From the NCBI GenBank assembly GCA_965215055.1, contig OZ244046.1, positions 1,199,202 to 1,263,201 of the forward strand: DNA of 64,000 nucleotides. Direction: 5' to 3'. Below, in pieces: positions 1 to 64,000 of the stretch. Both the position numbers and the translations under genes were made by a program. This DNA comes from Gammaproteobacteria bacterium. GTDB lineage: Bacteria > Pseudomonadota > Gammaproteobacteria > UBA4575. A model generated the notes under the pieces. The model did no database searches. It was given only the letters and a program-made list of their open reading frames with translations, and was not told where the DNA came from. Numbering within the stretch: position 1 is the stretch's first letter; every line of letters starts with the position of its first letter.

Positions 1-171
1 AAAAATAAGGGCTCACGCGGCCTGATTTAAGCGTAAACTCGCCAAATTGCAACACACCTTGCTGAATGGCGAATTGAATGAACTTCAAGCTGTTTTTCAT
101 ATAGTATCTCGCGGGTATCGCGTCTTCTGATATATCTCGTATCAACAAGATGTCCGTTACTAGGAGGCCTA

Positions 172-960
172 TTGTATTACACCGTGCGTATCATTACCCT
201 CAATGCAAACGGTATCCGTGCAGCGGCACGGAAGGGGTTTTTTGCATGGCTGAAAAAACAAAATGCCGACATGGTGTGCGTACAAGAAACCAAAGCGCAA
301 GTACATCAATTGCAGCGCGACGCGATTTTCTTCCCGGCAGCCTACCATTGCTATTATGTTGACGCTCTAAAAAAGGGGTACAGTGGCGTCGCCGTCTATA
401 GCAGGCACAAACCGCACAAGGTCATTCACGGCTACGGGGAGGATGAGTTCGATAAAGAGGGCCGTTATCTTGAGTTGCAGTTTGATGACTTTGCCCTAGT
501 CTCTTTATACGCCCCTTCAGGCACATCTAGTGAACAACGCCAGCAGGCCAAGTTCCGCTTCATGGACAGCTTTATGCGGCATTTGAAAAATATAAAACGC
601 CGGCGCAGAGAATACGTCATTTGTGGAGACTGGAATATCGCACACAAGAAAATCGATCTAAAAAACTGGCGTAGTAACCAAAAAAACTCTGGCTTCCTGC
701 CTGAAGAGCGCGCTTGGCTGGATATTTTGTTCAAAGATGTAGGCTATCTTGACGTCTTTCGTGAAATTGACCAAAGGGAGGAGCAGTATACTTGGTGGTC
801 AAATCGAGGCCAGGCTTGGGCTAAAAATGTTGGGTGGCGTATCGACTATCAAGTTGCCACACCTGGGTTGAAAGGAAAGCCGCAACGCGCCAGCATTTAT
901 AAAAAGGAACGTTTTTCAGACCATGCACCGCTCACCATTGACTATGATTTGACGATTTGA
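172..960 (+). CDS. xthA: exodeoxyribonuclease III (XthA-type AP endonuclease)
   Basis: The 262-aa ORF aligns along its whole length with E. coli XthA (QETK, FLPEEREW, SDHAP motifs). AGGAGG sits at 162-167. The start may be TTG at 172 or GTG at 182, and GTG 182 aligns with E. coli M1. Confidence 0.85.
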
Positions 961-2348
961 ACCCACACACAGAAAAAACCTCCTGGTCACAAGCGCTACA
1001 CGTCTACCTGAAGCCACGCGTAATCGCCATGTTGTTTCTCGGCTTTTCGGCAGGCTTGCCTTTGCTGTTGGTATTCGGAACCCTGTCTTTCTGGCTACGA
1101 AAAGAAGGAATAGATCGAGCCATGATCGGTTATATTTCCTGGGTTGCCATTCTTTATGGACTTAAATTTGTGTGGGCACCCCTGGTAGATCGCCTGCCAC
1201 TGCCCATATTGACGAAAACTCTGGGACACCGACGTAGCTGGATGTTGTTAGCACAAATTGGTGTCATCTGTGGCCTGTGGATGATGGCAACTAGCGATCC
1301 TGTAACCGAGCTGACAAGGTTGACGCTGTTCGCTTTGTTGGTTGCTTTTTCTTCCGCCACTCAGGATATCAGTATTGACGCTTGGCGAATCGAGGCGGCA
1401 CCAGATGCTCAGCAAGGAGCTATGGCGGGGATGTATCAGTTGGGTTATCGCCTTGGTTTAATCCTGTCCGGTGGAGGTGCATTCTTGATTGCCGGTAGCT
1501 TTTCATGGAGCACAGCGTATTTCATGATGGGATTGGCGATGTCCGTCGGCATCATTACAACTTTGCTGGTTATCGAACCTGAACGGCAGACCGCACAACA
1601 AACATGGTTGCAGGAAGATCGTGTGACCAAGTTTCTTCGGAACTCTTCCCATATACCCAAGAATATTCGTTATCTCGTCGCCTGGATGATCGGTGCGGTG
1701 GTATGTCCATTCACCGATTTTTTTGCGCGTAAGGGTATTACAGCCGCACTGGTGATTTTGATTTTTATCGGCTTATTTCGGATTAGCGATATTACTATGG
1801 GTGTGATGGCAGGGCCATTTTATGCAGATATGGGATACACTGAAACTCAAGTTGGCCTTGTCTCCAAAACTTTCGGTGTGTTCGTCACTATATTCGGTGC
1901 GCTTTTAGGTGGCATCCTTATCATGCGCTATGGCTTCATGCGCATGCTGGTCGTTGCAGCAGCCTTGGTTACGCTCACTAACCTGGTTTTTGCATGGCTC
2001 GCAACGCAAGAGCCGGAAACCTCGTTGCTAGCACTTGTAATTGCCGCGGATAACTTGAGCGCCGGTATCGCTGGTTCTACGTTTATCGCTTATCTGTCCA
2101 GTCTTACCAGCCGCGCTTATACGGCTACGCAATATGCCCTGTTCAGTTCGTTGATGTTATTACCTGCCAAGTTTATTGGCGGGTTTTCCGGGCAAATTGT
2201 GGATGGCTACGGTTATGTAAGTTTCTTTATCTACGCTAGCCTGCTTGGTGTGCCGGCCTTACTTCTCGCAATCTACATGCAGACAAGGTATACGAGCACT
2301 ACCAGACCAAACGAAACTGAAGATACTTATATGTCCTCTGTTAAATAG
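957..2348 (+). CDS. ampG: muropeptide permease AmpG (MFS transporter)
   Basis: 463-aa polytopic membrane protein. The N-terminal LGFSAGLPLLL...KFVWAPLVDR signature is typical of AmpG. Its start overlaps the xthA stop by 4 nt. Confidence 0.8.
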   Translation: MNPHTEKTSWSQALHVYLKPRVIAMLFLGFSAGLPLLLVFGTLSFWLRKEGIDRAMIGYISWVAILYGLKFVWAPLVDRLPLPILTKTLGHRRSWMLLAQIGVICGLWMMATSDPVTELTRLTLFALLVAFSSATQDISIDAWRIEAAPDAQQGAMAGMYQLGYRLGLILSGGGAFLIAGSFSWSTAYFMMGLAMSVGIITTLLVIEPERQTAQQTWLQEDRVTKFLRNSSHIPKNIRYLVAWMIGAVVCPFTDFFARKGITAALVILIFIGLFRISDITMGVMAGPFYADMGYTETQVGLVSKTFGVFVTIFGALLGGILIMRYGFMRMLVVAAALVTLTNLVFAWLATQEPETSLLALVIAADNLSAGIAGSTFIAYLSSLTSRAYTATQYALFSSLMLLPAKFIGGFSGQIVDGYGYVSFFIYASLLGVPALLLAIYMQTRYTSTTRPNETEDTYMSSVK

Positions 2349-2422
2349 TATCAAGGGATAGATTTCCAATAACATTCCATTTTCTTTTGATCCAGCTTGC
2401 GAGATAACGCAGTTTGTTTGGT

Positions 2423-3061
2423 TCAGGGCTGGCTGCGCTTGCTTTTCACCCATTTTATGATGGGTTGCCACTGTTCACGGTCCACAGCGGTGGCAGAAGG
2501 CGCCATCTCAAAAATTCCCAAGCCTCGTTGTGCCGCCCGGATATAATGCTGGCTATCCCGTAACATGGTTAAAAATGGTATACGCTGTTTGCTCAGAAAA
2601 TCGTCCAGCTCCCAATAAATGTTAGTGAAGTCACGCGAACGATTAGCTACTAGAGCAAGTTTGACCCTTTTATTTTGCGCCGGTGCAGATTTTTTAATTT
2701 CAATAATAAAATCACTTGCCGCGCGCATATCTAATGGTGAAGGTAATACGGGAATTAGAACGGTTTGCGCCCTTCTCATCATTTTGCTTAATGCGCCGCC
2801 TCGCAATCCTGCCGGGGGATCGATAATCACATAATCGGTGTTGCGGCCAGGTTGCTTGCCCGTTGCGGCATAAGCGGCAATACCTCGAATCGGAGGACGC
2901 GCCGGAGAGCGCGCATTCAGCCATGCCATACTGCTGCCTTGTGGGTCGCGGTCTATCAAAACGACTTTGTTGCCTTGAGTTGCAAAGTATGATGCTAAAT
3001 TGGTGGCAATCGTAGTTTTACCTGAACCGCCTTTGGAATTTAGTATTATAATGCTGCGCAT
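2423..3061 (-). CDS. small orphan ParA/MinD-family P-loop ATPase (ParF-like)
   Basis: Deviant Walker A KGGSGKTT near the N-terminus, then DRDPQGS, at ParF-like length (~212 aa). Start taken at the internal Met (MRSIIILNSKGG) rather than the ORF-track start at 3091. No adjacent partner gene. Confidence 0.7.
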   Translation of the reverse strand: MRSIIILNSKGGSGKTTIATNLASYFATQGNKVVLIDRDPQGSSMAWLNARSPARPPIRGIAAYAATGKQPGRNTDYVIIDPPAGLRGGALSKMMRRAQTVLIPVLPSPLDMRAASDFIIEIKKSAPAQNKRVKLALVANRSRDFTNIYWELDDFLSKQRIPFLTMLRDSQHYIRAAQRGLGIFEMAPSATAVDREQWQPIIKWVKSKRSQP

Positions 3062-3330
3062 TTCATTCCTCCTCATTACTTGTTTAGCCAAGTTCCCCTG
3101 ACTTTAAGGCAACGCCGAACTTGAGTGTTTTTCAGATAGCTGAAGTGACATGATCCAAGGCGGCTTCACTATTTTAGACTAAGTGTTTGCTTTGCGGGTA
3201 TGGTTATTACTTATCATTTATCTCTCTGCAGAAGCAGTTGATTCAACTTCAGTTATTTTGATTAAAGAAACAACTATCTTGCATAATCAAGGATTTTAAC
3301 AACTTTTAGAGACAAATTCGCATATTTTAG

Positions 3331-4095
3331 CTACAAGAACTCTGCGATGACCGGCGTATGATCGGAGGGTCGCTTATTTTTGCGTGGTACTTTATCAATG
3401 CCGCTGAAACTACATCTCGCCTGCAGCGGTCTACTCGCCAAAATTAGGTCAATTCGCAATCCCATATTGCGTCGAAAGGCGGCCGCACGATAATCCCACC
3501 AACTAAAACTGTTTTCTTTCTGCTCAAATAACCGAAACGTATCAACGAAGCCCAAATTTAATATAGCTTTCAAGGCTTTACGCTCTTTGCTGCTACATAA
3601 AATTTTTTCCTCCCAGGCTATCGGATCATGCACATCTTGATCCTCAGGAGCAATGTTAAAATCTCCCAGCACGATGTATTTCGGGTATTTTTCAAGGTCT
3701 TTTTTAATGAAAGCGGTTACTTTCTTGAGCCAGTCCAGCTTGTATGTATATTTTTCGGACCCTACTTCCGAACCGTTCACGACATATAGGTTTAATATCC
3801 GCACGTCGGATACAGTAACCGCAAGAATTCGCCGCTGCGAGTCATCCAACCCCTCAATATTAACAAGTGTATCGCCGGCTGTTCGCTTTGATAGAGTCGC
3901 AACCCCGTTATAGGTGTTTTGCCCGCTGTACTCGCCATGATAGCCTCTCTGAGCAATTTCGGCTATCGGAAATTTTTCATCAACTACCTTGGTTTCTTGC
4001 AGCGCAAGCACATCTACGGGATTGGCATCAAGCCATTCCAAAACTTGCGGAAGGCGAACACGTAATGAATTTACATTCCATGAAGCTATTTTCAT
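3331..4095 (-). CDS. exodeoxyribonuclease III family protein (second ExoIII/Ape-type paralogue)
   Basis: 254 aa. MKIASWNVNSLRVR...LALQETK...GDFNIAP...SDHTPV are ExoIII/EEP-fold motifs. The protein is clearly diverged from the xthA copy at 172-960. Confidence 0.8.
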   Translation of the reverse strand: MKIASWNVNSLRVRLPQVLEWLDANPVDVLALQETKVVDEKFPIAEIAQRGYHGEYSGQNTYNGVATLSKRTAGDTLVNIEGLDDSQRRILAVTVSDVRILNLYVVNGSEVGSEKYTYKLDWLKKVTAFIKKDLEKYPKYIVLGDFNIAPEDQDVHDPIAWEEKILCSSKERKALKAILNLGFVDTFRLFEQKENSFSWWDYRAAAFRRNMGLRIDLILASRPLQARCSFSGIDKVPRKNKRPSDHTPVIAEFL

Positions 4096-4294
4096 GTCTT
4101 GGCCGGCCTAAACAGCGTTTAAGGACGTTCTTTTAGTATGAATGTATCGTCAACGGCTATCAAACCCGATTAAATACATTTGAGATTCAGGAAGTATCCG
4201 GAAATTCAGATATCAAGCTTTATAGCCAGAGATCGAACACTTTGCTCTGGGACGGAAAGCATTATGTACGGTATACTGGAATATAATAATTGTA

Positions 4295-6751
<2,457 letters not shown>

Positions 6752-6756
6752 TTACC

Positions 6757-6772
6757 TGTTTCACGTGAAACG
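6757..6772. promoter_or_regulatory. parS-like centromere site TGTTTCACGTGAAACG
   Basis: Palindromic 16-mer matching the consensus parS TGTTTCACGTGAAACA at 15 of 16 positions. It lies in the gyrB-dnaN intergenic spacer. Confidence 0.6.
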
Positions 6773-6898
6773 TTTTGCTTAGCTAACTTTCTTCATCAAG
6801 ACTAATATGTCGCTATATGCTGGGAAAATGGACACATCTTCTTAAATTTTTCCCTATCTTGTCCCATTCCCTTTGTTTCTAAAAAGAAATGAACCAAG

Positions 6899-8008
6899 TC
6901 ACAAACGCATAGGCATTATAACATATCGGCTTCCTTGCTCACCTGATGATTCATCAGGAAGAATTAAGGCGCTACTGCTCGCATCCTTTATGAAAATCTT
7001 TACTGCTTCAGATTCCAGTACGTTCAGCACGTCTATTAGATAGGTAACATTGAACCCAACTTCAAGCTTCTCACCTTTGTAATCAATCTCTATTTCCTCT
7101 TCTGCCTCTTCGTGCTCTGGATTATGCGTCTGAATTAGCATTATACCGTCATCCAAAGTAAGCCGGACACCCTTATACTTGTCATTGGAAAGAATTGAAA
7201 CTCTCGCAAGGGCTTGCTTAAAAATATCTTTCTGTATCACTACACAATTACCTTCTTCGTTTGGCAATACACGTTGATATTCCGGAAAACGTCCATCAAT
7301 CAGTTTTGAAGTAAGCCGAAAGTCAGAAAGAGAAACTTGAAGATGGTCCTTTCCCAGTGACACCATAATCTGATCATCCTCGTAGGCTAACAGGTGCTGT
7401 ATTTCTTGTATGCCTTTGCGTGGTACAATAATCTGCCTTGCTTCACTTAGGTCCGATGAGTGATCAATCTGAGATAAGGCAAGGCGATGTCCATCCGTAG
7501 CAACTGTTTTTATCCGTTGTTTATCTACTTCCAGCAACAAACCATTTAGATAGTAACGAACATCTTGTTGTGCTATAGCAAATGCTGTCTTCTCTATCAG
7601 ATTATGCAACTCTCTTTGAGAGACTGATATAGATTCATCTAATTTTATATCTTCAATAATTGGAAAATCTTCAGCAGGTAACGCCGCAAGTGAAAAGCGG
7701 CTCCGCTTTGAACTGATCTTTATTTTCTCATTGCTGGCTTCGATTTCGATCTGTGCTTGTTCCGGCAACGAGCGACAAATATCCAGTAACTTGCGAGCTG
7801 GAATAGTTGCACTATCATCACTTTGAAGTTCAACTTTCAAGTTGGAGACAAGTTCAACTTCCAAATCTGTTGCTGTTATGGAAAGGTTTCCCTCACTTCC
7901 TTTAAAAAGTAAATTATTTAAAATCGGTATAGTTTGTCTTCGCTCTACCACGCCGCTGATTTGTTGTAAGGGAGCTAATATATCCTCACGTTTAATTGAT
8001 AATTGCAT
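6899..8008 (-). CDS. dnaN: DNA polymerase III beta sliding clamp
   Basis: 369 aa, three-domain clamp. The conserved C-terminus ends ...MPMRL. Confidence 0.95.
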   Translation of the reverse strand: MQLSIKREDILAPLQQISGVVERRQTIPILNNLLFKGSEGNLSITATDLEVELVSNLKVELQSDDSATIPARKLLDICRSLPEQAQIEIEASNEKIKISSKRSRFSLAALPAEDFPIIEDIKLDESISVSQRELHNLIEKTAFAIAQQDVRYYLNGLLLEVDKQRIKTVATDGHRLALSQIDHSSDLSEARQIIVPRKGIQEIQHLLAYEDDQIMVSLGKDHLQVSLSDFRLTSKLIDGRFPEYQRVLPNEEGNCVVIQKDIFKQALARVSILSNDKYKGVRLTLDDGIMLIQTHNPEHEEAEEEIEIDYKGEKLEVGFNVTYLIDVLNVLESEAVKIFIKDASSSALILPDESSGEQGSRYVIMPMRL

Positions 8009-8042
8009 AGGTACTATTTACTGTTATTAGTTGGAAAAGATT

Positions 8043-8051
8043 TTGTGGAAA
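8043..8051 (-). promoter_or_regulatory. DnaA-box-like 9-mer (TTTTCCACA on the minus strand)
   Basis: One mismatch to TTATCCACA. Located in the unusually long AT-rich dnaA-dnaN spacer (8009-8199). Confidence 0.3.
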
Positions 8052-8199
8052 ACTTGGATATTTCCCATTTAATCAATGAGTTAAATAAAACTAATCGTGG
8101 TGAAATGCTTGTTTCTTTTACAATTATCGGGGAGTAACTTGTAATTTAATAATTGCTTGTACTTTTATTACTTGTTTATCGCTCGTTACTCACAGCTTA

Positions 8200-9549
8200 T
8201 TAACTGCTCAGTTTACGCAGTAAATTAGTGTAGTCATCACTAATGTTTATGTCATTCTTGCGTAAGCTGTCAATCTTCTTACGGGCATGTAGTACTGTCG
8301 TGTGGTCACGCCCCCCAAATGCATCTCCGATTTCGGGTAAACTATGATTTGTTAATTCCTTGGCTAATGACATAGCTATTTGTCGCGGCCGTGCAATGGA
8401 GCGACTCCGTCTCGCGGATAGCAAGTCAGAAACTCGTAGATTATAGTACTCAGCTACGGCCTTTTGAATATTATCGATGGAAATAAGTTTGTTCTGTAGA
8501 GCAAAAAGGTCATGTAGAGTATTCTTAACAAAATCGAGAGTGATCGTGGAGCCAGTAAATCGAGCATTGGCAACTACTCTACGCAAGGCGCCTTCTAGTT
8601 CTCGGATATTAGACCGAATCTGTTTGCCTATGAGAAAAGCTACTTCCGTCGGCAGGTCCACGTTTAGTAGTTTTGCTTTGCTTTGTATAATAGCAACACG
8701 TGTTTCTAGTTCGGGTGGCTCTATGGCTTGTGTTAAACCCCAGCTAAAGCGTGACTTCAACCTCTCTTCCAAGCCGCTTACTTCTTTTGGGTAGCGATCA
8801 CAAGTCAGAATAACTTGTCGTTGTCCCTCCAGTAGTCTATTGAAAGTATGAAAAAACTCCTCTTGGGAGCGGGTCTTACCTGCAAAAAACTGGATGTCGT
8901 CGATTAACAGGGTATCTATGGAGCGATAATAATGTTTGAATTCACGGATAGTGTTGTGTTGTAGGGCATTTACCATGTCGGCAACAAACCGCTCGGAATG
9001 TAAGTAAACGATCTTTGTAGAAGGATGTTTTCCCCGTATGTAATTGCCGATTGCATGTAATAGGTGAGTCTTGCCTAAACCCACTCCTCCATAGATTAAA
9101 AGTGGGTTATAAGCTTCTCCAGGGTGGCTAGCTACTTGCATCGCAGCCGCTTTTGACAGTTGGTTTGATTTACCTTCGACGAAGGTATCAAAAGTGAATC
9201 TCGGACTGAGATTACAAGGGATTTCATTAGGTTTTGCTAAGATACTTTTGGTTGGGTAGGTGTCTCCTGTTACTCTAGAAGGTGAGGGATTGTATTCATT
9301 ACTCCCGATCTCCAATGTGACATGATTGGTTCCGGGTTCCCCGTTTGTCATGTGGACGAATTCATTAATGCGATGTAAGAAATGGCTGTATACCCAATTT
9401 AGCACAAAGCGGTTGGGTGCAAGCAATGTTAGCTTACCTTTATGTTCTACTGCGTGTAGTGGGCGGATCCAGGTGTTAAGCTGTTGCTCGGACAGTTCTG
9501 ATTCGAGTTGATGTACACATGCTTTCCAAAGAGTAGGGGAGCTGGTCAT
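8200..9549 (-). CDS. dnaA: chromosomal replication initiator DnaA
   Basis: 449 aa. AAA+ Walker [12 protein letters not shown], sensor motifs and the C-terminal DNA-binding domain ([14 protein letters not shown]...). Confidence 0.97.
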
Positions 9550-9745
9550 GCTTCAAAATTCAGTTTGCTTCGAGTAGCTTGAAGGTAGAATATGGAGAGG
9601 GCTAGTGTATCTACTAACGAAACGAGTATCTATTATTTTTAACCTCTCCTTTGAAAATAAATTATTGACAAAGACAGGAAGCAGAACTATTTTTGTGCAC
9701 CTTATCAGGATGTCATCTTAAGTACCCAATGTTAGAGGTAGATTT
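9550..9745. promoter_or_regulatory. candidate oriC / dnaA promoter region (rpmH-dnaA spacer)
   Basis: AT-rich 196-bp spacer in the position where oriC sits in Pseudomonas-type origins. Contains GTATCTATTATTTTT (9626-9640), which resembles the E. coli DUE 13-mer GATCTnTTnTTTT, and a weak DnaA-box-like TTATCAGGA (9702-9710). No strong consensus DnaA boxes were seen. Confidence 0.35.
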
Positions 9746-9880
9746 GTGAAGCGCACGTATCAGCCCAGTAACATAAAGCGCGCCCGCGCGCATGGATTCA
9801 GGGCAAGAATGAGAACGAAAAGTGGCCGCGCGATAATCAAGGCTCGCCGCGCACGTGGCCGCGCGCGGATATGCTCATAA
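9746..9880 (+). CDS. rpmH: 50S ribosomal protein L34
   Basis: GTG start, 44 aa [44 protein letters not shown]. Absent from the ORF track because it is under 60 aa. Confidence 0.9.
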
Positions 9881-9883
9881 TTT

Positions 9884-10237
9884 TTGTCTGTAGATAATCA
9901 CCTATTTACCTACCGTGAAAGGCTGCACACTGCGGGCCAATTCCAACGGGTCTTTGATCAATCTACAAGAGTTGGTAACGAAAAATTCGCAGTGTTATCT
10001 AGGGAAAATGCAATTCTTTATCCACGTATAGGAATAGTAATTGCAAAACGTAACGTGAAACGGGCAGTCGACCGGAACCTGATAAAAAGAATTATCAGAG
10101 AAAGCTTTCGTCTATACAAAGCGCAACTGCCGGCGAGGGATTTTGTAGTAATTGTGAGACGATCCGCTACAGCTGTGCAACGCGATGAATTAAGACGACA
10201 GATAACGAAGCTCTGGGAAGTGCTTACCATAACGTGA
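9884..10237 (+). CDS. rnpA: ribonuclease P protein component
   Basis: 117 aa basic protein directly downstream of rpmH, in the conserved rpmH-rnpA-yidD-yidC order. Confidence 0.9.
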   Translation: MSVDNHLFTYRERLHTAGQFQRVFDQSTRVGNEKFAVLSRENAILYPRIGIVIAKRNVKRAVDRNLIKRIIRESFRLYKAQLPARDFVVIVRRSATAVQRDELRRQITKLWEVLTIT

Positions 10238-10461
10238 ACTTAGCTATCACCAAACTAGCTGTTGGGATCATCAAGATGTACTGCTTAGTCTTGAGCCCAT
10301 GGCTAGGCTATCACTGTCGGTTCCACCCTTCCTGTTCTAAGTACGCCATTGAAGCTATACAGTTGCATGGTGTATACCAAGGAGGCTGGTTAGCAATAAA
10401 GCGTCTCTCTCGCTGTCATCCCTGGCATGAGGGTGGTGTGGACCCAGTGCCGAAAGAGTAA
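10234..10461 (+). CDS. yidD: membrane protein insertion efficiency factor YidD
   Basis: 75 aa with the SPWLGYHCRFHPSCSKYA...RLSRCHPWHEGGVDPVP motifs. Overlaps rnpA by 4 nt. Confidence 0.85.
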   Translation: MNLAITKLAVGIIKMYCLVLSPWLGYHCRFHPSCSKYAIEAIQLHGVYQGGWLAIKRLSRCHPWHEGGVDPVPKE

Positions 10462-10466
10462 GTGTC

Positions 10467-12137
10467 ATGGACAACCAGAGGTTTTTCTTATATTTGGCAT
10501 TGGCATTTGTGCTGTATATGATCTGGCTGACTTGGCAGAGAGAACAGGGACCACAGCCCTTACCGCCACAACAGGATGAACAGCACGAGATTGTTGATGA
10601 AGGCGCGATAACGACGAGCACTGCAGACCTTCCAGACCCTGCAAAATCCGTGAGTGTTGAGCCAGCAACAGAAACGGAAGTAGCGAGAGGTCGGCAAATA
10701 CGTGTCAGGACAGATGTGCTAAATGTCATCATCGACACGCGTGGAGGCGACATTCGACAGTTGGATTTGCCAACTTATCCGGTTTCTCTGAAAAAACGCG
10801 ATCAACCCTTCCGATTATTACATAGCGATGACCGTATCTACATCGCGCAATCAGGGTTACTACATGACAGAATTAATGGCAGGCAAGTTGAAGGTTCTTT
10901 AGCGCCCACACACCATGACGTGTATACGGCGGAGGTTGACAGGTATGTATTGGAAGATGGGCAAGACAGCATGGAGGTCAAGCTTATCTGGTCTGGTGAT
11001 AATGAAATTCGAGTAGAAAAGATATTCACTTTTTATCGTGACTCGTTTGTTTTTGACGTGACGCATCGTGTAATCAATCGAGGAAGGGCAACGTGGATTG
11101 GTCGCCAATATCAACAACTTAGACATAGCTCTATTTCCGAAAACCGAAGCTGGTTGCGTTTACCAACGTATACTGGCACTGCTTATTATGATGGCGCTTA
11201 TCACAAACATTCCTTTGATGATGTTGACGAAAAGCCGATTAACATGCGCGTGACAGGTGGTTGGGTAGCCATGCTGCAGCATTATTTTGTTTCGGCCTGG
11301 GTCCCCGATACCGAGGAAGAGAATCTTTTTTACAGTAAGAGAGTCAAAGCGGGCGGTGAACAACAATACTTAATCGGCATGCGATCACCGGAAAAGGTCA
11401 TATCACCTGATAGCAGTGCAGAATTCACTAGGCGATTGTATGCTGGCCCTAAGTTACAACACAGAATGAAAGAGGTTACGGCAGGGTTGGATCTTAGTGT
11501 GGATTACGGCATGTTTTCAGTGCTATCAAAGCCCTTGTTCTGGCTGTTAGAGTGGTTTTACAGACTAGTAGGAAACTGGGGTTTTGCGATCATCCTTGTC
11601 ACCATGGTCGTTAAGCTGGTGTTTTATAAACTGTCGGAAGCCAGCTATAAGTCAATGGCTCGTATGCGCAAGATTCAGCCTAGATTTCAGGCTTTGCGCG
11701 AACGCTATGCAGGCGATAAACAAAAACTGAATCAGGCAGTAATGCAGATGTATAAAAAAGAAAAAATAAATCCACTTGGCGGATGTTTGCCGATTCTGGT
11801 GCAAATGCCTGTATTTCTAGCATTATACTGGGTGTTGGTAGAAAGTGTCGAACTGCGACAAGCACCATTTATATTATGGATTAATGACTTATCTATTCGA
11901 GATCCGATTTTCGTGCTACCACTGCTGATGGGTATCAGCATGTATGTCCAATTTAAATTAAGCCCAACGCCACCTGATCCAATGCAAGCTAAAATATTTG
12001 CCATGATGCCCATCATGATGACTGCTTTTATGGCGTTTTTCCCAGCCGGACTAGTATTGTATTGGCTGATGAATAATATTTTGTCCATTGCACAACAGTA
12101 CGTAATCACGAAACGCATTGAAAAAGCCGCGTATTGA
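10467..12137 (+). CDS. yidC: membrane protein insertase YidC
   Basis: 556 aa. N-terminal TM segment, large periplasmic domain, and a C-terminal 5-TM Oxa1-like core (GCLPILVQMPVFLALY). Confidence 0.95.
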   Translation: MDNQRFFLYLALAFVLYMIWLTWQREQGPQPLPPQQDEQHEIVDEGAITTSTADLPDPAKSVSVEPATETEVARGRQIRVRTDVLNVIIDTRGGDIRQLDLPTYPVSLKKRDQPFRLLHSDDRIYIAQSGLLHDRINGRQVEGSLAPTHHDVYTAEVDRYVLEDGQDSMEVKLIWSGDNEIRVEKIFTFYRDSFVFDVTHRVINRGRATWIGRQYQQLRHSSISENRSWLRLPTYTGTAYYDGAYHKHSFDDVDEKPINMRVTGGWVAMLQHYFVSAWVPDTEEENLFYSKRVKAGGEQQYLIGMRSPEKVISPDSSAEFTRRLYAGPKLQHRMKEVTAGLDLSVDYGMFSVLSKPLFWLLEWFYRLVGNWGFAIILVTMVVKLVFYKLSEASYKSMARMRKIQPRFQALRERYAGDKQKLNQAVMQMYKKEKINPLGGCLPILVQMPVFLALYWVLVESVELRQAPFILWINDLSIRDPIFVLPLLMGISMYVQFKLSPTPPDPMQAKIFAMMPIMMTAFMAFFPAGLVLYWLMNNILSIAQQYVITKRIEKAAY

Positions 12138-12227
12138 TTGCGCTTGGCCCGTTTGAAAGGCGCATGCCTTACGAAGGTTTTTAAGCAACTCAGCACATTG
12201 AAGCAGCAGGAAGAACCTATCTGTGCA

Positions 12228-13529
12228 ATGGCTACGCCTCCCGGCCGTGGTGCGTTGGCGATAGTGCGCCTGTCGGGCAAAGATGCACAAGAGATCGCCG
12301 CATTGATTACACGTAAAGAGTTGCCAATCCGCCAAGCAACCTATGCACGATTTTACGATAATCAGGGCGAAGTGATCGATCAGGGCATTGCTATCTATTT
12401 TCAAGCTCCCGCATCATCTACAGGCGAAGACGTGGTTGAGTTTCATTGCCATGGCAGCCCAGTCGTGTCCGACCTGCTACTTAAAACAGTATGTGAATAC
12501 GGCGCGCGCTTGGCTAGGCCGGGAGAGTTTAGTCTACGTGCTTTTTTAAACAACAAAATTAATCTGGCTCAGGCTGAAGCTGTTGCTGACCTCATCAGTA
12601 GCGCAACCGAACGCGGTGCGCGCGCGGCCGCCCGCTCGTTACAGGGAGCTTTTTCAGCATGTGTACAAGAAATTTTGACCAAACTGATTCAAGTACGCAC
12701 AAATGTGGAAGCACAGCTTGATTTTCCTGATGAAGAGATTGACAGACAGACATGTGAACAGGTGGCAACGGCGCTCAATGATCTTGAATCCGAGTTAGCC
12801 GGGTTACTACGGCAAGCTAGACGAGGAGAACGTCTACAAAGTGGCGCCACTATTGCAATTGCAGGTAAGCCTAATGCCGGCAAGTCGAGCTTGTTAAATG
12901 CATTGGCACAGAGTGATATCGCGATCGTCACCGAAATTCCGGGCACCACGCGAGATTCACTTACTGCGGATGTCGATATTCAGGGTGTACCGGTACGATT
13001 TATTGACACTGCGGGCGTGCGTGATACAAAAAACATAGTCGAAAAGAAAGGCATCGAACGCACGCGACAGGCCTTGTCACAAGCGGATATTATCTTATGG
13101 GTGAGCGACCTTTCGCAGAAGGAACATGAGCATCAGAAAGAGGTCGACGAGAAGAAAGTTATTTGGGTGCGCAACAAAATAGATTTAACCAGCCGGCATG
13201 CCGATATTGATGGAAACCAAGTTTACCTGTCTGTTAAAACCGGCTCGGGCTTACAAGGTCTGATTGACATGATAGCGACGCGATTGTTTAGCCAACAGCA
13301 ATGCGAAGGCGACACGCCATTTCTTGCTCGTAGCCGCCACGTGAATGCGCTGCAACAAGCATACGCGAATATACAAGCAGCACTGCAATGTGCCCAGCTT
13401 TCAACAGGGTTGGAACTGATCGCGGAAGAGCTGCGATGCGCCCAGCAATTTCTTGGGGAAATTAGTGGTGAATTCACTGCTGATGATCTACTTGGCAAAA
13501 TCTTCAGTGAATTTTGCATGGGTAAATAG
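12228..13529 (+). CDS. mnmE: tRNA modification GTPase MnmE
   Basis: Start set to the ATG at 12228 (MATPPGRGALAIVRLSG). G-domain GKPNAGKSSLLN and C-terminal CMGK. The ORF-track start at 12138 is an upstream extension. Confidence 0.93.
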   Translation: MATPPGRGALAIVRLSGKDAQEIAALITRKELPIRQATYARFYDNQGEVIDQGIAIYFQAPASSTGEDVVEFHCHGSPVVSDLLLKTVCEYGARLARPGEFSLRAFLNNKINLAQAEAVADLISSATERGARAAARSLQGAFSACVQEILTKLIQVRTNVEAQLDFPDEEIDRQTCEQVATALNDLESELAGLLRQARRGERLQSGATIAIAGKPNAGKSSLLNALAQSDIAIVTEIPGTTRDSLTADVDIQGVPVRFIDTAGVRDTKNIVEKKGIERTRQALSQADIILWVSDLSQKEHEHQKEVDEKKVIWVRNKIDLTSRHADIDGNQVYLSVKTGSGLQGLIDMIATRLFSQQQCEGDTPFLARSRHVNALQQAYANIQAALQCAQLSTGLELIAEELRCAQQFLGEISGEFTADDLLGKIFSEFCMGK

Positions 13530-13614
13530 TCGAACCTCGCTACCGGCTTGATTGCAATACCGCTTAAAGTATCTTTATTATTTACCGTATATTGCCTGTA
13601 ATCATGAAAGACTA

Positions 13615-15513
13615 ATGAATAGAAGTAACCAATCATACGCGGTTATCGTTGTTGGCGGTGGACATGCTGGAACGGAAGCAGCACTGGGGGCAGCACGCAT
13701 GGGCTGTAGTACGTTATTAATTACTCATAGTATCGAAACTATTGGACAGATGAGTTGCAACCCTGCCATTGGTGGCATAGGTAAAAGTCATTTAGTCAAG
13801 GAAATTGATGCTATGGGAGGCGCTATGGCACTGGCTGCGGACCATGCCGGTATTCAGTTCCGGGTGCTTAATTCCCGTAAGGGTGCAGCGGTGCGCGCAA
13901 CACGTGCGCAAGCGGATCGCACACTTTACAAAACTGCCATTCGTGCACAGGTTGGACGACAGGAGAATCTGCAAGTTTTTCAACAAGGTGTAGATGATTT
14001 AATCATTGAAAAAGACCGCGTTTGTGGTGTCATCACACAAAGCGGGATCAGGATCTATGCACACTCGGTAGTGCTGACTACAGGCACTTTTTTGGGGGGC
14101 AAAATTTATGTTGGCAATAGTTGTTATGCAGCAGGTCGCGCCGGTGACCCTCCGGCCCAAACCCTTGCAAAACGGCTGCGCGACCTGCCTTTTCGGGTGA
14201 AACGACTAAAAACGGGCACCCCGCCTCGCCTTGATGGGCGCAGCATCGACTACACGCAAACAGCCATTCAACCCGGCGATACTCCGGTGCCGGTATTTTC
14301 CTTTATGGGCAGTGCTGAATTGCATCCTGAGCAAGTGAACTGTCATATTACTTACACCAATGCGAGCACGCATGAAATTATTCAACGAAACCTGCGCCAG
14401 TCACCCATGTTTAACGGTAGCATTAATAGCAGTGGACCACGTTATTGTCCATCAATAGAAGATAAAGTCACGCGGTTTGCAGATCGCCAACAACATCAGA
14501 TTTTCATTGAGCCTGAGGGACTACAGACCAACGAAGTATATCCGAACGGCATTTCTACCAGCCTGCCGTATGAGACGCAGTGCGAGCTTGTACAGTCGAT
14601 CAAGGGTTTTGAAAATACCCATATCACGCGACCGGGCTATGCTATTGAGTATGATTTTTTTGATCCTCGAGATTTGCAACCTAGCCTGGAGACAAGAGTA
14701 ATCGAGGGCTTATATTTTGCTGGCCAGATCAATGGCACTACCGGCTACGAGGAGGCTGCTGCACAAGGCCTGATGGCAGGCATCAATGCAGCGAGACGGA
14801 CCCAAGACAAAAGCGCATGGATACCGCGGCGCAATGAAGCCTATATCGGTGTGATGGTTGATGATCTGGTGACGCGCGGCACCATCGAGCCCTATCGTAT
14901 GTTCACTAGCCGTGCCGAGTTTAGATTAATCCTGCGCCAGGACAATGCCGATCTGCGACTTACCGAAACTGCGCGCGAATTAGGCTGTTTATCCGACGTT
15001 CAATGGAGTACCTTTATTGAGAAACGTGATGCCATCGATAAGCAGACTAGGCGTTTACAAGATACCTACCTGCAGCCTTCCGAGATCGTAACAGAACGAT
15101 GCAGAGAGATTTTGGGCACAACTATTGAACGTGAGTATAGCCTGTATGAACTGCTACGCAGACCCGAAGTCGATTTAACGATGCTGCAAAAATTAACTGT
15201 ACGAGAGCTTGGTCTTGACAACATCTCCGCCGAAGTTGGCGAGCAACTGGAAATCCAGGCTAAGTATGCTGGTTACATCGAACGTCAGAATCTCCAGGCA
15301 GAGCGAATGACACAGCAGGAAGAAACAAAATTACCCGACAACATGGATTATGCTGGGATTGCAGGGCTGTCCAACGAAGCAAAACAAAGACTATCCGCTA
15401 TACGACCACTGACCATAGGTCAAGCGGCGAGAATTCCGGGCATCACACCGGCGGCAATTTCGCTACTACTGGTACATTTGAAAATGGACAGTTCGTCAAG
15501 AAAAAGTGCCTGA
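13615..15513 (+). CDS. mnmG: tRNA uridine 5-carboxymethylaminomethyl modification enzyme MnmG (GidA)
   Basis: Start taken at [22 protein letters not shown] (FAD-binding GGGHAG), full length ~632 aa. Confidence 0.95.
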
Positions 15514-15574
15514 ATCACGGCACTTCGTGCAAGGTGACGATAGCAACATTTGTGAAGGTGTTTGACAGGCGTTT

Positions 15575-16198
15575 ATGAACCATGCTCAGCTGTTGCGAAG
15601 AGGGGCGGAGCAGCTACATATCTCCTTGGATGAAGCGCAAGTAGACGCACTGTTAAAATTTGTTAATCTGCTGCAAAAGTGGAACAAGGCCTATAATCTT
15701 AGTGCGATTAAAACCGCGCAGGAAATTATTACAAAGCATATTTTGGATAGTCTGTCCGTTGTTCCTTATATTCAAGGTACGCGCATCGTGGATGTCGGCA
15801 GTGGCGCCGGGTTGCCAGGGATTCCCCTTGCGTGCGCGTGCAAAGACAAAGAGTTCCTGTTACTGGACGCAAAGGCCAAAAAAACTCACTTTATCCAGCA
15901 AGTCATTATCGAAATCGAATTAAAAAACGTTCAAGTGGTGCAACAGAACGTTGCGCAATACACGCCATTGCGGGAATTTGACACGGTGATAAGCCGAGCC
16001 TTTACGAGTGGTGCAAAATTGCTGGAGATGGTTGATCATCTGCTGCTTCAAGGGAAAGTGATCATTATGCTGGGAAAACAAACGCAGCTTCAGGGGTTAC
16101 CTGAAAACTATACCCTGGCAGGAGTGTACACGGCGCATGTTCCAATGTTGCACGCTAGCCGCCATATTGCAGTGATTGAAAAAAACACTAGTGGCTAA
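15575..16198 (+). CDS. rsmG: 16S rRNA (guanine527-N7)-methyltransferase RsmG (GidB)
   Basis: 207 aa with the SAM-binding VDVGSGAGLPGIPLA motif. Conserved position after mnmG. Confidence 0.9.
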   Translation: MNHAQLLRRGAEQLHISLDEAQVDALLKFVNLLQKWNKAYNLSAIKTAQEIITKHILDSLSVVPYIQGTRIVDVGSGAGLPGIPLACACKDKEFLLLDAKAKKTHFIQQVIIEIELKNVQVVQQNVAQYTPLREFDTVISRAFTSGAKLLEMVDHLLLQGKVIIMLGKQTQLQGLPENYTLAGVYTAHVPMLHASRHIAVIEKNTSG

Positions 16199-16994
16199 AA
16201 CGATTTCCATTACTAATCAAAAGGGTGGCGTAGGGAAAACCACCACGGCAGTCAATTTGGCTGCCTCCATGTTTGCAACTAAACGAAATGTACTGTTGAT
16301 TGATCTGGACCCACAAGGCAATGCTACTATGGGTTCCGGTGTGGATAAGCGACGTGTGAAAAACACCACGGCACACGTGTTGCTTAACGAATTGCCTGCC
16401 AGCGAATGTATCATATACGGTAGCAAAGGCGGTTATGACCTGATGCCCGGAAATGATCAACTGACTATCGCCGAAGTAGGACTGTTGGAACACGAGCAGC
16501 GAGAATTTAGATTGCGTGATGCACTGCGAGAAGTTGGCGAACAATATGATTATATTTTTATCGACAGCCCACCTTCACTGAATATGCTCGCTGTAAACGG
16601 CCTGGTCGCTGCAAATAGTGTCATCATTCCGACCCAATGCGAGTATTATGCGTTGGAGGGACTGTCTGCACTTGTACGTGCTATCGAACGTATCCGCGTG
16701 ACAGCCAATCCAGGATTAAAAATTGAAGGGTTGCTTCGCACTATGTTTGACCCGCGCAATAATCTGGCGAAAGACGTTTCTGTGCAACTGGCTTCACATT
16801 TTGGGAACGATGTCTACCGTACTATCATCCCTCGCAATGTTACTCTAGCCGAAGCACCGAGCCATGGATTACCAGTGTTACTATATGACAAGCGCTCGCG
16901 CGGTGCCTTGGCTTATTTGGCAATGGCTGGAGAGATGCTGCGCCGTGACGAGGAGCGGCAAGCAAGTGCTACATCGCATGCGGACGATAACTAA
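16191..16994 (+). CDS. parA: chromosome partitioning ATPase ParA/Soj
   Basis: The ITNQKGGVGKTTTAVNL Walker A lies near the N-terminus. GTG at 16191 gives a Soj-like N-terminus (the ORF track uses TTG at 16176). Overlaps the rsmG stop. Confidence 0.9.
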   Translation: MAKTISITNQKGGVGKTTTAVNLAASMFATKRNVLLIDLDPQGNATMGSGVDKRRVKNTTAHVLLNELPASECIIYGSKGGYDLMPGNDQLTIAEVGLLEHEQREFRLRDALREVGEQYDYIFIDSPPSLNMLAVNGLVAANSVIIPTQCEYYALEGLSALVRAIERIRVTANPGLKIEGLLRTMFDPRNNLAKDVSVQLASHFGNDVYRTIIPRNVTLAEAPSHGLPVLLYDKRSRGALAYLAMAGEMLRRDEERQASATSHADDN

Positions 16995-17015
16995 TACCGG
17001 CAACTTGGAGTAATC

Positions 17016-17873
17016 ATGCTAAGCAAAAAACGTGGATTAGGGGCACTGGGCGTTGATATGCTGCTAAGTGCGGCAGACACGTCAACCACTGACAGTGGTA
17101 CCGAAGAATCTTTACGCCACCTGCCAATTGAAATGATTCATCAAAGCCCCTATCAGCCCAGGCAAACGATGGAGCCTGGGGCACTTGAGGCATTAGCAAA
17201 TTCGATACGACAGCGGGGGGTAGTGCAACCGATTGTGGTGCGCGAGGTGAATGGCGATTATCAACTGATTGCCGGAGAACGCCGCTGGCGCGCAGCGCAA
17301 CAGGCAGGCCTGCAGGAAATTCCGGCAATCATTAAAGGCGCCAGTGACCGAGAAGCGGCAGCAATCGCCTTGATCGAAAATTTGCAACGCGAAGATTTAA
17401 GCCCGCTTGAAGAGGCACAGGCATTTGCCAATCTTGTCGAAAGGTTTGATTTGACTCATCAGGAGGTTGGTGACGTGGTGGGCCGCTCGCGGACAGCAGT
17501 GAGCAACAGTTTGCGGCTGTTGGACTTGGCAAATCCGGTTAAAGAAATGCTACACCAGGGAGAGCTCGAGATGGGCCATGCGCGCGCGTTGCTGGCTCTA
17601 CAGGAAGCAGAACAGATTAATAGCGCACGACTCATAGTACGGAAAAAACTCTCAGTGCGTGCTGCAGAAGCGTTAGTTAAAAAGGTACAACGAAAAGCTG
17701 GAGAAAATAGGCACTCTAAACCAGATGCTGATCTTGTTCGCCTGCAACAACAACTTTCAGACCATCTCGGTGCAGCTGTAACAATCCTGCATCGTAAAAA
17801 TGGTGGTGGGCGAATGCAAATTAGTTACGCCAGCCTTGATGAATTTGAAGGAATTATCGAGAAATTGTTGTGA
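17016..17873 (+). CDS. parB: chromosome partitioning protein ParB/Spo0J
   Basis: 285 aa with KKRGLGALG at the N-terminus, the ParB box GERRWRAA and an HTH. Confidence 0.9.
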   Translation: MLSKKRGLGALGVDMLLSAADTSTTDSGTEESLRHLPIEMIHQSPYQPRQTMEPGALEALANSIRQRGVVQPIVVREVNGDYQLIAGERRWRAAQQAGLQEIPAIIKGASDREAAAIALIENLQREDLSPLEEAQAFANLVERFDLTHQEVGDVVGRSRTAVSNSLRLLDLANPVKEMLHQGELEMGHARALLALQEAEQINSARLIVRKKLSVRAAEALVKKVQRKAGENRHSKPDADLVRLQQQLSDHLGAAVTILHRKNGGGRMQISYASLDEFEGIIEKLL

Positions 17874-17979
17874 TGAGGCGAAGTAGCTTTTTCAATTGAG
17901 GCAGGAATGTGTTTCATTTTATCCTGTTGAGGTTTTGCGATTCAGATTTTATACTGCGTGCTTTTTGAAAAGATGGTGA

Positions 17980-18411
17980 GTGAAAGCCGACGGAATTTTT
18001 AGCAAGCGGGCGCGCAAACTGACAACACCGTTGCAAATAAAACGCATACTCGCCGCGCAATGGTTGGTAACCTTTTGCATAGTGGGGATTCTATTTGCAG
18101 TAAAGCGTGAATGGGTGCTGTCGGCTTTATTGGGCGGCCTTATTTACACATTACCAAACGTATATTTCGCGCGTCGATTATTTACCGGGCATAGAACTGC
18201 ACAACCGTATAGACTGCTACGAACTGTCTATATAGCGGAATTCATAAAAATAGTATTAGCTGGCATATTATTTGCGATTACTCTGATAAATTATAAGGAA
18301 GTTCACCTCTTGACGCTGTTTATCACATTCTTCTTTGTGCAATCCTGTATGTGGTTTGTGCCGTTGATTACGTCTATGTTCGACAACCGAGCAATCAAAC
18401 CTATTCTCTGA
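17980..18411 (+). CDS. atpI: ATP synthase protein I
   Basis: 143-aa hydrophobic protein directly upstream of atpB. GTG start. Assigned by position and hydrophobicity. Confidence 0.6.
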   Translation: MKADGIFSKRARKLTTPLQIKRILAAQWLVTFCIVGILFAVKREWVLSALLGGLIYTLPNVYFARRLFTGHRTAQPYRLLRTVYIAEFIKIVLAGILFAITLINYKEVHLLTLFITFFFVQSCMWFVPLITSMFDNRAIKPIL

Positions 18412-19281
<870 letters not shown>

Positions 19282-19292
19282 CAGTCAGCTGA

Positions 19293-19577
<285 letters not shown>

Positions 19578-19615
19578 AGCGCACCTGCTGTATCAAAAAC
19601 GGGTAAATTTAAAGC

Positions 19616-20086
19616 ATGAATATTAACATTACTCTACTTGGTCAAACGCTTGCTTTTATTGTCTTTGTGGCTTTTTGCATGAAATTTGTATGGCCGCCTA
19701 TCATGGCTGCGCTGGACGAACGCAAAAAGAAAATAGCTGATGGACTTGCACAGGCCGAGCGCGGCTTCAAGCAACAGGAACTGGCACAACAAAATGCCGA
19801 AAAGAAGTTGTCGGAAGCCAAACGACAAGCAACTGACATACTGAATCAGGCGCAAAAACGTGCTAATGCAATCATTGCAGAAGCCAAATCTGATGCGGTA
19901 GAAGAAGGTGACCGAATTAAAGAAGCGGCACATAACGAGGTGGAGAAAGAAGTAAACCGCGCCAAAGAACAATTGCGCGTTCAAGTTTCATCCATTGCAG
20001 TTGCAGGTGCTGAACGCATCTTGAGAAAAGAGATCGATGCAAGTTCGCACCAGGATATGTTGGATGAATTAGCCGCACAAATCTGA
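19616..20086 (+). CDS. atpF: F0F1 ATP synthase subunit b
   Basis: 156 aa with an N-terminal TM segment followed by a long charged coiled coil. Confidence 0.93.
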
Positions 20087-20094
20087 TTACATAC

Positions 20095-20631
20095 ATGTCA
20101 GCACTCACTACAACAGCCAGACCCTACGCGCGTGCGGCGTTTGCCACTGCGAGTGCAAGTGGCGAACAGCAAGAGTGGAGCACAATGCTGGCGTTTATGA
20201 CCGCCGTTGCACGTGATCCAGCCATGCATGCCCTGTTGGATAGCCCTGGTCTTTCCCGACGACAAGCGGCTGACATCTTTATCTCCGTTTGCAAAGAGCA
20301 AATTAATGAGCGTGGCAAAAATTTTATAAAACTGTTGGCTCAGAATGATCGCATTACCCTGCTACCGGAAATTACGGCACTGTATGAGCGTTATCGCGCG
20401 GATGCACAGGGCAGCATGGATGCGGAAGTCGTTTCTGCAAGCGGCATAGATGAGTTGCAATTGGCAAACATTGCCGCATCTTTGCAACGACGTCTAGGCA
20501 AGAAAATAAGGCTCAACTCGCACGTTGATGAAACGCTTATGGGCGGTGCAGTTATACGAGCAGGCGATTTGGTTATTGATGGCTCTGTTCGAGGGCGACT
20601 CAACACACTTGCTGCCGTGCTGGCAAATTGA
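20095..20631 (+). CDS. atpH: F0F1 ATP synthase subunit delta
   Basis: 178 aa, OSCP-like, in the conserved operon position. Confidence 0.9.
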   Translation: MSALTTTARPYARAAFATASASGEQQEWSTMLAFMTAVARDPAMHALLDSPGLSRRQAADIFISVCKEQINERGKNFIKLLAQNDRITLLPEITALYERYRADAQGSMDAEVVSASGIDELQLANIAASLQRRLGKKIRLNSHVDETLMGGAVIRAGDLVIDGSVRGRLNTLAAVLAN

Positions 20632-20667
20632 GTTATTAGGTTATGGGCAAAGTAAGAGGAATTGAAA

Positions 20668-22209
<1,542 letters not shown>

Positions 22210-22218
22210 TCACGAATA

Positions 22219-23082
22219 ATGGCTGGTGAAAAAGAAATACGCACGCAAATCGCGAGCATCAAAAATACCCAGAAGATTACCAAGGCAATGGAAATGGTAG
22301 CGGCAAGCAAAATGCGCAAGGCACAGGAGCGCATGAGCGCTACGCGCCCCTATTCGCAAAAGATGCTCAACGTAATCGGCCACCTTGCATATGCCCATGC
22401 CGAGTACAGTCACCCGTTTTTAATTGAACGCGCAGATATCAAGCGCGTCGGCTTTATCATAGTTTCCACGGATAGGGGGCTGTGTGGCGGGTTAAATATC
22501 AATTTGTTCAAAACCGCATTGAATGCCATGCAGGAGTGGCAGCAACGAAATGCAGCAATTGATCTTTGTCTGATAGGTGCCAAGGGCACCCAGTTTTTTA
22601 AGAAGTTTTCCGCCAATATTGTCTCTCAAGTCTCGCATTTGGGAGACGCTATCCACATAAGTAAATTGATCGGTACAGTTAAAACGATGTTGGATGCTTA
22701 TACTGAGGGAAATATTGACCGATTATTCCTGGTCGATAATGAATTTGTAAATACCATGACGCAAAAGCCGAAAATAATAACGCTGTTGCCGTTGGAGCCG
22801 GAAGATACCCAGGAACTGAAACATCATTGGGATTACATTTACGAACCTGATGCAAAGGCTGTTCTGGACGGACTGTTGACCCGTTATATCGAGTCTATCG
22901 TGTACCAGAGCGTGGTTGAAAATGTAGCGTGCGAAATGGCCGCGAGGATGATCGCCATGAAAAGCGCTTCGGACAATGCTGGTGAGCTTATTTCTGAATT
23001 GCAGCTTGTCTATAACAAGGCGCGTCAGGCAGCCATCACACAGGAAATTTCCGAGATTGTTGGTGGCGCGGCGGCCGTTTGA
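22219..23082 (+). CDS. atpG: F0F1 ATP synthase subunit gamma
   Basis: 287 aa with an [37 protein letters not shown]-terminus. Confidence 0.95.
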
Positions 23083-23089
23083 ATAATGA

Positions 23090-24499
<1,410 letters not shown>

Positions 24500-24508
24500 G
24501 CGAATCGT

Positions 24509-24931
24509 ATGGCAATGACAATGCATTTGGACGTGGTAAGCGCGGAAAAGGAACTTTTTTCCGGCACCGTCTTGGCGGTATTTGCCCCAGCCGTAATGGG
24601 AGACGTGGGTATCTACCCGCGCCATGCGCCTCTGGTTACTTCCTTGCGACCAGGGGAGTTGAAAATCGAGATTGAAGGACAGGAAGATCAGTATCTCTAT
24701 GTATCGGGTGGTATCTTGGAGGTACAGCCGCACGTGGTTACCGTGCTTTCGGATACGGCCATTCGTGCCGAGGACCTTGACGAGGCCGAGGCAATGCAAG
24801 CCAAACAGCGGGCGGAGGACGTGCTGAAAGATCAAAAGAGCGATTTTGATGCTGCCAAGGCAAGAGCAGAGCTTGCTCGAGCAGCCGAGCAACTGCGCAT
24901 GATCAAGAGAATGCGCGAACTGCGTAAGTAA
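24509..24931 (+). CDS. atpC: F0F1 ATP synthase subunit epsilon
   Basis: 140 aa. Last gene of the atp operon. Confidence 0.93.
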   Translation: MAMTMHLDVVSAEKELFSGTVLAVFAPAVMGDVGIYPRHAPLVTSLRPGELKIEIEGQEDQYLYVSGGILEVQPHVVTVLSDTAIRAEDLDEAEAMQAKQRAEDVLKDQKSDFDAAKARAELARAAEQLRMIKRMRELRK

Positions 24932-25148
24932 GCACCCGGGCCAACGAACGGCGCTTTACCTTCACCTTTCTTTCCCATTCGGCAACCGCGAGAACGCGGC
25001 AGTATGCACGGGCGAAGATAATACCAAAAGGCGGGAAAGGCATTCACGATAAGATATTTGCAAACCGTCTCCATCGCGGGGTTTGTTATACTTCGAGTTG
25101 CTTACGTCAATCTCTACACACACCCACGTAAACGCTGGAGTAGACTGC

Positions 25149-26516
25149 ATGAGCCTGCACGTTATTATTCTTGCTGCCGGACAGGGCCAACGCATGCACA
25201 GTGATTTGCCCAAGGTTTTGCATGAAGTAGCCGGTAAACCGATGCTGGAGCATGTAATAGGGTGTGCGCAAGAGTTATCCCCACAGGCAATCCACGTAGT
25301 GGTTGGCCATGGTGGTGATCAGGTCAGATCAGTCATTGGCGATACGACAATAAACTGGTGTCTTCAAGACAGGCAACTGGGCACGGGACACGCAGTGCAA
25401 CAGGCACTAACCAGTTTGCCGGATGATTCAGATGTTTTAATTTTGTATGGTGACGTACCGCTGTTGACACCCGCGACGCTACAGGCACTCGTCGAGCAGT
25501 TGCCCCGACGTGACCTCGTACTGCTATCCGCATTGTTGACCAACCCCACCGGTTACGGTCGCATCATGCGTGACGCGCAAAACAAAGTGCAAGGTATCGT
25601 TGAACAGGGAGACGCAGATGATGACGTTCTTGCCATTCGTGAAATCAACACGGGAATTCTTGCGACTCGTACGAATTTACTACGGGAATGGCTTGCATGT
25701 ATTGGTAATGACAACGTGCAACAGGAGTATTACTTGACGGATTGCGTTAAATTGGCCGTACAGGGACGGCACAAAGTGGAAGTGCTAGTCTGCGATGATT
25801 GCGATGAAATACGGGGGGTTAACGACAAGGCCCAACTTGCACGGATGGAACGGATTTATCAGCGCCGTATGGCAGAGAAATTAATGGGCGAAGGTGCGAC
25901 ACTGATGGATCCGAGTCGCATTGACGTGCGTGGAGAGCTTGATATCGGCAGAGACGTGGAAATCGACGTGAACACGGTATTCGCGGGAATCAATCATCTC
26001 GGCGACCGGGTTAGAGTCGGTGCCAATACCATCGTCATAAACAGCACGATCAAAGAAGGCACCTGCATCCATGAAAATTGCCATGTCGAGAACGCTGTTA
26101 TCGGGCACAACTGTGAGATAGGCCCGTTTGCGCGCATACGCCCGGATACAAGGCTTGCTGAAGAGGTCAAAATTGGCAATTTTGTCGAGATCAAAAAATC
26201 GAACGTTGCAACCAGGACCAAAATTAACCATCTAAGCTATATCGGTGACAGTGATTTAGGCGCAGATGTAAACATCGGTGCTGGAACGATTACCTGTAAT
26301 TACGACGGTGCGAATAAACACAGTACCATCATCGGCGACAATGTATTTGTTGGCTCTGATACGCAATTCATAGCGCCCGTCACTATCGGTGCCGGAGCTA
26401 CCATCGGTGCCGGATCAACGATCACCAAAGATGCACCGGAAGAAAAACTCACGCTCACGCGCAACAAGCAGGTCACGATAGATCATTGGCAACGTCCTGA
26501 AAAAATAAATAAATAA
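25149..26516 (+). CDS. glmU: bifunctional UDP-N-acetylglucosamine pyrophosphorylase / glucosamine-1-phosphate N-acetyltransferase GlmU
   Basis: Start MSLHVIILAAGQGQRM (LAAGxGxRM). C-terminal left-handed beta-helix hexapeptide repeats. Confidence 0.95.
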   Translation: MSLHVIILAAGQGQRMHSDLPKVLHEVAGKPMLEHVIGCAQELSPQAIHVVVGHGGDQVRSVIGDTTINWCLQDRQLGTGHAVQQALTSLPDDSDVLILYGDVPLLTPATLQALVEQLPRRDLVLLSALLTNPTGYGRIMRDAQNKVQGIVEQGDADDDVLAIREINTGILATRTNLLREWLACIGNDNVQQEYYLTDCVKLAVQGRHKVEVLVCDDCDEIRGVNDKAQLARMERIYQRRMAEKLMGEGATLMDPSRIDVRGELDIGRDVEIDVNTVFAGINHLGDRVRVGANTIVINSTIKEGTCIHENCHVENAVIGHNCEIGPFARIRPDTRLAEEVKIGNFVEIKKSNVATRTKINHLSYIGDSDLGADVNIGAGTITCNYDGANKHSTIIGDNVFVGSDTQFIAPVTIGAGATIGAGSTITKDAPEEKLTLTRNKQVTIDHWQRPEKINK

Positions 26517-26522
26517 ACGCTC

Positions 26523-28358
26523 ATGTGTGGAATTATTGGTGCTGTTGCAAATAGAGACGTGGCGCAAGTCTTGTTGGAAGGTCTGCATCGCCTGGAATAT
26601 CGAGGCTATGATTCCGCAGGCATGGTAGTGCTTGAGAACGGTGTGCTCAACCGCATTCGCAAAACGGGGAAGGTGCATGAATTAAGCAAGGCTCTGGACA
26701 AGTTTGCACTGGCGGGAGAACTGGGCATTGCCCATACTCGTTGGGCTACACATGGTGCACCGGCGGAAAATAATGCTCACCCGCATATTTGCAATAATCG
26801 GGTTGCCATTGTGCACAATGGCATTATCGAAAATTTTGAAACACTCAAAGCGCAACAAACTGCGCAAGGATTCAATTTTACCTCGGATACCGATACCGAA
26901 GTCATTGCCCACCAGATCGTCTTTTACCTGGACCAGGACAACGATTTTTTTACCGCCGTAAGTCGGGCAGCGGCAGACTTGAAAGGTGCTTACGCCCTGG
27001 GCGTGATCGATAAAAATAATCCTCAAAAATTGATTGCAGCACGCAATGGTAGCCCACTGGTTATCGGCAAAGGAGAAAACGAAAATTTTATCGCCTCCGA
27101 TGTACAGGCTTTAATAAGAGAGACACAAAAATTCATCTTTTTGGAAAACGGTGACATCGCGGAAATTACGAGCAACTCGATAAAAGTCGTCGATCAAACG
27201 AATGCACGTGTCAAGCGCAATGCAAAAACCAGCAAGCTATCCGCGAACGTTGGAGAAAAAGGCGATTACTCGCACTACATGCTTAAAGAGATTTATGAAC
27301 AGCCTCAGGCTATCGCTGATACGCTTGAAGGAAGGCTTGCCAACGGTCGGCTTGCACGGCAAATCCTCACGCCGCAGGCCGAGGAAACTTTACATCAAGC
27401 CAAGGCAATACAGATTGTTGCCTGCGGCACGAGCTATCATGCCGGGCTCGTCGCCAAGTTCTGGTTTGAAGAATTTGTGCGCCTTCCCTGTTCTGTAGAC
27501 GTTGCCAGTGAATTTCGTTATCGCAAGCACGTTATTCAACCGGACACGTTATTTATCGCTGTTTCCCAATCTGGTGAAACGGCAGACGTACTGGCCACGT
27601 TGCGACAGGCCAAACAAGAGGATTACATTGCTACGCTCGCTGTTTGCAACGTCCCGGAAAGCTCACTGGTGCGTGAATCGGATATAGTGTTGATGACTCA
27701 TGCCGGCCCCGAAATAGGAGTGGCTTCTACCAAAGCCTTTACCACACAACTGGTGGCGTTGCTGATGTTAGTGATTATCGCTAGCCGTCGTCACGAGACG
27801 CATGATGAACTTGAAAAAATGTTGGTCGAACAGCTTGTAACCTTGCCAACGCGAATTAATGAAGTGCTTGAACTCGATGCCAGAGTTAAAAAACTGGCCG
27901 AATACTATGGTGATAAAGAACATGCACTGTTCCTGGGTCGGGGTACTCATCATCCGGTGGCCAAAGAGGGCGCGCTGAAGCTGAAAGAGGTGTCCTACAT
28001 TCACGCCGAAGCTTACCCTGCCGGTGAATTAAAGCACGGCCCTATTGCCTTGATAGATACCAAGACACCTGTTGTTGCCGTGGCGCCCAATAACCAACTA
28101 TTAAAAAAACTGAAATCCAATATAGAAGAAGTACATGCACGTGGCGGTGTTCTACATGTATTTGCAGACGTCAATTCCAATCTTGCCGCCGCAGCCAAAA
28201 ATAACGTTACTGTTTTGGAAATTAATGCACCGGAAAATGCCGTCGCCCCGATCATTTTTAGCGTGCCTTTACAACTGCTTGCTTATCACGTCGCGGTTCT
28301 GAAAGGAGCCGACATTGATCAGCCCAGAAATTTAGCCAAATCTGTTACAGTGGAATAA
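26523..28358 (+). CDS. glmS: glutamine--fructose-6-phosphate aminotransferase GlmS
   Basis: 611 aa. N-terminal MCGIIGAV (Ntn Cys), two SIS domains, C-terminal ...SVTVE. Confidence 0.97.
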   Translation: MCGIIGAVANRDVAQVLLEGLHRLEYRGYDSAGMVVLENGVLNRIRKTGKVHELSKALDKFALAGELGIAHTRWATHGAPAENNAHPHICNNRVAIVHNGIIENFETLKAQQTAQGFNFTSDTDTEVIAHQIVFYLDQDNDFFTAVSRAAADLKGAYALGVIDKNNPQKLIAARNGSPLVIGKGENENFIASDVQALIRETQKFIFLENGDIAEITSNSIKVVDQTNARVKRNAKTSKLSANVGEKGDYSHYMLKEIYEQPQAIADTLEGRLANGRLARQILTPQAEETLHQAKAIQIVACGTSYHAGLVAKFWFEEFVRLPCSVDVASEFRYRKHVIQPDTLFIAVSQSGETADVLATLRQAKQEDYIATLAVCNVPESSLVRESDIVLMTHAGPEIGVASTKAFTTQLVALLMLVIIASRRHETHDELEKMLVEQLVTLPTRINEVLELDARVKKLAEYYGDKEHALFLGRGTHHPVAKEGALKLKEVSYIHAEAYPAGELKHGPIALIDTKTPVVAVAPNNQLLKKLKSNIEEVHARGGVLHVFADVNSNLAAAAKNNVTVLEINAPENAVAPIIFSVPLQLLAYHVAVLKGADIDQPRNLAKSVTVE

Positions 28359-28392
28359 TTTTGAATACCTATTAAACATACATAGACACTTC

Positions 28393-28418
28393 AACCGGCA
28401 GCTAGGTCATCACCGGTT
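28393..28418. terminator. possible bidirectional hairpin between convergent glmS and the DGQHR gene
   Basis: AACCGG (28393-28398) and CCGGTT (28413-28418) form a 6-bp stem around a 14-nt loop, followed by a pyrimidine-rich CTTTGCTACTTCTCT. Weak for an intrinsic terminator. Confidence 0.3.
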
Positions 28419-28450
28419 CTTTGCTACTTCTCTACCACAAAGTTTATGCT

Positions 28451-29584
28451 CTATATATCCAGTTCCGGTAATAACGATAGCAAATATTCTGCTAATCGGC
28501 GTTTTCCAGCAGCTGAACTGAAAGAGCCAGCGGCCCCTCTGTAACCTGTCCTCCAAAATTCTGCTCCCTGGACTGATACTCCCTCGCCATTCAACCCGTC
28601 TATATCATTCAAGGCTTTGTTTAGAAACGGTACATAGGACTCTGGTTCAAAGAGAGAGCCACCCTCAGAGCGGGCTAGGTCGAGCACAACTGGAAAAATT
28701 GAATGAAGCGCATCAACGCCAACTCCCTTTTGAATATTGTAATCTGATGGGAACTCAAAAGTTTTTGGCAGTACGCGACGAACGGCACGCCAATAGGCAT
28801 CTATTACCTGTGCCTGCCTTTCATGTGACCTGATATTTTGGAAAAGAGCAGTCTGTGTCAACAAGAGCTTGAGAGACCTAACGAACGATGCAGATGGTAC
28901 GGTCGTGTCACCCTTAGGCATGTTGGGCAATCGGATACGATCTTTCCAAGTACTCGAAGATTGCGACAAACGTTCGGTGAGAATTTGTGCATTGATTTCC
29001 CATGTCTTACCTCTCTCTTCAACCTCTTTCGCAAAAGAAGGATCGCTTGCAGCACGCGCTTTCATTAAATCTAAAGCAAGATCGGTTGGAACAGATTTTG
29101 CGTTCGAATTTACTACATGGAATTGCTTCATTTCACTACTTTCATCGGCACCGATCATGCACACGAAAGGAATTTTTATATTTTGAACATCTGCATCATA
29201 CTCATCTATCGCCTTTTGAAGAGCGAGAATCCGGTGTTGTCCATCAACCACCAGTAAGCAATGATCATTGGATGCCTTGTCTGGATTAAGGCAGAGGATA
29301 TAATTATCTGAACCATCCCTAGTGAGAACATCTTTCTCTTTTGCATTTCGCAAATTGAGCAGTACTGATGTTGGCAAATCCACAGTTTTCTTTGAGATTT
29401 CTCGTGCAAGTTGAGTGATTCGCGATTCTTTTGGATTACGTTGATACCCTGTTTCTTTGAGAACGTTTCGGTGGGGAACATGATGGTGTAATATCAATAC
29501 GCGAGCAGGCATTACACCAACAACGGTTATAATTTTATTTCGTAACGTTGGTCCCCGAACTACTCGCACTTTTGATGTACTCAT
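28451..29584 (-). CDS. DGQHR-domain protein (DndB-like, ParB/Srx-fold), solitary
   Basis: Contains the literal VVDGQHR motif together with upstream QR/NP-type motifs. ~377 aa from the ATG at 29584, which has an AAGGAAAAA RBS (the ORF track extends to 29623). By eye it is lower in GC than the flanking core genes. No dndCDE genes are nearby. Confidence 0.7.
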   Translation of the reverse strand: MSTSKVRVVRGPTLRNKIITVVGVMPARVLILHHHVPHRNVLKETGYQRNPKESRITQLAREISKKTVDLPTSVLLNLRNAKEKDVLTRDGSDNYILCLNPDKASNDHCLLVVDGQHRILALQKAIDEYDADVQNIKIPFVCMIGADESSEMKQFHVVNSNAKSVPTDLALDLMKARAASDPSFAKEVEERGKTWEINAQILTERLSQSSSTWKDRIRLPNMPKGDTTVPSASFVRSLKLLLTQTALFQNIRSHERQAQVIDAYWRAVRRVLPKTFEFPSDYNIQKGVGVDALHSIFPVVLDLARSEGGSLFEPESYVPFLNKALNDIDGLNGEGVSVQGAEFWRTGYRGAAGSFSSAAGKRRLAEYLLSLLPELDI

Positions 29585-29755
29585 AAATTTTTCCTTTGAA
29601 ATTAGGCTTAAAATCCTGCGCATTATACATAAAATAAAAAAGTGAGCAAGAATATAGAGCAGAAAAATTATGATTCCATCTTAGATCAAATTTAAAAATC
29701 TACTCTCCGGGTTTGGTTTATAATAGCGATAACACCTTCCGTCAGAGGGGTAATC

Positions 29756-30559
29756 GTGCTGGATTATCTGTATCACCATGAAATCTTGATTCGTTTGTCC
29801 AGCTTTGTCCTGGTATTTGCGATTTTCGCGATTTGGGAAGTGCTGAAACCGCGGCGCACTTGGTTGTACTCAAAAGGCGTGCGCTGGCTGAATAACCTTG
29901 GCATTGTCCTGTTGAATACTTTCACTATTCGGTTGGTAGTTCCTTTCACAGCTGCTGCGATGGCCGCAATCGCTCAGCAGCAAAATCTTGGACTGTTCAA
30001 CAGTGTACAAATGCCGGTATGGTTATCAATCATAATAGCCGTGCTGATAATGGACGCGGTACTTTATTTTCAACACCTGGCTTTCCATCATGTTCCTTTT
30101 CTGTGGCGACTGCACCGCATGCATCACGCCGACCTGGATTTTGACGTTACCACGGGAATACGATTTCACCCGTTTGAAATACTGCTGTCACTGATCGTAA
30201 AAATAGCCGTAGTACTTATGCTTGGTGCTCCGGTTATGGCAGTTGTTATTTTTGAAATCCTGTTGAATGCGACCTCCTTGTTCAATCACGCCAATATCCA
30301 TATTCCTGCAAGGGTGGATAAAGTATTACGCCGTTTTTTAGTAACTCCGGACATGCACCGAGTTCATCACTCGATTGTTATGAGCGAAACCAACAGCAAC
30401 TTCGGTTTCAACCTGCCGTGGTGGGATTACCTGTTCAAGACGTATCGCGATCAACCCGGTGCAGGTCATGTAAACATGACCATCGGCATTGAGCATTTCC
30501 GCACACCACGCGATCTTTGGCTGGATCTTTTACTGGCGCAGCCATTCAGAAACAAATAG
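29756..30559 (+). CDS. fatty acid hydroxylase / sterol desaturase family membrane protein
   Basis: 267 aa polytopic protein with His-box motifs (HHVPFLWRLHRMHHAD, HRVHH) characteristic of the FA hydroxylase superfamily. Confidence 0.75.
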   Translation: MLDYLYHHEILIRLSSFVLVFAIFAIWEVLKPRRTWLYSKGVRWLNNLGIVLLNTFTIRLVVPFTAAAMAAIAQQQNLGLFNSVQMPVWLSIIIAVLIMDAVLYFQHLAFHHVPFLWRLHRMHHADLDFDVTTGIRFHPFEILLSLIVKIAVVLMLGAPVMAVVIFEILLNATSLFNHANIHIPARVDKVLRRFLVTPDMHRVHHSIVMSETNSNFGFNLPWWDYLFKTYRDQPGAGHVNMTIGIEHFRTPRDLWLDLLLAQPFRNK

Positions 30560-30584
30560 TCGTTTCAATTAAAGCGCATAAGTT

Positions 30585-30660
<76 letters not shown>

Positions 30661-30769
30661 GCGCAAGTGGATGATAGCGCGTTGTAAAGAGGTTTGTATA
30701 TTTATGATCAGTGTCGCCGTGCACGGATGATAGCATCCATCTCGTCAATCAGATTATATGGGTGCCTTC

Positions 30770-31870
30770 TTATGGTAACTGATAGGCATACGGAGCTACT
30801 TGCGATGCGTGGATTGAATTGGTAACCAAGCCGACAAGCAGGTTGGCGGATGCAGTGCTCATCGCTATGCCGTTTCGATAGTGACCACTGTTGATGTAGA
30901 GGCCGGTTATTTCAGGGTGTTCGCATATATAGGGAACGCCACGCGAAGTACCAGGGCGAAGAGCTGCCCACTGTTGTTGCAGTCCAGCATTTTTCAGCCC
31001 GGGGCACATTTCCTGTGCCTTTGCATGAAGGTCGTCTGCTGCCTGTTGAGTAACGTTGCTTTCAAAACCGACGTGCTCCAGCGTGCTGCCACAAAGCACG
31101 AGGCCGTCTTTGCGCGAAATCAGATAAGTCTCCCCGTTTACCAGAATACGTGAGAACAGATGGGTCTGCGGTCTGTATAAAAGCATTTGCCCGCGCACGG
31201 GCACGATATCCGTTTTCTTGGCCGTAAGGGGCTGTAGAAGAGCTGTTGTCCAGGCACCTCCGCAAAGCACAACCTTATCTGCAAACAACTTCCCTTGTGG
31301 CGTAATCGCGCCCTGTACACGGCTCGATTGAAATAACAGCTTCTGCACCGCAAGATGCTCCAGAATTTTGACACCGCATCGTTGTAAAGACTTTTTAAGG
31401 GCTTGAATAAGGCGAGGGGACCGCACCTGTTTGACATTGGGTAAATAAAGAGCCTCGTGAAAATTGGGCAACAGATTTGGTTCAAGTTCGAATAGATCTC
31501 GTGAAGTTACGAATTCAATCGGCTCGTTGTTTTTACTTGCCCATCGTATTGCCTGGTTTTTCTCAGCCGTGTCCAGGACAATCATTCCGGAGCAAACAGC
31601 CTCGGGGTCTATTTTTGTTTCTTGTTTTAATTCCTCCGTAAGAGCAGGGAACAGGCGCTGGCTTTCAGTGATCAACATCCGTGCAGGTTGGCCCAGCCGC
31701 CACGGATGTAGCGATGCCAGGATTCCACCAGCCGCCCAAGTTGCCTTTCCGCCAAGATCGCCTTTTTCTATGATTGCAACTTGCAGGCCCGCAAAGTGTA
31801 AATTGCGTGCGGTGAGCATGCCCATGATTCCACCACCGATGACCAAGGTATCATAATAGTGCGTTTGCAT
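30770..31870 (-). CDS. thiO: FAD-dependent glycine oxidase ThiO
   Basis: 366 aa with a DTLVIGGGIMG FAD fold. The C-terminal block ALRPGTSRGVPYICEHPE...SGHYRNGI matches B. subtilis ThiO. Adjacent to thiS-thiG. Confidence 0.75.
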   Translation of the reverse strand: MQTHYYDTLVIGGGIMGMLTARNLHFAGLQVAIIEKGDLGGKATWAAGGILASLHPWRLGQPARMLITESQRLFPALTEELKQETKIDPEAVCSGMIVLDTAEKNQAIRWASKNNEPIEFVTSRDLFELEPNLLPNFHEALYLPNVKQVRSPRLIQALKKSLQRCGVKILEHLAVQKLLFQSSRVQGAITPQGKLFADKVVLCGGAWTTALLQPLTAKKTDIVPVRGQMLLYRPQTHLFSRILVNGETYLISRKDGLVLCGSTLEHVGFESNVTQQAADDLHAKAQEMCPGLKNAGLQQQWAALRPGTSRGVPYICEHPEITGLYINSGHYRNGIAMSTASANLLVGLVTNSIHASQVAPYAYQLP

Positions 31871-31900
31871 ATGGGGCAGTAGCGTTTATAGTGATAAAAC

Positions 31901-31974
31901 TGGAGCGGGTGATGGGAATCGAACCCACGTTCTCAGCTTGGGAAGCTGATGTTCTACCATTGAACTACACCCGC
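31901..31974 (-). tRNA. tRNA-Gly(CCC)
   Basis: Minus-strand 74 nt GCGGGTGTAGTTCAATGGTAGAACATCAGCTTCCCAAGCTGAGAACGTGGGTTCGATTCCCATCACCCGCTCCA. Anticodon loop TTCCCAA. Confidence 0.85.
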
Positions 31975-32053
31975 AATAAGTACCATTTTAGCGACTGTTG
32001 CAGCATTACCAATACGGTTTATTCATAGTAATGATATTTAATACGTACAAAAT

Positions 32054-32254
32054 ATGAAAATTACTGTAAATGGTGAGCAAACTGAGGTGGCGAACGGCAT
32101 GACCGCCTATCTGCTGCTTGAGGAACTCGGCCTGACGGAACAAAGGCTTGCGCTGGAGATCAACGAAGAAATAATACCGCGCAGTGTATTATCGCAACGT
32201 GTGCTACAAGCGGATGATCGTGTGGAAATCATTCATGCCGTCGGTGGAGGTTGA
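32054..32254 (+). CDS. thiS: sulfur carrier protein ThiS
   Basis: 66 aa ending in the diagnostic C-terminal GG (…IIHAVGGG). Ubiquitin-like size. Confidence 0.8.
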   Translation: MKITVNGEQTEVANGMTAYLLLEELGLTEQRLALEINEEIIPRSVLSQRVLQADDRVEIIHAVGGG

Positions 32255-32358
32255 GTTGGTTTTGAGGACAAAATAGGGGGAGTCATATTTCACGAAAGAT
32301 ATGAAAACGGTCGTGCAGTGTTGACTATATCAACACGATGTTGATTTAAGTAGTTGGA

Positions 32359-32459
32359 TTTTACTCTTTAGGGATAGTGTGGTCCGGCGGTTGCCAATAT
32401 AATTCTGCGGAAATGTTCAAGGTCTCTATCATGGCGGCATTGTCTGCTGTGACTTCAAC
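32359..32459. repeat. left copy of a ~100-bp imperfect direct repeat flanking the thiS/thiG insertion
   Basis: Aligns colinearly with 37288-37389 at roughly 80% identity. Shared blocks include TTTTACTCT, GGTTGCCAATA, ATTCTG and TTCAAGG. Weaker similarity extends ~30 bp further upstream (ATGTTG). Confidence 0.7.
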
Positions 32460-32555
32460 TTTTTTATGCTGCCCGCAGACGGCACCATTGACGATACTTC
32501 ATTCTGAGTGAAGCAGCCGAATTCGTAACAGTAGCAATCGGGCTGAGGTTATGTC

Positions 32556-33581
32556 ATGCTTTCTTTTAGTTGTACGACTCACCTGAAAAATTCTCTCAAC
32601 GCGAGAAATTACATGCGGGAACGCGCTTCAAGGAACCAGACGCTGTCATGCACAAGTGAGGATATCATGAGGCTGTCTCATGACATCATGCGGGTGGAAA
32701 CGACTGTTACCCAGAGAGATATCGAGGACCGAGTCATTGGTGGAGATATTTTCGATGTGGTGAGATATTTTCCCGCCTCATTTGTTGATCTCCTCATTTT
32801 AGACCCTCCGTATAATCTATCTAAGAATTTCAATGGGAATTTATTCAGAAAGAAAGAAAAACAAGAGTATGTTTTGTGGTTTGAGAGTGTTATTGAATTA
32901 CTAGACCCATTGATGAAGCCAACAGCGACAATATACGTATGCTCAGATTGGAAAACATCTACGCTTGTTTATCCGATATTGGAATCAAAATTTTCTGTGA
33001 GAAACAGAATTACATGGGAGCGAGAAAAAGGACGTGGTTCAAAGATAAACTGGAAGAATAATACGGAAGATGTCTGGTTTTGTACAAAGTCTGACCGCTA
33101 CTTTTTTGATGTTGATGCAGTAAAGCTAAAGAAGAAAGTTCTTGCACCCTATAGAATAAATGGAAAGCCGAAAGACTGGAGACAGGAGCAGAAGGGTAAT
33201 TATCGCTTGACACACCCATCCAATATTTGGACTGATTTGACGATCCCGTTCTGGTCGATGCCGGAAAACACCGATCACCCCACTCAAAAACCAGAGAAAT
33301 TGATTGCGAAACTTATTCTCGCGAGTTCGAAGAAAGGAGACTTTGTGTTTGATCCGTTCCTTGGTAGCGGCACGACTGCGGTTGTAGCAAAGAAATTGTC
33401 AAGGCGCTGGTGTGGGGTTGAGCTTAATTCTGAATACCTTTGCTGGGCACTAAAACGTGTCGTTGCCGTAACGAAAAACTCGACAATCCAGGGATATGAA
33501 AACGGTGTGTTTTGGGAGAGAAACTCACTCCCCAATCGAAATAAGGAAGCCTATAACTTTCAGGAAACCTTGTTCCCGTGA
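32556..33581 (+). CDS. type II DNA methyltransferase, beta-class (N6-adenine or N4-cytosine; DPPY motif)
   Basis: Motif IV ILDPPYNL lies N-terminal and motif I FDPFLGSGTTAVVA lies C-terminal, which is the beta-group order. AT-rich coding sequence. The true start may be one of several internal Met codons. Confidence 0.8.
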   Translation: MLSFSCTTHLKNSLNARNYMRERASRNQTLSCTSEDIMRLSHDIMRVETTVTQRDIEDRVIGGDIFDVVRYFPASFVDLLILDPPYNLSKNFNGNLFRKKEKQEYVLWFESVIELLDPLMKPTATIYVCSDWKTSTLVYPILESKFSVRNRITWEREKGRGSKINWKNNTEDVWFCTKSDRYFFDVDAVKLKKKVLAPYRINGKPKDWRQEQKGNYRLTHPSNIWTDLTIPFWSMPENTDHPTQKPEKLIAKLILASSKKGDFVFDPFLGSGTTAVVAKKLSRRWCGVELNSEYLCWALKRVVAVTKNSTIQGYENGVFWERNSLPNRNKEAYNFQETLFP

Positions 33582-34246
33582 GATCGGGTTTTTATTATAA
33601 AGGCTACTACAAAGCGATAGCTTCAAATATCAGAGAGTATATCAACTCGTTACAAGATTTCCTTTCGCCTGAAACGGCATGTAGTCCTAGAGCTGTTGGC
33701 GATGCACTTGAATCACTTGTGGCAGAAAAGTTTGATACCTTCCTTGGGGATTGGTGCAAAGAATACTCGAGAGATTTTGCCCGCCGCGCCATGGCTGACA
33801 TGGCATTTACTGATAAGGAAGGCATTTATTCCGTAATAGATGTCAAAACTCACAGAGAAGACACCAAATTCAACATGCCTAACCTTACTTCAGTAGAACG
33901 ATTGGCTCGGTTTTATGAGTCTGATGCCAATGTTTTCTCCCTTATCATAATTAAATATTCGATTGAAGGCACAAATATCGAAGTATCGGAGGTTTTATTT
34001 TCACCAATCGAATTTCTGGACTGGAGTTGCTTGACTGTAGGTGCGCTTGGCTGGGGCCAGATTCAGATCGCGAATTCCAATGATATCCGTATTATAGATA
34101 AATTCTCACGAAAGAAATGGATGTTACAGCTATGTGATGTGTTAATGGAATTTTATCCGAGAGAAATTGGCAAAATCCGGGACAGGATCGATCGCTTCAA
34201 CACGGTAAGGGAGTATTGGGAGTCAAAAGAAGACGTTTGGACTTGA
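33578..34246 (+). CDS. putative type II restriction endonuclease (PD-(D/E)XK-like)
   Basis: 222-aa ORF. Its GTG start overlaps the methyltransferase stop (GTGA). Candidate catalytic motif FTD...VIDVK. No family I can name with certainty. Assignment rests on linkage, size and motif. Confidence 0.5.
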   Translation: MRSGFYYKGYYKAIASNIREYINSLQDFLSPETACSPRAVGDALESLVAEKFDTFLGDWCKEYSRDFARRAMADMAFTDKEGIYSVIDVKTHREDTKFNMPNLTSVERLARFYESDANVFSLIIIKYSIEGTNIEVSEVLFSPIEFLDWSCLTVGALGWGQIQIANSNDIRIIDKFSRKKWMLQLCDVLMEFYPREIGKIRDRIDRFNTVREYWESKEDVWT

Positions 34247-34282
34247 TTAACGCAAATAATTGAGAGAGCCAACCTATAAACC

Positions 34283-35404
34283 ATGAACTCGGAACGCCAT
34301 ATGGATCGCCTGCCCCCTGAGTGGACGTGGTGGCAACGTGATCTCGTTATTTTAGGTGAGTTGCTGGTGTACGGTACTGGCATTGCTTTTGCAGCGATCT
34401 GCCTGAGCCTCCTATTTGAGAATCCACTACAATTAAAATGCGAATGTTGGTTGTATGTACTTGGAATCCTATTTCTAGTTGGGCTCTATATGGTTCGTCT
34501 CCTGCGGCATCCTTTTCGAGTACATGAAGAGAGGCTCGTTGATCGCACGGAAGTCGAAGCATTATTTAAGCAGGCATCTCCAGATGCCGGTAAAAATCTC
34601 CGTAAGCTTATTAAATGTCTCGAACACGAAGGTCCAAGCACATGGACGGAATATAGAATTCTACCCGTAGAGCAGGATGCATTGAAACGGCTTTCTGCCA
34701 AAGATTTGATTGCTAAAGCGCATGCGCGACTAGACGATCTCAAGGAATACGATGAAAAAAGAGGTGAGGAAGAGAAAGAGTACTTTAATAAGCGTGAAAA
34801 GCGATTACACAAGTCCATTAAGACGTTAAAAGAGGAGTTAAAAGAGACCAGTTCATCAGATACGGAGAAAGTTAAGCGTAGAAAAAAAGCAAAAAAAGCC
34901 TTGAGAGCAGACTTGGGAATGCTTCTTGAAACGCTCGCCGATTATGACAAGAACTGGGCAATTGGATCGGAAATATTGCGAGCATTATTGATAGTCATTT
35001 CATTCACTATACCCATTTTATTGGTTTTGGGAGTAGCTCCGGTTCTTATGCCACCAAGAGAAAGTCTTGGATTTGTCAATTGGGCACTTTTGGGGGTAGC
35101 GGGATCACTCACAGCAGTATTACGAAAGCTTTATTTGGGTAGTAAAGTGGAGGTTGGAGATACAGAAGGAAAAAACGAGTTATACCAAACTATCAAGGGT
35201 GCAGTTTTGGGTTTGGTCTCCGGGGTTCTAGTCTTTGCGATGCTCTCGGGTAATATTATATCGAAGGGAACCATAGTGCCTGATGTGGATAGCTGTGACT
35301 TAAAGCAGATTTATCTCTCTGTTTTCTGGGCTTTTATGGCTGGGTTCGCGTTTGAAAATTTCTTCGATAAAGTTCAACGAGAACAGATCGGAAAATACAA
35401 CTGA
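34283..35404 (+). CDS. hypothetical membrane protein with central coiled-coil/charged region
   Basis: 373 aa. Two N-terminal hydrophobic helices, then a ~130-aa highly charged K/E-rich segment (KEYDEKRGEEEKEYFNKREKRLHKSIKTLKEELKE...KVKRRKKAKKALRADL), then 3-4 C-terminal TM helices. No recognisable family. Confidence 0.5.
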   Translation: MNSERHMDRLPPEWTWWQRDLVILGELLVYGTGIAFAAICLSLLFENPLQLKCECWLYVLGILFLVGLYMVRLLRHPFRVHEERLVDRTEVEALFKQASPDAGKNLRKLIKCLEHEGPSTWTEYRILPVEQDALKRLSAKDLIAKAHARLDDLKEYDEKRGEEEKEYFNKREKRLHKSIKTLKEELKETSSSDTEKVKRRKKAKKALRADLGMLLETLADYDKNWAIGSEILRALLIVISFTIPILLVLGVAPVLMPPRESLGFVNWALLGVAGSLTAVLRKLYLGSKVEVGDTEGKNELYQTIKGAVLGLVSGVLVFAMLSGNIISKGTIVPDVDSCDLKQIYLSVFWAFMAGFAFENFFDKVQREQIGKYN

Positions 35405-35408
35405 TAAA

Positions 35409-35816
35409 ATGGTTGGAAAATCAGTCCATAAACATAGCCCGCATGCTAAAGTCTACGGCTTCGAGCTAATTATCGATTTGAAGAATTGTAGTCCATCTCT
35501 TTTCAATCGTAAATCTCTCGACAATTACTTTAGTCAACTGTGTGATCTTATTTCAATGAAGAAGGCAGAGGTGTATTTCTGGGACGATGTTGGAGTAGCA
35601 CCAGAGGAACAACAGACCGCCCCGCATACAAAGGGGACCTCGGCAGTCTGCTTTATTTTGACGAGTTCGATAGTAATCCATACGCTCGATGTTTTGAGAA
35701 CCGTGTATGTCAATATTTTTTCTTGTAAAGTGTTCGATCCTAATATTGCGGTGGAATTTACTAGAGATTGGTTCAGCGGTGAGGTCCAAAATTCCACGTT
35801 TATCGAACGGCATTAG
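35409..35816 (+). CDS. SpeH/AdoMetDC-fold (pyruvoyl-dependent decarboxylase-like) small protein
   Basis: ~135 aa from the ATG at 35409 (the ORF track starts at 35352 and overlaps the previous gene). Aligns with class-1 bacterial/archaeal S-adenosylmethionine decarboxylase proenzymes. HAKVYGFELIIDLKNC matches the GRHVIAELWDC-type N-terminus. The conserved His (IVIHTL) and Cys (IFSCKV) are present. The usual E-S-H processing site is replaced by T-S-S. Confidence 0.6.
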   Translation: MVGKSVHKHSPHAKVYGFELIIDLKNCSPSLFNRKSLDNYFSQLCDLISMKKAEVYFWDDVGVAPEEQQTAPHTKGTSAVCFILTSSIVIHTLDVLRTVYVNIFSCKVFDPNIAVEFTRDWFSGEVQNSTFIERH

Positions 35817-35830
35817 TGAGGGGGATCCTA

Positions 35831-37189
35831 ATGATAATTAGAGAAAAATCGATGACCATCCCAGTTCCTTCTGATCGTCACAATCTTATAGAACATGTCC
35901 GAGCGAGCGCCAATTTCCAACTGAAGGCAGATGAAATCCCAGTGCGCTATGCAGTGACGGAATCAAATGAGACTCAATATGTCTGTGAGATCGGTGTTGT
36001 TGCCGATGCCAATGCCGAGATAATCAGGAAAGTGCCAGATCTTTTCACATTCCGGGCTAGGCATTTGGCAACATCGGCCAGTTTTAATGCCGTGTTATTG
36101 GTGCCTACTGGAATCGGGTCGGATATTGGTGGTCACGCAGGAGATGCGACCGCGGTCGCCCATCTTGTTGCAGAGAGTTGCGACACGCTCGTCTTGCATC
36201 CGAACGTGGTGAACGCATCTGACATAAATGAGTTACCCAGTAACGCTTTATATGTAGAAGGGAGTATAGTTACACGGCTTCTGATGGGAACGATAGGCTT
36301 AGTTCCAGTTCGATCAAATCGGGTCTTAGTGATACTGGATGAACACATGGATAGACACTTCGTAGACATGGCTGTCAACTCGGTAAGCTCTGCCCGAGCT
36401 ACTTACGGTTTAGATTGCCCTGAGGTGGTCTGTCTAAATCCCTCTATTCGCATGAGCGCCGAATACTCAGAATCGGGATGTGCTGTGGGTCGAGTCGAGA
36501 ACATCGAGCATTGCCTTCAGGTTCTTAGTGACTTGAAGGAGCAATACGATGCGGCAGCGTTATCGTCCGTTATAAGGGTTCCTCATGAGTTTCATTTGGA
36601 CTATTTCCATCAGCAAGGAGAGATGGTTAATCCTTGGGGGGGTGTGGAAGCCATGCTGACACATACCTTGTCGTCTTTTCTAAACGTGCCGAGTGCACAT
36701 TCGCCCATGTTCGAGTCAAGGAAGATAGAAAATCTGGAGGCTGGTCGGGTTGAGCCTCGAATGGCGGCGGAAGCAGTATCGCTTACCTTTTTGCAGTGTA
36801 TCCTGAAGGGGTTACAAAAAAGCCCCAGGATAATCGAGGACGAGTCGCTATTTCATCGGTCCGATGTGTTTTCTGCTGAAGATGTGTCGTGTCTAATTGT
36901 TCCTGATGGCTGCCTCGGGTTACCCACGATGGCGGCCCTTGAGCAAGGCATTCACGTGATCGCCGTTCGTGAGAATCGAAACTTGATGAAAAACGATCTA
37001 GCGAGATTACCTTGGCGAAAGGGGCAGCTTATCGTAGTACAGAATTACCTGGAAGCCGTGGGTGTAATGAACGCGCTTAAGGCGGGAGTCACTTTGGAAT
37101 CTGTTCGCCGCCCAATTTTAGACACAAGGGTAACTTCGAAGTCGACCAGTTTTTTGAGTGACAGTGCCCGTACAGATAGTTGTTCATAG
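35831..37189 (+). CDS. hypothetical ~452-aa soluble protein
   Basis: ATG at 35831 with a GAGGGGG RBS (the ORF track starts at an overlapping GTG at 35816). Carries a glycine-rich block LLVPTGIGSDIGGHAGDATAVAHL. No family I can name. Confidence 0.5.
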   Translation: MIIREKSMTIPVPSDRHNLIEHVRASANFQLKADEIPVRYAVTESNETQYVCEIGVVADANAEIIRKVPDLFTFRARHLATSASFNAVLLVPTGIGSDIGGHAGDATAVAHLVAESCDTLVLHPNVVNASDINELPSNALYVEGSIVTRLLMGTIGLVPVRSNRVLVILDEHMDRHFVDMAVNSVSSARATYGLDCPEVVCLNPSIRMSAEYSESGCAVGRVENIEHCLQVLSDLKEQYDAAALSSVIRVPHEFHLDYFHQQGEMVNPWGGVEAMLTHTLSSFLNVPSAHSPMFESRKIENLEAGRVEPRMAAEAVSLTFLQCILKGLQKSPRIIEDESLFHRSDVFSAEDVSCLIVPDGCLGLPTMAALEQGIHVIAVRENRNLMKNDLARLPWRKGQLIVVQNYLEAVGVMNALKAGVTLESVRRPILDTRVTSKSTSFLSDSARTDSCS

Positions 37190-37287
37190 AAATTTCTGAC
37201 CAAAATTTGGCACTTGTTGAGTCCGAGCAGAAAGTGCTCCGAATACAACCCAAATCCAATGCCAAAATGTTGGTCACTGTGAGGGGC

Positions 37288-37389
37288 TTTTACTCTGTGA
37301 GAGTGGTGTGATCCGACGGTTGCCAATACGATTCTGAGGAGATATTCAAGGCCTCCAACACGGTGGTATCGCCCGCTTCAATTATTGAC
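37288..37389. repeat. right copy of the ~100-bp imperfect direct repeat, immediately upstream of thiG
   Basis: See the left copy at 32359-32459. Confidence 0.7.
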
Positions 37390-37458
37390 TTTGGCATTCG
37401 ACATGGAATCTCCCAGCCTTACAGGCAGTGTGTTGATTTCTGGTAAACTGTAGGGGTT

Positions 37459-38286
37459 ATGCCTCCTATACCAGTACCAGAGTTTTTGACCGATCAGGAT
37501 GCGCAGGCCCATGATGTTCTTACCATTGCCGGCAAGCACTATACTTCGCGTCTGTTGGTAGGAACTGGCAAATACAAGGGTTTACCGGAAACACGTGCGG
37601 CGATTGTAGCGAGTAATGCCTCGATCGTAACGGTGGCACTGCGCAGGACTAATATCGGGCAGGAAAAAGGGAAACCCAACCTGCTTGACTTTATCCCACC
37701 GTCCGAGTTTACGATTTTACCCAATACTGCCGGTTGTTATTCTGCCAAAGACGCGGTGCGTACCTGTCTTTTGGGGCGTGAGTTGCTGGACGGGCAGGCG
37801 CTGGTAAAGTTGGAAGTGCTTGGTGACGAGAAAACGTTGTATCCAAACATCGTGGAGACAATAGCCGCCACCAAGACGTTAATGAAAGAAGGCTTTGAAA
37901 TCATGGTGTATACCAATGATGATCCTGTTATCGCCAAGCAACTGGAGGAAATGGGATGTGTGGCCGTAATGCCTCTGGCGGCACCGATCGGTTCCGGTCT
38001 TGGGATTCGTAATCCGTACAATATTCTTACTATCGTTGAAAATGCCAAGGTGCCGGTTCTGGTTGACGCCGGTGTTGGCACGGCCTCCGATGCGTCGATA
38101 GCAATGGAATTGGGCTGTGACGGAGTGTTGATGAATACCGCTATTGCACAAGCAAAGAACCCCCTGATGATGGCCACTGCAATGAAAAATGCGGTCGTGG
38201 CGGGTCGACAGGCGTTTCTTGCTGGGCGCATGCCGAAACGCCGCTATGCGTCGGCTTCGTCGCCCGTTGAGCATACCTTTTATTAA
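37459..38286 (+). CDS. thiG: thiazole synthase ThiG
   Basis: 275-aa TIM-barrel ThiG (…RLLVGTGKY…). AGGGGT RBS upstream. Confidence 0.9.
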
Positions 38287-38307
38287 CGGCAGTAACGCAG
38301 GGCATAC

Positions 38308-38979
38308 TTGCAAAAACCTCATTCCGTTATTCGCAGTTTTGTTCGCCGCGAAAGACGATTTACAAAAGGTCAGCAGGCGGCATTAAAAAAATATTGGTAC
38401 ATCTACGGCATCGAGACCACGGACACGGTGCTTGACTTGCCGGACGTATTCGGCAATTCAATGCCGGTTATTCTCGACATAGGATTTGGCAATGGTGACG
38501 CATTGATATCGCTTGCGAGGCAGCATTCGCATTTGAATTTTCTGGGTGTCGAGGTGTATCGCCCAGGCATTGGATCTTTGTTGAGAAAGCTGGATGAATC
38601 CGGGCTTGAAAATGTACGCATTATCAACATGGACGTGGTCGACCTGCTGCGCGAACGTATCGCGGCAAAAAGCATTATCTCGACGTTGATCTGGTTTCCC
38701 GATCCATGGCCGAAGAAACGTCACCATAAAAGGCGCTTGATACAAACTGGGTTTGTACAACTCGTTGCCGAGAAACTCGTTGATGGTGGTGAACTATATA
38801 TTGTTACGGACTGGCAGCCCTATGCGATTCACGTGTGCGAAACGTTGAAGCAGTGTGAGCTTTTTCATGAAGTTGATACTTCCGAGGTCATTACAGATCG
38901 CCCGAAAACGAAATTTGAGCAGCGAGGTGAAAATTTAGGCCACCAGGTTTATGCCCGGATATATAAGAAAATGGGCTAG
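38308..38979 (+). CDS. trmB: tRNA (guanine46-N7)-methyltransferase TrmB
   Basis: 223 aa. IRSFVRRERRFTKGQQAALKKYW…LDIGFGNG matches the E. coli TrmB N-terminus and SAM motif. Confidence 0.85.
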   Translation: MQKPHSVIRSFVRRERRFTKGQQAALKKYWYIYGIETTDTVLDLPDVFGNSMPVILDIGFGNGDALISLARQHSHLNFLGVEVYRPGIGSLLRKLDESGLENVRIINMDVVDLLRERIAAKSIISTLIWFPDPWPKKRHHKRRLIQTGFVQLVAEKLVDGGELYIVTDWQPYAIHVCETLKQCELFHEVDTSEVITDRPKTKFEQRGENLGHQVYARIYKKMG

Positions 38980-40781
38980 GCTGTTACTGGTGGTTTATCG
39001 GCAAGCGTCAAGCGTTTTGCAGGGCACTCATGCTGCGTGGCGAGTGGGCACACCTCTTCTTCGCAATCGTTGATGTTTTGCCAGGCAAATTTAATTGCAT
39101 TCTCGTCAGACCGATAGAAATGATCGGCCCAGTCAGACCCCGCAAAACCGGTGCGCACAAACACGTCCATGACTTGCCGCTTGGTGCGTGCAAACACCAA
39201 CTCGATGCCCAGGGCGACAAGACGCAATGACAGTTGATGCAACATGTCTTCCCCGGTCGCGTCAATTTCCGTAATCGCTTCCGCGTCTATGATAATAAAT
39301 TTCAAATCGGGCTTAGCCGCGACACGTTCCAACACCTTTGTCTCGAAATAGGTGGCACTGGCAAAGAATAACGGCCCTTCGAAGCGCAGAATCGAAATTT
39401 TTGGGCAGATTTTAAGAATATTAACATGCGCATCGCGTATGCTGCCGTCTGCATGTCGTGACAACACCGAGATATGCGGGCGCATGGTCCGATACATGAA
39501 CAGGCCCAGTGATAGCAGCACGCCAATGAGTATGCTTTGTTCCAGATGTGGTGCCAGGAGCAGTGTCAATATGAAAGTGAGTACTGCGATAAAGCCGTCC
39601 TGTTTATGCACGCGAAACGCGTACTTTATTTGCTTGATTCTGATCAGGTTGATAACTGCGGATATGATCACGGCGGCCAAGGTTGCCTGGGGGAGGTAAT
39701 ACAGGTACTGGGCAAAATATAGTAGCAACAGCGACAACGCGACGGTCAATCCGGTGACTACCGCCGCAAATCCTGTTCTTGCTCCAGCGGACATATTCAC
39801 CGCCGAGCGTGAGAAGGACCCGGCAACCGGATATGCGCCGGACAGACCAGACATAATGTTTCCCAGGCCTTGTCCGACCAGGCCCTGGTTGGCGTCAATG
39901 CGTTGACGGGTTTCAACTGCAATGGCTTTGGCGACCGAGATAGCCTCCATGTAACCGACCACTGCAATTACAATGGCCTTGCCAATCAAGTCAAATGCAG
40001 TCAGCATGTCAAAATTCGGCAAGGAAATACGGGGAAGGCCCTCAGGCACTACCCCGACTACACTACCGCCCAGTGATTCGTACCCTATTAAAAAAGAAAC
40101 AAGACTGGTAACGACAACCGCTGTAAGCACGCTGGGAATTTTCGGCGTATACCGTTTCAGTCCAAAGATAATCACCAGGGCGGCAATGCCCATCGCCAGG
40201 GTTGGGAAGTGCGTACTTTGAGATGCTTCGATGAATACATTCCAGAGCGTAACGTAAAAATAATCGCCGACTTCGGCAGTAACTCCAAACAGTTTGGACA
40301 ATTGTGAAGCACCAATGATTATGGCTGCGGCATTGGTGAAGCCAACCACGACTGGATGAGATAAAAACTCCACTAGCACGCCAAGGCGCAACAGCCCCAA
40401 TGACATTTGAAAGATGCCGACGATAATGGCCAATACTGCCGCATAGACAAGATAACCTTCAGGATTTGTAGCCGCCAGTGGTTCCAATGCCGCCGCAGTC
40501 ATCAGGGAAACCACTGCAACCGGCCCTGTTTGCAGTTGGCGGGAAGAGCCGAAAAGTGATGCAAAAATTACCGGTAAAAACGACGCATAAAGACCGTAGT
40601 AAGCGGGCAAGCCTGCAAGTTGGGCGTATGCCATGGATTGCGGAATAAGCACCAGGGCTACGGTTAGCCCGGCGACGGCGTCTTTCCGTAAAATCTCAGG
40701 ATCTTTTAATTCGCCCAGCCAGTCCAGATACGGGATGAACCGGTGTACTACTTCACGAGTATATTGCCGTGCCGAGATCAA
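38976..40781 (-). CDS. SulP-family inorganic anion transporter with C-terminal STAS domain
   Basis: 601 aa. Polytopic SulP core with a C-terminal STAS-like domain. Confidence 0.85.
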   Translation of the reverse strand: MISARQYTREVVHRFIPYLDWLGELKDPEILRKDAVAGLTVALVLIPQSMAYAQLAGLPAYYGLYASFLPVIFASLFGSSRQLQTGPVAVVSLMTAAALEPLAATNPEGYLVYAAVLAIIVGIFQMSLGLLRLGVLVEFLSHPVVVGFTNAAAIIIGASQLSKLFGVTAEVGDYFYVTLWNVFIEASQSTHFPTLAMGIAALVIIFGLKRYTPKIPSVLTAVVVTSLVSFLIGYESLGGSVVGVVPEGLPRISLPNFDMLTAFDLIGKAIVIAVVGYMEAISVAKAIAVETRQRIDANQGLVGQGLGNIMSGLSGAYPVAGSFSRSAVNMSAGARTGFAAVVTGLTVALSLLLLYFAQYLYYLPQATLAAVIISAVINLIRIKQIKYAFRVHKQDGFIAVLTFILTLLLAPHLEQSILIGVLLSLGLFMYRTMRPHISVLSRHADGSIRDAHVNILKICPKISILRFEGPLFFASATYFETKVLERVAAKPDLKFIIIDAEAITEIDATGEDMLHQLSLRLVALGIELVFARTKRQVMDVFVRTGFAGSDWADHFYRSDENAIKFAWQNINDCEEEVCPLATQHECPAKRLTLADKPPVTA

Positions 40782-41170
40782 GCGTTCCTCCCGGTCAGGC
40801 TATACCATGACCATGGCCTGAACTGTATTGAAAAACCTGTTCATGTAAATTCGCTTTGACCTTCCCTTTGTGGCAGCAAACCGGCTTTTGCTACTACCCG
40901 CGTCAAGCCGACTTCAATAGCAAGCAGTAACACTCAGGTGGAGTTACATAAGGTTATCAGGTTATTTTAACATGTCCTCCTGCACCGTGAATGCAGTTTC
41001 AAATGATATTACGAATATTTTTCGAAGTTGAAAGCTGCTGTAAATTTCGTTTTGATTACGGAAACCGGTAAAGTAGTTGCCGAGGTGCGTAATAACGTGT
41101 GCCCATCATTGACACGGCTAAATACCCGCATCTCAAATTACAAACGGGGTACAAACGTTACTTTAGGAAT

Positions 41171-42292
41171 ATGGCTGAATCGTTTCAATTAGCGGCCGCT
41201 CATGGCCAATCCGCGCGCGAATTGGTAAATAACTGCCTGCGACAGCTTGGTAACGTGCGAGGAAAGTTTCAGTTGGGCTTTGTTTATGCCAGCGATACGC
41301 TCTGTAATGACCTGGAAGACATAATAGGCCGACTCAAGCAGGATACGGCCGTAAACAGTTGGATCGGAACAGTAGGCATCGGACTTTGCAGCACGGCAAT
41401 CGAATACTATGATGAAGCCGCATTGGTGGTAATGCTCGCGGATATTGACGCAAGTGACTTTACCATCGTCGGTGCAAGGGATTTGAGTGAAGAAAAACTA
41501 CTGGAGCAGGTTTCAGATTACTGCGAGGAAGAATCGTCTCACGTTGGTATTATCCATGGCGATCCCAGCAATCCTGCCACTCCTAACCTGATTGAAAAGA
41601 TTTCCGAGAGCGTTCCGACGGCGTACCTGGTCGGTGGTCTAACTTCATCGAATTCTCACAACCATCAAATCGCCAATAGAGTTATCAACGGCAGTATGTC
41701 TGGTGTTTTTTTCTCGCCGAGGGTGAACATAATCGTTGGTCATACGCAAGGCTGCACGCCACTGGATCAGCAGCATATTATCACCAGGGCCGAGCGCAAT
41801 TTGCTGATTGAACTGGATCATCGCCCTGCCCTTGACGTGTTTCGGGAAGACATTGGAGAAGTGTTGGCAAAAGATCTGTACAAGATAGCCGGATATATTT
41901 TTGCCGGATTGCCTATCGCACATTCCGATACGGGAGATTACCTGGTTAGAAACATCGTCGGTTTTGATGAGGGCGAGAAAATCATCGCGGTTGGCGATTA
42001 TCTGTATGAAGGCGCCAAATTCATGTTCTGTCGACGTGACGGCAATAGTGCCAGGGAAGACATGCTGCGCATGTTGCGTGCGATGAAATCGCGCATGTCT
42101 GCTCAACCTCGCGGCGGCGTGTATTACACCTGTCTGGGGAGAGGACGCTATCAGTTCGGTGAGAACTCCGAGGAACTTAAAATGATTCAGCAGGAATTGG
42201 GCGATTTTCCTCTGGCGGGGTTTTTTGCAAACGGAGAGATTTTTCATAATCGGCTGTACGGCTACACGGGAGTGCTTGCTCTCTTTACCTGA
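41171..42292 (+). CDS. FIST (N+C) domain-containing putative sensory protein
   Basis: ~373 aa from the ATG at 41171. Two-part FIST architecture. Low confidence in the family call. Confidence 0.5.
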   Translation: MAESFQLAAAHGQSARELVNNCLRQLGNVRGKFQLGFVYASDTLCNDLEDIIGRLKQDTAVNSWIGTVGIGLCSTAIEYYDEAALVVMLADIDASDFTIVGARDLSEEKLLEQVSDYCEEESSHVGIIHGDPSNPATPNLIEKISESVPTAYLVGGLTSSNSHNHQIANRVINGSMSGVFFSPRVNIIVGHTQGCTPLDQQHIITRAERNLLIELDHRPALDVFREDIGEVLAKDLYKIAGYIFAGLPIAHSDTGDYLVRNIVGFDEGEKIIAVGDYLYEGAKFMFCRRDGNSAREDMLRMLRAMKSRMSAQPRGGVYYTCLGRGRYQFGENSEELKMIQQELGDFPLAGFFANGEIFHNRLYGYTGVLALFT

Positions 42293-42303
42293 GTGTTTGG
42301 AAT

Positions 42304-43335
42304 ATGCAATTCAGCGAATTAGGTAATACCGGCTTGATGGTCAGTAAAATTTGTCTGGGCACGATGACCTATGGCGAGCAAAACAGGGAACCCGAAGCGC
42401 ACACCCAACTGGACTACGCCTTGGCACAAGGCGTGAATTTCATTGATACCGCGGAAATGTATCCGGTTCCACCACGACAGCAAACACAGGGGGCAACTGA
42501 ACAGTACGTGGGAAATTGGTTCAAGAAAATAGGCAAGCGTCATCAAGTCGTACTGGCCACCAAGGTTTCCGGGCCCGGCATGATGCCGTATTTGCGTGAC
42601 GGGCCGCAGCTTACCCCTGCACACATAAAAGCTGCTTTGGACGCGAGTCTGAAACGCCTGCAAACGGATTACGTTGATCTGTACCAAGTGCATTGGCCGG
42701 CCAGAAACACCAATTTTTTTGGCAAGCTTGGCTATCAACAGCAAGAGGATACCTCGACCTCGATAGAAGATACCTATGCGTGCCTGGTTGACGCGATGCA
42801 ACAGGGCAAGGTTCGCTATCTTGGTGTCAGTAATGAAACTCCCTGGGGAGTCATGCAATATCGACACCTTGCCCGCATAAACGCATGGCCGTCCATTGTC
42901 AGCGTGCAAAACCCTTACAGCTTGTTGAATCGGACCTATGAAATAGGGCTGGCGGAAATTTCTCATCGTGAAAGAGTAGGTCTACTTGCCTATTCACCAT
43001 TGGGGTTTGGAGTGCTGACGGGCAAATATCTGGATGGCAGCACACCGGCAAACGCGCGGTTGTCACTTTTTCAGAGGTTTGACCGGTACAGCAACAGGCA
43101 GGGAGTCGAGGCGACACGAGCGTACGTCGAACTGGCGCGGCAATATGGACATTCTCCGGCGGGTATGGCCCTGGCGTTTGTGAATTCCAGGCCATTTGTA
43201 ACTGCGAATATCATTGGTGCGACCAATCTGCAACAGTTAACCGAAGATATTGACAGCATTAATGTGACCCTGTCCGATGAACTGATTGAAAAGATAGAAG
43301 CGATACATCAGCGACAGCCTAATCCTTGCCCGTAG
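42304..43335 (+). CDS. aldo/keto reductase (NADP-dependent oxidoreductase, Tas-like)
   Basis: 343-aa AKR fold (…GVNFIDTAEMYP…, catalytic tetrad region). Confidence 0.85.
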   Translation: MQFSELGNTGLMVSKICLGTMTYGEQNREPEAHTQLDYALAQGVNFIDTAEMYPVPPRQQTQGATEQYVGNWFKKIGKRHQVVLATKVSGPGMMPYLRDGPQLTPAHIKAALDASLKRLQTDYVDLYQVHWPARNTNFFGKLGYQQQEDTSTSIEDTYACLVDAMQQGKVRYLGVSNETPWGVMQYRHLARINAWPSIVSVQNPYSLLNRTYEIGLAEISHRERVGLLAYSPLGFGVLTGKYLDGSTPANARLSLFQRFDRYSNRQGVEATRAYVELARQYGHSPAGMALAFVNSRPFVTANIIGATNLQQLTEDIDSINVTLSDELIEKIEAIHQRQPNPCP

Positions 43336-43395
43336 CAGTAGCCGCGAAAAATTTCACATCTTTATCGAACTCACCCCTGTACACGGGTTCATTAT

Positions 43396-44109
43396 TCAAA
43401 CAGCTTCCAGTTTATCGCACTGCTTGCTTATCCAGTCGAAAACCTCCTGGTTGATTTCAGTGGCGCTCTTGCCCTGGCTTTTAATTGGCGGGCCAATGAT
43501 CACTTTGATAGTACCCGGTTTTTTGGCCAGTTGTTTACGCGCCCAATAGCGTCCCGAGTTGTGCGCGACGGGCACAACCGGCGCACCTGATTCCAAGGCA
43601 AGCAGCGCACCACCAATTTTGAAGTTTCGCTTAACTCCGGGTGCGGTGCGCGTGCCTTCGGGAAAAATTATAATCCAACGCCCCGATTTCAGCTTTGCCT
43701 TGCCCTGTTCGACGAGTTGCTCGACGGCCTTGCGCCCTGCACCTCTATTAATGGCGATGGGGCGAGTAAGTGCCAGCCCCCAACCGAATACCGGGATCAG
43801 AAAAAGTTCTCTTTTTATCACCCAGGCCGAGGGTGGGAAAAGCGTACAGAAAGCTAATGTTTCCCAGGTAGATTGATGATTCGCCATGACAACGCAAGGG
43901 CAATCGGGAATGTTTTCCTGCCCCACTGTAACGTGCTTCAAATCACAGGTTACGTGTAACCACCACAGGTTGGCATTACACCATGACATGATGAGTTTAT
44001 AGCGTGTTTCATAACGGAAGATAACGGCAAAAAGGCAGAGAAAGCCGTAAACGAACGTGAGCATCGCCATGCCGAGCAGGTACAGCAACGAGCGAATAAT
44101 CTCCATCAT
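43396..44109 (-). CDS. plsC: 1-acyl-sn-glycerol-3-phosphate acyltransferase
   Basis: 237 aa with the acyltransferase motifs NHQSTWE (HX4D-type) and FPEGTR. Confidence 0.8.
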   Translation of the reverse strand: MMEIIRSLLYLLGMAMLTFVYGFLCLFAVIFRYETRYKLIMSWCNANLWWLHVTCDLKHVTVGQENIPDCPCVVMANHQSTWETLAFCTLFPPSAWVIKRELFLIPVFGWGLALTRPIAINRGAGRKAVEQLVEQGKAKLKSGRWIIIFPEGTRTAPGVKRNFKIGGALLALESGAPVVPVAHNSGRYWARKQLAKKPGTIKVIIGPPIKSQGKSATEINQEVFDWISKQCDKLEAV

Positions 44110-44119
44110 CGCAAAGTTG

Positions 44120-44656
44120 TTACTGTGTCAATAGTGAATCCACTGCTTCGGCCAGGTCTTTGAAAATAGGAATATTGCGCGGCAATTGTTCGCTTTGCGC
44201 AGTTACCGAGCCGTTACCGGTGCGCACCAGCACGGGCTGTGAACCGTGCGCGATGGCTGCTTGTACGTCGCGTAAAGAATCACCTATGAAAGGCGCCTTG
44301 TGTAAGGATATATGCGCACGTTTTTCAATTTCAACCAACAATCCAGGATTCGGCTTGCGGCACTCACCTTCCAAATAGGGGCATATGAATATGCCGTCCA
44401 GATGACCGCCGTGCTGCCCAAGTTGAGCCAGCATTTTTTGATGAATTGCATTCAGGGCATGGTAATCGAGGAGTTTTCGAGCTATGCCGGATTGGTTGGA
44501 GGCGATGAACACCTTCACATCTGCGTGATTGAGCCTGGCAATTGCTTCCAGGCTGCCTTCAATTGCAATCCATTGTTCCGGTGATTTTACAAACTCGTCG
44601 GACTCTTCGTTAATGACGCCGTCCCGGTCCAGAACTACTGCTTTCAAATTACGCAT
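44120..44656 (-). CDS. gmhB: D-glycero-beta-D-manno-heptose-1,7-bisphosphate 7-phosphatase
   Basis: 178-aa HAD-IIIA protein (VVLDRDGVIN…SNQSGIAR…CRKPNPG). Aligns with E. coli GmhB. Confidence 0.8.
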   Translation of the reverse strand: MRNLKAVVLDRDGVINEESDEFVKSPEQWIAIEGSLEAIARLNHADVKVFIASNQSGIARKLLDYHALNAIHQKMLAQLGQHGGHLDGIFICPYLEGECRKPNPGLLVEIEKRAHISLHKAPFIGDSLRDVQAAIAHGSQPVLVRTGNGSVTAQSEQLPRNIPIFKDLAEAVDSLLTQ

Positions 44657-44677
44657 GAAGTTGATATCGCGAAATAT

Positions 44678-46759
44678 TTATGACTGTAACCTTGAAAGAT
44701 CCGCAGCGCGCATAAACAAGGCATCAATTTCTGCAAGTAACGCGATCCGGTTGATCCTCAGTGCTTCGTTTTCGTCCATTACCATGACGTTATCAAAAAA
44801 TGTATCTATAGGTTGTCGCAAGTCGGCAAGTTTATGTAAAGCTTGTTTGTACTGATGCCGTTGAAAAAGGCTCTCAACGTCATCGGCAAGGGCTTGCAGG
44901 GAAGCGTACAGGGCAGTTTCCGCATCTTCCTTGAACAATTCTTTTTTTATCTGGCCAATTTTATCCTGTCTCTGCCCGGTCTTTTTGAGTATGTTGCGAA
45001 TACGCTTGTTTGCCGCGGCCAAGTTTTTTGCATCCGGCAGTTCACGAAAACTGCACAACGCTTCAATACGCGCAGCGATATCACTTGGCGCAGTCGGACG
45101 GTTGACCAGCACCGCCTCAATTATGTCAACTGCAACCCCCTGGTCAGTAAAATAACCGCGTAAACGTTCAGTGATGTAATCGAACACCTCTGTGACTACG
45201 GCGTCCGCCCGCAATGATTTGGGGAAAAGAGATGCCGCTTTTTTCAGGCTTGCGTACAGGTCGACGTTTAATCTTGCTTCAATGATAATGCGCAGCACCG
45301 CCAAAGATGCGCGCCGTAAGCCATAGGGATCCTTCAAACCGGTGGGTTTTTTGCCGATTGCATAAATTCCGATCAAGGTATCCAGGCGGTCTGCCAGTGC
45401 CAGCGTTTTCCCGCCGGACGTAGCCGGAAGATCGTCACCCGCATGGCGTGGCAAATATTGCTCTTCGATTGCATACGCGACTTCTTCATCCGCGTGGTAA
45501 TGCGAAGCCAACTGGCGACCGATAACCCCTTGCAGCTTTGGAAACTCACCTGCCATGCCGGTTAGCAGGTCGCATTTACTGAGTCTTGCCGCTTCTTGAA
45601 CGTGTTTCTTTTTTGCGCCGGTGTAATCAGACAGAAATTCGGAGAGTTCGCCAAGCCGCTGGACCTTATCGAACAAGCTGCCAAGTCGTTTTTCAAAAAT
45701 GACGTTTTTCAGTGCTTCCAGTCTTGATTGCAGAGGTTGGCTTTTATCGCGCTCCCAAAAAAACACGGCGTCTTCAAAGCGCGGCCTGATGACTTTTTCA
45801 TTCCCTTGTACAACCAGGTCAGGCGACGTGCTGTCGATATTGCTGATGATGATAAATTGTGAAAGAAGTCGATCATCATCGTCTGCCAGGGGAATATATT
45901 TCTGGTGGTCTTGCATGATGGTCACCAACACTTCTTTCTGCACCCCTAAAAACTTTTCATCGAATTTACCCGTTAACGCGCACGGCCACTCGACCAGGCC
46001 GGTAATTTCATTTAACAGTTCCCGTGTGTACAGGGGCCTGCCGTTTACCCTCTCGGCAAGCACATTGATCTGCTTAAGTATTGTTTTCTTGCGCTCTTCA
46101 AAGTCTGCCAGGACTTTGCCCTTCGCCCGTAATGACTCCTTGTAGTCGGCCACGTGTTTTACGGCAATTGGCTGCGGGCTGTGGAAACGATGTCCGCGAG
46201 TAACGTTGCCGGCGTTCTGACCGAATAGAGTTGCCGCGACCGTTTCACCGCCGAATATGAGCAGCAACCAGCGCACCGGACGGATGAATTCTGCCGAGGT
46301 CTCGTTCCAGCGCATACGCTTTGGAATGGATAGCCCGCTTACGGCTTTTCCCAGTAATTCCGGCAACAGTTCAGTGGTTTGCGTACCGGTGCGTTGCTCA
46401 CGGAATATCAGCTTTGGCTCGCTCGTCTTTTTTTCCACTGTCAACTGACTTACTTCCACGCCACACGAGCGTGCGAAACCAGTGGCAGCCTGCGTAGGGT
46501 TGCCCTCTTTATCAAATGCATTCGTCACGTTGGGCCCCTTACGCTCGATCAGTCGGTCTGGTTGAGCGACAGCCAGGTTTTCGATAATTACTGCCAGTCT
46601 GCGCGGCGTGCAGAAATTTTTGTACCCATGGAAAGACAACCCGGCTGCATTCAACTGGGCACAAAGCGCATTGCCAAACTCGGTAGACAGATTCAGCAGC
46701 AATTTTGCCGGTAAATCTTCAGTGCCCAGTTCGACCAGCAGATCTTTTCCGTCTTTCAT
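44678..46759 (-). CDS. glyS: glycine--tRNA ligase beta subunit
   Basis: 693 aa, conserved glyQS pair. Confidence 0.93.
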   Translation of the reverse strand: MKDGKDLLVELGTEDLPAKLLLNLSTEFGNALCAQLNAAGLSFHGYKNFCTPRRLAVIIENLAVAQPDRLIERKGPNVTNAFDKEGNPTQAATGFARSCGVEVSQLTVEKKTSEPKLIFREQRTGTQTTELLPELLGKAVSGLSIPKRMRWNETSAEFIRPVRWLLLIFGGETVAATLFGQNAGNVTRGHRFHSPQPIAVKHVADYKESLRAKGKVLADFEERKKTILKQINVLAERVNGRPLYTRELLNEITGLVEWPCALTGKFDEKFLGVQKEVLVTIMQDHQKYIPLADDDDRLLSQFIIISNIDSTSPDLVVQGNEKVIRPRFEDAVFFWERDKSQPLQSRLEALKNVIFEKRLGSLFDKVQRLGELSEFLSDYTGAKKKHVQEAARLSKCDLLTGMAGEFPKLQGVIGRQLASHYHADEEVAYAIEEQYLPRHAGDDLPATSGGKTLALADRLDTLIGIYAIGKKPTGLKDPYGLRRASLAVLRIIIEARLNVDLYASLKKAASLFPKSLRADAVVTEVFDYITERLRGYFTDQGVAVDIIEAVLVNRPTAPSDIAARIEALCSFRELPDAKNLAAANKRIRNILKKTGQRQDKIGQIKKELFKEDAETALYASLQALADDVESLFQRHQYKQALHKLADLRQPIDTFFDNVMVMDENEALRINRIALLAEIDALFMRAADLSRLQS

Positions 46760-46768
46760 GTATGGAGA

Positions 46769-47671
46769 TTATTTATCAATGAGTGGGAAGCCTATTTTTT
46801 CACGGCTCGTGTAATAACCGTTGGCGACAGCTTGGGCCAGTTTTCGAATGCGCAGGATATATTGCTGCCGCTGCGTTACTGAAATTACCTGGCGCGCCTC
46901 CAGGAGATTGAACGTGTGCGAACATTTGAGCACGTGATCATAGGCTGCAATAGGCAGCTCCAGTTCGATTAGACGTTGGCATTCCTCTTCGTGGGCTTCG
47001 AATTCCGTAAATAAAACGTCCGTATTCGCATGTTCAAAATTGAACGCTGATTGCTGTGCTTCATTTTGGTGATAAATGTCGCCGTAACGGACGGCTTGGT
47101 GACGATTTTGTGCCCATACCAGATCGTATACGCTTGCCACGTCTTGTAAATACATTGCAATGCGTTCCAGGCCATAAGTAATCTCGCCGCTTACCGGGTT
47201 GCAGTCCAGACCACCAACCTGTTGAAAATAGGTGAATTGTGAAATTTCCATGCCATCCAGCCACACCTCCCAGCCCAGCCCCCATGCCCCTAGAGTTGGA
47301 GATTCCCAGTCATCTTCAATAAAACGTATATCGTGGGCAAGCGGGTCAATAGCGAGCTTGGTGAGTGACTCCAGGTAGAGCTCCTGGAGGTCGTCTGGCG
47401 ATGGTTTCAACATTACCTGGAATTGAAAGTAGCGTTGCAGGCGATTCGGATTGTCTCCATAGCGGCCATCTGCGGGGCGACGGCAGGGCTGAGGATAAGC
47501 AACGCGCCAGGGTTCGGGCCCGATAGCGCGCAAAAAAGTGCTTGGATGAAAAGTTGCGGCACCCGTCTCAACGTCATACGGCTGATCAATTATGCAGCCA
47601 TTTGCCGCCCAGAACTGTTCCAGTTTGAGAATAATCTCCTGTAGCGAAGTGAAATCAGGGTTTGCCATCAT
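46769..47671 (-). CDS. glyQ: glycine--tRNA ligase alpha subunit
   Basis: Start at [22 protein letters not shown], ~300 aa. The ORF track adds 28 upstream codons. Confidence 0.93.
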
Positions 47672-47945
47672 CGTACATCGTAGTAGGGAACGCAGCGAGA
47701 GTATAGCCATGCACTCGGCATCCGGCCAGACATAAGGGTAAAAATAGATGCGCAAGTTGCTTTTTCAGGACCGAATCGCATGCAAGATCAGGACATTGTC
47801 ACCTTGCAGTCCTCGTTCGCTATAGCACCATATCAGTGCCTGGCGGCACCGGGATGGGGCAAAAGGCGGCTATAATCCGCCTGCACATGATAAAAAAGCC
47901 GAGTATAATATCGCACCAGCCTTAATAAAGTGCGCTTGGCGGGTA

Positions 47946-47962
47946 TTGGCACGTATTGTGCT
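47946..47962 (+). promoter_or_regulatory. sigma-54 (-24/-12) promoter for glnA
   Basis: TTGGCACGTATTGTGCT has GG and GC spaced exactly as in the consensus TGGCACG-N4-TTGCW. An upstream dyad GCACCA…GTGC (47913-47934) is a possible NtrC site. It lies ~80 bp upstream of the glnA ATG. Confidence 0.55.
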
Positions 47963-48042
47963 TTTATAAATTGGGCGTGAGTGCGTGACCGGCAGTTCGT
48001 CACGACCTAAGAATAACATTCGAGTCGAAGTAAGGAGTAACC

Positions 48043-49452
48043 ATGTCTGCGAGTGACGTAATCAAGACGATGAGTGATGAAGGTGTCAAATTTGTTGATT
48101 TTCGTTTTACTGATACCCGGGGTAAGGAGCAGCACGTCTCGGTACCAGCTTCCGTGGTAACAAGTGACACCTTTGAAACGGGGAAGATGTTTGACGGCTC
48201 ATCCATTGCAGGTTGGAAGGGGATCAATGATTCCGATATGGTCCTGATGCCAGATCCGGACACGGCGGTGATAGACCCATTTTATGATGATTCCACCCTG
48301 GTACTGCGTTGCGATGTCCTCGAACCTATGACCATGGAAGGCTACAGTCGTGACCCGCGCTCGGTTGCCAAACGCGCTGAGGCCTACCTCCGTTCGACAG
48401 GGATTGGTGATGACGCATACTTCGGTCCCGAGCCCGAATTCTTCGTGTTTGATGACGTCAAATGGGGGAATGAAATGTCGGGTGCATTTTATCGCACGGA
48501 CTCGGACGAGTCGGCGTGGAATTCTTCAAAGGCCTTTGAAGACGGCAACATCGGTCATCGTCCGGGGGTGAAAGGCGGATATTTTCCGGTGCCGCCGGTA
48601 GACTCGTTACAAGACCTGCGCTCGGCAATTTGTCGCGTGCTTGAGGAGATGGGCGTGAAAACGGAAGTACACCACCATGAGGTCGGTACTGCTGGACAAT
48701 GTGAAGTTGGCACACGCTTCAATACGCTGACTACCCGCGCCGACTGGAACCAGATTCTGAAGTACGTGGTGCACAACATCTCCCACAACTTCAATAAGAC
48801 GGCGACATTTATGCCCAAGCCGATCGTCGGAGATAATGGTAACGGCATGCACGTGCACCAGTCTTTATTCAAAGACGGTGACAACCTGTTTGCCGGAAAC
48901 ATGTACGGCAGTCTCTCACAGACTGCAATGTTTTACATTGGCGGTATCATCAAACATGCGCGGGCACTCAATGCCTTTACAAACGCCACGACCAACAGTT
49001 ATAAACGGCTGGTTCCAGGTTTTGAGGCACCCGTGTTGTTAGCCTATTCGGCTCGCAATCGTTCGGCTGCAATCCGCATTCCATACGAATCGAATGCCAA
49101 GGCGAGGCGCCTCGAAGTGCGTTTTGGTGACCCTTCTGGCAACCCGTATTTCACTTTTGCAGCCATGCTTATGGCAGGGCTTGATGGTATTCAAAACCAG
49201 ATCGATCCGGGCGCTCCAATCGATAAGGATTTGTATGACCTTCCTCCGGAAGAAGAAAAGCAGATTCCCACGGTTTGTCATGCACTGGACCAGGCGCTCG
49301 AGGCGCTGGATAATGACCGTGACTTCCTGAAAGCCGGAGGCGTGTTCTCTGACGACTGTATAGATGGCTACATCGAGTTGAAGATGGATGAAGTTACCGC
49401 CTTGCGGCAGGCTACACATCCTGTTGAGTTTGACATGTACTACAGTTGCTAG
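48043..49452 (+). CDS. glnA: glutamine synthetase type I
   Basis: 469 aa with the GSI signatures and the adenylylation-site region (…NLYDLPPEE…). Confidence 0.97.
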
Positions 49453-49679
49453 AAAACGCACCTGGGCACGTTCCCTGTCGAATGCCTTAATCTTTTCCGG
49501 GTGTTTTGCAACGTGACCGGCATTTCCCGGGCTATGTCGGCAGGCTCGTGTTGGTATATGGAGGCCCTTCCTTAGCATTTTCTGAAAAGCCCTTTTTTGG
49601 TGCGAATAGCACTATAATAGAGCGTAGCTATGCCTTGAACACCGCTAAGTTGCTAATTCCCTTAGCCAATAAATGCTGA

Positions 49680-50846
49680 TTGTTTGGAACAAAATTTGCG
49701 TCTGCAACTACCATGACAAGCGCGACGGACATCATCCCTGCTGATATGCCTGCAGTTGAGCAGGTCATGAAGCACAAGAATATTATAGACAACCTGACCG
49801 TAGCCATATTCCTGGTTAATGAAAAATTACGTATACGTTATCTCAATCCTGCTGCCGAAGAGTTTTTGGGTACAGGGTCAAGGCACGCCCTTAATCACTT
49901 GTTGACCGATTTTATTCAGGACAGTGGTGATGATTTTATCTTGCGTATACGGCAATCAATACGCGCAAATCATCCGGTAACGGAACGTGAGGTTCGTGTA
50001 AAACGCTCGGGGGGAGAAGAGATTATGATCAATTGCTCGATTTCCCCGATACTGACCAAGAGGAAATCCCTCGAATGTCTGCTTGAGATCACGCAGGTAG
50101 ACTGGTTGCTGCGCATCACCCGTGAAGAACATTTGTTGGCTGAAAGCCAGGCAACCCAAAACATGCTGCGCGGATTGGCACATGAAATCAAAAACCCGTT
50201 AGGTGGATTGCGTGGAGCGGCTCAACTGCTTGCGGGAGAACTCAATGAGCAAGATCTGCATGAATATACCGACGTGATTATTAGCGAGGCGGATCGATTG
50301 CGTAAACTGGTCGATCGCATGCTGGGGCCGAACGTCACCCCGGTAAAACGAGAGCTTAACATCCATGACGTATTGGAACATATTCGATATCTGGCGGTTG
50401 CCGAAACTTCGAATGAAATTACTTTCAAAACCGATTACGACCCCAGCATTCCAAACGTACAAGCTGACCGTGATTTGCTGGTACAGGCCATCCTGAACCT
50501 TGTTCGCAATGCAATATGCGCGGTAAATACTGATGGAGAAATCTCTGTCAAAACGCGGGTACTGCGACAATACACGCTTGGCGACACACTTCATCGATTG
50601 GTTGTCAGGATAAGCATTGTCGATAATGGCCCGGGCATTTCGGAAGCATTGAAGCCGCAGATTTTCTTTCCCATGGTTTCGGGAAATGAACAGGGAACGG
50701 GCCTGGGCTTGCCCATTGCGCAGAATTTAATAAACCTGCATGGGGGACTGATCGAGTTTGATTCGGTTCCGGGCCTGACGGAATTTCACGTATTACTGCC
50801 GTTAGACGGTGAAGATTATTTCAATAAGGCAAAAATGCAACTATGA
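49680..50846 (+). CDS. glnL: nitrogen regulation sensor histidine kinase NtrB
   Basis: PAS domain, H-box LAHEIKNPLGG and the HATPase N/G boxes. Conserved glnA-ntrB-ntrC linkage. Confidence 0.85.
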   Translation: MFGTKFASATTMTSATDIIPADMPAVEQVMKHKNIIDNLTVAIFLVNEKLRIRYLNPAAEEFLGTGSRHALNHLLTDFIQDSGDDFILRIRQSIRANHPVTEREVRVKRSGGEEIMINCSISPILTKRKSLECLLEITQVDWLLRITREEHLLAESQATQNMLRGLAHEIKNPLGGLRGAAQLLAGELNEQDLHEYTDVIISEADRLRKLVDRMLGPNVTPVKRELNIHDVLEHIRYLAVAETSNEITFKTDYDPSIPNVQADRDLLVQAILNLVRNAICAVNTDGEISVKTRVLRQYTLGDTLHRLVVRISIVDNGPGISEALKPQIFFPMVSGNEQGTGLGLPIAQNLINLHGGLIEFDSVPGLTEFHVLLPLDGEDYFNKAKMQL

Positions 50847-52252
50847 AAGACACAAGTATTTGGGTCATAGACGATGACCAGGCAATACGCTGGGTACTGG
50901 AACGCGCTTTTGAAAAGGCGCGCATTCCAGTTACGACTTTTGAGTCGGCAAGTATCGCAATGCGTGAATTGAAGCAGCACGTTCCATCCGCCATTCTTAC
51001 CGATGTTCGCATGCCTGGTATGGACGGTTTTGAATTTCTGAATAGAATTAAAACGGAACATCCCGACCTGCCCATTATCATCATGACCGCGCACTCCGAC
51101 TTGCAAAGTGCAGTAGGCGCTTATCAAAAGGGTGCATTTGAATATCTGCCCAAACCATTTGATATAGAGGAAGCCGTTGAGTTGACCAAACGCGCTTGCC
51201 TGATCGCAAACAAGGAAAGCGTGAAAGCCAAAGTCGACGATTTTTTTGCAGACGGACTATCTTTGATTATGGGCAAATCTCCGGCAATGCAAAGCGTATT
51301 TCGTGCCATCGGCAGGTTATCGAACTCCAGTATCACGGTGCTTATTAACGGCGCGTCGGGCACCGGTAAGGAACTGGTCGCGCGCGCCTTGCATGAAAAT
51401 AGTCCTCGTTCGCAAGGCTCTTTTATCGCCTTGAACATGGCGGCGATTCCACGCGAGTTACTTGAATCCGAGTTGTTTGGGCACGAAAAAGGTGCCTTCA
51501 CCGGCGCACAGGCTTCGCGCAAGGGGCGTTTTGAACAAGCACATCGAGGGACGCTGTTTTTGGACGAGATTGGCGATATGTCCACGGATTTGCAAACTCG
51601 CCTGTTGCGCGTGTTGTCGGACGGGCATTTTTATCGCGTTGGGGGGCATGAGCCCGTTAAAGTCGACGTTCGCATCATTGCCGCCACGCATCAAAACCTG
51701 GAAGCACGGGTGCGTGAAGGCGTATTTCGGGAGGATCTATTTCATCGTCTCAATGTCATTCGGATTCACCTTCCTGATTTGTGTGACCGTAAAGAGGACA
51801 TTCCTGTTTTATTGCAACACTTCATGCGCAGTTCCGCAACGGAACTGGATACGGAGCCCAAAAAACTCTCTAGCGAAGTTGTGGAATACCTGGGCGCATT
51901 GAAATGGCCGGGTAACGTGCGACAGCTTGAAAATATTTGCCGGTGGCTAACGGTAATGACCTCCGGGGATGAAATCAGAATGCGGGACCTGCCTGCGGAA
52001 ACACTGAAAGACGAAATGTCTGTTGCGGAATCGTCCGGTTGGCAGGGATTGTTAAGCGAGTGGGCCGACTGCGAGTTGCAAAGAGGCGGAAGTGCGATTC
52101 TGGATCAAGCGTTACCAAAATTCGAGTCCGTTATGATTAAAGCGGCGATGCGAAAGACAAATGGCAGGCGGCAAGAAGCGGCAAAGCTCTTGGGATGGGG
52201 AAGAAATACCCTGACGAGGAAAATCCAGGAACTGGGTTTGTTTCAGTCGTAA
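50843..52252 (+). CDS. glnG: nitrogen regulation response regulator NtrC (sigma-54 activator)
   Basis: Receiver domain, AAA+ sigma-54 interaction domain (GASGTGKE, ESELFGHEKGAFTGA) and a C-terminal Fis-type HTH. Overlaps ntrB by 4 nt. Confidence 0.9.
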   Translation: MKDTSIWVIDDDQAIRWVLERAFEKARIPVTTFESASIAMRELKQHVPSAILTDVRMPGMDGFEFLNRIKTEHPDLPIIIMTAHSDLQSAVGAYQKGAFEYLPKPFDIEEAVELTKRACLIANKESVKAKVDDFFADGLSLIMGKSPAMQSVFRAIGRLSNSSITVLINGASGTGKELVARALHENSPRSQGSFIALNMAAIPRELLESELFGHEKGAFTGAQASRKGRFEQAHRGTLFLDEIGDMSTDLQTRLLRVLSDGHFYRVGGHEPVKVDVRIIAATHQNLEARVREGVFREDLFHRLNVIRIHLPDLCDRKEDIPVLLQHFMRSSATELDTEPKKLSSEVVEYLGALKWPGNVRQLENICRWLTVMTSGDEIRMRDLPAETLKDEMSVAESSGWQGLLSEWADCELQRGGSAILDQALPKFESVMIKAAMRKTNGRRQEAAKLLGWGRNTLTRKIQELGLFQS

Positions 52253-52292
52253 ACTTGTATGAAAATAATCCCTCTTTAGCTGAGCACTTCAA

Positions 52293-53249
52293 TCAAGTCC
52301 AAATCGAAGTGTCTGAATGTATAGTTAGGCTTCCCACAATTTCAGTTACGTGTGAGTGGTTGTTCTTGTCAAGGTAGTCGATAATGCCTTGGTTGATCTT
52401 TTTGCAGCAGAGTGGATCATAAAAAAGTCCTGTGCCTACGCCAACGGCAGTTGCACCGGCAATAAGAAATTCAATCGCGTCCGTTGCATTCACGATGCCC
52501 CCTTGACCGATAATGGGAACGCCGTGCGGCTTGCATATTTGATAGACTTCATGCACTTTTAACAGTGCAATGGGCTTGATGGCAGGACCCGACAGGCCAC
52601 CGCGGTTGTTGTGCAGGACTGGCCGTTTGCTCTCGATGTCAATCGCCATGCCTGCGACCGTGTTAATGACAGCAAAGGCGTCGCTGCCAGCTTCAATACA
52701 AAGTTTTGCGTTGAGCGCAATATCGGTTTGATTTGGGGATAGTTTCGTAATCAGTGGTTTTTTGGTTACCGCCCGGCAGGCTTCTACTACCTGCGCAGAC
52801 ATTTGTGGATCATTGCCAAATTCCACGCCTCCTTTTTTTACGTTTGGACAGGAAATGTTGATTTCTATGGCATCGATGGGAGAGTCTTCAAACCTGCGGG
52901 TAACTTTTACGTACTCTTCTACTGTTGAACCCGATACGTTGGCGATAAACCGCGTTTCGGAAAAATCCAGTTCAGGCAAAGTATGGTTGATAACGTGATT
53001 TACTCCGGGATTTTGTAGACCGATTGCATTCAGCATGCCGTCGGAAGTTTCTGCAAGGCGATGCGATGCATTGCCCAGACGCGGCTCCAGTGTTGTTCCT
53101 TTCAGGCATACCGCGCCTGCGTCTCGGTTGGAGAATCCTTCGACGCGCGTGTATTCTTCACCAAAGCCGACGCACCCGGATAATAAAACCAGCGGGGAAG
53201 AAAATTTCAGCCCGCAAAAATCGAGTTCGAGTTTTTGATTGCTGCTCAT
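52293..53249 (-). CDS. dihydroorotate dehydrogenase family protein, class 1 (Cys active site; PyrD-1B/PreA-like)
   Basis: 318-aa TIM barrel with IEINISCPN and GGLSGPAIKPIAL. The Cys-containing active-site loop indicates the class-1 family rather than the membrane class-2 PyrD usual in gamma-proteobacteria. Confidence 0.7.
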   Translation of the reverse strand: MSSNQKLELDFCGLKFSSPLVLLSGCVGFGEEYTRVEGFSNRDAGAVCLKGTTLEPRLGNASHRLAETSDGMLNAIGLQNPGVNHVINHTLPELDFSETRFIANVSGSTVEEYVKVTRRFEDSPIDAIEINISCPNVKKGGVEFGNDPQMSAQVVEACRAVTKKPLITKLSPNQTDIALNAKLCIEAGSDAFAVINTVAGMAIDIESKRPVLHNNRGGLSGPAIKPIALLKVHEVYQICKPHGVPIIGQGGIVNATDAIEFLIAGATAVGVGTGLFYDPLCCKKINQGIIDYLDKNNHSHVTEIVGSLTIHSDTSIWT

Positions 53250-53274
53250 GTCATTTGTGTATCAATGTGGGCCG

Positions 53275-54276
53275 TCACACGAATTCTTCTTTCATCTTGC
53301 GGCCAAGCAACTCGGAAACTGCCTCCTTTACTCCCACACTGCCGTTTACAACGTGCCAAACCTGTTCGCATATCGGCATTTCGATCCGGTTTTGTTTCGC
53401 TATTTCGTATACCGTCTGTGCCGCATGAAAACCTTCAACCGTTTGCCCCAGTTCGTCCATGTACTGCTGCGTAGTTTTGCCCCGAGACAATGCAAATCCC
53501 AACATGCGATTCCTGGACTGGTTATCCGTACACGTCAGCACCACGTCGCCTGCACCTGCCAAGCCCATCAATGTTTTTGATTGCACCTGCAAGGCCTGAC
53601 CCAGGCGCATCATTTCTGCAAGACCTCTCGTGATTAACGCTGCGCGCGCGTTCGCACCGAAACCTAAACCATCTACAATTCCTGCAGCGATGGCTAATAC
53701 GTTTTTTACGCCGCCGCCCAGTTCAACGCCAACCACGTCATTACTGATATAGATGCGAAAGTTGTCACTGTGGAAATAACCCGCCAACTCTTTTGCATAC
53801 GCAATATCCTGTGACGCCAGGGTAACGGCAGTGGGTAGGTTGTCTGCGACTTCTTTGGCAAAAGACGGGCCTGATAACACCGCGGTTTGAATTTTATTCC
53901 CTAAAATCTCGGCGATGACCTGGTGCATCATCAGTTTGGTTTGTTTTTCGAATCCCTTAGTAGCCCAGATAAACTTTGAAGAAATACTCTGTCCCTGTTG
54001 TGTGAGCCGCTCACACACCGAGCGCATGGCATGGCTTGGTACTACTATCAGGATGAAATCGGTTTCATTTACCGTTGCAGTCAAATCCTGTTCTACGAAT
54101 ATTGAATCCGGAAATGGGTGATCGGGAAGATAACGAAGATTGCGCCGTTCCACGCGAAGCGAGGTAATCAGCTCGACGTCGTGGTCCCAGATCTTGATCT
54201 GGTGTCCGTTACGTGCCAATTGAATGGCAAGTGCCGTGCCCCATGATCCTGCTCCCAATACTGCGGCTGTAGCCAT
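53275..54276 (-). CDS. gpsA: NAD(P)H-dependent glycerol-3-phosphate dehydrogenase
   Basis: 333 aa with an N-terminal Rossmann fold AVLGAGSWGTALA. Confidence 0.93.
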   Translation of the reverse strand: MATAAVLGAGSWGTALAIQLARNGHQIKIWDHDVELITSLRVERRNLRYLPDHPFPDSIFVEQDLTATVNETDFILIVVPSHAMRSVCERLTQQGQSISSKFIWATKGFEKQTKLMMHQVIAEILGNKIQTAVLSGPSFAKEVADNLPTAVTLASQDIAYAKELAGYFHSDNFRIYISNDVVGVELGGGVKNVLAIAAGIVDGLGFGANARAALITRGLAEMMRLGQALQVQSKTLMGLAGAGDVVLTCTDNQSRNRMLGFALSRGKTTQQYMDELGQTVEGFHAAQTVYEIAKQNRIEMPICEQVWHVVNGSVGVKEAVSELLGRKMKEEFV

Positions 54277-54279
54277 TTA

Positions 54280-54744
54280 CTAGTGCTTAACTTGATCCGG
54301 GCCGGTGTCTTGCTCTTTTAATGCCTGCAGATGCTGTTGGTACAAAGTCTCAAAATTAACTGGACTGAGTAGTAGCTGCGGAAACCCGCCTTTTGCAACC
54401 AATTCGGCCACAGATTCACGGGCGAATGGAAATAGAACGCTTGGACAATAACTTCCCAGTAAATGACTATGTTGATCCTTCTTGAAATTCCGGACGAGAA
54501 ATATTCCCGCTTGCTTAACTTCGACCAGAAAAGCGGTGGTTTCTTCTTGGGATGCGGTTACTGTCACCGTTACACAGACTTCAAAGACATTCTCATCCAG
54601 CTTGGTATTTTCGGTGTGGATGTGAACGTTCGTTTTCGGGTTCCATTTTTGCGTGAATATTTTAGGTGAATTAGGCGTTTCAAAGGATACGTCTTTTACA
54701 TAGATTTTTTGAATCTCGAATTTTTGAGATGCTTCTTTCGCCAT
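54280..54744 (-). CDS. secB: protein-export chaperone SecB
   Basis: 154 aa (…FEIQKIYVKDVSFE…), conserved gpsA-secB-grxC order. Confidence 0.9.
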   Translation of the reverse strand: MAKEASQKFEIQKIYVKDVSFETPNSPKIFTQKWNPKTNVHIHTENTKLDENVFEVCVTVTVTASQEETTAFLVEVKQAGIFLVRNFKKDQHSHLLGSYCPSVLFPFARESVAELVAKGGFPQLLLSPVNFETLYQQHLQALKEQDTGPDQVKH

Positions 54745-54791
54745 AAGAACGGATGTTTACTACAGCCTTTGGCTGTCATGCGCAGGGTTTT

Positions 54792-55052
54792 TCATATTGA
54801 CAGTAGCTCGTTCAATTTTCCCTCACGATTGAGTTCTACGAGATCATCAAACCCTCCGACGTGTAAATCACCGATGAAAATTTGTGGCACGGTTTGACGT
54901 TTTGCACGCGCTATCATTTCTTCACGCGAGGTAGAATTTTCATCGACGTTGATTTCCGTATAGCTGATGCCTTTGTTGTCTAACAGGCGCTTTGCAGCAT
55001 TGCAGTACATGCAGCGATTACCGGAATAAATAACTACTTCTGGTTTGCTCAT
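54792..55052 (-). CDS. grxC: glutaredoxin 3
   Basis: 86 aa with the CMYC-type active site (GNRCMYCNAAK). Confidence 0.85.
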   Translation of the reverse strand: MSKPEVVIYSGNRCMYCNAAKRLLDNKGISYTEINVDENSTSREEMIARAKRQTVPQIFIGDLHVGGFDDLVELNREGKLNELLSI

Positions 55053-55474
55053 TTCTTGGCTACTGGTAATTGATCATTGATCCAGGCATTCATTCCACCT
55101 TTGAGGTTGTATACCTTGGTATAGTTATTTTTCAATAGCAGTTTGCAAGCCCCTGCCGAGCGATTACCCATTTTACAGAACACCAGTACAGGTTTGTCTT
55201 TGTCTTTGGATAAATTATTTGCTTTTTGTGGCAAGGCACTGATAGCCACGTGTTTTGCGTCGATGATGCTACCCTGACCGCGTTCGCTTGCTTCGCGCAC
55301 GTCCAGAACCATCGCCTCTTCCCTGTTGATAAGCATCACGGCTTCTGTAGGAGTAATTGTCTTGTAGCCTTGTGTAAAACGGCGTAGTTCGGTGAAGACA
55401 ATCAAAGCGATCACCGCAGACAAGGCAATAAACAAAAGATAGTTTCTGCCGGCAAAATCGATAAATTCTTCCAT
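55049..55474 (-). CDS. rhodanese-domain sulfurtransferase (membrane-anchored)
   Basis: 141 aa. N-terminal TM segment and a rhodanese active-site loop CKMGNRS. Confidence 0.8.
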   Translation of the reverse strand: MEEFIDFAGRNYLLFIALSAVIALIVFTELRRFTQGYKTITPTEAVMLINREEAMVLDVREASERGQGSIIDAKHVAISALPQKANNLSKDKDKPVLVFCKMGNRSAGACKLLLKNNYTKVYNLKGGMNAWINDQLPVAKK

Positions 55475-55556
55475 CTGGTCGTCGCCTTGAATTAAAGACG
55501 GGCAGTCATACGAGTTTCGTCAGAATTGAATGCTACAGCGGCGAAAAATGTGGTGA

Positions 55557-55877
55557 TCAGGTATTATGCGAGGAACAGAAAACCTGCTGCATCATTTTAA
55601 TCAATTGCAGAGTGCGACTGTCTCCTACACGATAATACACGCGATTGGCGTCTTTACGGGAAGCCAAGATACCTTTATCACGCAGTATGGCCAAATGCTG
55701 AGAGATATTGCTTTGTGAAGTGCCCACGTTGCCGACTATGTCCTGCACGCTGACTTCACGCTCGCCCAGTATGCATAGAATTTTTAACCGCAAGGGATGC
55801 GACATGGCTTTCAAAGATCTGGAAGCCCGTTCGATATCCTCCGTTCGTTTGATAAGTTCTTCTGCGCCTACGTCCAT
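55557..55877 (-). CDS. ArsR/SmtB-family transcriptional regulator
   Basis: 106-aa winged-HTH protein (…LRLKILCIL…VQDIVGNVGTSQSNISQHLAILRDKG…). Confidence 0.75.
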   Translation of the reverse strand: MDVGAEELIKRTEDIERASRSLKAMSHPLRLKILCILGEREVSVQDIVGNVGTSQSNISQHLAILRDKGILASRKDANRVYYRVGDSRTLQLIKMMQQVFCSSHNT

Positions 55878-55936
55878 TGCAAAACCTCTGTAGCTTTCAT
55901 GCCATTCATACTCAATAGTATCGACTAATATTATAA

Positions 55937-57190
55937 ATGTCTAATATATTGATAAAGTGGTTGTATCATGAATATAAAGGCAATATCCCGTCCGTGAAAA
56001 CATTTGATCATAAAATATGGCCGGCATTAGTCGGCATGCTTTTTGTCTTGTTATTGAGCACCACCGGTACTTCAGCAACGCCCCCATCCCAGCAAGAGGC
56101 GGAACGCAAGCTGGCAAGCGTTCAAGCCCAAATTCAAAAGGTCCAACGCAAGCTCGATGAGGATCGTGGTGAATACGGCAAAATGGAAAGAGAACTACGC
56201 GAAACCGAACGACTTATTGGACAGATCGACCGACGACTTGATGATGCTGAAACGGGACTGCAAAACAGCCGACAACGAATTCAGGGGTTGAAAACACAGC
56301 AACAGCAACTGCTGCAACAGTTATCAAGGCATCGTGGCATTTTGCGCACGCAGGCGAGAGCCGAATATTTGTATAGCGGCCAGGAAAAGCTGAAACTGTT
56401 GCTCAACCAGCAGGATCCGGTAATGATAAGTCGAATGCTCGTCTATTACGATTATCTTCATCGTGCAAGGACACGGGAGATGGAAGAGGCCAGAAAAGTT
56501 TTACGGTCGATAAACCAAGTGCAGGATGAGATTCTGGAGCAGCAGGATTTGACCATCAAGTCTCAAAACAAATTGTTGCATGAAAAACGGCAACTGCAAC
56601 AGCAGCAACAAAAGAAAGAGTCTGTACTTGCCAAGTTAAGTGCCAGTGTTTCTGCCGAGCAAGTCAAGCTGACTTATCTTGAGAAAGATGAACAGCAACT
56701 GAGGGAGCTGATTAGAAATTTACAGAAAGCATTGGTCGGTATTGCGGATATAGACCCGAAAAAGGAGTTTCGCGAGTCTAAAGGCAAGCTTTTTTGGCCG
56801 GTTGTCGGCAAACCCAATAACCGGTTTGGGCAACGGCGTAGCGAGGCGTACAGCAAGCTAAACTGGCAGGGAGTGTTTATTCCAAGCAATGCTGGCAATA
56901 ATGTGCGCAGCATTTTCCACGGCCGTGTTGTTTTTGCTGAATGGATGCGCGGTTTTGGCTTATTGATTATCATTGATCATGGTGACAACTACATGAGTCT
57001 GTACGGCCACAACCAGAGCCTCTATAAAAAACCGGGAGAATGGGTGGATGCCGGCGAGCGTATCGCCAAGGTAGGAAATAGTGGTGGAAACACGCGCACC
57101 GGCTTATATTTCGAGATTCGCAAGCAGGGCGAGCCGATAAACCCGGGCATATGGTGTGTTAAACCGGTGCCCGTATCACGCCTGGACTAA
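55937..57190 (+). CDS. envC: murein hydrolase activator EnvC-like (coiled-coil + LytM/M23 domain)
   Basis: Long Q/L-rich coiled coil followed by a C-terminal M23 domain (…IIIDHGDNYMSLYGHN…). The start is uncertain and could be the internal Met at 56036. Confidence 0.75.
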   Translation: MSNILIKWLYHEYKGNIPSVKTFDHKIWPALVGMLFVLLLSTTGTSATPPSQQEAERKLASVQAQIQKVQRKLDEDRGEYGKMERELRETERLIGQIDRRLDDAETGLQNSRQRIQGLKTQQQQLLQQLSRHRGILRTQARAEYLYSGQEKLKLLLNQQDPVMISRMLVYYDYLHRARTREMEEARKVLRSINQVQDEILEQQDLTIKSQNKLLHEKRQLQQQQQKKESVLAKLSASVSAEQVKLTYLEKDEQQLRELIRNLQKALVGIADIDPKKEFRESKGKLFWPVVGKPNNRFGQRRSEAYSKLNWQGVFIPSNAGNNVRSIFHGRVVFAEWMRGFGLLIIIDHGDNYMSLYGHNQSLYKKPGEWVDAGERIAKVGNSGGNTRTGLYFEIRKQGEPINPGIWCVKPVPVSRLD

Positions 57191-57356
57191 TTTTGAAACT
57201 GTTATCAGTGACTAACTGCCGTCGGTTCTGCATAAGCATCTGAATCCACATATAATGCAAAAATTGCACGCCGGAAGCCGGTTGCAGAAAATGTACTTGA
57301 AGAGGGGTCAAACATATTGCGTGTAGCTGGTTCTTTCATAGTGGAGCCATGGTTCA

Positions 57357-58706
57357 ATGGAAAACTCAAAATCAAGAAGAAATGTTATGAAATATAAACA
57401 CTTGTCGAGAGCCGGAATAACGTGGGGAATAGTGCTGAGCCTTGTACTGGTCTTGACCCACGTCGTATGGGCTAACAAGCAGGCCGCACTGCCGCTTGAA
57501 GACCTGCGTACTTTTACGGAGGTGTATGCGCGCATCAAGCAGGATTATGTAATTGAGGTTGACGACAGCAAGCTTTTGGAGAATGCCATTCGTGGCATGT
57601 TGACCGGCCTCGACCCGCATTCATCTTTTTTGGATGAAGAACAGTTTCGCGAGCTCCAGGTCGGTACTTCCGGTGAATTTGGAGGGCTGGGTATCGAGGT
57701 CGGAATAGAGCATGGCCTGATTAAAGTCATTGCCCCTATAGACGATACGCCTGCCCAGCGAGCCGGCGTGCAGGCAGGCGATTTAATTATCGAACTGGAC
57801 GGAAAATCAGCGAAAGGAATGACCCTGGGAAAAGCCGTCAAAATGATGCGAGGAGAGAAGGGTTCGAAAATCAACCTGACGATTATGCGTGAAGGTGAAA
57901 CAGAACCCTTAAATATAACGATTACTCGTGACGTGATTCGCGTACGTAGTGTAAAAAGCCGCATACTTGAGCCGGGCTTTGGCTACGTGCGTATTTCCAA
58001 CTTTCAATCCAAAACTACCCGTGGATTGCTGAATGCCATTAAGCGTATGAAAAAGCAGAACAAGGGTGACCTGCAGGGATTGATACTGGATTTGCGCAAT
58101 AATCCGGGGGGCATATTAAATGGAGCAGTTGGGGTCTCGGACGTATTTCTCCAGGATAACGCTTTGATCGTGTATACCGAAGGGCGTGTGCAAGGTTCAG
58201 AGTTGAAATATTCTGCCAGCACGGGCGATTCCTTGCGTGGCGCGCCACTGGTCATCCTGATTAACCAGGGGTCGGCATCAGCATCGGAAATTGTCGCCGG
58301 TGCAATGCAGGACCACGACCGCGCGACGGTTATGGGTACCAAGTCTTTTGGCAAGGGTTCAGTGCAGACTATTTTGCCAATGAAAGACAACACTGCGTTG
58401 AAATTGACTACTGCGCGTTACTATACTCCTTCGGGAAGATCGATCCAAAGCGAAGGAATCGTTCCCGATATTTTTCTACAGGAAGCCAGTGACGCCAGCG
58501 ATGAAAACAAAAGCGTAGCGGAGATGTCCGAGGCAAACTTGGCGGGCCGGCTTGAAAATGAGAATAAGGATGATGCCAAGGTAAGAAGACCGAAATCAAT
58601 TGTAACGATCCCTAAAGCCGAAAAAGACGACACTACCGATTATACGCTGGAAGAGGCGCTTAAAGTCTTAAAAGGCATGTCTTATAAAAACAAAACTACT
58701 ACCTAG
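57357..58706 (+). CDS. ctpA: carboxy-terminal processing protease (S41 family)
   Basis: PDZ domain plus S41 catalytic domain (GSASASEI…TKSFGKGSVQT). The start may be the Met at 57387, which is followed by a signal peptide. Confidence 0.9.
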   Translation: MENSKSRRNVMKYKHLSRAGITWGIVLSLVLVLTHVVWANKQAALPLEDLRTFTEVYARIKQDYVIEVDDSKLLENAIRGMLTGLDPHSSFLDEEQFRELQVGTSGEFGGLGIEVGIEHGLIKVIAPIDDTPAQRAGVQAGDLIIELDGKSAKGMTLGKAVKMMRGEKGSKINLTIMREGETEPLNITITRDVIRVRSVKSRILEPGFGYVRISNFQSKTTRGLLNAIKRMKKQNKGDLQGLILDLRNNPGGILNGAVGVSDVFLQDNALIVYTEGRVQGSELKYSASTGDSLRGAPLVILINQGSASASEIVAGAMQDHDRATVMGTKSFGKGSVQTILPMKDNTALKLTTARYYTPSGRSIQSEGIVPDIFLQEASDASDENKSVAEMSEANLAGRLENENKDDAKVRRPKSIVTIPKAEKDDTTDYTLEEALKVLKGMSYKNKTTT

Positions 58707-58775
58707 TTAATCAGAAGCGCAATTTGTATAAGTCCGTTCCCGTCTGCCAAGCAGGCAGAAATTAAATGCTAGTGC

Positions 58776-58973
58776 TTGTGGATGAAAGAAGAAGTTACAA
58801 TTGAATACTGCAATCATTGCGGAAGAGTTGTTTCTTATGGCTCTGGACTCTATGTTAATCGAGTACCGGATTTTAATGACGTAACGACAAGAGTCGATAA
58901 CGGATTGCAGTTCCCATTGGGAGATTTCGTGTGTGGAGAATGTGATGGGAAGAATAGTGATGTCGAATATTGA
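58776..58973 (+). CDS. small zinc-ribbon protein (CxxC…CxxC)
   Basis: 65 aa with CNHCGR…CGECDG. Whether it is a real gene is uncertain. Confidence 0.4.
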   Translation: MWMKEEVTIEYCNHCGRVVSYGSGLYVNRVPDFNDVTTRVDNGLQFPLGDFVCGECDGKNSDVEY

Positions 58974-58984
58974 TAACGTTGATA

Positions 58985-59833
58985 TCACTCCAGTCTCATC
59001 GAGAAATCTACGGCCTGTATGTTTTTGGTGATCGCGCCTATCGAAATAAAATGTACGCCTGTTTTGGCAGTTTCACGTATATTTTCCAGTGTGATATTGC
59101 CGGAGGTCTCCAGTTTTTTTCTGTTGTTGTTCATATCTACCGCGGCTTGTAGTTCTGACAGCGAGAAGTTATCCACCAGGATGGTATCTACCTCCGTTGA
59201 CAAGGCCTCTTCAAGTTGCTGACTCGATTCTACTTCAACTTCCAGTTTCAGCGCAGGATATTTTTGCTTTGCCAGGGCAACAGCCTTGGTGACCGAGCCC
59301 GCTACCGCGATATGGTTTTCCTTGATTAGGACTACGTCGTACAGGCCCATGCGATGATTCATGCCGCCACCGCATGACACGGCATATTTTTGCGCATAGC
59401 GCATCCCAGGAAGTGTTTTGCGCGTATCCAGAATTTGAGCGGCTGTGCCTGCTATTTGGTCCACGTACGTGCGAGTGAGCGTTGCTGTCGCCGATAAGGT
59501 TTGCAGGAAATTCAATGCGGTTCGTTCTCCATTAAGCAGTGCCTGTGCCACGCCTTGCAAGGTACAAACGGTTGCATCTTTTGCTACTGTATCGCCGTCT
59601 TGCAGCAGCCAGTTGATCTCTACCTTTGTGTCAAGTTGATAGAAGGTTTCATTAAACCAGTCTTGACCACATAAAACCGCCTGTTCACGGCATATCACCT
59701 TTGCTTTAGCGGTTTGATTGGAACTGAACAGCGCGGTAGTTACATCACCGTCACCGATGTCTTCTTGAAGGGCAACGCGTACCGCACGTTCAATGGCTTG
59801 CAAGGCGTCTTTGCCATGAGGTTTTGCATTCAT
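58985..59833 (-). CDS. nadC: nicotinate-nucleotide pyrophosphorylase (quinolinate phosphoribosyltransferase)
   Basis: 282 aa NadC (…DIGDGDVTT…, …HRMGLYD…). Confidence 0.9.
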   Translation of the reverse strand: MNAKPHGKDALQAIERAVRVALQEDIGDGDVTTALFSSNQTAKAKVICREQAVLCGQDWFNETFYQLDTKVEINWLLQDGDTVAKDATVCTLQGVAQALLNGERTALNFLQTLSATATLTRTYVDQIAGTAAQILDTRKTLPGMRYAQKYAVSCGGGMNHRMGLYDVVLIKENHIAVAGSVTKAVALAKQKYPALKLEVEVESSQQLEEALSTEVDTILVDNFSLSELQAAVDMNNNRKKLETSGNITLENIRETAKTGVHFISIGAITKNIQAVDFSMRLE

Positions 59834-59860
59834 TCCTCGGTTTCAAGCGGATAAGGTACG

Positions 59861-61198
59861 TTACTGTTGTCTGTTTAGATATTCTCTGGTGACTTTGAAG
59901 ATCACTGGACTCAATAGTGCGAGGGCGATCAGGTTCGGCACGGCCATGAACCCGTTCATCACGTCTGCAAGCAGCCAGACAAGGTCGAGCTTGATCAGTG
60001 CACCCGCCAGAATCGCGACAACCCATAATATTCTGTATGGAGTAATCGCCGCCACGCCAAAAATAAATTCCGCGCAACGTTCCCCGTAATAGCTCCAGCC
60101 CAACATGGTAGTGAAGGCAAACACTACCAACCCAAATGTTATGATGTAGTTTCCTCCACTCAGACCCTCACCGTAAGCCAGTGAGGAAAGTGCCGCGCCA
60201 GTTTCACCGCTGGTCCATGCGCCGGTTAATAAAATTACCAGTGCAGTCATGGTACAAATGATGATCGTATCAATAAAGGTTCCCAGCATTCCAATCATGC
60301 CTTGGCGTACGGGATCATTCGTCTGTGCGGCCGCGTGCGCGATTGGTGCGCTACCTAATCCCGATTCATTTGAAAATACCCCGCGCGCGACGCCGAAGCG
60401 GATGGCGGCCCAAACAGCCGCACCGGCAAAGCCGCCCGTTGCTGCAGTACTGCTGAAGGCGCTTGTGAATATCAGGCTGATGGCACCACCAATTTGACTA
60501 AAGTTTGCAAGAATTACGATCAGTGAACCGACCACGTAGGCAATGGCCATAATGGGTACCAGTTTGCCGGCAACCTCCCCAATTCGTTTAATACCGCCCA
60601 GAATGACCAAGCCTACGAGTACTGCAAGTACGATGCCTGTCACCAGGGGATGGACATCGAAATTTGACCGTAGCGCGTCAGTTACGGAATTTGACTGTAC
60701 CATGTTGCCTATGCCAAATGCTGCTATGGTTCCAAACAGCGCAAATAAGAAACCCAGCCATTTCCAGTTGTCACCAAGACCGTTTTTGATGTAGTACATG
60801 GGACCGCCTACCCGCTTGCCACGCGCGTCGGTTTCCCGATATTTCACCGCCAGCACTGCCTCACCATACTTTGTCGCCATGCCGAACAAGGCTGTTATCC
60901 ACATCCAGAACACCGCACCTGGTCCGCCCAGGAAAATCGCCGTAGCAACGCCTGCAATATTACCGGTGCCTATGGTTGCCGACAGTGCGGTCATCAACGC
61001 TTGAAAAGGACTGATTTCTCCCTGTTCTCTATCGGCCTGACCAGATAAGAGCAGCTTGAATCCATGGCCAATTTTTTGCCATGGCATGAGCTTTAACCCA
61101 ATGGTGAGATAAACACCTACACCAAGGAGCAAAGTCAGCATGACGGGGCCCCAAATAAAACCGCTTAGTCGATTCAAAAACTCAGTCAGTATTTCCAT
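59861..61198 (-). CDS. sodium:alanine symporter family (AGCS) transporter
   Basis: 445-aa polytopic protein with AGCS-family signatures (…GGPGAVFWMW…). Confidence 0.85.
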   Translation of the reverse strand: MEILTEFLNRLSGFIWGPVMLTLLLGVGVYLTIGLKLMPWQKIGHGFKLLLSGQADREQGEISPFQALMTALSATIGTGNIAGVATAIFLGGPGAVFWMWITALFGMATKYGEAVLAVKYRETDARGKRVGGPMYYIKNGLGDNWKWLGFLFALFGTIAAFGIGNMVQSNSVTDALRSNFDVHPLVTGIVLAVLVGLVILGGIKRIGEVAGKLVPIMAIAYVVGSLIVILANFSQIGGAISLIFTSAFSSTAATGGFAGAAVWAAIRFGVARGVFSNESGLGSAPIAHAAAQTNDPVRQGMIGMLGTFIDTIIICTMTALVILLTGAWTSGETGAALSSLAYGEGLSGGNYIITFGLVVFAFTTMLGWSYYGERCAEFIFGVAAITPYRILWVVAILAGALIKLDLVWLLADVMNGFMAVPNLIALALLSPVIFKVTREYLNRQQ

Positions 61199-61375
61199 TG
61201 GTACCCCTCAAAAAATTATTTGAACGCAATGAATGTCAGGTTTGTAAGAGAAACGCTTGCTCTTGTTTCAAGATGAGATGACTGATAGGAGTTATTTATT
61301 GTAAATACAGCCCGACCGTCTTTCAATTAGACGGCATCAAGCAGTAATGCTATTCTGAAATAAAAGGAATAGCGA

Positions 61376-62389
61376 ATGTTTTCTGCTGCATCCTCTCCCA
61401 ATTTACACTCGCCTGACAATCGATTTCATATACAGCAATTATCCTCCCAGAGTTCAATTCAGACACTGGAGCAGGATGTTCGCGCTGGCCTGTTGACTGC
61501 GCCACGCAGCCTGCCGCCCAAGTATTTTTATGATGATGAAGGCTCAAGGCTTTTCAATGCTATCTGTGAGACCGAGGAATACTATCCCGCACGCACTGAA
61601 TTCGCGTTACTTACACGACATGCAGAAGAAATCATTGAAATTGCACAACCGCAAACGTGTATTGAGCTTGGGGCAGGTGCCTCGACGAAAACGGAAATCC
61701 TGTTATCTGGTTTGAGTACAAATGCCGGATTACATACCTACGTCACTATTGACGTGTGCCGTGAGATTCTTGTCGAGTCTGCATACCGCCTGTTAAAGAC
61801 GTATCCGAATCTGCGGATCCGCTCCGTAGTAGGCGACTATCTGCCGGCCATTCATGCGCTTCCTGCATTGGATGGGCCTGTGCTGTATATTTTCATCGGC
61901 AGTTCCATCGGCAACTTTACCGAACAGGAAGCGATTGCGTTACTGGCCGAAGTTGCGCAAAGAATGGGTCCCGATGACCACTTTTTGGTAGGTTTTGACC
62001 GCGTTAAAGACAGGCATATCCTCGAAAAAGCCTACAATGATCTTGCAGGGATTACCTCGAAGTTCAATCTGAACGTATTAAAAGTGCTGAACAATAAATT
62101 ACACACTGATTTCAACCTTGAGCAATTTTATCACCAGGCAATTTATAACGAAAAAGATGAGCAAATTGAAATGTACCTTGTCTCGAAGCAGCCGCAAACC
62201 GTTTGTTTTTCAGCCTTGAATAAAACTATTTACCTACAGAAAAATGAAAGAATACTTACTGAAATCAGCTGTAAGTATACCAAATCATCTATACGGCAGC
62301 TGCTTGCCAACAGCGGGCTGGTGGAACAGGCACATTTTGAACCGGCCAACGAGTATTTCTCGCTTATTTTGGCCAAACGGACGCATTGA
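61376..62389 (+). CDS. EgtD-like L-histidine N-alpha-methyltransferase family protein
   Basis: 337 aa. YFYDDEGSRLFNAICETEEYYPARTE matches the EgtD/Methyltransf_33 N-terminal signature. SAM motif ELGAGAS. No egtB or other ergothioneine genes are adjacent. Confidence 0.7.
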   Translation: MFSAASSPNLHSPDNRFHIQQLSSQSSIQTLEQDVRAGLLTAPRSLPPKYFYDDEGSRLFNAICETEEYYPARTEFALLTRHAEEIIEIAQPQTCIELGAGASTKTEILLSGLSTNAGLHTYVTIDVCREILVESAYRLLKTYPNLRIRSVVGDYLPAIHALPALDGPVLYIFIGSSIGNFTEQEAIALLAEVAQRMGPDDHFLVGFDRVKDRHILEKAYNDLAGITSKFNLNVLKVLNNKLHTDFNLEQFYHQAIYNEKDEQIEMYLVSKQPQTVCFSALNKTIYLQKNERILTEISCKYTKSSIRQLLANSGLVEQAHFEPANEYFSLILAKRTH

Positions 62390-62434
62390 CTAATAATAGG
62401 ATGAGATTCCGAATATGAACGCGAATGGGCGAGG

Positions 62435-63337
62435 CTATGACATCAAATTTTCCAGCAGGGCTTTTTGCGTATGCAGGCGGTTTTCAGCTGCGTCCCACGC
62501 TACGCTTTGCGTACCGTTCAGCACGCCATCGGTAACCTCTTCGTCGCGATGCGCCGGCAGGCAGTGCATGAACAAGGCATCTTTGTCAGCGTGAGCCAGC
62601 AGCGATTCATTTACCTGATAGGGCCTGAAGACTTTTTCTCTTTCATGTCGTTCTTGCTCCCGGCCCATGCTGGCCCAAACGTCCGTAACGACCAAGTCGG
62701 CGTTGTGAACGGCTGCTTTCGGATCGTGCAATAATGAAACCCTGTCTTTTGCCTGGGCCACGATGTCTTCATGCGGACTGTATTGCCGGGGACAGGCGAC
62801 GTTCAGGTGGAAACTGAACTGCCGCGCGGCGTTGATATAGGAATGACACATGTTGTTGCCGTCTCCAATCCAGGCCACCGTAGCACCTTTGATTTCACCT
62901 CGATGTTCACGCCAAGTTTGAATATCTGCCAGCAATTGACAGGGGTGATATAAATCCGTCAATCCATTGATCACCGGTACGGAAGAATTGGCAGCAAAGG
63001 TTTCCAGGCTCGCGTGATCAAAGGTTCTTATCATCACGGCATCAACCATGCGCGACAGCACGCGGGCACTGTCTTCAATGGGCTCGCCGCGTCCGAGCTG
63101 CGTGTCACGCGGAGACAGAAAAATTGCGTGTCCACCCAGTTGAACCATGCCGGTTTCAAAAGATACCCGCGTGCGAGTGGAGGATTTATCAAAGATCATT
63201 GCCAGCGTTTTATTTTGCAGAGGGGTATAAAGCTCGCCTTGCTGTAAACGCTTTTTCAATTCGATCGCATGCGCCAGCAATTCTTCAAGTTCAGCAGGAG
63301 TGAAATCAAGCAGGGTCAGAAAATGGCGAACACTCAT
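62435..63337 (-). CDS. argF: ornithine carbamoyltransferase
   Basis: Start at [17 protein letters not shown] carbamoyl-phosphate motif and HCLP ornithine-binding motif. Confidence 0.9.
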
Positions 63338-63341
63338 TTGA

Positions 63342-64000
63342 CTACCCGTGCAATGCTGTGAACTCATGTACGCTATCGACAATGGTATTTACGATAGTGT
63401 CTGCATGTTCCATTTCTATTATCAACGGTGGCAGCAGTCGTATCACGAAGTCGGCAGTTACATTGATCAGAAGTCCATGTTTCAGACATATATCTACCAT
63501 CTGGTTGCATGGAAGAGTAAACTCTATGCCGATCATCAGCCCCTTGCCGCGTATTTCCTTGACGTGTTTGCAGTCGGAAAGCCGCGTGTGCAAATTTTTC
63601 ATTATCCATGTACCAAGATGAGCAGCATGTTCACGTAAATTTTGTGTCTCGATCGTTTCGAGCGTCGCCAAAGCAGCGCGACAGGCAAGTGGATTACCGC
63701 CAAAAGTGGAGCCGTGTGACCCAAGTGTAAATAATTCCGCTACATGTCTTTTTGCCAAGCATACGCCCATGGGGACGCCATTTGCCAAGCCTTTGGCCGT
63801 TACTACGACGTCGGGCTGGATGTTTTCATGCTGAAAACAGAACCACTTTCCGGTTCGACCATTGCCGGTCTGCACTTCATCCAGCATCAGCAGGACTTCA
63901 TGTCTGTCGCATAGCTCGCGCAGCTTCAATAGATATCCCTGTGCGGGGACATTGACTCCGGCTTCGCCCTGGATAGGCTCAACCAGCATGGCGGCAATAT
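63342..64000 (-). CDS. argD: acetylornithine aminotransferase (5'-truncated by the window edge)
   Basis: Class-III PLP aminotransferase C-terminal half (…[15 protein letters not shown]…TAKGLANG…). The N-terminus lies beyond position 64000. Confidence 0.9.

What the first reader, a model, noticed from the sequence alone, without database searches (positions are those of the whole stretch)
28451..29584. Solitary DGQHR-domain (DndB-like) gene inserted at the glmS 3' end with no dndCDE partners
The protein carries the literal DGQHR motif of the DndB/TIGR03187 family (ParB/sulfiredoxin fold). In characterised systems DndB is the regulator encoded with the dndCDE phosphorothioation genes. Here it stands alone, is lower in GC than its neighbours by eye, and is convergent with glmS. 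It sits about 90 bp past the glmS stop, which is the position of attTn7, the classic safe-harbour for Tn7-like elements. No transposase or Tn7 end repeats are present. Standalone DGQHR proteins are poorly understood and recur in defence-island-like contexts. This could be a minimal single-gene system or a remnant.
Basis: partly seen in the sequence, partly recalled or inferred. Interest (0 to 1): 0.65.

Follow-up and report, generated by a model that had tools for sequence, protein, structure and literature searches.

The report
Solitary self-regulated DGQHR gene islet
A single foreign gene for a ParB-like (DGQHR-domain) DNA-binding NTPase sits just after glmS in this strain only, with its own promoter studded with short palindromes. 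It belongs to an uncharacterised family that moves between bacterial phyla as a one-gene unit, and it is neither DndB nor DpdB.

Summary
Window 28451-29584 (-) encodes an intact 377-aa protein with a literal DGQHR motif. It passes the DGQHR-domain model (TIGR03187, 101.6 bits against a cutoff of 58.85). It fails the DndB model (15.8 against 328) and the DpdB model (67.8 against 300).

The gene is a strain-specific insertion. A conspecific contig (98.5% nt identity) and a 91%-identical relative both lack it. Their homology to the window breaks at the glmS stop codon and resumes at 29703. The gene is not a remnant: dN/dS is 0.06-0.22.

It belongs to a compact clade of about 373 clusters at 50% identity. 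Across more than 80 loci from many phyla the gene is always solitary and has no conserved neighbour. The drop in GC is confined to the gene and about 600 bp upstream of it.

The new finding is upstream. Clade members carry arrays of palindromic hexamers spaced 13-14 bp apart and overlapping a sigma-70 promoter (34/83 loci against 22/4261 control windows). The hexamer type follows the protein subclade, not the host. The window has the TGC(G/T)CA version.

My best reading is an NTP-gated, sequence-specific DNA-binding protein that represses its own promoter. Its cellular role is probably related to conflict with mobile DNA, but this is unproven. I found no Tn7, integron or IS features and no nuclease motif.

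The parts
28451..29584 (-). Gene for a 377-aa stand-alone DGQHR-domain protein. The N-terminal part is a ParB/Srx-type NTP-binding domain (about residues 1-165). The C-terminal part is an all-helical domain (about residues 166-377).
   Evidence: ORF and translation. Start confirmed by 25 homologues. TIGR03187 101.6 bits, above cutoff; PF14072 43.3 bits. AF2 model pLDDT 91.7. Top seven Foldseek PDB hits (five entries) are ParB-N-type structures. dN/dS 0.06-0.22.
28358..29702 (.). Strain-specific segment, the inserted module. It consists of 85-93 bp downstream of the gene, the gene itself, and 118 bp of upstream promoter region. It is absent from close relatives.
   Evidence: blastn against L095: L095 1-9835 matches window 18520-28357, and L095 10222-12805 matches window 29703-32260, at 98-98.6% identity. 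blastn against L090: L090 3-3305 matches window 25063-28365, and L090 3370-4307 matches window 29703-30640, at 91% identity. L090 has only 64 bp here; L095 has 386 bp carrying an unrelated small ORF.
29656..29661 (-). Distal hexamer site S1 (TGCTCT on the gene strand), 13 bp from S2.
   Evidence: Sequence. Cluster scan. Aligns with the TGCTCA sites of subclade relatives.
29643..29649 (-). Hexamer site S2 (TGCTCA on the gene strand, 29643-29648), overlapping a -35-like TTGCTC (29644-29649).
   Evidence: Sequence. The family-wide anchored consensus also places a hexamer on the -35 box. The -35 matches only 3 of 6 positions, so the consensus scan did not list this promoter.
29617..29627 (-). Proximal hexamer site S3 (the perfect palindrome TGCGCA, 29617-29622), abutting a perfect -10 TATAAT (29622-29627). 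The spacer to the -35 is 16 nt.
   Evidence: Sequence. In the alignment of 7 subclade promoters, four of the seven invariant columns are the G, C, A and following G of the proximal-site block that ends this hexamer.
29592..29596 (-). Ribosome-binding site AAGGA, 7 nt before the ATG at 29584.
   Evidence: Sequence read directly.
26523..28358 (+). glmS, the conserved left flank. Homology with relatives ends at or a few bases after its stop codon.
   Evidence: ORF. Homologues 94-100% identical. Breakpoints.
29756..30559 (+). Fatty-acid hydroxylase family gene, the conserved right flank. It lies directly next to glmS in relatives that lack the insert.
   Evidence: PF04116, 1.4e-26. Gene order glmU-glmS-FA_hydroxylase in L090 and L095.

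Best explanation
The feature is an intact, horizontally acquired one-gene module. It was inserted into the glmS / FA-hydroxylase spacer of this strain.

It encodes a stand-alone DGQHR-domain protein. This has a ParB/sulfiredoxin-type NTP-binding domain with invariant QR, DGQHR and FxxxN motifs, followed by a helical domain with no recognisable nuclease motif.

The module brings its own promoter. In that promoter, three copies of the near-palindromic hexamer TGC(G/T)C(A/T) sit 13 or 26 bp apart, on the -35 box and next to the -10 box.

Proposed mechanism (inferred): the protein is a dimeric, NTP-gated, sequence-specific DNA binder. It binds cooperatively to the hexamer array and represses its own transcription, as DndB and KorB do at their own promoters.

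The module contains nothing else, so whatever it does in the cell is done by this protein alone. The most plausible role is in conflicts with mobile DNA: binding or clamping foreign or modified DNA, or controlling a modification or defence function encoded elsewhere.

Shown here: the insertion, the solitary state across the family, purifying selection, the fold class, and the conserved upstream arrays that co-vary with protein subclade.

Inferred only: that this protein binds the arrays, that it binds or hydrolyses NTP, and any defence role.
For: Insertion: empty or alternative alleles in L090 and L095, with the same right breakpoint at 29703.

Foreign origin: gene GC is below flank GC in 68 of 74 loci (mean -7.3 points). 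The dip is confined to the gene and about 600 bp upstream in 51 loci. The closest homologues (60-77% identity) are in Alphaproteobacteria, Arenicellales, Chloroflexota/Dehalococcoidia and Rhodobacteraceae. Nucleotide similarity to them is confined to the ORF.

Solitary across the family: no neighbour cluster is found in more than 13 of 78 loci. The 148 immediate neighbours hit 144 Pfam families, none more than 4 times. All strong hits are 360-400 aa and match end to end.

Functional gene: dN/dS 0.06-0.22. Y47, Q48, R49, D114, Q116, H117, R118, E148, E151, N159 and K163 are invariant.

Fold: AF2 pLDDT 91.7. Top PDB hits are ParB-N, ParB-CDP, KorB, PadC and BrxU. BFVD hits to proteins annotated as ParB, DndB or GmrS-N reach E = 3e-6 (4e-11 for the best, unnamed, entry).

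Operator arrays: three or more RGATCY/GGACCC/GGGTCC hexamers lie in the upstream 250 nt of 34/83 loci, against 22/4261 control windows. The anchored consensus has sites 13-14 bp apart, flanking and overlapping TTGACA, with a TAnnnT -10. Site type matches that of the nearest protein relative in 29 of 35 cases (permutation p = 0.004). The TGCKCA type is shared by the window with L001 and L010 and L012-L015; the last five are Chloroflexota MAGs and L001's host is unidentified. The window has only two such periodic clusters in 64 kb, one of them exactly at this promoter.

Precedents from papers: DndB is a homodimer that binds palindromes in its own promoter (PMC4507180). DpdB is an ATPase dimer whose model encloses a DNA-sized tunnel (PMC10164549). 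A DndB-like protein binds ATP and GTP (bioRxiv 10.1101/2025.10.10.680097).
Against: No experiment links the protein to the hexamer arrays. Another factor could bind them.

The motif classes were defined after seeing the data, so the p-values are optimistic. A generic test for periodic repeats did not separate upstream regions from real control windows (p = 0.07-0.1).

The window's own array is short: two exact sites and one near-match. Its -35 matches only 3 of 6 positions.

Structural matches to solved ParB domains are weak (E >= 0.01, TM 0.2-0.3). The C-terminal domain has no PDB match at all, so the DNA-binding surface is unknown.

Evidence for a defence role is thin. Only about 10% of neighbours look defence-related. 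No PADLOC single-gene system matches. The hexamers are not avoided in host DNA.
Confidence: 0.55

Rival explanations
1. It is an ordinary DndB- or DpdB-type accessory protein that works in trans with a phosphorothioation or 7-deazaguanine modification cluster located elsewhere in the genome.
For: It belongs to the same domain superfamily. The DpdB profile is the best specific match (67.8 bits in NCBIfam; 73 bits in PADLOC). Only 64 kb of the genome could be searched.
Against: It scores far below both equivalog cutoffs (300 and 328). Its motif is DGQHR, not DpdB's DGQQR (PMC10164549). No Dnd, Dpd or Ssp protein is in the window. No DndC-like or TGT-like family occurs twice or more among 148 immediate neighbours in over 80 loci. 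The gene travels alone as a 1.3-2 kb low-GC islet and is absent from a conspecific strain. That is hard to reconcile with an obligate partner of a large cluster.
Confidence: 0.1
2. It is a single-protein restriction or abortive-infection nuclease of the GmrSD / SspE / BrxU kind. A DGQ(H/Q)R NTPase domain would drive an attached nuclease that degrades invading DNA.
For: There is a weak GmrSD_N match (18.1 bits). BrxU appears among the PDB fold hits. Some loci lie beside pAgo-SIR2, OLD/AriA-like, Thoeris TIR or R-M genes. The gene is strain-variable, horizontally transferred and low in GC.
Against: There is no DUF1524/HNH domain hit. No conserved (D/E)HxxP or Rx4-6H motif is present. The C-terminal domain model (pLDDT 92.5) has no match to SspE, BrxU or any nuclease in the PDB (best E = 1.4). 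The GmrSD_N score is below the cutoff of 33.2.
Confidence: 0.15
3. It is cargo, or the last remnant, of a Tn7-like element that inserted at the attTn7 site downstream of glmS.
For: The insert begins within 0-20 bp of the glmS stop codon. The site is variable: three different alleles occur in close relatives.
Against: There are no tns genes anywhere in the window. There are no repeated 22-bp end sites and no target-site duplication. The only end-to-end inverted repeat has 21-nt arms at 81% complementarity with a 9-10 nt exact core, which is at chance level. Of the fetched DGQHR-clade loci compared with glmS (tblastn), only the window's copy lies next to a glmS gene.
Confidence: 0.04
4. It is a minimal selfish mobile element. 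The DGQHR protein would act on its own binding sites, in the manner of a transposase or homing enzyme, to move its gene.
For: One-gene islets lie in many unrelated intergenic sites across phyla. In the window the 10-mer TGCTCTATAT occurs in inverted orientation at both ends of the gene, at 28447-28456 and 29652-29661.
Against: Across the family there is no excess of sites downstream of the gene (3/27 loci against 14% of control windows). Nucleotide similarity between copies stops at the ORF. There is no target duplication. The 10-mer pair is at chance level, and the downstream copy overlaps the stop codon.
Confidence: 0.04
5. It is a decaying pseudogene or a non-functional leftover of a lost dnd-type cluster.
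For: It stands alone where characterised relatives sit in operons.
Against: The reading frame is full length with all motifs intact. dN/dS is 0.06-0.22 between copies. An RBS and a -10 box are present. The whole clade is solitary.
Confidence: 0.02

Closest known systems
DndB (DptB) of the dndBCDE phosphorothioation operon (TIGR03233; Salmonella enterica Cerro 87, PMC4507180)
   Same: It has a DGQHR-domain architecture with the literal DGQHR motif. DndB is a homodimer that binds palindromic boxes in its own promoter and represses itself. The module here likewise has palindromic repeats on its own promoter.
   Different: The score is 15.8 bits against a cutoff of 328. No dndCDE lies in cis in the window, and no dnd-type family recurs among the neighbours of more than 80 related loci. 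The operator form differs: arrays of hexamers 13-14 bp apart rather than two TACG-N10-CGTA boxes. The gene is mobile on its own.
DpdB of the Dpd 7-deazaguanine DNA modification system (NF041060; PMC10164549)
   Same: It is the best-scoring specific family (67.8 bits). Both have a ParB-like NTPase domain plus a helical C-terminal domain without a nuclease motif. DpdB is a dimeric, DNA-stimulated ATPase.
   Different: The score is far below the cutoff of 300. The motif is DGQHR rather than DGQQR. There is no DpdA (TGT-like) partner or dpdC-K genes nearby. For this clade the C-terminal domain shows no detectable similarity to SspE or any other PDB structure.
KorB / ParB family CTP-dependent DNA clamps (PDB 8qa9, 6sdk, 5k5d)
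   Same: Their N-terminal NTP-binding domains are the best structural matches. They load at short palindromic sites, and KorB represses promoters, including its own operon.
   Different: The DGQHR motif replaces the GERRxR box. No ParB HTH or C-terminal dimerisation domain was detected. There is no ParA or KorA partner. The structural scores are weak (E >= 0.01). The gene is a chromosomal one-gene islet rather than part of a partition operon.
GmrSD / SspE / BrxU type IV restriction enzymes (DUF262 + DUF1524)
   Same: They have a related DGQ(Q/H)R NTPase domain, are single-polypeptide systems, and are horizontally mobile.
   Different: There is no DUF1524/HNH domain and no (D/E)HxxP motif. The GmrSD_N match is below cutoff.

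Membership tests
DGQHR domain superfamily (TIGR03187 / Pfam PF14072, ParB clan) | Profile score above the curated cutoff | tested here: met
   TIGR03187: 101.6 bits against 58.85, residues 35-311. PF14072: 43.3 bits against 29.1.
DGQHR domain superfamily (TIGR03187 / Pfam PF14072, ParB clan) | QR pair, DGQHR pentapeptide and FxxxN motif (as listed in PMC4619093) | tested here: met
   Q48-R49, D114-G-Q-H-R118 and F155...N159 are all invariant in 25 homologues.
DGQHR domain superfamily (TIGR03187 / Pfam PF14072, ParB clan) | ParB/sulfiredoxin-type fold of the N-terminal domain | tested here: met
DndB (TIGR03233 equivalog) | Score at or above the equivalog cutoff of 328 bits | tested here: not met
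   15.8 bits. PADLOC DndB: 17.8 bits.
DndB (TIGR03233 equivalog) | Encoded with dndCDE (operon dndBCDE) | tested here: not met
   No Dnd proteins among the window proteins. No dnd-type family recurs among 148 neighbours.
DndB (TIGR03233 equivalog) | Binds palindromic boxes in its own promoter and autoregulates | not testable with these tools
   Candidate sites are present (29617-29661). Binding needs EMSA or footprinting.
DpdB (NF041060 equivalog) | Score at or above the cutoff of 300 bits | tested here: not met
   67.8 bits.
DpdB (NF041060 equivalog) | DGQQR motif and an adjacent dpdA (TGT-like) gene | tested here: not met
   The motif is DGQHR. No Dpd hit in the window, and no TGT-type family recurs among neighbours.
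GmrSD / SspE / BrxU (DUF262 + DUF1524 type IV restriction) | N-terminal DUF262 (GmrSD_N) above cutoff, together with a C-terminal DUF1524/HNH domain carrying (D/E)HxxP | tested here: not met
   GmrSD_N: 18.1 bits against 33.2. No DUF1524 hit. No conserved [DE]HxxP. The C-domain has no PDB match.
ParB / KorB partition-type CTPase clamps | GERRxR box II, an HTH DNA-binding domain, and a ParA- or KorA-type partner | tested here: not met
   DGQHR stands in place of GERRxR. No ParB-family sequence hit in the PDB. No partner gene in the 1.34-kb module. The window's chromosomal parAB (16176-17873) is a separate conserved locus.
Tn7-like element at attTn7 | tnsABC(D/E) genes, repeated TnsB-binding sites at both ends, and a 5-bp target duplication | tested here: not met
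   No such ORFs. No repeat families at the ends. No duplication at the breakpoints. Only the position after glmS fits.
Integron gene cassette | attC site: an imperfect palindrome of 57-141 nt that folds as single-stranded DNA, downstream of the ORF | tested here: not met
   The region downstream of the stop folds at -6.5 and -7.6 kcal/mol (the two strands), z = -1.36 for both. No long inverted repeat is present.

The most novel reading that the evidence does not exclude
The clade could be a previously unrecognised kind of self-contained, one-gene system. A ParB-like (DGQHR) NTPase would recognise arrays of short palindromes, keep itself repressed through such an array on its own promoter, and act alone against mobile DNA. 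For example, it might load on similar arrays on phage or plasmid DNA and clamp or silence them, in a KorB-like way and without any nuclease. This would explain why it spreads between phyla as a 1.3-2 kb islet and is strain-variable.
Probability: 0.2. Interest if true: 0.7.

Novelty: new variant of a known kind. Interest (0 to 1): 0.5.

Why it matters
The characterised DGQHR/ParB-fold proteins reviewed here (DndB, DpdB, SspE, GmrSD, BrxU) either work within multi-gene DNA-modification systems or are fused to a nuclease. This clade shows the bare domain as an independent unit under strong purifying selection. It is transferred across phyla, and each copy brings its own promoter with an operator-like array whose sequence co-varies with the protein.

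That gives a directly testable DNA target: TGC(G/T)CA arrays for the window's subclade and RGATCY or GGACCC arrays for others. It is also a simple system, one protein and one 60-bp site, for asking what a DGQHR NTPase does on DNA. If the module proves to be a defence or silencing system, it would add a nuclease-free, ParB-like mechanism to the list.

The locus also documents a hot spot just after glmS, with three different alleles in near-identical genomes.

Tried and rejected
- Tn7 or attTn7 cargo: no tns genes, no end repeats, no target duplication.
- Integron cassette: no attC-like fold downstream of the gene.
- Structured RNA: no Rfam family in 27800-30200.
- IS-like element with terminal binding sites: the 10-mer TGCTCTATAT flanks the gene in the window, but across the family there is no excess of sites downstream.
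- Restriction-like targeting of single hexamers: the hexamers are not depleted in host DNA. Observed/expected ratios are 0.9-1.2 in the window, and 0.82 against 0.85 in GATC-type and other loci.
- HEPN RNase or HNH nuclease in the C-terminal half: no conserved Rx4-6H or (D/E)HxxP, and no structural match.
- A conserved partner gene: all-against-all clustering of neighbours, and Pfam and PADLOC scans of 148 immediate neighbours, found none. N6/N4 methyltransferases lie within 10 kb in 8 related loci and in the window itself. They are only 20-47% identical to one another apart from two near-duplicate pairs, and differ in length and orientation, so they are not a co-transferred partner.
- Conserved flanks or ends: nucleotide similarity to homologous loci stops at the ORF.
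- Phage or plasmid carriage: only remote relatives (24-29% identity) in the phage, plasmid and IMG/VR collections.
- Generic repeat statistics: the maximum count of any exact hexamer, and periodic chains with one mismatch, did not separate upstream regions from controls. Only the motif-specific cross-locus tests did.
- Looking up the window's own DGQHR protein in the contig index failed.
Full report
WHAT IS THERE

The ORF at 28451-29623 (-) is real. Alignment with 24 homologues fixes the start at 29584 (MSTSKV..., 377 aa). An AAGGA ribosome-binding site lies 7 nt upstream of that start. The pentapeptide DGQHR occupies residues 114-118.

The protein passes the DGQHR-domain model TIGR03187 (101.6 bits, cutoff 58.85) and Pfam DndB PF14072 (43.3 bits, cutoff 29.1). 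It falls far short of the specific equivalogs:
- DpdB: 67.8 bits against 300.
- DGQHR_dnd_1: 41.6 bits against 450.
- DndB: 15.8 bits against 328.
PADLOC gives the same order, with DpdB at 73 bits and DndB at 18 bits, and no candidate single-gene system matches.

The gene is convergent with glmS (26523-28358), with 92 nt between the stop codons. It is followed, divergently, by a fatty-acid-hydroxylase-family gene (29756-30559). Gene GC is 43.3% against 47.6% in the flanks. GC3 is 0.36 against 0.47-0.57 in the neighbours.

The 64-kb window is the replication-origin region of a gammaproteobacterium. It contains dnaA, dnaN, gyrB, rnpA, yidC, mnmEG, parAB, the atp operon and glmUS. A PADLOC scan of the other 54 predicted proteins found no Dnd, Dpd, Ssp or Brx component.

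IT IS A STRAIN-SPECIFIC INSERTION

The window's glmS has close relatives in public assemblies.

A 4.3-kb contig (L090) has glmS 94% identical at the protein level and is 91% identical at the nucleotide level. It carries glmU-glmS-FA_hydroxylase with only a 124-bp spacer. By blastn, L090 3-3305 matches window 25063-28365, and L090 3370-4307 matches window 29703-30640.

A conspecific contig (L095) is 98.4-98.6% identical over 17.8 kb. It matches window 18520-28357 and then resumes at 29703. Between those points it has 386 bp with an unrelated 102-aa ORF that carries a signal peptide.

So three alleles occupy the site immediately after the glmS stop codon in near-identical genomes. The 1345-bp segment 28358-29702 is present only in the window. 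It contains the DGQHR gene, 85-93 bp downstream of it and 118 bp upstream, and nothing else.

More distant relatives (glmS 77-78% identical) have still other genes after glmS.

The gene is not conserved at this locus even within the species.

IT IS NOT A REMNANT, AND THE WHOLE CLADE IS SOLITARY

The protein has hundreds of full-length relatives. A profile search of 1.84 billion cluster representatives finds 373 at E <= 1e-30, 1054 at E <= 1e-10 and 2142 at E <= 1e-3. The strong hits that are full length are about 350-430 aa and match end to end, with no fusions. Pairwise dN/dS between copies is 0.06-0.22.

The closest relatives (60-77% identity) are in MAGs labelled Alphaproteobacteria, Arenicellales, Chloroflexota/Dehalococcoidia, Rhodobacteraceae and Candidatus Spongiihabitans. 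That is much closer than the hosts are to one another, so the gene has moved across phyla.

The genomic contexts differ from locus to locus:
- All-against-all clustering of ORFs within +/-10 kb of 78 loci found no neighbour family in more than 13 loci. The largest is generic ABC ATPases.
- The 148 immediate neighbours hit 144 different Pfam families, none more than four times.
- Roughly one neighbour in ten looks defence-related: helicase/ResIII, DNA methyltransferases, OLD/AriA-like ATPases, Thoeris TIR, Fic and a pAgo-SIR2 pair. The rest are housekeeping genes.

The gene's GC is below that of its flanks in 68 of 74 loci (mean -7.3 points). In 51 loci with full flanks, the dip is confined to the gene (-7.9 points) and the 600 bp upstream (-6.2 points). 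It is gone beyond that. Nucleotide similarity between the window and homologous loci stops at the ORF ends.

The clade therefore spreads as a one-gene islet of about 1.3-2 kb. It is essentially absent from known plasmids and phages, where only relatives at 24-29% identity occur.

THE PROTEIN

AlphaFold2 gives a confident model (pLDDT 91.7, pTM 0.84). It has an N-terminal alpha/beta domain (about residues 1-165) and a helical C-terminal domain.

The best Foldseek PDB hits are ParB-N domains: pNOB8 ParB (5k5d), ParB-CDP (6sdk), KorB (8qa9) and PadC (6ryk). BrxU follows. All are weak (E >= 0.01, TM 0.2-0.3). Against viral predicted structures the matches reach E = 4e-11. The best-scoring entries that carry a name include GmrSD-N, DNA-sulfur-modification-associated, ParB-like nuclease and AIPR proteins. 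No solved structure is related by sequence.

The invariant residues cluster in the N-domain: Y47, Q48, R49, R55, D69, R79, D114, Q116, H117, R118, C142, E148, E151, Q154, N159 and K163. These include the QR, DGQHR and FxxxN motifs that define the domain (PMC4619093). By analogy with ParB, SspE and DpdB, they form the NTP site (PMC10164549).

The C-terminal half has no conserved Rx4-6H (HEPN) or (D/E)HxxP (DUF1524/HNH) motif. Modelled on its own it is still confident (pLDDT 92.5, pTM 0.90). It has no significant PDB match (best E = 1.4). I therefore see no basis for calling it a nuclease.

THE NEW OBSERVATION: A CONSERVED OPERATOR-LIKE ARRAY UPSTREAM

K-mer counting in the 200 nt upstream of 80 clade genes showed strong enrichment (upstream against downstream):
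- CCTTGAC: 22 loci against 4.
- AAGGATC: 15 against 0.
- GTCAAGGA: 14 against 0.

Anchoring 28 loci on YCTTGAC gives the consensus gg..cC-N7-GGaTCC-N7-GGatCCTTGACA-N2-Ga.ccc ... TA...T. This is three to five hexamers 13-14 bp apart. One overlaps the upstream edge of a TTGACA -35 box. One lies in the spacer. A -10 box sits at the right distance.

Within a locus the hexamers are of one type, such as GGATCC/AGATCY, GGACCC/GGGTCC or GAACCC. Between loci the type changes.

Comparison with all 250-nt windows more than 1.5 kb from the gene in the same loci:
- Three or more RGATCY/GGACCC/GGGTCC hexamers: 34/83 upstream regions against 22/4261 controls (Fisher 2.5e-47).
- A hexamer fused to TTGAC: 17/83 against 14/4261.

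Site type agrees with that of the nearest protein relative in 29 of 35 cases (permutation p = 0.004).

The subclade that includes the window (59-100% identity: the window itself, L001, and the Chloroflexota/Dehalococcoidia loci L010 and L012-L015) uses TGC(G/T)CA instead. The consensus is TGCTCA-N7-TTGCGCA-N7-TGCGCATGATA. Three or more exact sites occur in 4/83 upstream regions against 8/4261 controls.

In the window the sites are:
- S1: TGCTCT, 29656-29661.
- S2: TGCTCA, 29643-29648, overlapping a -35-like TTGCTC.
- S3: the perfect palindrome TGCGCA, 29617-29622, abutting a perfect TATAAT (29622-29627).
The spacings are 13 and 26 bp. Only two such periodic clusters exist in the 64 kb; 0.04 are expected.

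All of this lies inside the inserted segment, so the module brings its own regulated promoter.

Caveats:
- The motif classes were chosen after seeing the data.
- Generic repeat statistics did not separate upstream regions from real controls.
- The window's array is short.
- The consensus promoter scan did not list this promoter, because the -35 matches only 3 of 6 positions.

HOW IT MOST LIKELY WORKS

The only thing these loci share is the protein. The sites co-vary with it across host phyla. The simplest reading is that the DGQHR protein itself binds the array, as a dimer on each palindrome and cooperatively along the array, and represses its own promoter.

This is what DndB does at TACG-N10-CGTA boxes in the dnd promoter (PMC4507180). 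KorB-type ParB proteins do the same at their operators. NTP binding or hydrolysis by the ParB-type domain would gate DNA binding or clamp closure. DpdB is a DNA-stimulated ATPase dimer modelled around a DNA-sized tunnel (PMC10164549). A DndB-like protein binds ATP and GTP (bioRxiv 10.1101/2025.10.10.680097).

These steps are inferred, not shown.

What the protein does beyond regulating itself is open. Several features point to a role in conflicts with mobile DNA: strain variability, cross-phylum transfer, the low-GC islet form, occasional defence-island neighbours, and the fact that the characterised relatives reviewed here serve modification or restriction systems. On the other side, single hexamers are not avoided in host DNA, there is no nuclease motif, and most copies sit among housekeeping genes.

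ALTERNATIVES CONSIDERED

- A trans-acting DndB or DpdB is disfavoured by the profile scores, the solitary mobile form and the absence from a conspecific strain. It cannot be excluded without the genome.
- Tn7 cargo, an integron cassette, an IS-like element and a structured RNA were tested and not supported.
- Nearby N6/N4 methyltransferases (8 related loci plus the window) are heterogeneous and are not a co-transferred partner.

VERDICT

The gene is a member of the DGQHR-domain superfamily. It is not DndB, DpdB or a GmrSD-type enzyme. It represents an uncharacterised stand-alone clade with a conserved self-promoter array. I found no description of this in the paper library: a full-text search for DGQHR returned 8 papers, none on solitary genes.

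I rate it a new variant of a known kind, with moderate interest of 0.5. The evolutionary facts are solid. The regulatory prediction is specific and easy to test. The biological role remains unknown.

Noticed in passing
window 32261-37402: A second strain-specific insertion of 5.1 kb at 40-43% GC splits thiS (32054-32254) from thiG (37459-38286). It carries an N6/N4 adenine DNA methyltransferase (32556-33581), an overlapping 222-aa ORF with only a weak type II REase hit (33578-34246), a 373-aa membrane protein, an AdoMet-decarboxylase-like ORF and a DUF3326 protein. In the conspecific contig L095, thiS and thiG are 109 bp apart.
   Followed up: partly
L095 9836-10221 and L090 3306-3369, compared with window 28358-29702: The spot just after the glmS stop codon is a hot spot with three alleles in near-identical genomes. 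L090 has a 64-bp spacer. L095 has a 102-aa ORF with a signal peptide (MKIRLVFLLIILMTSHSAVCGE...). The window has the DGQHR module. All three share the right breakpoint at window 29703. A further close relative's contig (L094) ends exactly at glmS.
   Followed up: partly
window 28447-28456 and 29652-29661: The 10-mer TGCTCTATAT occurs in inverted orientation at both ends of the DGQHR gene. One copy overlaps the stop codon and the other is operator site S1. It is about chance level for a 1.3-kb region and is not seen as a family-wide pattern.
   Followed up: yes
window 1898-1939: This is the only other periodic cluster of TGC(G/T)C(A/T) hexamers in the 64 kb (TGCGCT, TGCGCT, TGCGCA at spacings of 26 and 15 bp). 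It lies inside the coding region of the 957-2348 permease-like ORF. It may be chance or a second binding site.
   Followed up: no
L003 10001-14375 (also L004, L005): A 67%-identical DGQHR homologue sits 247 bp upstream of, and on the same strand as, a Piwi-domain protein (633 aa) followed by a SIR2_2 protein. GIY-YIG and MmeI-fragment genes and a 2000-aa ORF lie nearby. This is a defence-island context unlike the window's.
   Followed up: no
L007, L008, L009, L016, upstream 150 nt of the DGQHR gene: Some loci that my three motif classes scored as having no array show other repeated palindromes. L008 and L009 have TAATCA...TGATTA around a TTGACA box. L007 and L016 have (A/T)GATC(A/T) sites at 12-13 bp spacing. 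The 41% figure for arrays is therefore a lower bound.
   Followed up: partly
window 1-20000: The window spans the chromosomal origin region: gyrB, dnaN and dnaA on the minus strand, then rnpA, yidC, mnmE, mnmG, rsmG, parA, parB and the atp operon on the plus strand. Both strain-specific insertions therefore lie within about 30 kb of the dnaA gene (the presumed origin region).
   Followed up: no

Follow-up and report, generated by a model that had tools for sequence, protein, structure and literature searches.

A strain-variable islet with diverged direct repeats near its ends separates thiS from thiG in a gammaproteobacterium

The question raised by this locus is how thiS and thiG came to be separated by five co-oriented genes that are bracketed by a direct repeat. 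In about 70 of 80 gammaproteobacterial loci examined, syntenic relatives included, thiS lies immediately 5′ of thiG. In the window (the whole 64,000-nucleotide stretch analysed here, OZ244046.1:1199202-1263201 of GCA_965215055.1), the gap from thiS (32054-32254) to thiG (37459-38286) is 5204 bp, in agreement with the ~5.2 kb given in an earlier note on this DNA. The note's view that an insertion split the pair is upheld by this widespread adjacency and by a conspecific strain, L084, that has an empty site. The features of the region are as follows, with T denoting the repeat.

30770..31870, minus strand: thiO, a member of the FAD-dependent glycine oxidase family in the native left flank (Pfam DAO, E 1e-62)
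31901..31974, minus strand: tRNA-Gly(CCC), native (ARAGORN and Rfam)
32054..32254, plus strand: thiS, islet-linked diverged allele (Pfam ThiS, E 2e-13)
32261..32355, no strand: left stub of the insert, restricted to the islet variant of the window (homology to L084 stops at 32260 and to L081 at 32258)
32356..32448, plus strand: T-left, left copy of the 93-bp repeat (only 32418-32448 is common to islet variant B)
32449..32555, plus strand: methylase gene leader (identity to variant B is just 90% over 32418-32560, versus ~99% for the remaining islet)
32556..33581, plus strand: Type II beta-class N6A/N4C DNA methyltransferase (Pfam N6_N4_Mtase, E 9e-45; PADLOC MTase_II, E 4e-60)
33578..34246, plus strand: orf222, probable Type II restriction endonuclease (start overlaps the methylase stop codon)
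34283..35404, plus strand: orf373, predicted to encode a multi-pass membrane protein whose central part is charged and coiled-coil-like; it opens a three-gene module (hydrophobic blocks in the alignment)
35352..35816, plus strand: AdoMet_dc-fold protein, pyruvoyl decarboxylase family (Pfam AdoMet_dc, E 2e-13; gene callers begin ~36 nt later)
35816..37189, plus strand: DUF3326 protein (Pfam DUF3326, E 1.5e-94)
37190..37284, no strand: spacer from the DUF3326 gene to the right repeat, unrelated to the stretch left of T-left
37285..37377, plus strand: T-right, the right-hand 93-bp repeat copy (matches islet variant B at 100% identity)
37378..37399, no strand: right stub of the insert (right junction at 37399-37403)
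37400..37458, plus strand: native thiG leader, kept in all strains (L155 homology begins at 37413)
37459..38286, plus strand: thiG, an allele common to both islet-bearing variants and distinct from that of the empty-site strain (Pfam ThiG, E 4e-107)

The earlier note described the intervening genes as restriction–modification (R-M) genes, which is correct for two of the five, the N6_N4 methylase and its partner orf222, but not for the other three. Type II R-M systems are recognized by an adjacent and co-inherited methylase and partner gene, and this is the arrangement found: the stop and start codons overlap, and a homologous methylase gene lies directly 5′ of orf222 in more than 55 of the 65 fetched metagenome loci, which are all the loci long enough to show the upstream side. 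Weak PADLOC REase_II matches occur in 11 of 24 members of the orf222 family, and the family alignment contains an invariant D...D-x-K pattern. The orf222 profile has no relative in the PDB, and a single-sequence AF2 model (pLDDT 41) was unusable. On its sequence features, orf222 is a probable candidate for a Type II restriction endonuclease. The methylase–orf222 pair occurs alone in more than 55 diverse metagenome loci, and orf373, the AdoMet_dc-fold gene and the DUF3326 gene occur together in four other contexts, with orf373 preceding the other two in L086-L089. The islet is thus composed of two independently distributed units. The R-M genes do have a lower GC content (41.9%), but the conspicuous AT-richness ascribed to them by the earlier note is in fact mild: the insert has 44.2% GC versus 47.8% elsewhere in the window, values equally low are seen in 12% of equal-sized windows, and the DUF3326 gene, at 48.8%, is core-like.

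In agreement with the earlier note, no integrase or transposase domain is found in the five islet genes or their immediate flanks, and no recombinase gene occurs in the islet, among its left neighbours (thiO, both tRNAs and FA_hydroxylase) or in the ~10 kb to its right. The tRNA-Gly(CCC), which is also present in L084 and L081 and partially in L083, was rejected as an integration point because it does not lie at a junction. This position of the tRNA, the missing recombinase gene and the lack of a core shared with the empty L084 site argue against a site-specific integrative element.

The repeat itself is a gapless direct repeat of 93 bp (32356-32448 and 37285-37377), with a copy-to-copy spacing of 4929 bp and an E-value of 3e-13 in a blastn search within the 64-kb window, where no further copy is detected. 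Its edges are sharp and it brackets exactly the gene set, with the two copies lying 95 bp (left) and ~22 bp (right) from the ends of the islet. All of the shared blocks listed in the earlier note are present in both copies and the lack of gaps is confirmed, but pairwise alignment gives 70/93 identities (75%) over 93 bp rather than ~80% over ~100 bp. The weaker similarity said to continue ~30 bp further upstream is not supported; the flanks outside the T copies are unrelated to each other (local-alignment p = 0.72 and 0.79). The longest perfect block, the 12-mer CGGTTGCCAATA, is found nowhere but these two places. The K2P distance between the T copies is 0.32, versus 0.012–0.013 between strains, and the mismatches show a transition:transversion ratio of 19:4, consistent with the neutral spectrum of the lineage, and a distribution over codon positions of 8/5/9.

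No plus-strand frame is open across T, a stop being present in each, and T has no protein homologue among 1.84 billion representatives. Its alifold energy lies inside the shuffle range (z = −0.73), and Rfam gives no match at E ≤ 1 in the region and none at gathering score in the window; these results give no support to a structured cis-regulatory RNA, such as a TPP riboswitch. T also shows no palindromic, inverted-repeat, terminal-inverted or hairpin architecture. Single-stranded DNA folds of both copies and both strands give z = 0.3–0.9 relative to shuffles and so show no sign of the attC-like palindrome of an integron cassette. No third copy is found elsewhere in 1.8 Mb of fetched related loci. 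Outside the islet, T does not occur in four conspecific contigs, with ~20 kb covered in each, or in the sister-lineage loci, and it is likewise absent from the metagenome methylase–orf222 loci and from the other contexts of the three-gene module.

The state without the insertion is seen in L084, whose contig is 98–99% identical to the window over ~20 kb (98.4–98.9% on both sides). As the earlier note anticipated, this relative carries an empty site in which thiS and thiG are adjacent, separated by a 171-bp spacer. The single repeat copy that was expected there is missing: T gives no blastn match in the spacer, Smith–Waterman p-values of 0.26 and 0.47 and no nhmmer profile hit, and the 12-nt conserved core of T is absent. 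On the right, blastn picks up homology to L084 again at 37403 (~37400 by eye), and the ~5.14 kb from 32261 to ~37400 stand in place of ~105 bp of native spacer. Both T copies therefore came within the insert. The islet is an ordinary variable islet because its flanking repeats belong to the inserted DNA and not to a duplicated target. The window and L084 differ at 2 positions over 29903-31902 and then at 48 over 31903-32262, so that divergence climbs abruptly just right of the tRNA-Gly(CCC); on the other side, 37617-38430 contains 31 sites at which L084 is the odd one out relative to both islet variants.

Other strains show that the spacer has more than these two states. Islet variant B (L081, L082 and L085) has the same right junction and shares ~99% of the islet interior with the window, but its left end carries an extra gene for a 321-aa protein (orf321), only the last 31 bp of T-left and 63 bp of L084-like spacer. 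The L084-type spacer is taken as ancestral because variant B retains this part of it. The left stub of the window's variant, which includes a perfect 7-bp-stem hairpin at 32318-32336, has no similarity to any other fetched sequence, and linking the two variants requires at least one unobserved intermediate. In the sister lineage L155, thiG is preceded by unrelated DNA, and the breakpoint falls no more than ~10 bp from the right junction of the window; L004 has a 173-aa ORF within the spacer; in the sister lineage L083 the spacer measures 45 bp; and in L001 thiG is unlinked from thiS. T is absent from the L155 and L004 cargoes. Since L155 carries unrelated DNA at the same spot, the thiS–thiG spacer is a recurrent variable site, with at least four different states in the species and its nearest relatives. 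A second variable locus, with a DndB-like gene, is present within the same 64-kb window.

How, then, did the repeats come to bracket the gene set? The earlier note proposed that an R-M unit had entered with long target duplication, so that the native spacer would have held one 93-bp copy. The islet does match three screening criteria of the study that described this route (Furuta et al. 2010, PMC2853133): it contains a methylase and a probable restriction gene, the latter judged from sequence; at 5.14 kb it is below 20 kb and free of other mobile genes; and its direct repeats exceed 30 bp, at 93 bp, though they are 75% identical. Its GC content is also below that of its surroundings, and its repeats are far longer than transposon target duplications. 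The defining feature, one copy of the repeat where a relative lacks the insert, is nevertheless missing in L084, and ~105 bp of native DNA have been deleted. The repeats are more diverged than the published ones (93–100% identity), the retention of native spacer by variant B and the short spacer of L083 argue in the same direction, and R-M accounts for just two of the five cargo genes. We consider this explanation highly improbable. The fallback offered in the earlier note, that T is a recombinogenic native intergenic element, finds no support either, with T absent from the native spacer and from the rest of the searched sequence. The 'substitution' class of the same paper (Figure 8 b2) is similar in that the strain flanks align and the R-M region with its repeats has no counterpart in the other genome, but here only ~105 bp are replaced, and the length rule of the paper would place the islet under 'indel, other' and not among allelic gene-set substitutions. 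A tentative possibility is that T was generated in a donor or at a previous locus, as a long target duplication or as the terminal redundancy of a circular intermediate, that homologous recombination perhaps later put a diverged allele in place of one copy, and that the block was then transferred here together with 95-bp and 22-bp stubs of the old locus. The sharp, gapless bracketing of exactly the gene set, the short unique stubs outside each copy and a divergence between copies far older than that between the islet variants would all fit. However, two separate events are needed, the second transfer must have cut by chance within 95 and 22 bp of the T copies, and neither a donor locus nor a single-copy T is found in JGI metagenomes, IMG/VR, plasmids, phages or the 1.8 Mb of related loci.

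The remaining alternatives assign T a role or a family. If T were a functional cis element (promoter, operator or leader RNA) duplicated to drive or regulate the methylase operon and the displaced thiG-trmB, its location 82–108 bp 5′ of a plus-strand gene start in each case would be explained, as would the complete conservation of T-right between variants; RNAalifold also predicts a plus-strand hairpin of 23 pairs with three compensatory changes and no broken pairs. Yet 216 of 1000 column shuffles fold equally well, no promoter-like site inside T exceeds the scan threshold, no Rfam family matches, variant B lacks most of T-left 5′ of the same methylase, and the 25% of unconstrained, transition-biased drift looks neutral. 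This reading is unlikely, and we give about as little credence to T being a member of a dispersed REP- or MITE-like family between two copies of which the islet lies by chance. Its non-coding nature, ~93-bp length and moderate divergence are those of old dispersed repeats, but against it stand the presence of only two copies in the 64 kb searched of the 1.68-Mb genome, their absence beyond the islet in the conspecific and sister-lineage DNA searched, the lack of palindromic or terminal-inverted structure and the absence of T from the native spacer. Even harder to credit is an att-like recognition or crossover site of a recombinase encoded elsewhere, with the islet a cassette mobilised in trans. 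Direct copies near both ends and the same spacer carrying different cargo across lineages are compatible with this idea; against it, no recombinase is seen in the islet or neighbouring genes, even the 12-mer is absent from the empty site, inverted-repeat and hairpin architecture is lacking, variant B is otherwise intact without two thirds of T-left, and the L155 and L004 cargoes lack T.

We therefore favor, as probable, a strain-variable accessory islet from 32261 to ~37400 in the thiS–thiG spacer, composed of the R-M pair and the three-gene module, in which the T copies are relics. There is no target duplication, native DNA is deleted and no mobility gene is found; this negative evidence suggests that the islet entered by illegitimate (non-homologous) recombination, with loss of some of the target sequence. 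Spread from strain to strain may have occurred by homologous recombination in the flanking core genes, since the thiS and thiG alleles that accompany the islet are diverged, whereas 0.4–2 kb outward the DNA is nearly identical to L084. The T copies would be drifting, non-functional relics of assembly or capture of the block at an earlier location, possibly a target duplication or terminal redundancy made elsewhere, with one copy perhaps later swapped for a diverged allele. Efficient RecA recombination needs a minimal length of homology, and with 12 bp as their longest identical run the copies are now too diverged for it. The relic interpretation is the default reading, given that no homologue was found in the searched sequence; the location of the copies very near the islet ends is unexpected for a random relic and hints that they once delimited a mobile unit.

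Accessory or defence islets that lack a recombinase and occupy conserved chromosomal hot spots between core genes are a general concept, and the thiS–thiG islet resembles them in having one junction with different cargo per strain (none, the window's islet, variant B, the L155 cargo or the L004 ORF), in its presumed spread by flank homologous recombination and in its R-M cargo. It differs in lying inside the spacer of a biosynthetic pair that is usually tightly linked, in its very small size and in a cargo that is partly metabolic-looking.

This last component, orf373, the AdoMetDC-like gene and the DUF3326 gene, is a module separate from the R-M pair that is found elsewhere beside defence genes; in each of the five contexts observed its neighbours are R-M, BREX-like or helicase genes. 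orf373 has no Pfam family and only 22 homologues in a word-indexed search of 5.8 billion proteins, and the AdoMet_dc-fold protein scores below the NCBIfam equivalog cut-off. Homologues of the DUF3326 protein with 72–79% identity occur on contigs of other phyla, and its AF2 model (pLDDT 85) matches no fold in the PDB at E ≤ 0.001, the best candidate having E 1.3e-3 and a TM-score of ~0.15. A functional lead, and only that, comes by analogy from PavB, a DUF3326 protein of pavettamine (polyamine) biosynthesis that acts with a decarboxylase (bioRxiv 10.64898/2026.06.12.731819). The islet DUF3326 gene likewise adjoins a decarboxylase-type gene, but a small AdoMetDC-fold protein takes the place of the Rieske/PLP-decarboxylase fusion, and a membrane protein that of PavC. 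It is also conceivable, although we think it improbable, that the T copies delimit a kind of cassette, lacking a recombinase and either mobilised in trans or self-capturing, that shuttles the R-M pair and the three-gene module between genomes, and that the module is itself a phage-defence or SAM/amine-modifying system not described before, rather than part of housekeeping metabolism.

Within the window, thiS and thiG are separated by 5204 bp, as the 5.2 kb of the earlier note implied. Among gammaproteobacterial loci retrieved with ThiG, thiS lies directly upstream of thiG in ~70 of 80, with a median spacer of ~30 bp that rarely exceeds 300 bp in those loci where the estimated thiG start allowed it to be measured. 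Two relatives (L003 and L004) share the window's synteny of thiO (minus strand), thiS, thiG, trmB and sulP (minus strand) without the five co-oriented ORFs that lie between the direct repeats of the window; the block in the window is an insertion. The features of the region are as follows:

32054–32254, thiS (Pfam)
32356–32448, left copy of the direct repeat (T-left)
32556–33581, N6_N4 DNA methyltransferase (Pfam E = 9e-45; PADLOC Type II MTase E = 4e-60)
33578–34246, orf222, overlapping the methylase stop codon; no Pfam family
34283–35404, orf373, a predicted membrane protein, hydrophobic towards both termini and charged in between
35352–35816, AdoMet_dc pyruvoyl-decarboxylase family ORF, scoring under the NCBIfam equivalog cut-off
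35816–37189, DUF3326 protein
37285–37377, right copy of the direct repeat (T-right)
37459–38286, thiG (Pfam)

ThiG from the window falls into a 90%-identity cluster of five members, whose contigs were retrieved. The conspecific strain L084 (ENA ERZ25070786) is 98.4–98.9% identical to the window over ~20 kb and has the order thiO (minus strand), tRNA-Gly (minus strand), thiS, a 171-bp spacer and thiG. Homology between the two stops at window position 32260 and restarts at 37400–37403, and the ~5.14 kb of the islet corresponds to 105–109 bp in L084. The islet has a GC content of 44.2% versus 47.8% for the rest of the window (R-M genes, 41.9%; DUF3326 gene, 48.8%); the AT-richness that the earlier note found conspicuous in the R-M genes is mild for the insert, since 12% of equal-sized windows are as low.

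Repeat finding, blastn and Smith–Waterman alignment agree on one gapless direct repeat (T, 32356–32448 versus 37285–37377), in which 70 of the 93 positions are identical (75%) and the copies start 4929 bp apart. The copies match at E = 3e-13 in a blastn comparison within the 64-kb window, where no third copy was found, and their longest perfect block is the 12-mer CGGTTGCCAATA, which occurs at T-left and T-right only. The earlier note had placed a ~100-bp repeat to within 3 bp but had overstated its identity at ~80%, and the weaker similarity that it saw continuing upstream disappears on alignment: the sequences bordering the two copies are unrelated on either side (p = 0.72 and 0.79), ruling out a repeat longer than 93 bp and identifying T as a sharp-edged unit. 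The two copies sit 95 bp and ~22 bp inside the islet ends, with stubs at 32261–32355 and 37378–37399 outside them.

The explanation proposed for this arrangement in the earlier note is insertion with long target duplication. This mechanism requires that the repeats align with the other genome, and cases in which they do not are placed in a separate class (Furuta et al. 2010, PMC2853133). The empty site of L084 is where a single copy is predicted, and none is present: the 105–109-bp native stretch gives no blastn match to T at word size 7, no significant Smith–Waterman alignment to T-left or T-right (p = 0.26 and 0.47) and nothing with an nhmmer profile of T. The empty site thus carries zero copies of T and its native DNA was lost on insertion, an outcome opposite to that expected of a target duplication. 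The locus is similar in size, cargo, absence of mobility genes and possession of long flanking repeats to mobile R-M insertions of the Kobayashi type, but it differs from them in the defining property, alignment of the repeat with the empty site; it fits a broad, well-known class of islets that lack a recombinase and are exchanged through homology in their flanks.

A second version of the islet (variant B; the window carries variant A) is found at L081, L082 and L085, in two ENA assemblies (the samples behind L081 and L085 are ERZ21848999 and ERZ21849000) and NCBI GCA_964347745.1. Variant B has the same right junction as the window, an identical T-right (100%) and an interior that is ~99% identical. 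At its left end, thiS is followed by 63 bp of L084-like native spacer (84% identical) and then by a minus-strand gene of 321 aa (orf321; L081 3558–4523, also in L082 and L085) that precedes the methylase and has no match in Pfam, NCBIfam, PADLOC or PHROGs. By eye, orf321 looks richer in GC than the R-M genes. Of T-left, variant B keeps the final 31 bp only, and identity to the window is just 90% over the 143 bp that lead to the methylase start. Retention of native spacer in variant B shows the L084-type spacer to be the ancestral one, into which the islet was inserted. Relating variants A and B needs an intermediate haplotype, none of which was observed; a T-core-like 18-mer to the left of orf321 (p = 0.01–0.04 before multiple-testing correction) hints that orf321 may have dropped into T-left. 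With a K2P distance of 0.32 between the T copies versus 0.012–0.013 between strains, the copies were old by the time the two variants split.

Other members of the clade have other arrangements. The sister-lineage locus L155 is 89% identical to the window from 37413 onward and entirely different upstream of thiG, the breakpoint falling within ~10 bp of that in the window; the spacer of L004 holds a 173-aa ORF, thiG is detached from thiS in L001, and in L083 the spacer measures 45 bp. Within this clade, the thiS–thiG spacer is a site of recurrent variation. L001 and L083, sister-lineage loci whose ThiG proteins are 85–86% identical, also have three extra genes between thiG and trmB (591–621, 238–240 and 226 aa; L001 10835–14000, L083 1142–4403), without Pfam matches.

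The alleles that directly flank the islet are diverged, whereas DNA a little farther out is nearly identical to that of the empty strain: window and L084 differ at 2 positions in 29903–31902 and at 48 in 31903–32262 (the tRNA–thiS spacer and thiS), and the thiG allele common to both islet variants differs from L084 at 31 sites in 37617–38430. This pattern is the one that import through homologous recombination in the core genes on either side would leave, and the islet would have been transferred between strains in this way. For the first entry into the spacer, illegitimate recombination is the most economical inference, based on the negative evidence that the islet arrived without duplication, with deletion of native DNA and without a recombinase gene. 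The best explanation overall sees the islet as an ordinary block of accessory genes that varies among strains at a hot spot, with the T copies belonging to the islet. Their location near both islet ends suggests that they may once have bounded a unit, which could reflect target duplication or terminal redundancy arising at a locus occupied earlier, with one copy perhaps later swapped for a diverged allele; no donor locus for such a unit was found. Homologous recombination requires a minimal length of homology, and with only 12 bp of uninterrupted identity the copies are unlikely to support efficient homologous deletion today.

We considered several functions for T. Both copies are open on the minus strand with an in-register TAA stop, but mismatches are spread 8/5/9 over the codon positions with 14 non-synonymous versus 5 synonymous changes, and a coding role was rejected; a profile of the two peptides found no match among 1.84 billion proteins. 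Every plus-strand frame contains stops. A period-3 run of mismatches (32429–32441) and a stretch, 'ES.V.RR.PI', resembling the DUF3326 C-terminus would fit a plus-strand gene remnant, but this reading needs indels, both copies contain stops, and we judged the resemblance to be chance. RNAalifold folds the plus strand into a 23-pair hairpin with three compensatory pairs; an equally good fold is obtained for 216 of 1000 column shuffles and there is no Rfam match, so a structured RNA was discarded, as was an attC-like single-stranded DNA hairpin (z-scores 0.3–0.9). A promoter scan flagged nothing inside T, and a sigma-54-like GG-N10-GC noted by eye in T-left is broken in T-right. The transition:transversion ratio of 19:4 matches the lineage spectrum (8.5–9 between strains, 2–3 at depth; p = 0.26), and divergence of the copies therefore looks neutral.

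Searches for T elsewhere were negative in the window, which covers 64 kb of the 1.68-Mb source genome, and in the conspecific contigs, 1.8 Mb of fetched loci, plasmids and phages, and exact-pattern scans for the T core gave zero matches in JGI metagenomes and IMG/VR. The only marginal nhmmer match, in the fetched loci L097/L098 (E = 0.2), falls inside a 136-aa ORF, lacks protein-level support and was judged to be chance. T is also absent beside homologous R-M pairs and homologous three-gene modules in the fetched loci, where non-coding similarity is not expected to survive at the divergences involved.

Additional differences among strains surround the islet. A 27-bp indel separates strains between tRNA-Gly and thiS. 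The window has GTA...ATG at 32040–32062, with thiS starting at 32054, and L084 (9615–9640) and L081 (3195–3220) have GTG...ATA, implying a GTG start three codons upstream; gene callers shortened thiS to 51 aa in both. In L084 (9830–9905) and L081 (3412–3480), an open frame in register with thiS runs on from its stop codon into the native spacer despite 16% nucleotide divergence, and would encode a hydrophobic peptide by eye (ending in WFGLGLLALLFILEAIVSIWSWWIR in L084 and WLDLGLLVLLSILAGYISYS in L081); either a small membrane ORF or an extension made by read-through could account for it. Just upstream of T-left, in a stub specific to the window, a perfect hairpin with a 7-bp stem (32318–32336, GTGTTGACTATATCAACAC) was flagged as terminator-like by a scan and could end thiS transcripts. 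A second strain-variable locus (28358–29702) lies immediately downstream of glmS and holds a minus-strand DndB-family (DGQHR) gene of 390 aa (28451–29623; Pfam DndB E = 3e-11); its counterpart in L084 and L081 is ~320–390 bp with an unrelated 102–106-aa ORF.

The description of the cargo as R-M genes holds for the methylase and orf222 but not for the other three genes. In >55 of 65 metagenome loci, that is, in every one long enough to show the upstream side, a homologue of orf222 (57–73% identity) directly follows a homologous methylase. Weak matches to PADLOC Type II endonuclease models are seen for 11 of 24 family members, and the family alignment contains an invariant D...D-x-K pattern. We read the pair as a Type II R-M system with orf222 as the putative nuclease. 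Exact look-up of orf222 returned nothing, its single-sequence structure model was too poor to use, and PDB sequence searches were empty for orf222, orf373 and the DUF3326 protein. Plasmid and phage databases gave weak matches for the methylase gene only.

The module formed by orf373, the AdoMet_dc ORF and the DUF3326 gene is the least ordinary part of the islet. Only 22 homologues of orf373 were recovered in a word-indexed search of 5.8 billion proteins. The three genes (window 34283–37189) recur as a set, with their order unchanged, on four unrelated contigs (L086/L087 6381–9338, L088 6402–9356 and L089 6357–9359), with 60–79% amino-acid identity. Their neighbours there include a helicase/AAA_23 cluster with a PIN toxin–antitoxin pair, a BREX-type BrxC/PglY gene, and a ResIII/methylase pair with a group II intron; R-M, BREX-like, helicase/AAA or toxin–antitoxin genes lie within a few kb of the module in each context seen. 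Because the R-M pair and the module are distributed independently, the islet is a composite of two units. Class-1 AdoMetDC enzymes have a self-cleaving 'ESH' motif, and the AdoMet_dc-like protein has 'TSSIVIHT' at that position. The AF2 model of the DUF3326 protein is confident (pLDDT 85) and has no solved structural relative among PDB folds. DUF3326 (as PavB) was recently implicated, with a decarboxylase, in condensing diamines (bioRxiv 10.64898/2026.06.12.731819). Metabolic cargo and a defence function are both candidate roles for the module. The DUF3326 protein has close homologues in Poribacteria, Nitrospinota and 'AH-259' Acidobacteria MAGs, and one ThiG relative is named Porisulfidus; these record names suggest a sponge-associated community with gene sharing across phyla. 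The source genome appears small (ThiG-bearing contig, 1.68 Mb; relatives, 1.8–2.1 Mb).

The locus serves mainly as a cautionary example: an R-M block surrounded by long, imperfect direct repeats can mimic a target duplication that the empty site disproves, and the mechanism cannot be established from flanking repeats alone. A spacer inside the normally tight biosynthetic pair thiS–thiG can serve as a recurrent landing spot for accessory DNA, and in this small-genome gammaproteobacterium several spacer alleles exist side by side, with probable exchange among them through homologous recombination. The rare module that travels among unrelated bacteria beside defence genes is, given the recent link of DUF3326 to polyamine condensation, a reasonable candidate for experimental follow-up.

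Follow-up and report, generated by a model that had tools for sequence, protein, structure and literature searches.

A strain-variable three-gene cassette joining a predicted pyruvoyl-type decarboxylase, a DUF3326 protein and a membrane protein: a possible module for a polyamine-like amine

A strain-variable insertion between thiS and thiG

The window, a 64,000-nucleotide stretch of DNA from Gammaproteobacteria bacterium (GCA_965215055.1, OZ244046.1:1199202-1263201), was found to carry three consecutive genes (g1, g2 and g3) directly downstream of a methyltransferase/putative nuclease pair. The features of the locus, numbered from the first letter of the window, are as follows.

32054-32254, plus strand: thiS, left flank (TIGR01683, 1.8e-20; beside thiG in the empty-site strain)
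32261-37399, no strand: strain-variable insertion of 5,139 bp in the thiS-thiG interval, holding the restriction-modification (R-M) pair and the trio (alignment with the empty-site strain L085)
32356-32448, plus strand: left copy of an imperfect 93-nt direct repeat (repeat search; 75% identity, spacing 4,929 bp)
32556-33581, plus strand: type II N6/N4 DNA methyltransferase (PF01555, 8.6e-45; PADLOC MTase_II, 4e-60)
33578-34246, plus strand: putative cognate restriction endonuclease, 222 aa (4-bp overlap with the methyltransferase stop; weak REase_II match, E 0.0015)
34283-35404, plus strand: g1, 373-aa membrane protein (ORF; stop codon at 35402-35404)
35409-35816, plus strand: g2, predicted 135-aa pyruvoyl-type decarboxylase (internal ATG of the ORF at 35352-35816; stop codon at 35814-35816)
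35831-37189, plus strand: g3, 452-aa long-form DUF3326 protein (ATG at 35831)
37285-37377, plus strand: right copy of the direct repeat (repeat search; pairs with the left copy)
37459-38286, plus strand: thiG, right flank (PF05690 ThiG on the identical gene in strains L082-L085)

The first-pass annotation had described three tightly packed genes on one strand with spacers of 4-14 bp, and its coordinates were reproduced by the ORF calls: the ORF ends and ATG positions give spacers of 4 bp (g1-g2) and 14 bp (g2-g3), and all three genes are intact and on the same strand. The g3 ORF has alternative starts at 35816 and 35831 and ends at 37189, giving products of 457 or 452 amino acids; a GAGGGGG ribosome-binding site lies ahead of the ATG at 35831, and the 452-aa product is identical to a database protein (P0001). 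A search between the five genes for promoter and terminator signals found none above chance.

The same annotation had placed the trio, together with an R-M pair, on an acquired segment, and a presence/absence polymorphism now shows this directly, the site being occupied in strains L082-L084 and empty in L085. On the L085 contig, which is 98-99% identical at the nucleotide level, thiS is followed by thiG 171 bp away, and the alignment runs up to window position 32260 and resumes at 37400, the island standing in place of 105 bp. Since thiS directly precedes thiG in this near-identical strain, the interval 32261-37399 is an insertion. GC content is 0.42-0.43 over 32-36 kb versus 0.48-0.50 in the flanks. 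The 93-nt repeats bracket the segment from the methyltransferase through g3, are missing from the empty site and are half present in L083; they gave no Rfam match and their folding was not unusual. The thi context of the cassette was found at none of the other loci, and a strain-variable DGQHR gene lies 4.6 kb from the trio.

The proposal of a type II R-M pair was clearly borne out for the methyltransferase, while for the endonuclease the database evidence is the weak REase_II match alone. Searches of Pfam, NCBIfam, PDB and plasmid relatives with the 222-aa ORF returned none, and it is termed a putative nuclease only by its position and the ID-V-K part of a D...ID-V-K motif read straight from the sequence. 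No joint occurrence of the R-M pair and the trio was found at other loci by tblastn of the related loci.

The decarboxylase and its DUF3326 partner

The g2 product matched PF02675 AdoMet_dc over residues 20-134 with 51.5 bits (cut-off 25; E 1.4e-13), above the gathering score and in agreement with the AdoMetDC fold previously assigned to the middle gene. Alignment with 1vr7/1tlu identified S86, H91 and C106 as the equivalents of Thermotoga maritima S63, H68 and C83, which are stated to be essential (PMC10407285), and the three residues are invariant in 47/47 members of the g2 family. Self-cleavage is predicted from this alignment between T85 and S86.

The relatives of g2 are annotated by NCBI as S-adenosylmethionine decarboxylase, but the tests run here did not support this activity for g2. 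Its score against the SAM-decarboxylase equivalog TIGR03330 was 23.6 bits, below the 75.65-bit cut-off, and the canonical ES|H...HTWPE motif of SAM decarboxylases is replaced by TS|S...HTLD. The ornithine-decarboxylase (ODC) branch fits the family profile far better: in hhalign comparisons the profile aligned with the ODC domain of a kinetically validated SpeDC protein at 97.3% probability (E 2.5e-11), whereas its match to that protein's AdoMetDC domain reached 24.5% (E 8e-4). Repurposing of AdoMetDC homologues is known, giving decarboxylases of ornithine and of arginine, and such homologues are known to cluster with homospermidine synthases. Among the SpeDC-diagnostic positions, g2 has the Tyr and, ahead of the Ser, the Thr, and its His is followed by Thr, not Phe; the window copy also carries a Cys where the g2 family consensus is Gln, a site that appears, by our own reading of the Fig. 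S5/Fig. 8 alignment in PMC10407285, to be the SpeDC-diagnostic Gln position. On these comparisons g2, which did not pass the SAM-decarboxylase tests run here, appears closest to the SpeDC branch.

Like SpeDC, a small class-1b AdoMetDC homologue and non-SAM decarboxylase that adjoins an amine-condensing enzyme (HSS or SpeY; PMC10407285), g2 has the Thr-Ser cleavage site and a Y-x-[DN]-[IV]-F-S-C motif. It differs in its low identity (28%) with the validated ODC domain, in a family-specific 12-residue insertion (FWDD...PEEQQTxPHTK) and in its partner, as DUF3326 is unrelated in sequence to HSS or DHS and has no close structural match. It belongs to the same fold family as the class 1b enzymes SpeD/SpeH and has their Ser/His/Cys triad for self-processing, but lacks the ES|H and HTWPE motifs, an equivalog-level score and a spermidine synthase gene in the examined loci; no SpeE-like gene was present among the recurrent neighbours of 81 loci or beside the window trio.

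The third gene, left without a confident family name in the first-pass annotation, encodes a DUF3326 protein, profile positions 1-336 of 337 of PF11805 aligning with residues 86-425 (317.2 bits, cut-off 25; E 1.5e-94). The N-terminal ~85 residues form a beta-alpha-beta-beta domain outside the Pfam model, and the DUF3326 body that follows contains a Gly-rich loop, VPTGIGxxIGGHAGDA. Structure searches with g3 found no close solved relative, the matches being generic; its Rossmann-like domains and Gly-rich loop could hold a nucleotide cofactor. Both g2 and g3 are soluble, and a domain search detected no DNA-binding domain in either.

The only studied DUF3326 protein is PavB, which may be a short-form member. 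Formation of N-(5-aminopentyl)pentane-1,5-diamine and pavettamine needs PavB together with PavA, a protein that carries an alanine-racemase-fold decarboxylase domain; the first pavettamine steps were reconstituted in E. coli, and the individual reaction of PavB is left undefined by the preprint (bioRxiv 10.64898/2026.06.12.731819). In Paraburkholderia, Caballeronia and B. pseudomallei, as in the window, a DUF3326 protein and a decarboxylase are encoded by adjacent genes of one operon, a likeness in gene content, and the requirement of both proteins for a symmetrical triamine is a feature of the PavA/PavB system. An alanine-racemase-fold, nspC-like decarboxylase likewise stands beside DUF3326 in 25/81 of the loci examined here. 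The window system differs in that its decarboxylase is a 135-aa pyruvoyl enzyme, whereas that of PavA is a domain of a 1,119-aa Rieske fusion, in lacking the PavC hydroxylase, in having a dedicated membrane protein and in the extra ~85-aa N-terminal domain of g3.

Pairing and upstream partners in bacteria and viruses

Pairing was scored when a decarboxylase gene lay within 2.5 kb of a DUF3326 gene on the same strand. This was the case at 78 of 81 bacterial loci (53 AdoMetDC-like, 25 nspC-like), two of the three exceptions being at contig ends, and on 57 of 65 IMG/VR viral contigs (50 AdoMetDC-like, 7 PSD-like), the seven PSD-like enzymes being paired with DUF3326 forms of ~430 aa. The median g2-g3 gap was 4 bp. 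The nspC-like proteins matched TIGR01047 at 1e-88 with 297 bits, below the 409-bit equivalog cut-off. The slot is thus filled by three unrelated decarboxylase types, AdoMetDC-like, nspC-like PLP-dependent and PSD-like pyruvoyl-dependent; the nspC family comprises carboxynorspermidine decarboxylases and PSD is phosphatidylserine decarboxylase, neither being a SAM decarboxylase. Replacement by three unrelated folds argues that what is needed is the reaction and not SAM. The join-then-decarboxylate logic of the CANSDH/CANSDC (NspC) pathway is a two-step parallel, with nspC-like proteins in the g2 slot of 25 loci; however, no CANSDH homologue is present and in the window the decarboxylase depends on a pyruvoyl group, not on PLP.

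The distribution of the pair is very wide, g2 and g3 each forming more than 6,000 clusters; one genome holds two copies (L015 and L017), and partners and decarboxylase type are shuffled on the DUF3326 tree. In genuine phage genomes, with terminase, portal, DNA polymerase and DnaB genes, the two genes stand as a unit of their own surrounded by unrelated genes, as would suit a reaction that draws on common host metabolites. The phage copies lie among DNA polymerase, dCMP deaminase and thymidylate kinase genes, and no conserved kinase, hydroxymethylase or transferase neighbors were found. At 6-7 loci the pair lies downstream of glutathionylspermidine-synthase-like (GspS-like), DUF350 and DUF1190 genes, and at three it lies upstream of DUF4178 and DUF350. 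All of these are partners in known polyamine operons, the PspA-linked operons with a GspS-like ATP-grasp protein, DUF350/YjfL, DUF1190 and DUF4178 (PMC11237479), and hss-gss clusters are also known (PMC9992855). At the 9-10 loci flanked by these accessory genes, the decarboxylase-DUF3326 pair occupies the place of the AdoMetDC/spermidine-synthase-like or HSS genes. The window differs in having none of them, and g1 was found to be unrelated to DUF350.

An N-terminal transmembrane (TM) hairpin is predicted for the g1 product, followed by ~150 aa of cytoplasmic helical domain and, at the C-terminus, four TM helices. A family search gave no match, and comparison with PADLOC-DB v2.0 gave chance-level matches alone (Cas3b, 0.0016; LeoC, 0.0083). 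Homology lends no support to a particular role for g1. The order g1-g2-g3 or g1-nspC-like-g3 was observed at 16-17 of the 81 genome loci, and three of three distant g1 homologues beyond those loci were also directly upstream of a decarboxylase and DUF3326. This recurrence argues that the adjacency is not due to chance, and the trio, whose neighborhood the first-pass annotation had proposed to compare across genomes, is conserved beyond this one. Each of the 19-20 g1 homologues examined immediately precedes a decarboxylase and DUF3326, and g1 forms only 215 clusters versus thousands for g2 and g3. These membrane proteins make up a small new family, which was observed in no position other than upstream of the decarboxylase-DUF3326 pair.

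At 26/81 loci, in at least 12 phyla, the genes directly upstream of the pair on the same strand are those of the Septu system, PtuA (PADLOC, 2.9e-57) and PtuB (3.1e-52; TIGR02646 above cut-off), with a median PtuB-to-g2 gap of 2 bp. On the DUF3326 tree, loci with PtuAB are intermingled with g1-linked loci, which points to repeated module swapping, and one locus (L018) has g1, g2, g3, PtuA and PtuB together. Other defense components are found nearby: type III R-M genes and DUF1156 with an SNF2-helicase adjoin the pair at L001 and L151, and several R-M and MADS components lie in the flanks of trio loci. Both PtuAB and g1 are missing from about half of the loci, and some, such as L153 and L154, have housekeeping flanks. 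In type I-A retrons, PtuAB acts as an effector under the control of a separate module, and the co-operonic arrangement of PtuA-PtuB with the pair mirrors the coupling of the retron RT/msDNA to PtuAB. The window differs in that g1 takes the upstream position; no PADLOC match to PtuA or PtuB was obtained in the window locus, nor a tblastn hit near the window g3. The literature searched held no link of Septu to a decarboxylase or DUF3326.

Proposed function and alternative readings

The preferred interpretation, given a probability of about 0.5, is that the trio is a mobile accessory cassette in which g2 and g3 form a two-enzyme core for a polyamine-like amine and g1 is its membrane partner. The pairing at 78/81 and 57/65 loci, the three types of decarboxylase and the need of PavB for a decarboxylase together argue for a polyamine-type synthesis pair. 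By analogy with the systems described above we infer that g2 would strip the alpha-carboxyl group from a basic amino acid or an amino-acid adduct, and that g3, possibly with a nucleotide cofactor, would carry out the coupled joining, turning the diamine so formed into a longer amine by condensation, in the manner of homospermidine synthase. Alternatively, g3 would build a carboxylated adduct that g2 would then decarboxylate. The six-TM g1 protein may be a dedicated membrane partner that moves or senses the amine, or may be the target of the amine. Biologically, the cassette most likely has to do with phage-host conflict or with stress on the envelope, and not with the housekeeping supply of polyamines. 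Note that the Septu link and the island context are left unexplained by plain metabolite synthesis.

A small-metabolite pathway had been offered as an alternative in the first-pass annotation, and it is the better reading of the chemistry. That annotation had also suggested that the module senses or consumes SAM, which would make it a device that targets the cofactor of the neighboring methyltransferase and acts through the membrane protein. The Pfam family of g2, the NCBI name of its relatives and the adjoining SAM-dependent methyltransferase are in line with such a role, but it is highly improbable: the TIGR03330 score and the altered motifs are against it, the g2 profile fits the ODC branch and not AdoMetDC, nspC-like and PSD-like enzymes stand in for g2, and the R-M pair does not accompany the trio elsewhere. 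A housekeeping operon in which the 452-aa protein is a polyamine enzyme had been considered too, and this is borne out in part, the protein probably being of a polyamine type, but the cassette is accessory and mobile. A cassette supplying putrescine or homospermidine, with g1 an unrelated transporter and the R-M genes there by coincidence, would suit the inferred chemistry, the abundance of g2 and g3 and the housekeeping flanks at some loci. It is nevertheless improbable given the empty site in L085, the absence of the thi context from every other locus, the shuffling of partners and decarboxylase types on the tree, the genome with two copies and the occurrence of g1 only with the pair. Unlikely, too, is that DUF3326 links an amino acid by its side chain to DNA, to a nucleotide or to a membrane lipid and that the decarboxylase then trims the adduct to an amine, on the model of phage thymidine hypermodification or the phosphatidylserine-to-phosphatidylethanolamine route and, with PtuAB, resembling a modification-restriction pair. 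The known substrates of AdoMetDC, PSD and carboxynorspermidine decarboxylase all contain an amino-acid moiety linked through its side chain to something larger, PSD-family enzymes replace g2 on seven viral contigs, phage copies sit amid replication and nucleotide-metabolism genes, and the genes that accompany the pair encode membrane proteins (g1, DUF350) or a nuclease (PtuB). However, the phage pair stands alone without conserved kinase, hydroxymethylase or transferase genes, the PavA/PavB products are free amines, and g2 and g3 are soluble proteins with generic structural matches and no detected DNA-binding domain.

Set beside the preferred two-enzyme amine module, an anti-phage system proper is a tentative possibility, in which the pair makes or consumes a small amine as signal or guard and the upstream gene is an interchangeable effector: g1 in the window, the Septu PtuA ATPase and PtuB HNH nuclease elsewhere. 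Short-form copies carried by phages would then serve as counter-measures or be where the module came from. A defense role for the trio is plausible but unproven, PtuA-PtuB lying upstream in the same operon at 26/81 loci; the defense idea of the first-pass annotation gains this operonic link, but no PADLOC model for g1, g2 or g3, as PADLOC-DB v2.0 gave no matches to g2 and g3 and none above chance to g1. The earlier statement that no described defense system has such a composition holds in that PADLOC models cover none of the three. The interspersion of PtuAB- and g1-linked loci, the locus with both, the strain-variable island with its R-M pair close to the DGQHR gene, the R-M, MADS, DUF1156 and helicase neighbors, and the precedent of the retrons all speak for such a system. 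Against this, about half of the loci lack PtuAB and g1 alike, and some have GspS, DUF350, DUF1190, DUF4178 or housekeeping flanks instead; the thousands of g2/g3 clusters versus 215 of g1 argue for a general function of the pair that is independent of an effector, and islands also gather defense genes with unrelated cargo. It is conceivable, if doubtful, that the pair is the common engine of an unrecognised metabolite-based anti-phage family, in which the amine would restrain or trigger a swappable effector (g1 or PtuAB) and phage copies would override it. If true, immune signalling by small molecules would gain a new class, and Septu a 'type' whose regulator is an enzyme.

Gene layout and the insertion between thiS and thiG

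The block under study carries genes for a membrane protein (g1, 34283-35404), an AdoMetDC-fold decarboxylase (g2, 35409-35816) and a long-form DUF3326 protein (g3, 35831-37189). ORF calling and direct reading of the sequence confirmed the positions that the first-pass annotation had given for this trio, with intergenic spacers of 4 bp (g1-g2) and 14 bp (g2-g3).

Sequence features of the block (window coordinates)
32356-32448 and 37285-37377: imperfect direct repeat of 93 nt, 75% identity, bracketing the methyltransferase gene through g3
35402-35404, + strand: stop codon of g1, with the g2 ATG at 35409 (direct reading)
35814-35816, + strand: stop codon of g2, followed by the ribosome-binding site GAGGGGG and the g3 ATG at 35831 (direct reading)

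Upstream of the trio lies an N6/N4 DNA methyltransferase gene, clear by family match, which shares 4 bp with an ORF of 222 aa, a putative nuclease only by its position, a weak REase_II match and a D...ID-V-K motif. Promoter and terminator scans gave signals at chance level and no operon boundaries were called; all five genes, from the methyltransferase to g3, may therefore form a single transcription unit.

The restriction-modification (R-M) pair and the trio were located between thiS and thiG, and the same arrangement recurred in a 98.8%-identical strain, on three of its contigs. A fourth contig from this population, L085 (98-99% identity), had thiS followed by thiG 171 bp away. Alignment with this empty site placed the insertion at 32261-37399, 5,139 bp in place of 105 bp, and so demonstrated the acquired segment that had been proposed from the sequence. 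The GC content dropped to 0.42-0.43 across most of the insertion. The empty site lacked the 93-nt repeat, and in L083, a 98.8%-identical strain with the island, half of the left copy was replaced; the repeat may be a remnant of recombination or of a cassette boundary. No RNA element or riboswitch was matched by Rfam in the island or the repeats, and the repeat folded no better than shuffled sequences. The only Rfam matches were two tRNAs outside the island, tRNA-Thr(CGT) (30585-30660, -) and tRNA-Gly(CCC) (31901-31974, -), on either side of thiO; the tRNA-Gly gene lies upstream of the island, thiS separating it from the left edge ~ 290 bp away.

On the L083 contig, between thiS and the methyltransferase, there is an additional gene (3115-4080, -) that codes for 321 aa and fits no known family; the window has just 159 bp at the corresponding positions, 32259-32417. 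Repeated remodelling thus marks the thiS-thiG gap as a hot spot. Elsewhere in the window, an orphan DGQHR-domain gene (28451-29623, -), DpdB/DndB-like (TIGR03187, 6e-29), lies immediately downstream of glmS, with no other dnd or dpd genes near it. It was absent from both other strains (L083 and L085), in which positions 28358-29702 are represented by 386 bp that contain an ORF of 102-106 aa.

Pairing of a decarboxylase with DUF3326

The g3 protein, left unnamed in the first-pass annotation, matched DUF3326 (PF11805) at 1.5e-94 over residues 86-425. A confident AF2 model (pLDDT 85, pTM 0.86) predicted a small N-terminal beta-alpha-beta-beta domain together with Rossmann-like domains. The loop VPTGIGxxIGGHAGDA, Gly-rich and invariant, lies between a strand and a helix in the model; its low confidence there may be due to a ligand site left empty. 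Thousands of relatives, 50-79% identical, were recovered from very different phyla, mostly in marine, sponge-associated and sediment MAGs; DUF3326 comprised > 6,000 clusters at 90% identity in this search, and Pfam records it in cyanobacteria and plants too. A 611-aa relative (P0015) was considered as a g2-g3 fusion and rejected, being an internal tandem duplication of ~ 160 residues of g3 and probably an assembly artefact.

Eighty genome loci were fetched, ORFs were called and neighbours clustered, and pairing was counted over 81 loci. A g2-like gene lay directly upstream of DUF3326 in 53 of the 81, and an nspC-like PLP decarboxylase (TIGR01047 at 1e-88, under the equivalog cut-off) occupied the same slot in 25. 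Of the 81 loci, 78 thus had a decarboxylase beside DUF3326, a few bp away; of the three that did not, two lay at contig ends. In a scan of IMG/VR, DUF3326 was found on 65 viral contigs; most of these proteins are a short form, ~ 330 aa long, without the N-terminal 85 residues. The neighbour was a g2-like gene on 50 of the contigs and, on seven, a phosphatidylserine-decarboxylase-family protein, a different pyruvoyl enzyme, beside a DUF3326 protein of ~ 430 aa. The flanks carried terminase, portal, DNA polymerase, primase, DnaB and dCMP deaminase genes, indicating that these contigs (L086-L150) are genuine phages, uncultivated ones, in which the short-form DUF3326 and the g2-like decarboxylase make up a stand-alone two-gene unit. 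Searches with g3 gave no match in PLSDB plasmids or the deposited phage genomes of INPHARED, the phage copies being found only in IMG/VR contigs. The alternation of three unrelated decarboxylase folds beside one enzyme family strongly indicates a coupling of DUF3326 chemistry to a decarboxylation step.

The g2 protein matched Pfam AdoMet_dc (1.4e-13), and alignment of its family profile with Thermotoga maritima AdoMetDC equated S86, H91 and C106, invariant among 47 family members, with S63, H68 and C83, which are essential to self-processing and catalysis (PMC10407285). On the SAM-decarboxylase equivalog model, however, g2 failed, with 23.6 bits against a 75.65-bit cut-off, and its motif reads TS|S...HTLD rather than the ES|H...HTWPE of the true enzymes. 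Homologues of AdoMetDC are known that decarboxylate ornithine or arginine, and these repurposed enzymes show horizontal transfer, presence in phages and clustering with homospermidine synthases (PMC10407285). The g2 profile was compared with sequences taken from that study's Fig. S5. It matched the kinetically validated ornithine decarboxylase (SpeDC) domain of a Ca. Omnitrophica fusion protein with 97.3% probability (E 2.5e-11), and that protein's genuine AdoMetDC domain with 24.5% (E 8e-4). Because g2 has diverged from the validated domain, to which it is 28% identical, and carries a 12-residue insertion specific to its family, its substrate is put as a basic amino acid or adduct, most likely ornithine.

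The sole functional data on the DUF3326 family come from a June 2026 preprint (bioRxiv 10.64898/2026.06.12.731819), in which PavB, a DUF3326 protein, and PavA, a Rieske and alanine-racemase-fold decarboxylase, were both needed for N-(5-aminopentyl)pentane-1,5-diamine and pavettamine, and reconstitution of the first steps succeeded in E. coli. The g2/g3 pair follows the same logic of a decarboxylase with DUF3326. Genes for a GspS-like ligase, DUF350 and DUF1190 preceded the pair in 6-7 loci, and DUF4178 with DUF350 followed it in three; these are hallmark partners in described polyamine operons (PMC11237479), hss-gss clusters also being known (PMC9992855), and such contexts are compatible with an amine product.

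Variable genes upstream of the pair

No family match was found for g1 in Pfam, NCBIfam or PADLOC, and a structural search with it returned nothing informative. Its predicted architecture is a transmembrane hairpin, a cytoplasmic helical domain of ~ 150 residues and four further transmembrane helices; kinship with DUF350/YjfL was rejected (hhalign probability 1.4%). The family is small and coherent: 22 relatives were word-indexed, and profile searching of all 1.84 billion representatives yielded 215 clusters. Every member examined lay directly upstream of a decarboxylase, of whichever type, and DUF3326 (16-17 of the 81 loci, plus 3/3 distant homologues), so that the trio is a real recurrent unit. 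One MAG chromosome (OZ245330.1) carries two copies of it, at ~ 0.30 and ~ 0.67 Mb (L015 and L017). Some trio loci were flanked by R-M and MADS components, others by housekeeping genes. The R-M pair was discarded as a travelling companion, there being no co-occurrence at other loci, and no thi genes were found near the other DUF3326 loci.

At 26 of the 81 loci, the upstream position was taken instead by PtuA and PtuB, the ATPase and HNH nuclease of Septu (PADLOC 2.9e-57 and 3.1e-52; TIGR02646 above cut-off), on the same strand as the pair and separated from the decarboxylase gene by a median of 2 bp. On the DUF3326 tree, the PtuAB, g1, GspS and other partner types were interspersed, indicative of repeated swapping, and one locus (L018) held g1-g2-g3-PtuA-PtuB all together. 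The searched literature held no link of Septu or PtuAB to a decarboxylase, polyamines or DUF3326.

Other neighbours also recurred. A homologue of MfnB, (5-formylfuran-3-yl)methyl phosphate synthase (PF04476, 1e-37), was found just ahead of PtuA in seven of the loci that combine PtuAB, a decarboxylase and DUF3326, on the same strand in L008, L016, L024 and L055 and on the opposite strand in L064, L069 and L076. Upstream of the pair in L045, L049, L070 and L039 were a ~ 470-aa TPR protein and a ~ 310-aa PRMT-like (arginine-methyltransferase-type) methyltransferase. A conserved protein of ~ 480 aa without a Pfam or NCBIfam family (cluster C11) followed the nspC-like gene and DUF3326 in L021, L038, L047, L065, L068 and L071, mostly Dehalococcoidia/Chloroflexota.

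Interpretation and significance

The best interpretation of the chemistry, to which we give a probability of about one half, is that g2 and g3 together would make a polyamine-type amine in two steps, with g1 serving as a dedicated membrane partner. The presence/absence polymorphism at thiS-thiG, the R-M neighbour, the Septu genes fused to the pair and the copies borne by phages argue against housekeeping supply and leave a role in defence or conflict open; that the module is such a system in its own right is a distinctly less probable reading. Aminoalkylation of a macromolecule or lipid by the pair is unlikely. The proposal, made at first pass, that the module senses or depletes SAM was not supported and is very improbable, given the equivalog failure of g2, its match to the ornithine decarboxylase branch and the replacement of g2 by non-homologous decarboxylases, the alternation of three folds being evidence against any SAM-specific role.

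In its parts the proposed amine-forming module is of known kinds, as pyruvoyl decarboxylases and polyamine-type synthesis are both established. No description was found in the searched literature of the near-obligatory pairing of a decarboxylase with DUF3326 across bacteria and phages, of DUF3326 in its long form, of the g1 family or of the Septu linkage; the same holds for the fusion of Septu to the pair in many phyla and for the pair's carriage by uncultivated phages. DUF3326 is a large family without an assigned reaction, and the comparative pattern suggests a concrete role for it, as the partner of decarboxylation in amine synthesis. Such a route would be new and non-homologous, standing alongside spermidine synthase, CANSDH/CANSDC and the homospermidine synthases, and the pair extends the recent finding of repurposed AdoMetDC homologues. 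If the amine controls PtuAB or g1, polyamine chemistry would be linked to phage defence; if it controls neither, the pair would still be a new, widespread polyamine pathway and a phage auxiliary metabolic module.

Follow-up and report, generated by a model that had tools for sequence, protein, structure and literature searches.

A small open reading frame (ORF) in the 64,000-nucleotide stretch of DNA analyzed here (the window) encodes a protein that resembles S-adenosylmethionine decarboxylase (AdoMetDC) proenzymes and that carries a Thr-Ser pair at the position where such proenzymes cleave themselves. Is this protein an active, self-cleaving enzyme, what would its substrate be, and what is its relationship to the gene that follows it, which encodes a protein of the DUF3326 family? 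The answer that we favor, with moderate confidence, is that it is an active proenzyme from a sister group of the SpeDC ornithine decarboxylases, that it is not a SAM decarboxylase, and that together with DUF3326 it makes a polyamine-like amine from a cationic substrate.

An AdoMetDC-fold protein and its predicted cleavage site

The ORF runs on the + strand from an ATG at 35409 to a TAG stop codon at 35814-35816. There is an in-frame alternative start, TTG 35352, within the 3' end of the upstream gene, but the choice of start is immaterial because the conserved core begins only at Tyr16. The features of the gene are as follows.

35409..35816, + strand: AdoMetDC-fold, SpeDC-like proenzyme of 135 aa (ORF, Pfam, structure match)
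35577..35642, + strand: family-specific beta-chain insert, residues ~57-78, FWDDVGV..EEQQT.PHTKGTS (invariant columns)
35661..35669, + strand: predicted self-cleavage site, codons T85-S86-S87 (alignment to E62-S63-H64 of T. maritima AdoMetDC)
35679..35726, + strand: catalytic/processing residues, His91 (35679-35681) to Cys106 (35724-35726) (invariance and spacing)

The product is an AdoMetDC-fold protein. It matches Pfam AdoMet_dc (PF02675) with an E value of 1.4e-13 and 51.5 bits (cut-off 25), over positions 2-106 of the 107 in the profile. Searches against PDB sequences gave a marginal match to 1vr7 only (E 1.3 with the single sequence, 0.21 with a profile), and the fold was therefore established via a structural model. 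The best PDB matches of the AlphaFold model (pLDDT 88.6) in Foldseek were the T. maritima AdoMetDC structures 1vr7, 1tlu and 1tmi, plus 2iii (E 5e-8 to 6e-7, TM 0.68-0.80); for the T. maritima enzyme, TM was 0.70-0.80 and the identity in the structure search was 19%. Profile and structure searches alike thus returned a clear likeness to AdoMet_dc, confirming the AdoMetDC/SpeH fold that had been assigned in a sequence-only reading of this DNA.

A HMMER alignment to 1vr7 placed T85, S86 and S87 on E62, S63 and H64, and H91 and C106 on H68 and C83 (native T. maritima numbering). The spacing of the triad, with the His at S+5 and the Cys at H+15, is that of S63, H68 and C83, three residues that T. 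maritima AdoMetDC needs both to process itself and to catalyze its reaction (PMC10407285). In an alignment of 33 diverse homologues, Ser86, His91 and Cys106 are invariant, as is T85, and the Thr-Ser cleavage site is kept in >1,600 homologues. The residues singled out in the sequence-only reading (LT-SS-IV, His91 in SIVIH, Cys106 in NIFSC, and VFDPNIAVEF) were all found. The site that it termed non-canonical does differ from the E-S-H of SpeH and SpeD, but it has a precedent: characterized SpeDC ornithine decarboxylases read QLIE-T-S at the cleavage position (PMC10407285 Fig. S5), and mutation has verified processing at the serine of that T-S pair (PMC10407285). On sequence grounds, the Thr-Ser site is not degenerate. 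Because the triad is invariant, its spacing is exactly that of the T. maritima enzyme, and Thr-Ser is functional in SpeDC, the noncatalytic or binding variant that the same reading had allowed for is unlikely. We infer that the protein would cleave itself between T85 and S86 (codon 35664-35666) and that S86 would become the pyruvoyl group, giving a predicted beta chain of residues 1-85 (9.6 kDa) and a predicted alpha chain of residues 86-135 (5.8 kDa) with the pyruvoyl group at its N terminus.

Two further features set the family apart. H91-T92-L93-D94 replaces the HTWPE motif of true AdoMetDCs, and T92, L93 and D94 are invariant in the 33-homologue alignment. The beta-chain insert, in which W58, D59, D60, Q69, P72, G76, T77 and S78 are invariant, is longer than the counterpart segment of SpeDC and SpeD (by ~10 residues relative to SpeDC), and the pLDDT is lower there (~73).

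Kinship with SpeDC rather than with SAM decarboxylases

SpeDC enzymes are pyruvoyl-dependent L-ornithine decarboxylases (ODCs) derived from class 1b AdoMetDC (PMC10407285; Li, Liang, Phillips & Michael, J Biol Chem 2023). For the comparison, we used SpeDC sequences from the supplement text of PMC10407285 and one real Leptospira sequence. With hhalign, the family profile matched the ODC half of the Omnitrophica SpeD1SpeD2 fusion with Prob 94.7 and E 5.6e-8, whereas its match to the AdoMetDC half reached Prob 13.6 and E 2e-3. The best annotated relative in a plasmid collection was the second SpeD homologue of Leptospira, encoded between speD and speE (tblastn, 36% identity, E 7e-14), which carries the motif FQLIETS...FSCKCYDPKVAAEFTRKF; the canonical speD beside it gave no tblastn match to our protein.

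The protein shares with SpeDC the small AdoMetDC fold, the Thr-Ser site (T85-S86, against IETS in the Omnitrophica, Desulfotignum and Leptospira SpeDC sequences), the His at +5, the Cys 15 residues further on, and a similar C-terminal half, IFSCK.(F/Y)DP..A.EFT..(W/F)F.G. SpeDC also has a diagnostic Tyr, for which there are two candidate positions: at 6 residues before the Cys, Tyr100 agrees with the SpeDC motif Y-I/L-D-I/V-F-S-C, and at 3 residues after it, the aromatic residue is Phe109 as against Tyr in SpeDC. Two other residues, which we read from Fig. S5 as diagnostic of SpeDC, are different: in place of Gln at S-5 there is Cys81, as in most close homologues, and in place of the Phe that follows the catalytic His (GHF/AHF) there is the invariant T92. 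Gln at S-5 does occur in divergent relatives (L056, L087-L091 and P0390). The partners also differ, being DUF3326 here and speD/speE, hss or casdh/casdc for SpeDC. Taken together, these comparisons place the protein in a large group that is sister to the pyruvoyl ornithine decarboxylases of the SpeDC type. The sequence-only reading had suggested a new substrate, by analogy with the arginine decarboxylases of this fold, and this suggestion is supported; it had missed the kinship with SpeDC.

To class 1b AdoMetDC itself (SpeH/SpeD; T. maritima TM0655, 1tlu/1vr7), the likeness lies in fold, size, and the Ser/His/Cys triad with its spacing; the differences are T-S-S for E-S-H, HTLD for HTWPE, and the low identity given above. 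A genuine SAM decarboxylase (EC 4.1.1.50), the dcSAM from which would be used by DUF3326 as a new aminopropyl transferase or by another enzyme, would agree with the Pfam family and with the AdoMetDCs at the top of the PDB fold matches. In addition, some proteins of the wider T-S clade have SAM-using domains fused to them or encoded alongside: a SET domain (P0352), a spermine-synthase-like fold (P0311) and, in 4-6 loci, PRMT-like methyltransferases. A SAM-related substrate therefore stays conceivable. Against this, the protein scored 23.6 bits with the NCBIfam AdoMetDC equivalog TIGR03330 SAM_DCase_Bsu, far below the cut-off of 75.65; the Pro of HTWPE, fully conserved in true AdoMetDCs (PMC10407285), is missing; and there was no Spermine_synth (speE) among the scanned window neighbors or the annotated recurrent neighbor families of 85 loci. 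The protein fails all three of these tests for a true SAM decarboxylase, and its profile likeness to the AdoMetDC half of the fusion is far lower than that to the ODC half. We consider SAM decarboxylation improbable.

Pairing with DUF3326 and displacement by an NspC-like decarboxylase

The genes on either side of the candidate decarboxylase gene lie on the same strand.

34283..35404, + strand: membrane protein of 373 aa (hydropathy; no Pfam family)
35831..37189, + strand: DUF3326 protein of 452 aa, from ATG 35831 (Pfam PF11805, E 1.5e-94)

The DUF3326 gene has a possible alternative start at GTG 35816; GAGGGGG lies upstream of ATG 35831, and a protein 100% identical to the window's (P0121) starts at this ATG. 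An N-terminal domain of ~85 aa precedes the DUF3326 core. The membrane protein gene ends 4 nt before the decarboxylase start; hydropathy indicates two N-terminal transmembrane (TM) segments and 3-4 C-terminal ones, separated by ~150 aa of charged helical sequence, and a homologue lies directly upstream of the decarboxylase gene in 26 of 85 loci.

DUF3326 is directly downstream of the decarboxylase gene in 83 of the 85 loci, from many phyla, and is also found downstream of divergent members of the decarboxylase family that are 43-47% identical. Single-ORF fusions of the two proteins occur (P0310, 562 aa; P0390, 458 aa). We rejected a further candidate fusion (P0135, 611 aa), which is a DUF3326 protein with an internal duplication, probably an assembly artifact. 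Literature searches on DUF3326, on yjfC/yjfL/yjfM, on a pyruvoyl-dependent carboxyspermidine decarboxylase, and on AdoMet_dc in defense islands returned no account of the pairing. What is new here is the genomic context of the decarboxylase: its pairing with DUF3326, the fusions, and a replacement by NspC-like genes. The sequence-only reading had the fold right and missed the DUF3326 partner, this replacement, and the mobile, defense-type context described below.

The replacement is seen in locus L093, where the cassette reads membrane protein, NspC-like pyridoxal phosphate (PLP) decarboxylase, DUF3326, and contains no AdoMetDC-like sequence. The best model for the PLP enzyme is TIGR01047 nspC (E 9.5e-85, against 1.2e-25 for lysA), at 284 bits, below the nspC equivalog cut-off of 409. 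An intact DUF3326 gene lies directly downstream of the NspC-like gene in 36 of the 80 loci found with this enzyme, and a 37th also holds DUF3326 sequence (tblastn); the DUF3326 proteins of these loci are 43-56% identical to that of the window. The DUF3326-free NspC-like loci have a housekeeping context, with no dehydrogenase nearby. Homologues of the membrane protein also lie directly upstream in L093-L095 and L097, and both kinds of locus have in common the partner modules PtuAB, an unknown protein (c65), and MFS transporters. The pyruvoyl decarboxylase is therefore interchangeable with an NspC-like gene in otherwise equivalent cassettes, a case of non-orthologous displacement. Because the same slot is filled by an unrelated decarboxylase, with PLP and an alanine-racemase fold, it is the chemistry that appears to be selected and not a binding surface. 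The likeness to NspC and to the carboxynorspermidine and carboxyspermidine decarboxylases (CANSDC/CASDC) is thus a functional analogy only, under which the proposed reaction would be the same.

This displacement bears on two of the alternatives. The alanine-racemase-fold PLP decarboxylases are not a family that acts on SAM, which counts further against a SAM decarboxylase in this slot. It also tells against a catalytically dead subunit that only binds or regulates DUF3326. Such a subunit would suit the obligatory pairing and the fusions, and there is a precedent in the trypanosome prozyme, an inactive regulatory AdoMetDC paralogue whose structures are among the fold matches; but a prozyme-like protein would hardly keep Ser, His and Cys invariant at the catalytic positions across phyla or be replaceable by an unrelated decarboxylase, and we regard it as very improbable.

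The pavettamine pathway offers a parallel. PavB, a DUF3326 protein, and PavA are jointly required for N-(5-aminopentyl)pentane-1,5-diamine, and the C-terminal part of PavA is a CANSDC-like domain (bioRxiv 10.64898/2026.06.12.731819). Here too, a decarboxylase and a DUF3326 protein are both needed for a triamine, PavB being likened to the window's protein by family assignment. The systems differ in that PavA is a 1119-aa fusion of Rieske and PLP-decarboxylase parts, and in that the pavettamine cluster encodes a JmjC hydroxylase (PavC) but lacks an AdoMetDC-fold protein. Given the pairing with DUF3326, the replacement by NspC-like genes, and the PavA/PavB triamine, the decarboxylase and DUF3326 are best read as a two-enzyme polyamine-forming module, in which the decarboxylase probably acts on a cationic amino acid or a carboxy-polyamine rather than on SAM.

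In the order that we prefer, DUF3326 would first build an N-alkylated amino acid (a "carboxy-polyamine"), taking, by analogy, the role of the carboxy(nor)spermidine dehydrogenase in the known pathway. The proenzyme, having cleaved itself at T85/S86 to give a pyruvoyl enzyme that decarboxylates an alpha-amino acid with a cationic side chain, would then remove the carboxyl group, as carboxynorspermidine decarboxylase does. Finally, the product would be passed to a variable partner, which in the window may be the membrane protein (~6 TM segments), possibly an exporter, and elsewhere an MFS transporter, a YjfC-type glutathionylspermidine-synthase-like ligase or the Septu PtuAB pair. A substrate switch within the AdoMetDC fold is plausible, because carboxy(nor)spermidine, ornithine and SAM are alike in being 2-amino acids in which a cation lies three to four atoms away from C-alpha; such switches are documented for ornithine and arginine.

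The kinship with SpeDC would fit equally well a decarboxylase that acts first, on ornithine or lysine. A SpeDC-like enzyme would then make a diamine, and DUF3326, as a non-homologous analogue of homospermidine synthase, would condense two diamines into a symmetric triamine. Besides the closeness of the family to the SpeDC ODC clade, with the T-S site in common, this order is consistent with the clustering of SpeDC genes with hss in two-gene homospermidine pathways (PMC10407285) and with the C5-N-C5 product of PavAB, which is the cadaverine analogue of sym-homospermidine. However, the replacing gene resembles NspC, not ODC, LDC or DAP decarboxylase, and the annotation of PavA, too, is CANSDC-like; no triamine was made by strains that had PavB and endogenous cadaverine and lacked PavA (bioRxiv 10.64898/2026.06.12.731819); and the two putative SpeDC-diagnostic residues are missing (Cys in place of Gln at S-5, and Thr in place of Phe at H+1). 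We judge this order unlikely and prefer one in which DUF3326 acts first.

As for DUF3326 itself, its structural model had no PDB match in Foldseek at E<1e-3, only generic alpha/beta domains; sub-threshold matches were lumazine-synthase-like and periplasmic-binding-protein-like. Its profile matched PDB sequences at noise level only, and Pfam scans of four sub-segments at E<=10 returned only DUF3326, so that neither search linked the family by sequence to a dehydrogenase or a synthase. Because the fold and sequence matches are uninformative, the chemistry proposed for DUF3326 is drawn from analogy and from one preprint.

An insertion between thiS and thiG and the link to Septu

In the window, the decarboxylase cassette and a type II restriction-modification (RM) system form a 4.9-kb, five-gene insertion between thiS and thiG, bracketed by two copies of a 93-nt direct repeat that are 75% identical to each other.

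32054-32254: thiS (PF02597, E 2.2e-13)
32356..32448: left copy of the 93-nt direct repeat, just downstream of thiS (repeat search and alignment)
32556..34246, + strand: type II restriction-modification pair (Pfam, PADLOC)
32556-33581, + strand: N6/N4 DNA methyltransferase (Pfam N6_N4_Mtase, E 8.6e-45; PADLOC MTase_II, E 4e-60)
33578-34246, + strand: candidate endonuclease of 222 aa (PADLOC REase_II, weak, E 1.5e-3)
37285..37377: right copy of the 93-nt direct repeat, just upstream of thiG
37459-38286: thiG (ThiG Pfam, E 3.9e-107)

Nothing that would help define the operon rose above shuffled expectation in a scan for promoters and terminators, and Rfam found two tRNAs only and no riboswitch.

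The partner genes of the pair vary. In the window the partner is the membrane protein; at other loci there are a YjfC-type ligase cluster or MFS transporters, and PtuAB of Septu is frequent. In 23 of the 85 loci, the pair immediately follows a GSP_synth (YjfC-like) ligase that belongs to a yjfIJKLMC-like cluster, and MFS transporters flank others. PtuA and PtuB adjoin the pair in the same orientation in 16 of the 85 loci (a raw count), with a gap of <=40 nt in ~10; these genes were identified with PADLOC models at E values of ~1e-45, and the arrangement recurs in L096. Upstream of the NspC-like version they are present in 14 of 36 loci (again a raw count), and their proteins are 36-52% identical to those of the pyruvoyl-type loci. 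The identity of PtuA tracks that of DUF3326 (Spearman rho 0.64), which may simply reflect shared host phylogeny. Other flanks hold toxin-antitoxin genes, transposases, a recombinase and SNF2/DUF1156 genes.

A plain biosynthetic role leaves this repeated operon linkage to PtuAB unexplained. The pair may instead be a component of anti-phage or stress defense, its product or the depletion of its substrate acting with PtuAB, a membrane effector or a Psp/YjfC envelope-stress cluster, a reading that is compatible with the enzymology proposed above. In its favor are the PtuA/PtuB counts with both decarboxylase types, the correlation of PtuA with DUF3326 (subject to the same caution), the insertion shared with an RM system, and the other flanking genes. 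Against it, PADLOC-DB 2.0 had no match at E<=0.1 for the decarboxylase or DUF3326 and matched neighbors only (MTase_II in the window, PtuA/PtuB at other loci), with noise only for the membrane protein, and many loci, of the yjf-like and "other" classes, have no recognizable defense gene. We regard a defense role as possible but doubtful. The plasmid collection contained no DUF3326 at all. The pair was present in only 6 loci among 2.9 million viral contigs, and the gene is therefore not one typical of phages. This rarity on viral contigs argues neither for nor against defense.

Septu comprises the PtuA ATPase and the PtuB HNH nuclease. Homologues of both stand in tight operons with the pair in many genomes; they are absent from the window, and the known systems have no decarboxylase or DUF3326 component. 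A bolder, speculative proposal, which we think unlikely as it stands, is that PtuA-PtuB-decarboxylase-DUF3326, together with the three-gene membrane-protein variant of the window, is an undescribed defense or stress system. Its two-enzyme module, with a decarboxylase of either of two unrelated folds, would make or consume a polyamine-like molecule, and this molecule would arm, regulate or complement either a nuclease of the Septu type or a membrane effector. DUF3326 would at the same time be the so far missing enzyme behind a new and widespread reaction that forms polyamines.

If the two-enzyme module is correct, it would add a third substrate class for the pyruvoyl enzymes of the AdoMetDC fold. 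DUF3326, a family of thousands, with roughly 6,000+ homologues, that is also present in cyanobacteria and plants and for which one 2026 preprint is the sole functional hint to date, would gain a testable role. That a PLP decarboxylase can stand in for a pyruvoyl one ahead of the same partner amounts to a clean natural experiment, which guides the choice of substrates, and the PtuAB operons, which occur with either type of decarboxylase, suggest a small-molecule arm for Septu, which is currently viewed as a two-protein nuclease. The product of the pair may also be of ecological importance, because the pair moves horizontally and is common among marine, sediment and sponge-associated bacteria belonging to many phyla.

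A predicted pyruvoyl enzyme and its insertion between thiS and thiG

The predicted decarboxylase lies in a block of five genes between thiS and thiG, which are normally adjacent. The features of the locus are as follows.

Features between thiS and thiG in the window
32054-32254, thiS (PF02597, E 2.2e-13)
32356-32448, first 93-nt imperfect direct repeat (75% identity to the second)
32556-33581, +, type II N6/N4 methyltransferase (PADLOC MTase_II, E 4e-60)
33578-34246, +, candidate endonuclease, 222 aa (weak REase_II match, E 1.5e-3)
34283-35404, +, membrane protein, ending 4 nt before the decarboxylase start
35409-35816, +, decarboxylase ORF, 135 aa (ATG at 35409 to TAG at 35814-35816)
35831-37189, +, DUF3326 protein, 452 aa (PF11805, E 1.5e-94)
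37285-37377, second 93-nt direct repeat
37459-38286, thiG (Pfam)

The methyltransferase and candidate endonuclease genes overlap by 4 nt and together make up a type II restriction-modification pair, with the cassette (membrane protein, decarboxylase, and DUF3326 genes) directly downstream; the candidate endonuclease matches no Pfam family. In the membrane protein, a charged helical stretch of ~150 residues separates two N-terminal transmembrane segments from three to four at the C terminus. Because thiS and thiG are split, the block is flanked by 93-nt repeats, and GC content falls to 42-43% in its left part (versus 49-51% outside), we concluded that the cassette arrived in a 4.9-kb insertion together with the restriction-modification system. 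Within each repeat, a short ORF on the minus strand ends in ...LNIS.E.YWQP.DHT...E and a stop. Farther upstream, a DndB-like (DNA-sulfur-modification-associated) gene (28451-29623, minus strand) lies just downstream of glmS (26523-28358), a position that is a classic integration hotspot, with tRNA-Thr (30585-30660) and tRNA-Gly (31901-31974) genes nearby.

The sequence-only reading had assigned the 135-aa protein to the AdoMetDC/SpeH fold. This assignment is real and far beyond chance, as shown by the match to Pfam AdoMet_dc (PF02675) over nearly the full profile (E 1.4e-13, 51.5 bits; gathering score 25), by the AlphaFold model (mean pLDDT 88.6, 33 homologs as input), which among PDB entries comes closest to the small AdoMetDCs from Thermotoga maritima and Aquifex aeolicus (E 5e-8 to 6e-7, TM 0.68-0.80, ~19% identity), and by the presence of every residue that the reading had named. 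In the alignment to 1vr7, T85-S86-S87 correspond to E62-S63-H64, H91 to H68, and C106 to C83. According to Li et al. 2023 (PMC10407285), the T. maritima enzyme needs S63, H68, and C83 for both self-processing and catalysis, and S86, H91, and C106 have the same +5 and +15 spacing. Residues T85, S86, H91, T92, L93, D94, F104, S105, and C106 are invariant in a 33-sequence family alignment covering 59-81% identity. We retrieved 1,601 homologs from 5.8 billion proteins, the best 120 of which all carry GTSAV(C/Q)FILTS(S/T)IV(I/V)HTLD...VNIFSCK, and when 1.84 billion cluster representatives were scanned in full, 87 clusters matched at E<=1e-30, 443 at E<=1e-10, and 1,352 at E<=1e-3.

Kinship with SpeDC

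The residue preceding the processing serine varies by AdoMetDC class, being Glu in class 1b and eukaryotic enzymes and Lys in Escherichia coli SpeD, and the earlier description of the processing site as noncanonical therefore holds relative to SpeH only. Beyond SpeH it does not, as the Thr-Ser junction is common to the window decarboxylase and the SpeDC clade (pyruvoyl-dependent ornithine decarboxylases [ODC] of the AdoMetDC fold). In the ODC halves of SpeD1SpeD2 fusions the site reads ...QLIETS(L)(I/V)SGHF..., and the processing serines were predicted and then verified by mutation (PMC10407285). The site of the window decarboxylase is no defect and is ordinary within the SpeDC lineage.

Against the NCBIfam AdoMetDC equivalog, the decarboxylase scores 23.6 bits, below the cutoff of 75.65. 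True AdoMetDCs have HTWPE, the Pro of which is completely conserved in them and sets them apart from arginine decarboxylases (PMC10407285), whereas the window family has an invariant HTLD without that Pro. In profile-profile comparisons with OCR'd supplement sequences, the family profile matched the ODC half of a Ca. Omnitrophica fusion with Prob 94.7 (E 5.6e-8, 93 columns) and the AdoMetDC half of the same fusion with Prob 13.6 (E 2e-3, 43 columns); further comparisons with SpeDC/SpeD sequences agreed. Because the supplement sequences were OCR derived, we rechecked the kinship on a real Leptospira sequence. The best annotated relative in a plasmid collection is the second SpeD homolog of Leptospira interrogans chromosome II (36% identity, E 7e-14), the C-terminal domain of which reads FQLIETSCISAHF...SYIDIFSCKCYDPKVAAEFTRKFF. 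Its gene lies between canonical speD and speE, the same speD/speDC/speE arrangement as that described by Li et al. (PMC10407285).

The two groups nevertheless differ at several positions: SpeDC has Gln five residues before the serine and Phe after the catalytic His, whereas the window decarboxylase has Cys and an invariant Thr, respectively, and its invariant insert before the cleavage site (FWDDVGV..EEQQT.PHTKGTS) is ~10 residues longer. The window decarboxylase therefore belongs to a sister subfamily and not to SpeDC sensu stricto. The N-terminal region of the Leptospira protein looks SET-like by eye, and fusions in the wider T-S clade involve a SET domain, a spermine-synthase-like methyltransferase fold, and a CxxCxxCC domain (homologs P0352, P0311, and P0338).

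DUF3326 and an interchangeable PLP decarboxylase

The DUF3326 gene starts 14 nt past the decarboxylase stop, with GAGGGGG ahead of its start. Among 85 loci fetched via the decarboxylase, from hosts including Gamma- and Alphaproteobacteria, SAR324, Nitrospinota, Nitrospirota, Planctomycetota, Verrucomicrobiota, Bacteroidota, Acidobacteriota, Actinomycetes, Poribacteria, Entotheonella, and Mesorhizobium, 83 have DUF3326 immediately 3' on the same strand; one exception is a contig end, and the other (L065, 1-900) has a tRNA in its place. Divergent decarboxylases (43-59% identity) on IMG/VR contigs (L088-L091, ~8000-9400) are paired with a shorter DUF3326, relative to which the N-terminal 85-aa domain of the window protein is extra; divergent members at 43-47% identity retain x-T-S-(S/T)-IVIHTLD and have this shorter DUF3326 downstream. 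Single-ORF fusions of the two proteins also occur (P0310, 562 aa; P0390, 458 aa; P0250 is grouped with them). From the adjacency, the divergent pairs, and the fusions, we concluded that the decarboxylase and DUF3326 function as a unit and are probably also physically associated. The DUF3326 model (pLDDT 84.7) had no PDB match at E<1e-3, and sequence searches likewise gave no clue. One DUF3326 protein, P0135, has an internal duplication of ~160 aa that is probably an assembly artifact, and locus L098 contains a decarboxylase gene (4615-4974) uncalled in the source annotation.

Through a distant homolog of the window membrane protein, we found a planctomycete locus (L093) in which the cassette (5001-8714) consists of membrane protein, PLP-dependent decarboxylase, and DUF3326 genes, with no AdoMetDC-like sequence in the 11-kb locus. 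The best NCBIfam match of this decarboxylase is nspC (E 9.5e-85, 284 bits; lysA far lower, at 90 bits), although its subfamily scores below the nspC equivalog cutoff. A metagenome scan with it gave 80 loci (L099-L178), 36 of which have an intact long-form DUF3326 gene directly after the NspC-like gene, with DUF3326 sequence detected by tblastn in one more. These DUF3326 proteins are 43-56% identical to that of the window, a similarity like that of the pyruvoyl-type loci, and the NspC-like loci have variable neighbors in common with the pyruvoyl-type loci: PtuA/PtuB in 14 of the NspC-like loci, the neighbor protein c65 in 2, and MFS transporters in 3. In the remaining NspC-like loci, the surrounding genes are housekeeping ones (Mur ligase, citrate synthase, malate dehydrogenase, NUDIX, HAD). 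Thus, DUF3326 has two unrelated decarboxylases as alternative partners, a case of nonorthologous displacement. Decarboxylases with the alanine-racemase fold are not known to act on SAM, and the substrate common to both enzymes should therefore be an amino acid whose side chain is cationic. Of the options that the sequence-only reading had offered, a new substrate is the best.

What we infer of the function of the pair draws on sequences, predicted structures, genomic neighborhoods, and a single preprint, and on this basis we propose a two-step polyamine-forming reaction; PavA/PavB, the L093 cassette, the displacement, and a linked ligase converge on it. Formation of N-(5-aminopentyl)pentane-1,5-diamine requires both PavB (DUF3326) and PavA, the C-terminal part of which is annotated as carboxynorspermidine decarboxylase, in Paraburkholderia and in E. 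coli with B. pseudomallei genes; cadaverine was present in all strains, and PavB without PavA gave no triamine (bioRxiv 10.64898/2026.06.12.731819, June 2026). In 23/85 loci, the pair comes after an ATP-grasp ligase of the GSP_synth (YjfC-like) family (E 4.7e-129), which lies inside a cluster like E. coli yjfIJKLMC (DUF2170, PspA/IM30, DUF2491, DUF350, DUF1190). Characterized members of this ligase family couple polyamines to carboxylates, and the position of the pair at the end of the cluster suggests that the uncharacterized YjfC-type ligase uses its product. Such an arrangement is seen in L019, L034-L036 (e.g., L036, ~2000-9777), L049, L058, L061, L070-L076, and L085, sometimes with a TrkA-type K+ channel.

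DUF3326 would make a carboxy-polyamine, which the pyruvoyl enzyme would then decarboxylate. The opposite order, an ODC or LDC step followed by a homospermidine-synthase-like DUF3326, is a serious rival; we favor DUF3326 acting first because both alternative partners are NspC-like, not ODC- or LDC-like, and because PavB plus cadaverine is insufficient.

Exchanged neighbors and defense context

Neighbor classes within 3.5 kb of the pair in the 85 loci (L026, with both membrane protein and PtuAB, is counted once)
Membrane protein as in the window: 25 loci (26 with L026)
yjf-like ligase cluster: 23 loci
Septu PtuA/PtuB, or PtuB alone: 16 loci (L026 included)
PRMT-like methyltransferase and/or cyclase-TPR protein: 6 loci
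Other: 15 loci

These classes are intermixed on the DUF3326 tree, which makes the pair a constant core around which neighbors are exchanged. PADLOC confirmed PtuA and PtuB (E ~1e-45), the PtuB stop lies <=40 nt from or overlaps the decarboxylase start in ~10 loci, PtuA identity follows DUF3326 identity (Spearman rho 0.64), and PtuAB of this subfamily also lies upstream of the NspC-like version. Tight same-strand operons are found with either decarboxylase type, in L005, L008, L009 (5663-9799), L018, L032, L052, L069, L079, L081, L083, and L096 and, for the NspC-like type, in L099-L126. Elsewhere, the flanking genes include ParE and HigBA-type toxin-antitoxin genes, transposases, a serine recombinase, RHS, and SNF2/DUF1156. 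In L027 (346-2658), L046, L054, and L056, PRMT-like and cyclase-like/TPR genes lie ahead of the pair, the PRMT-like protein matching PADLOC model mad2 (E 3e-15).

No PADLOC 2.0 model matches the decarboxylase or DUF3326, and a literature search found no description of an association of the pair with defense genes. A defense or stress role for its product is a real, if unproven, possibility. The new findings are that this decarboxylase family has DUF3326 as a fixed partner, that it is interchangeable with a PLP decarboxylase of the NspC-like type, and that operons recurrently link the pair to Septu.
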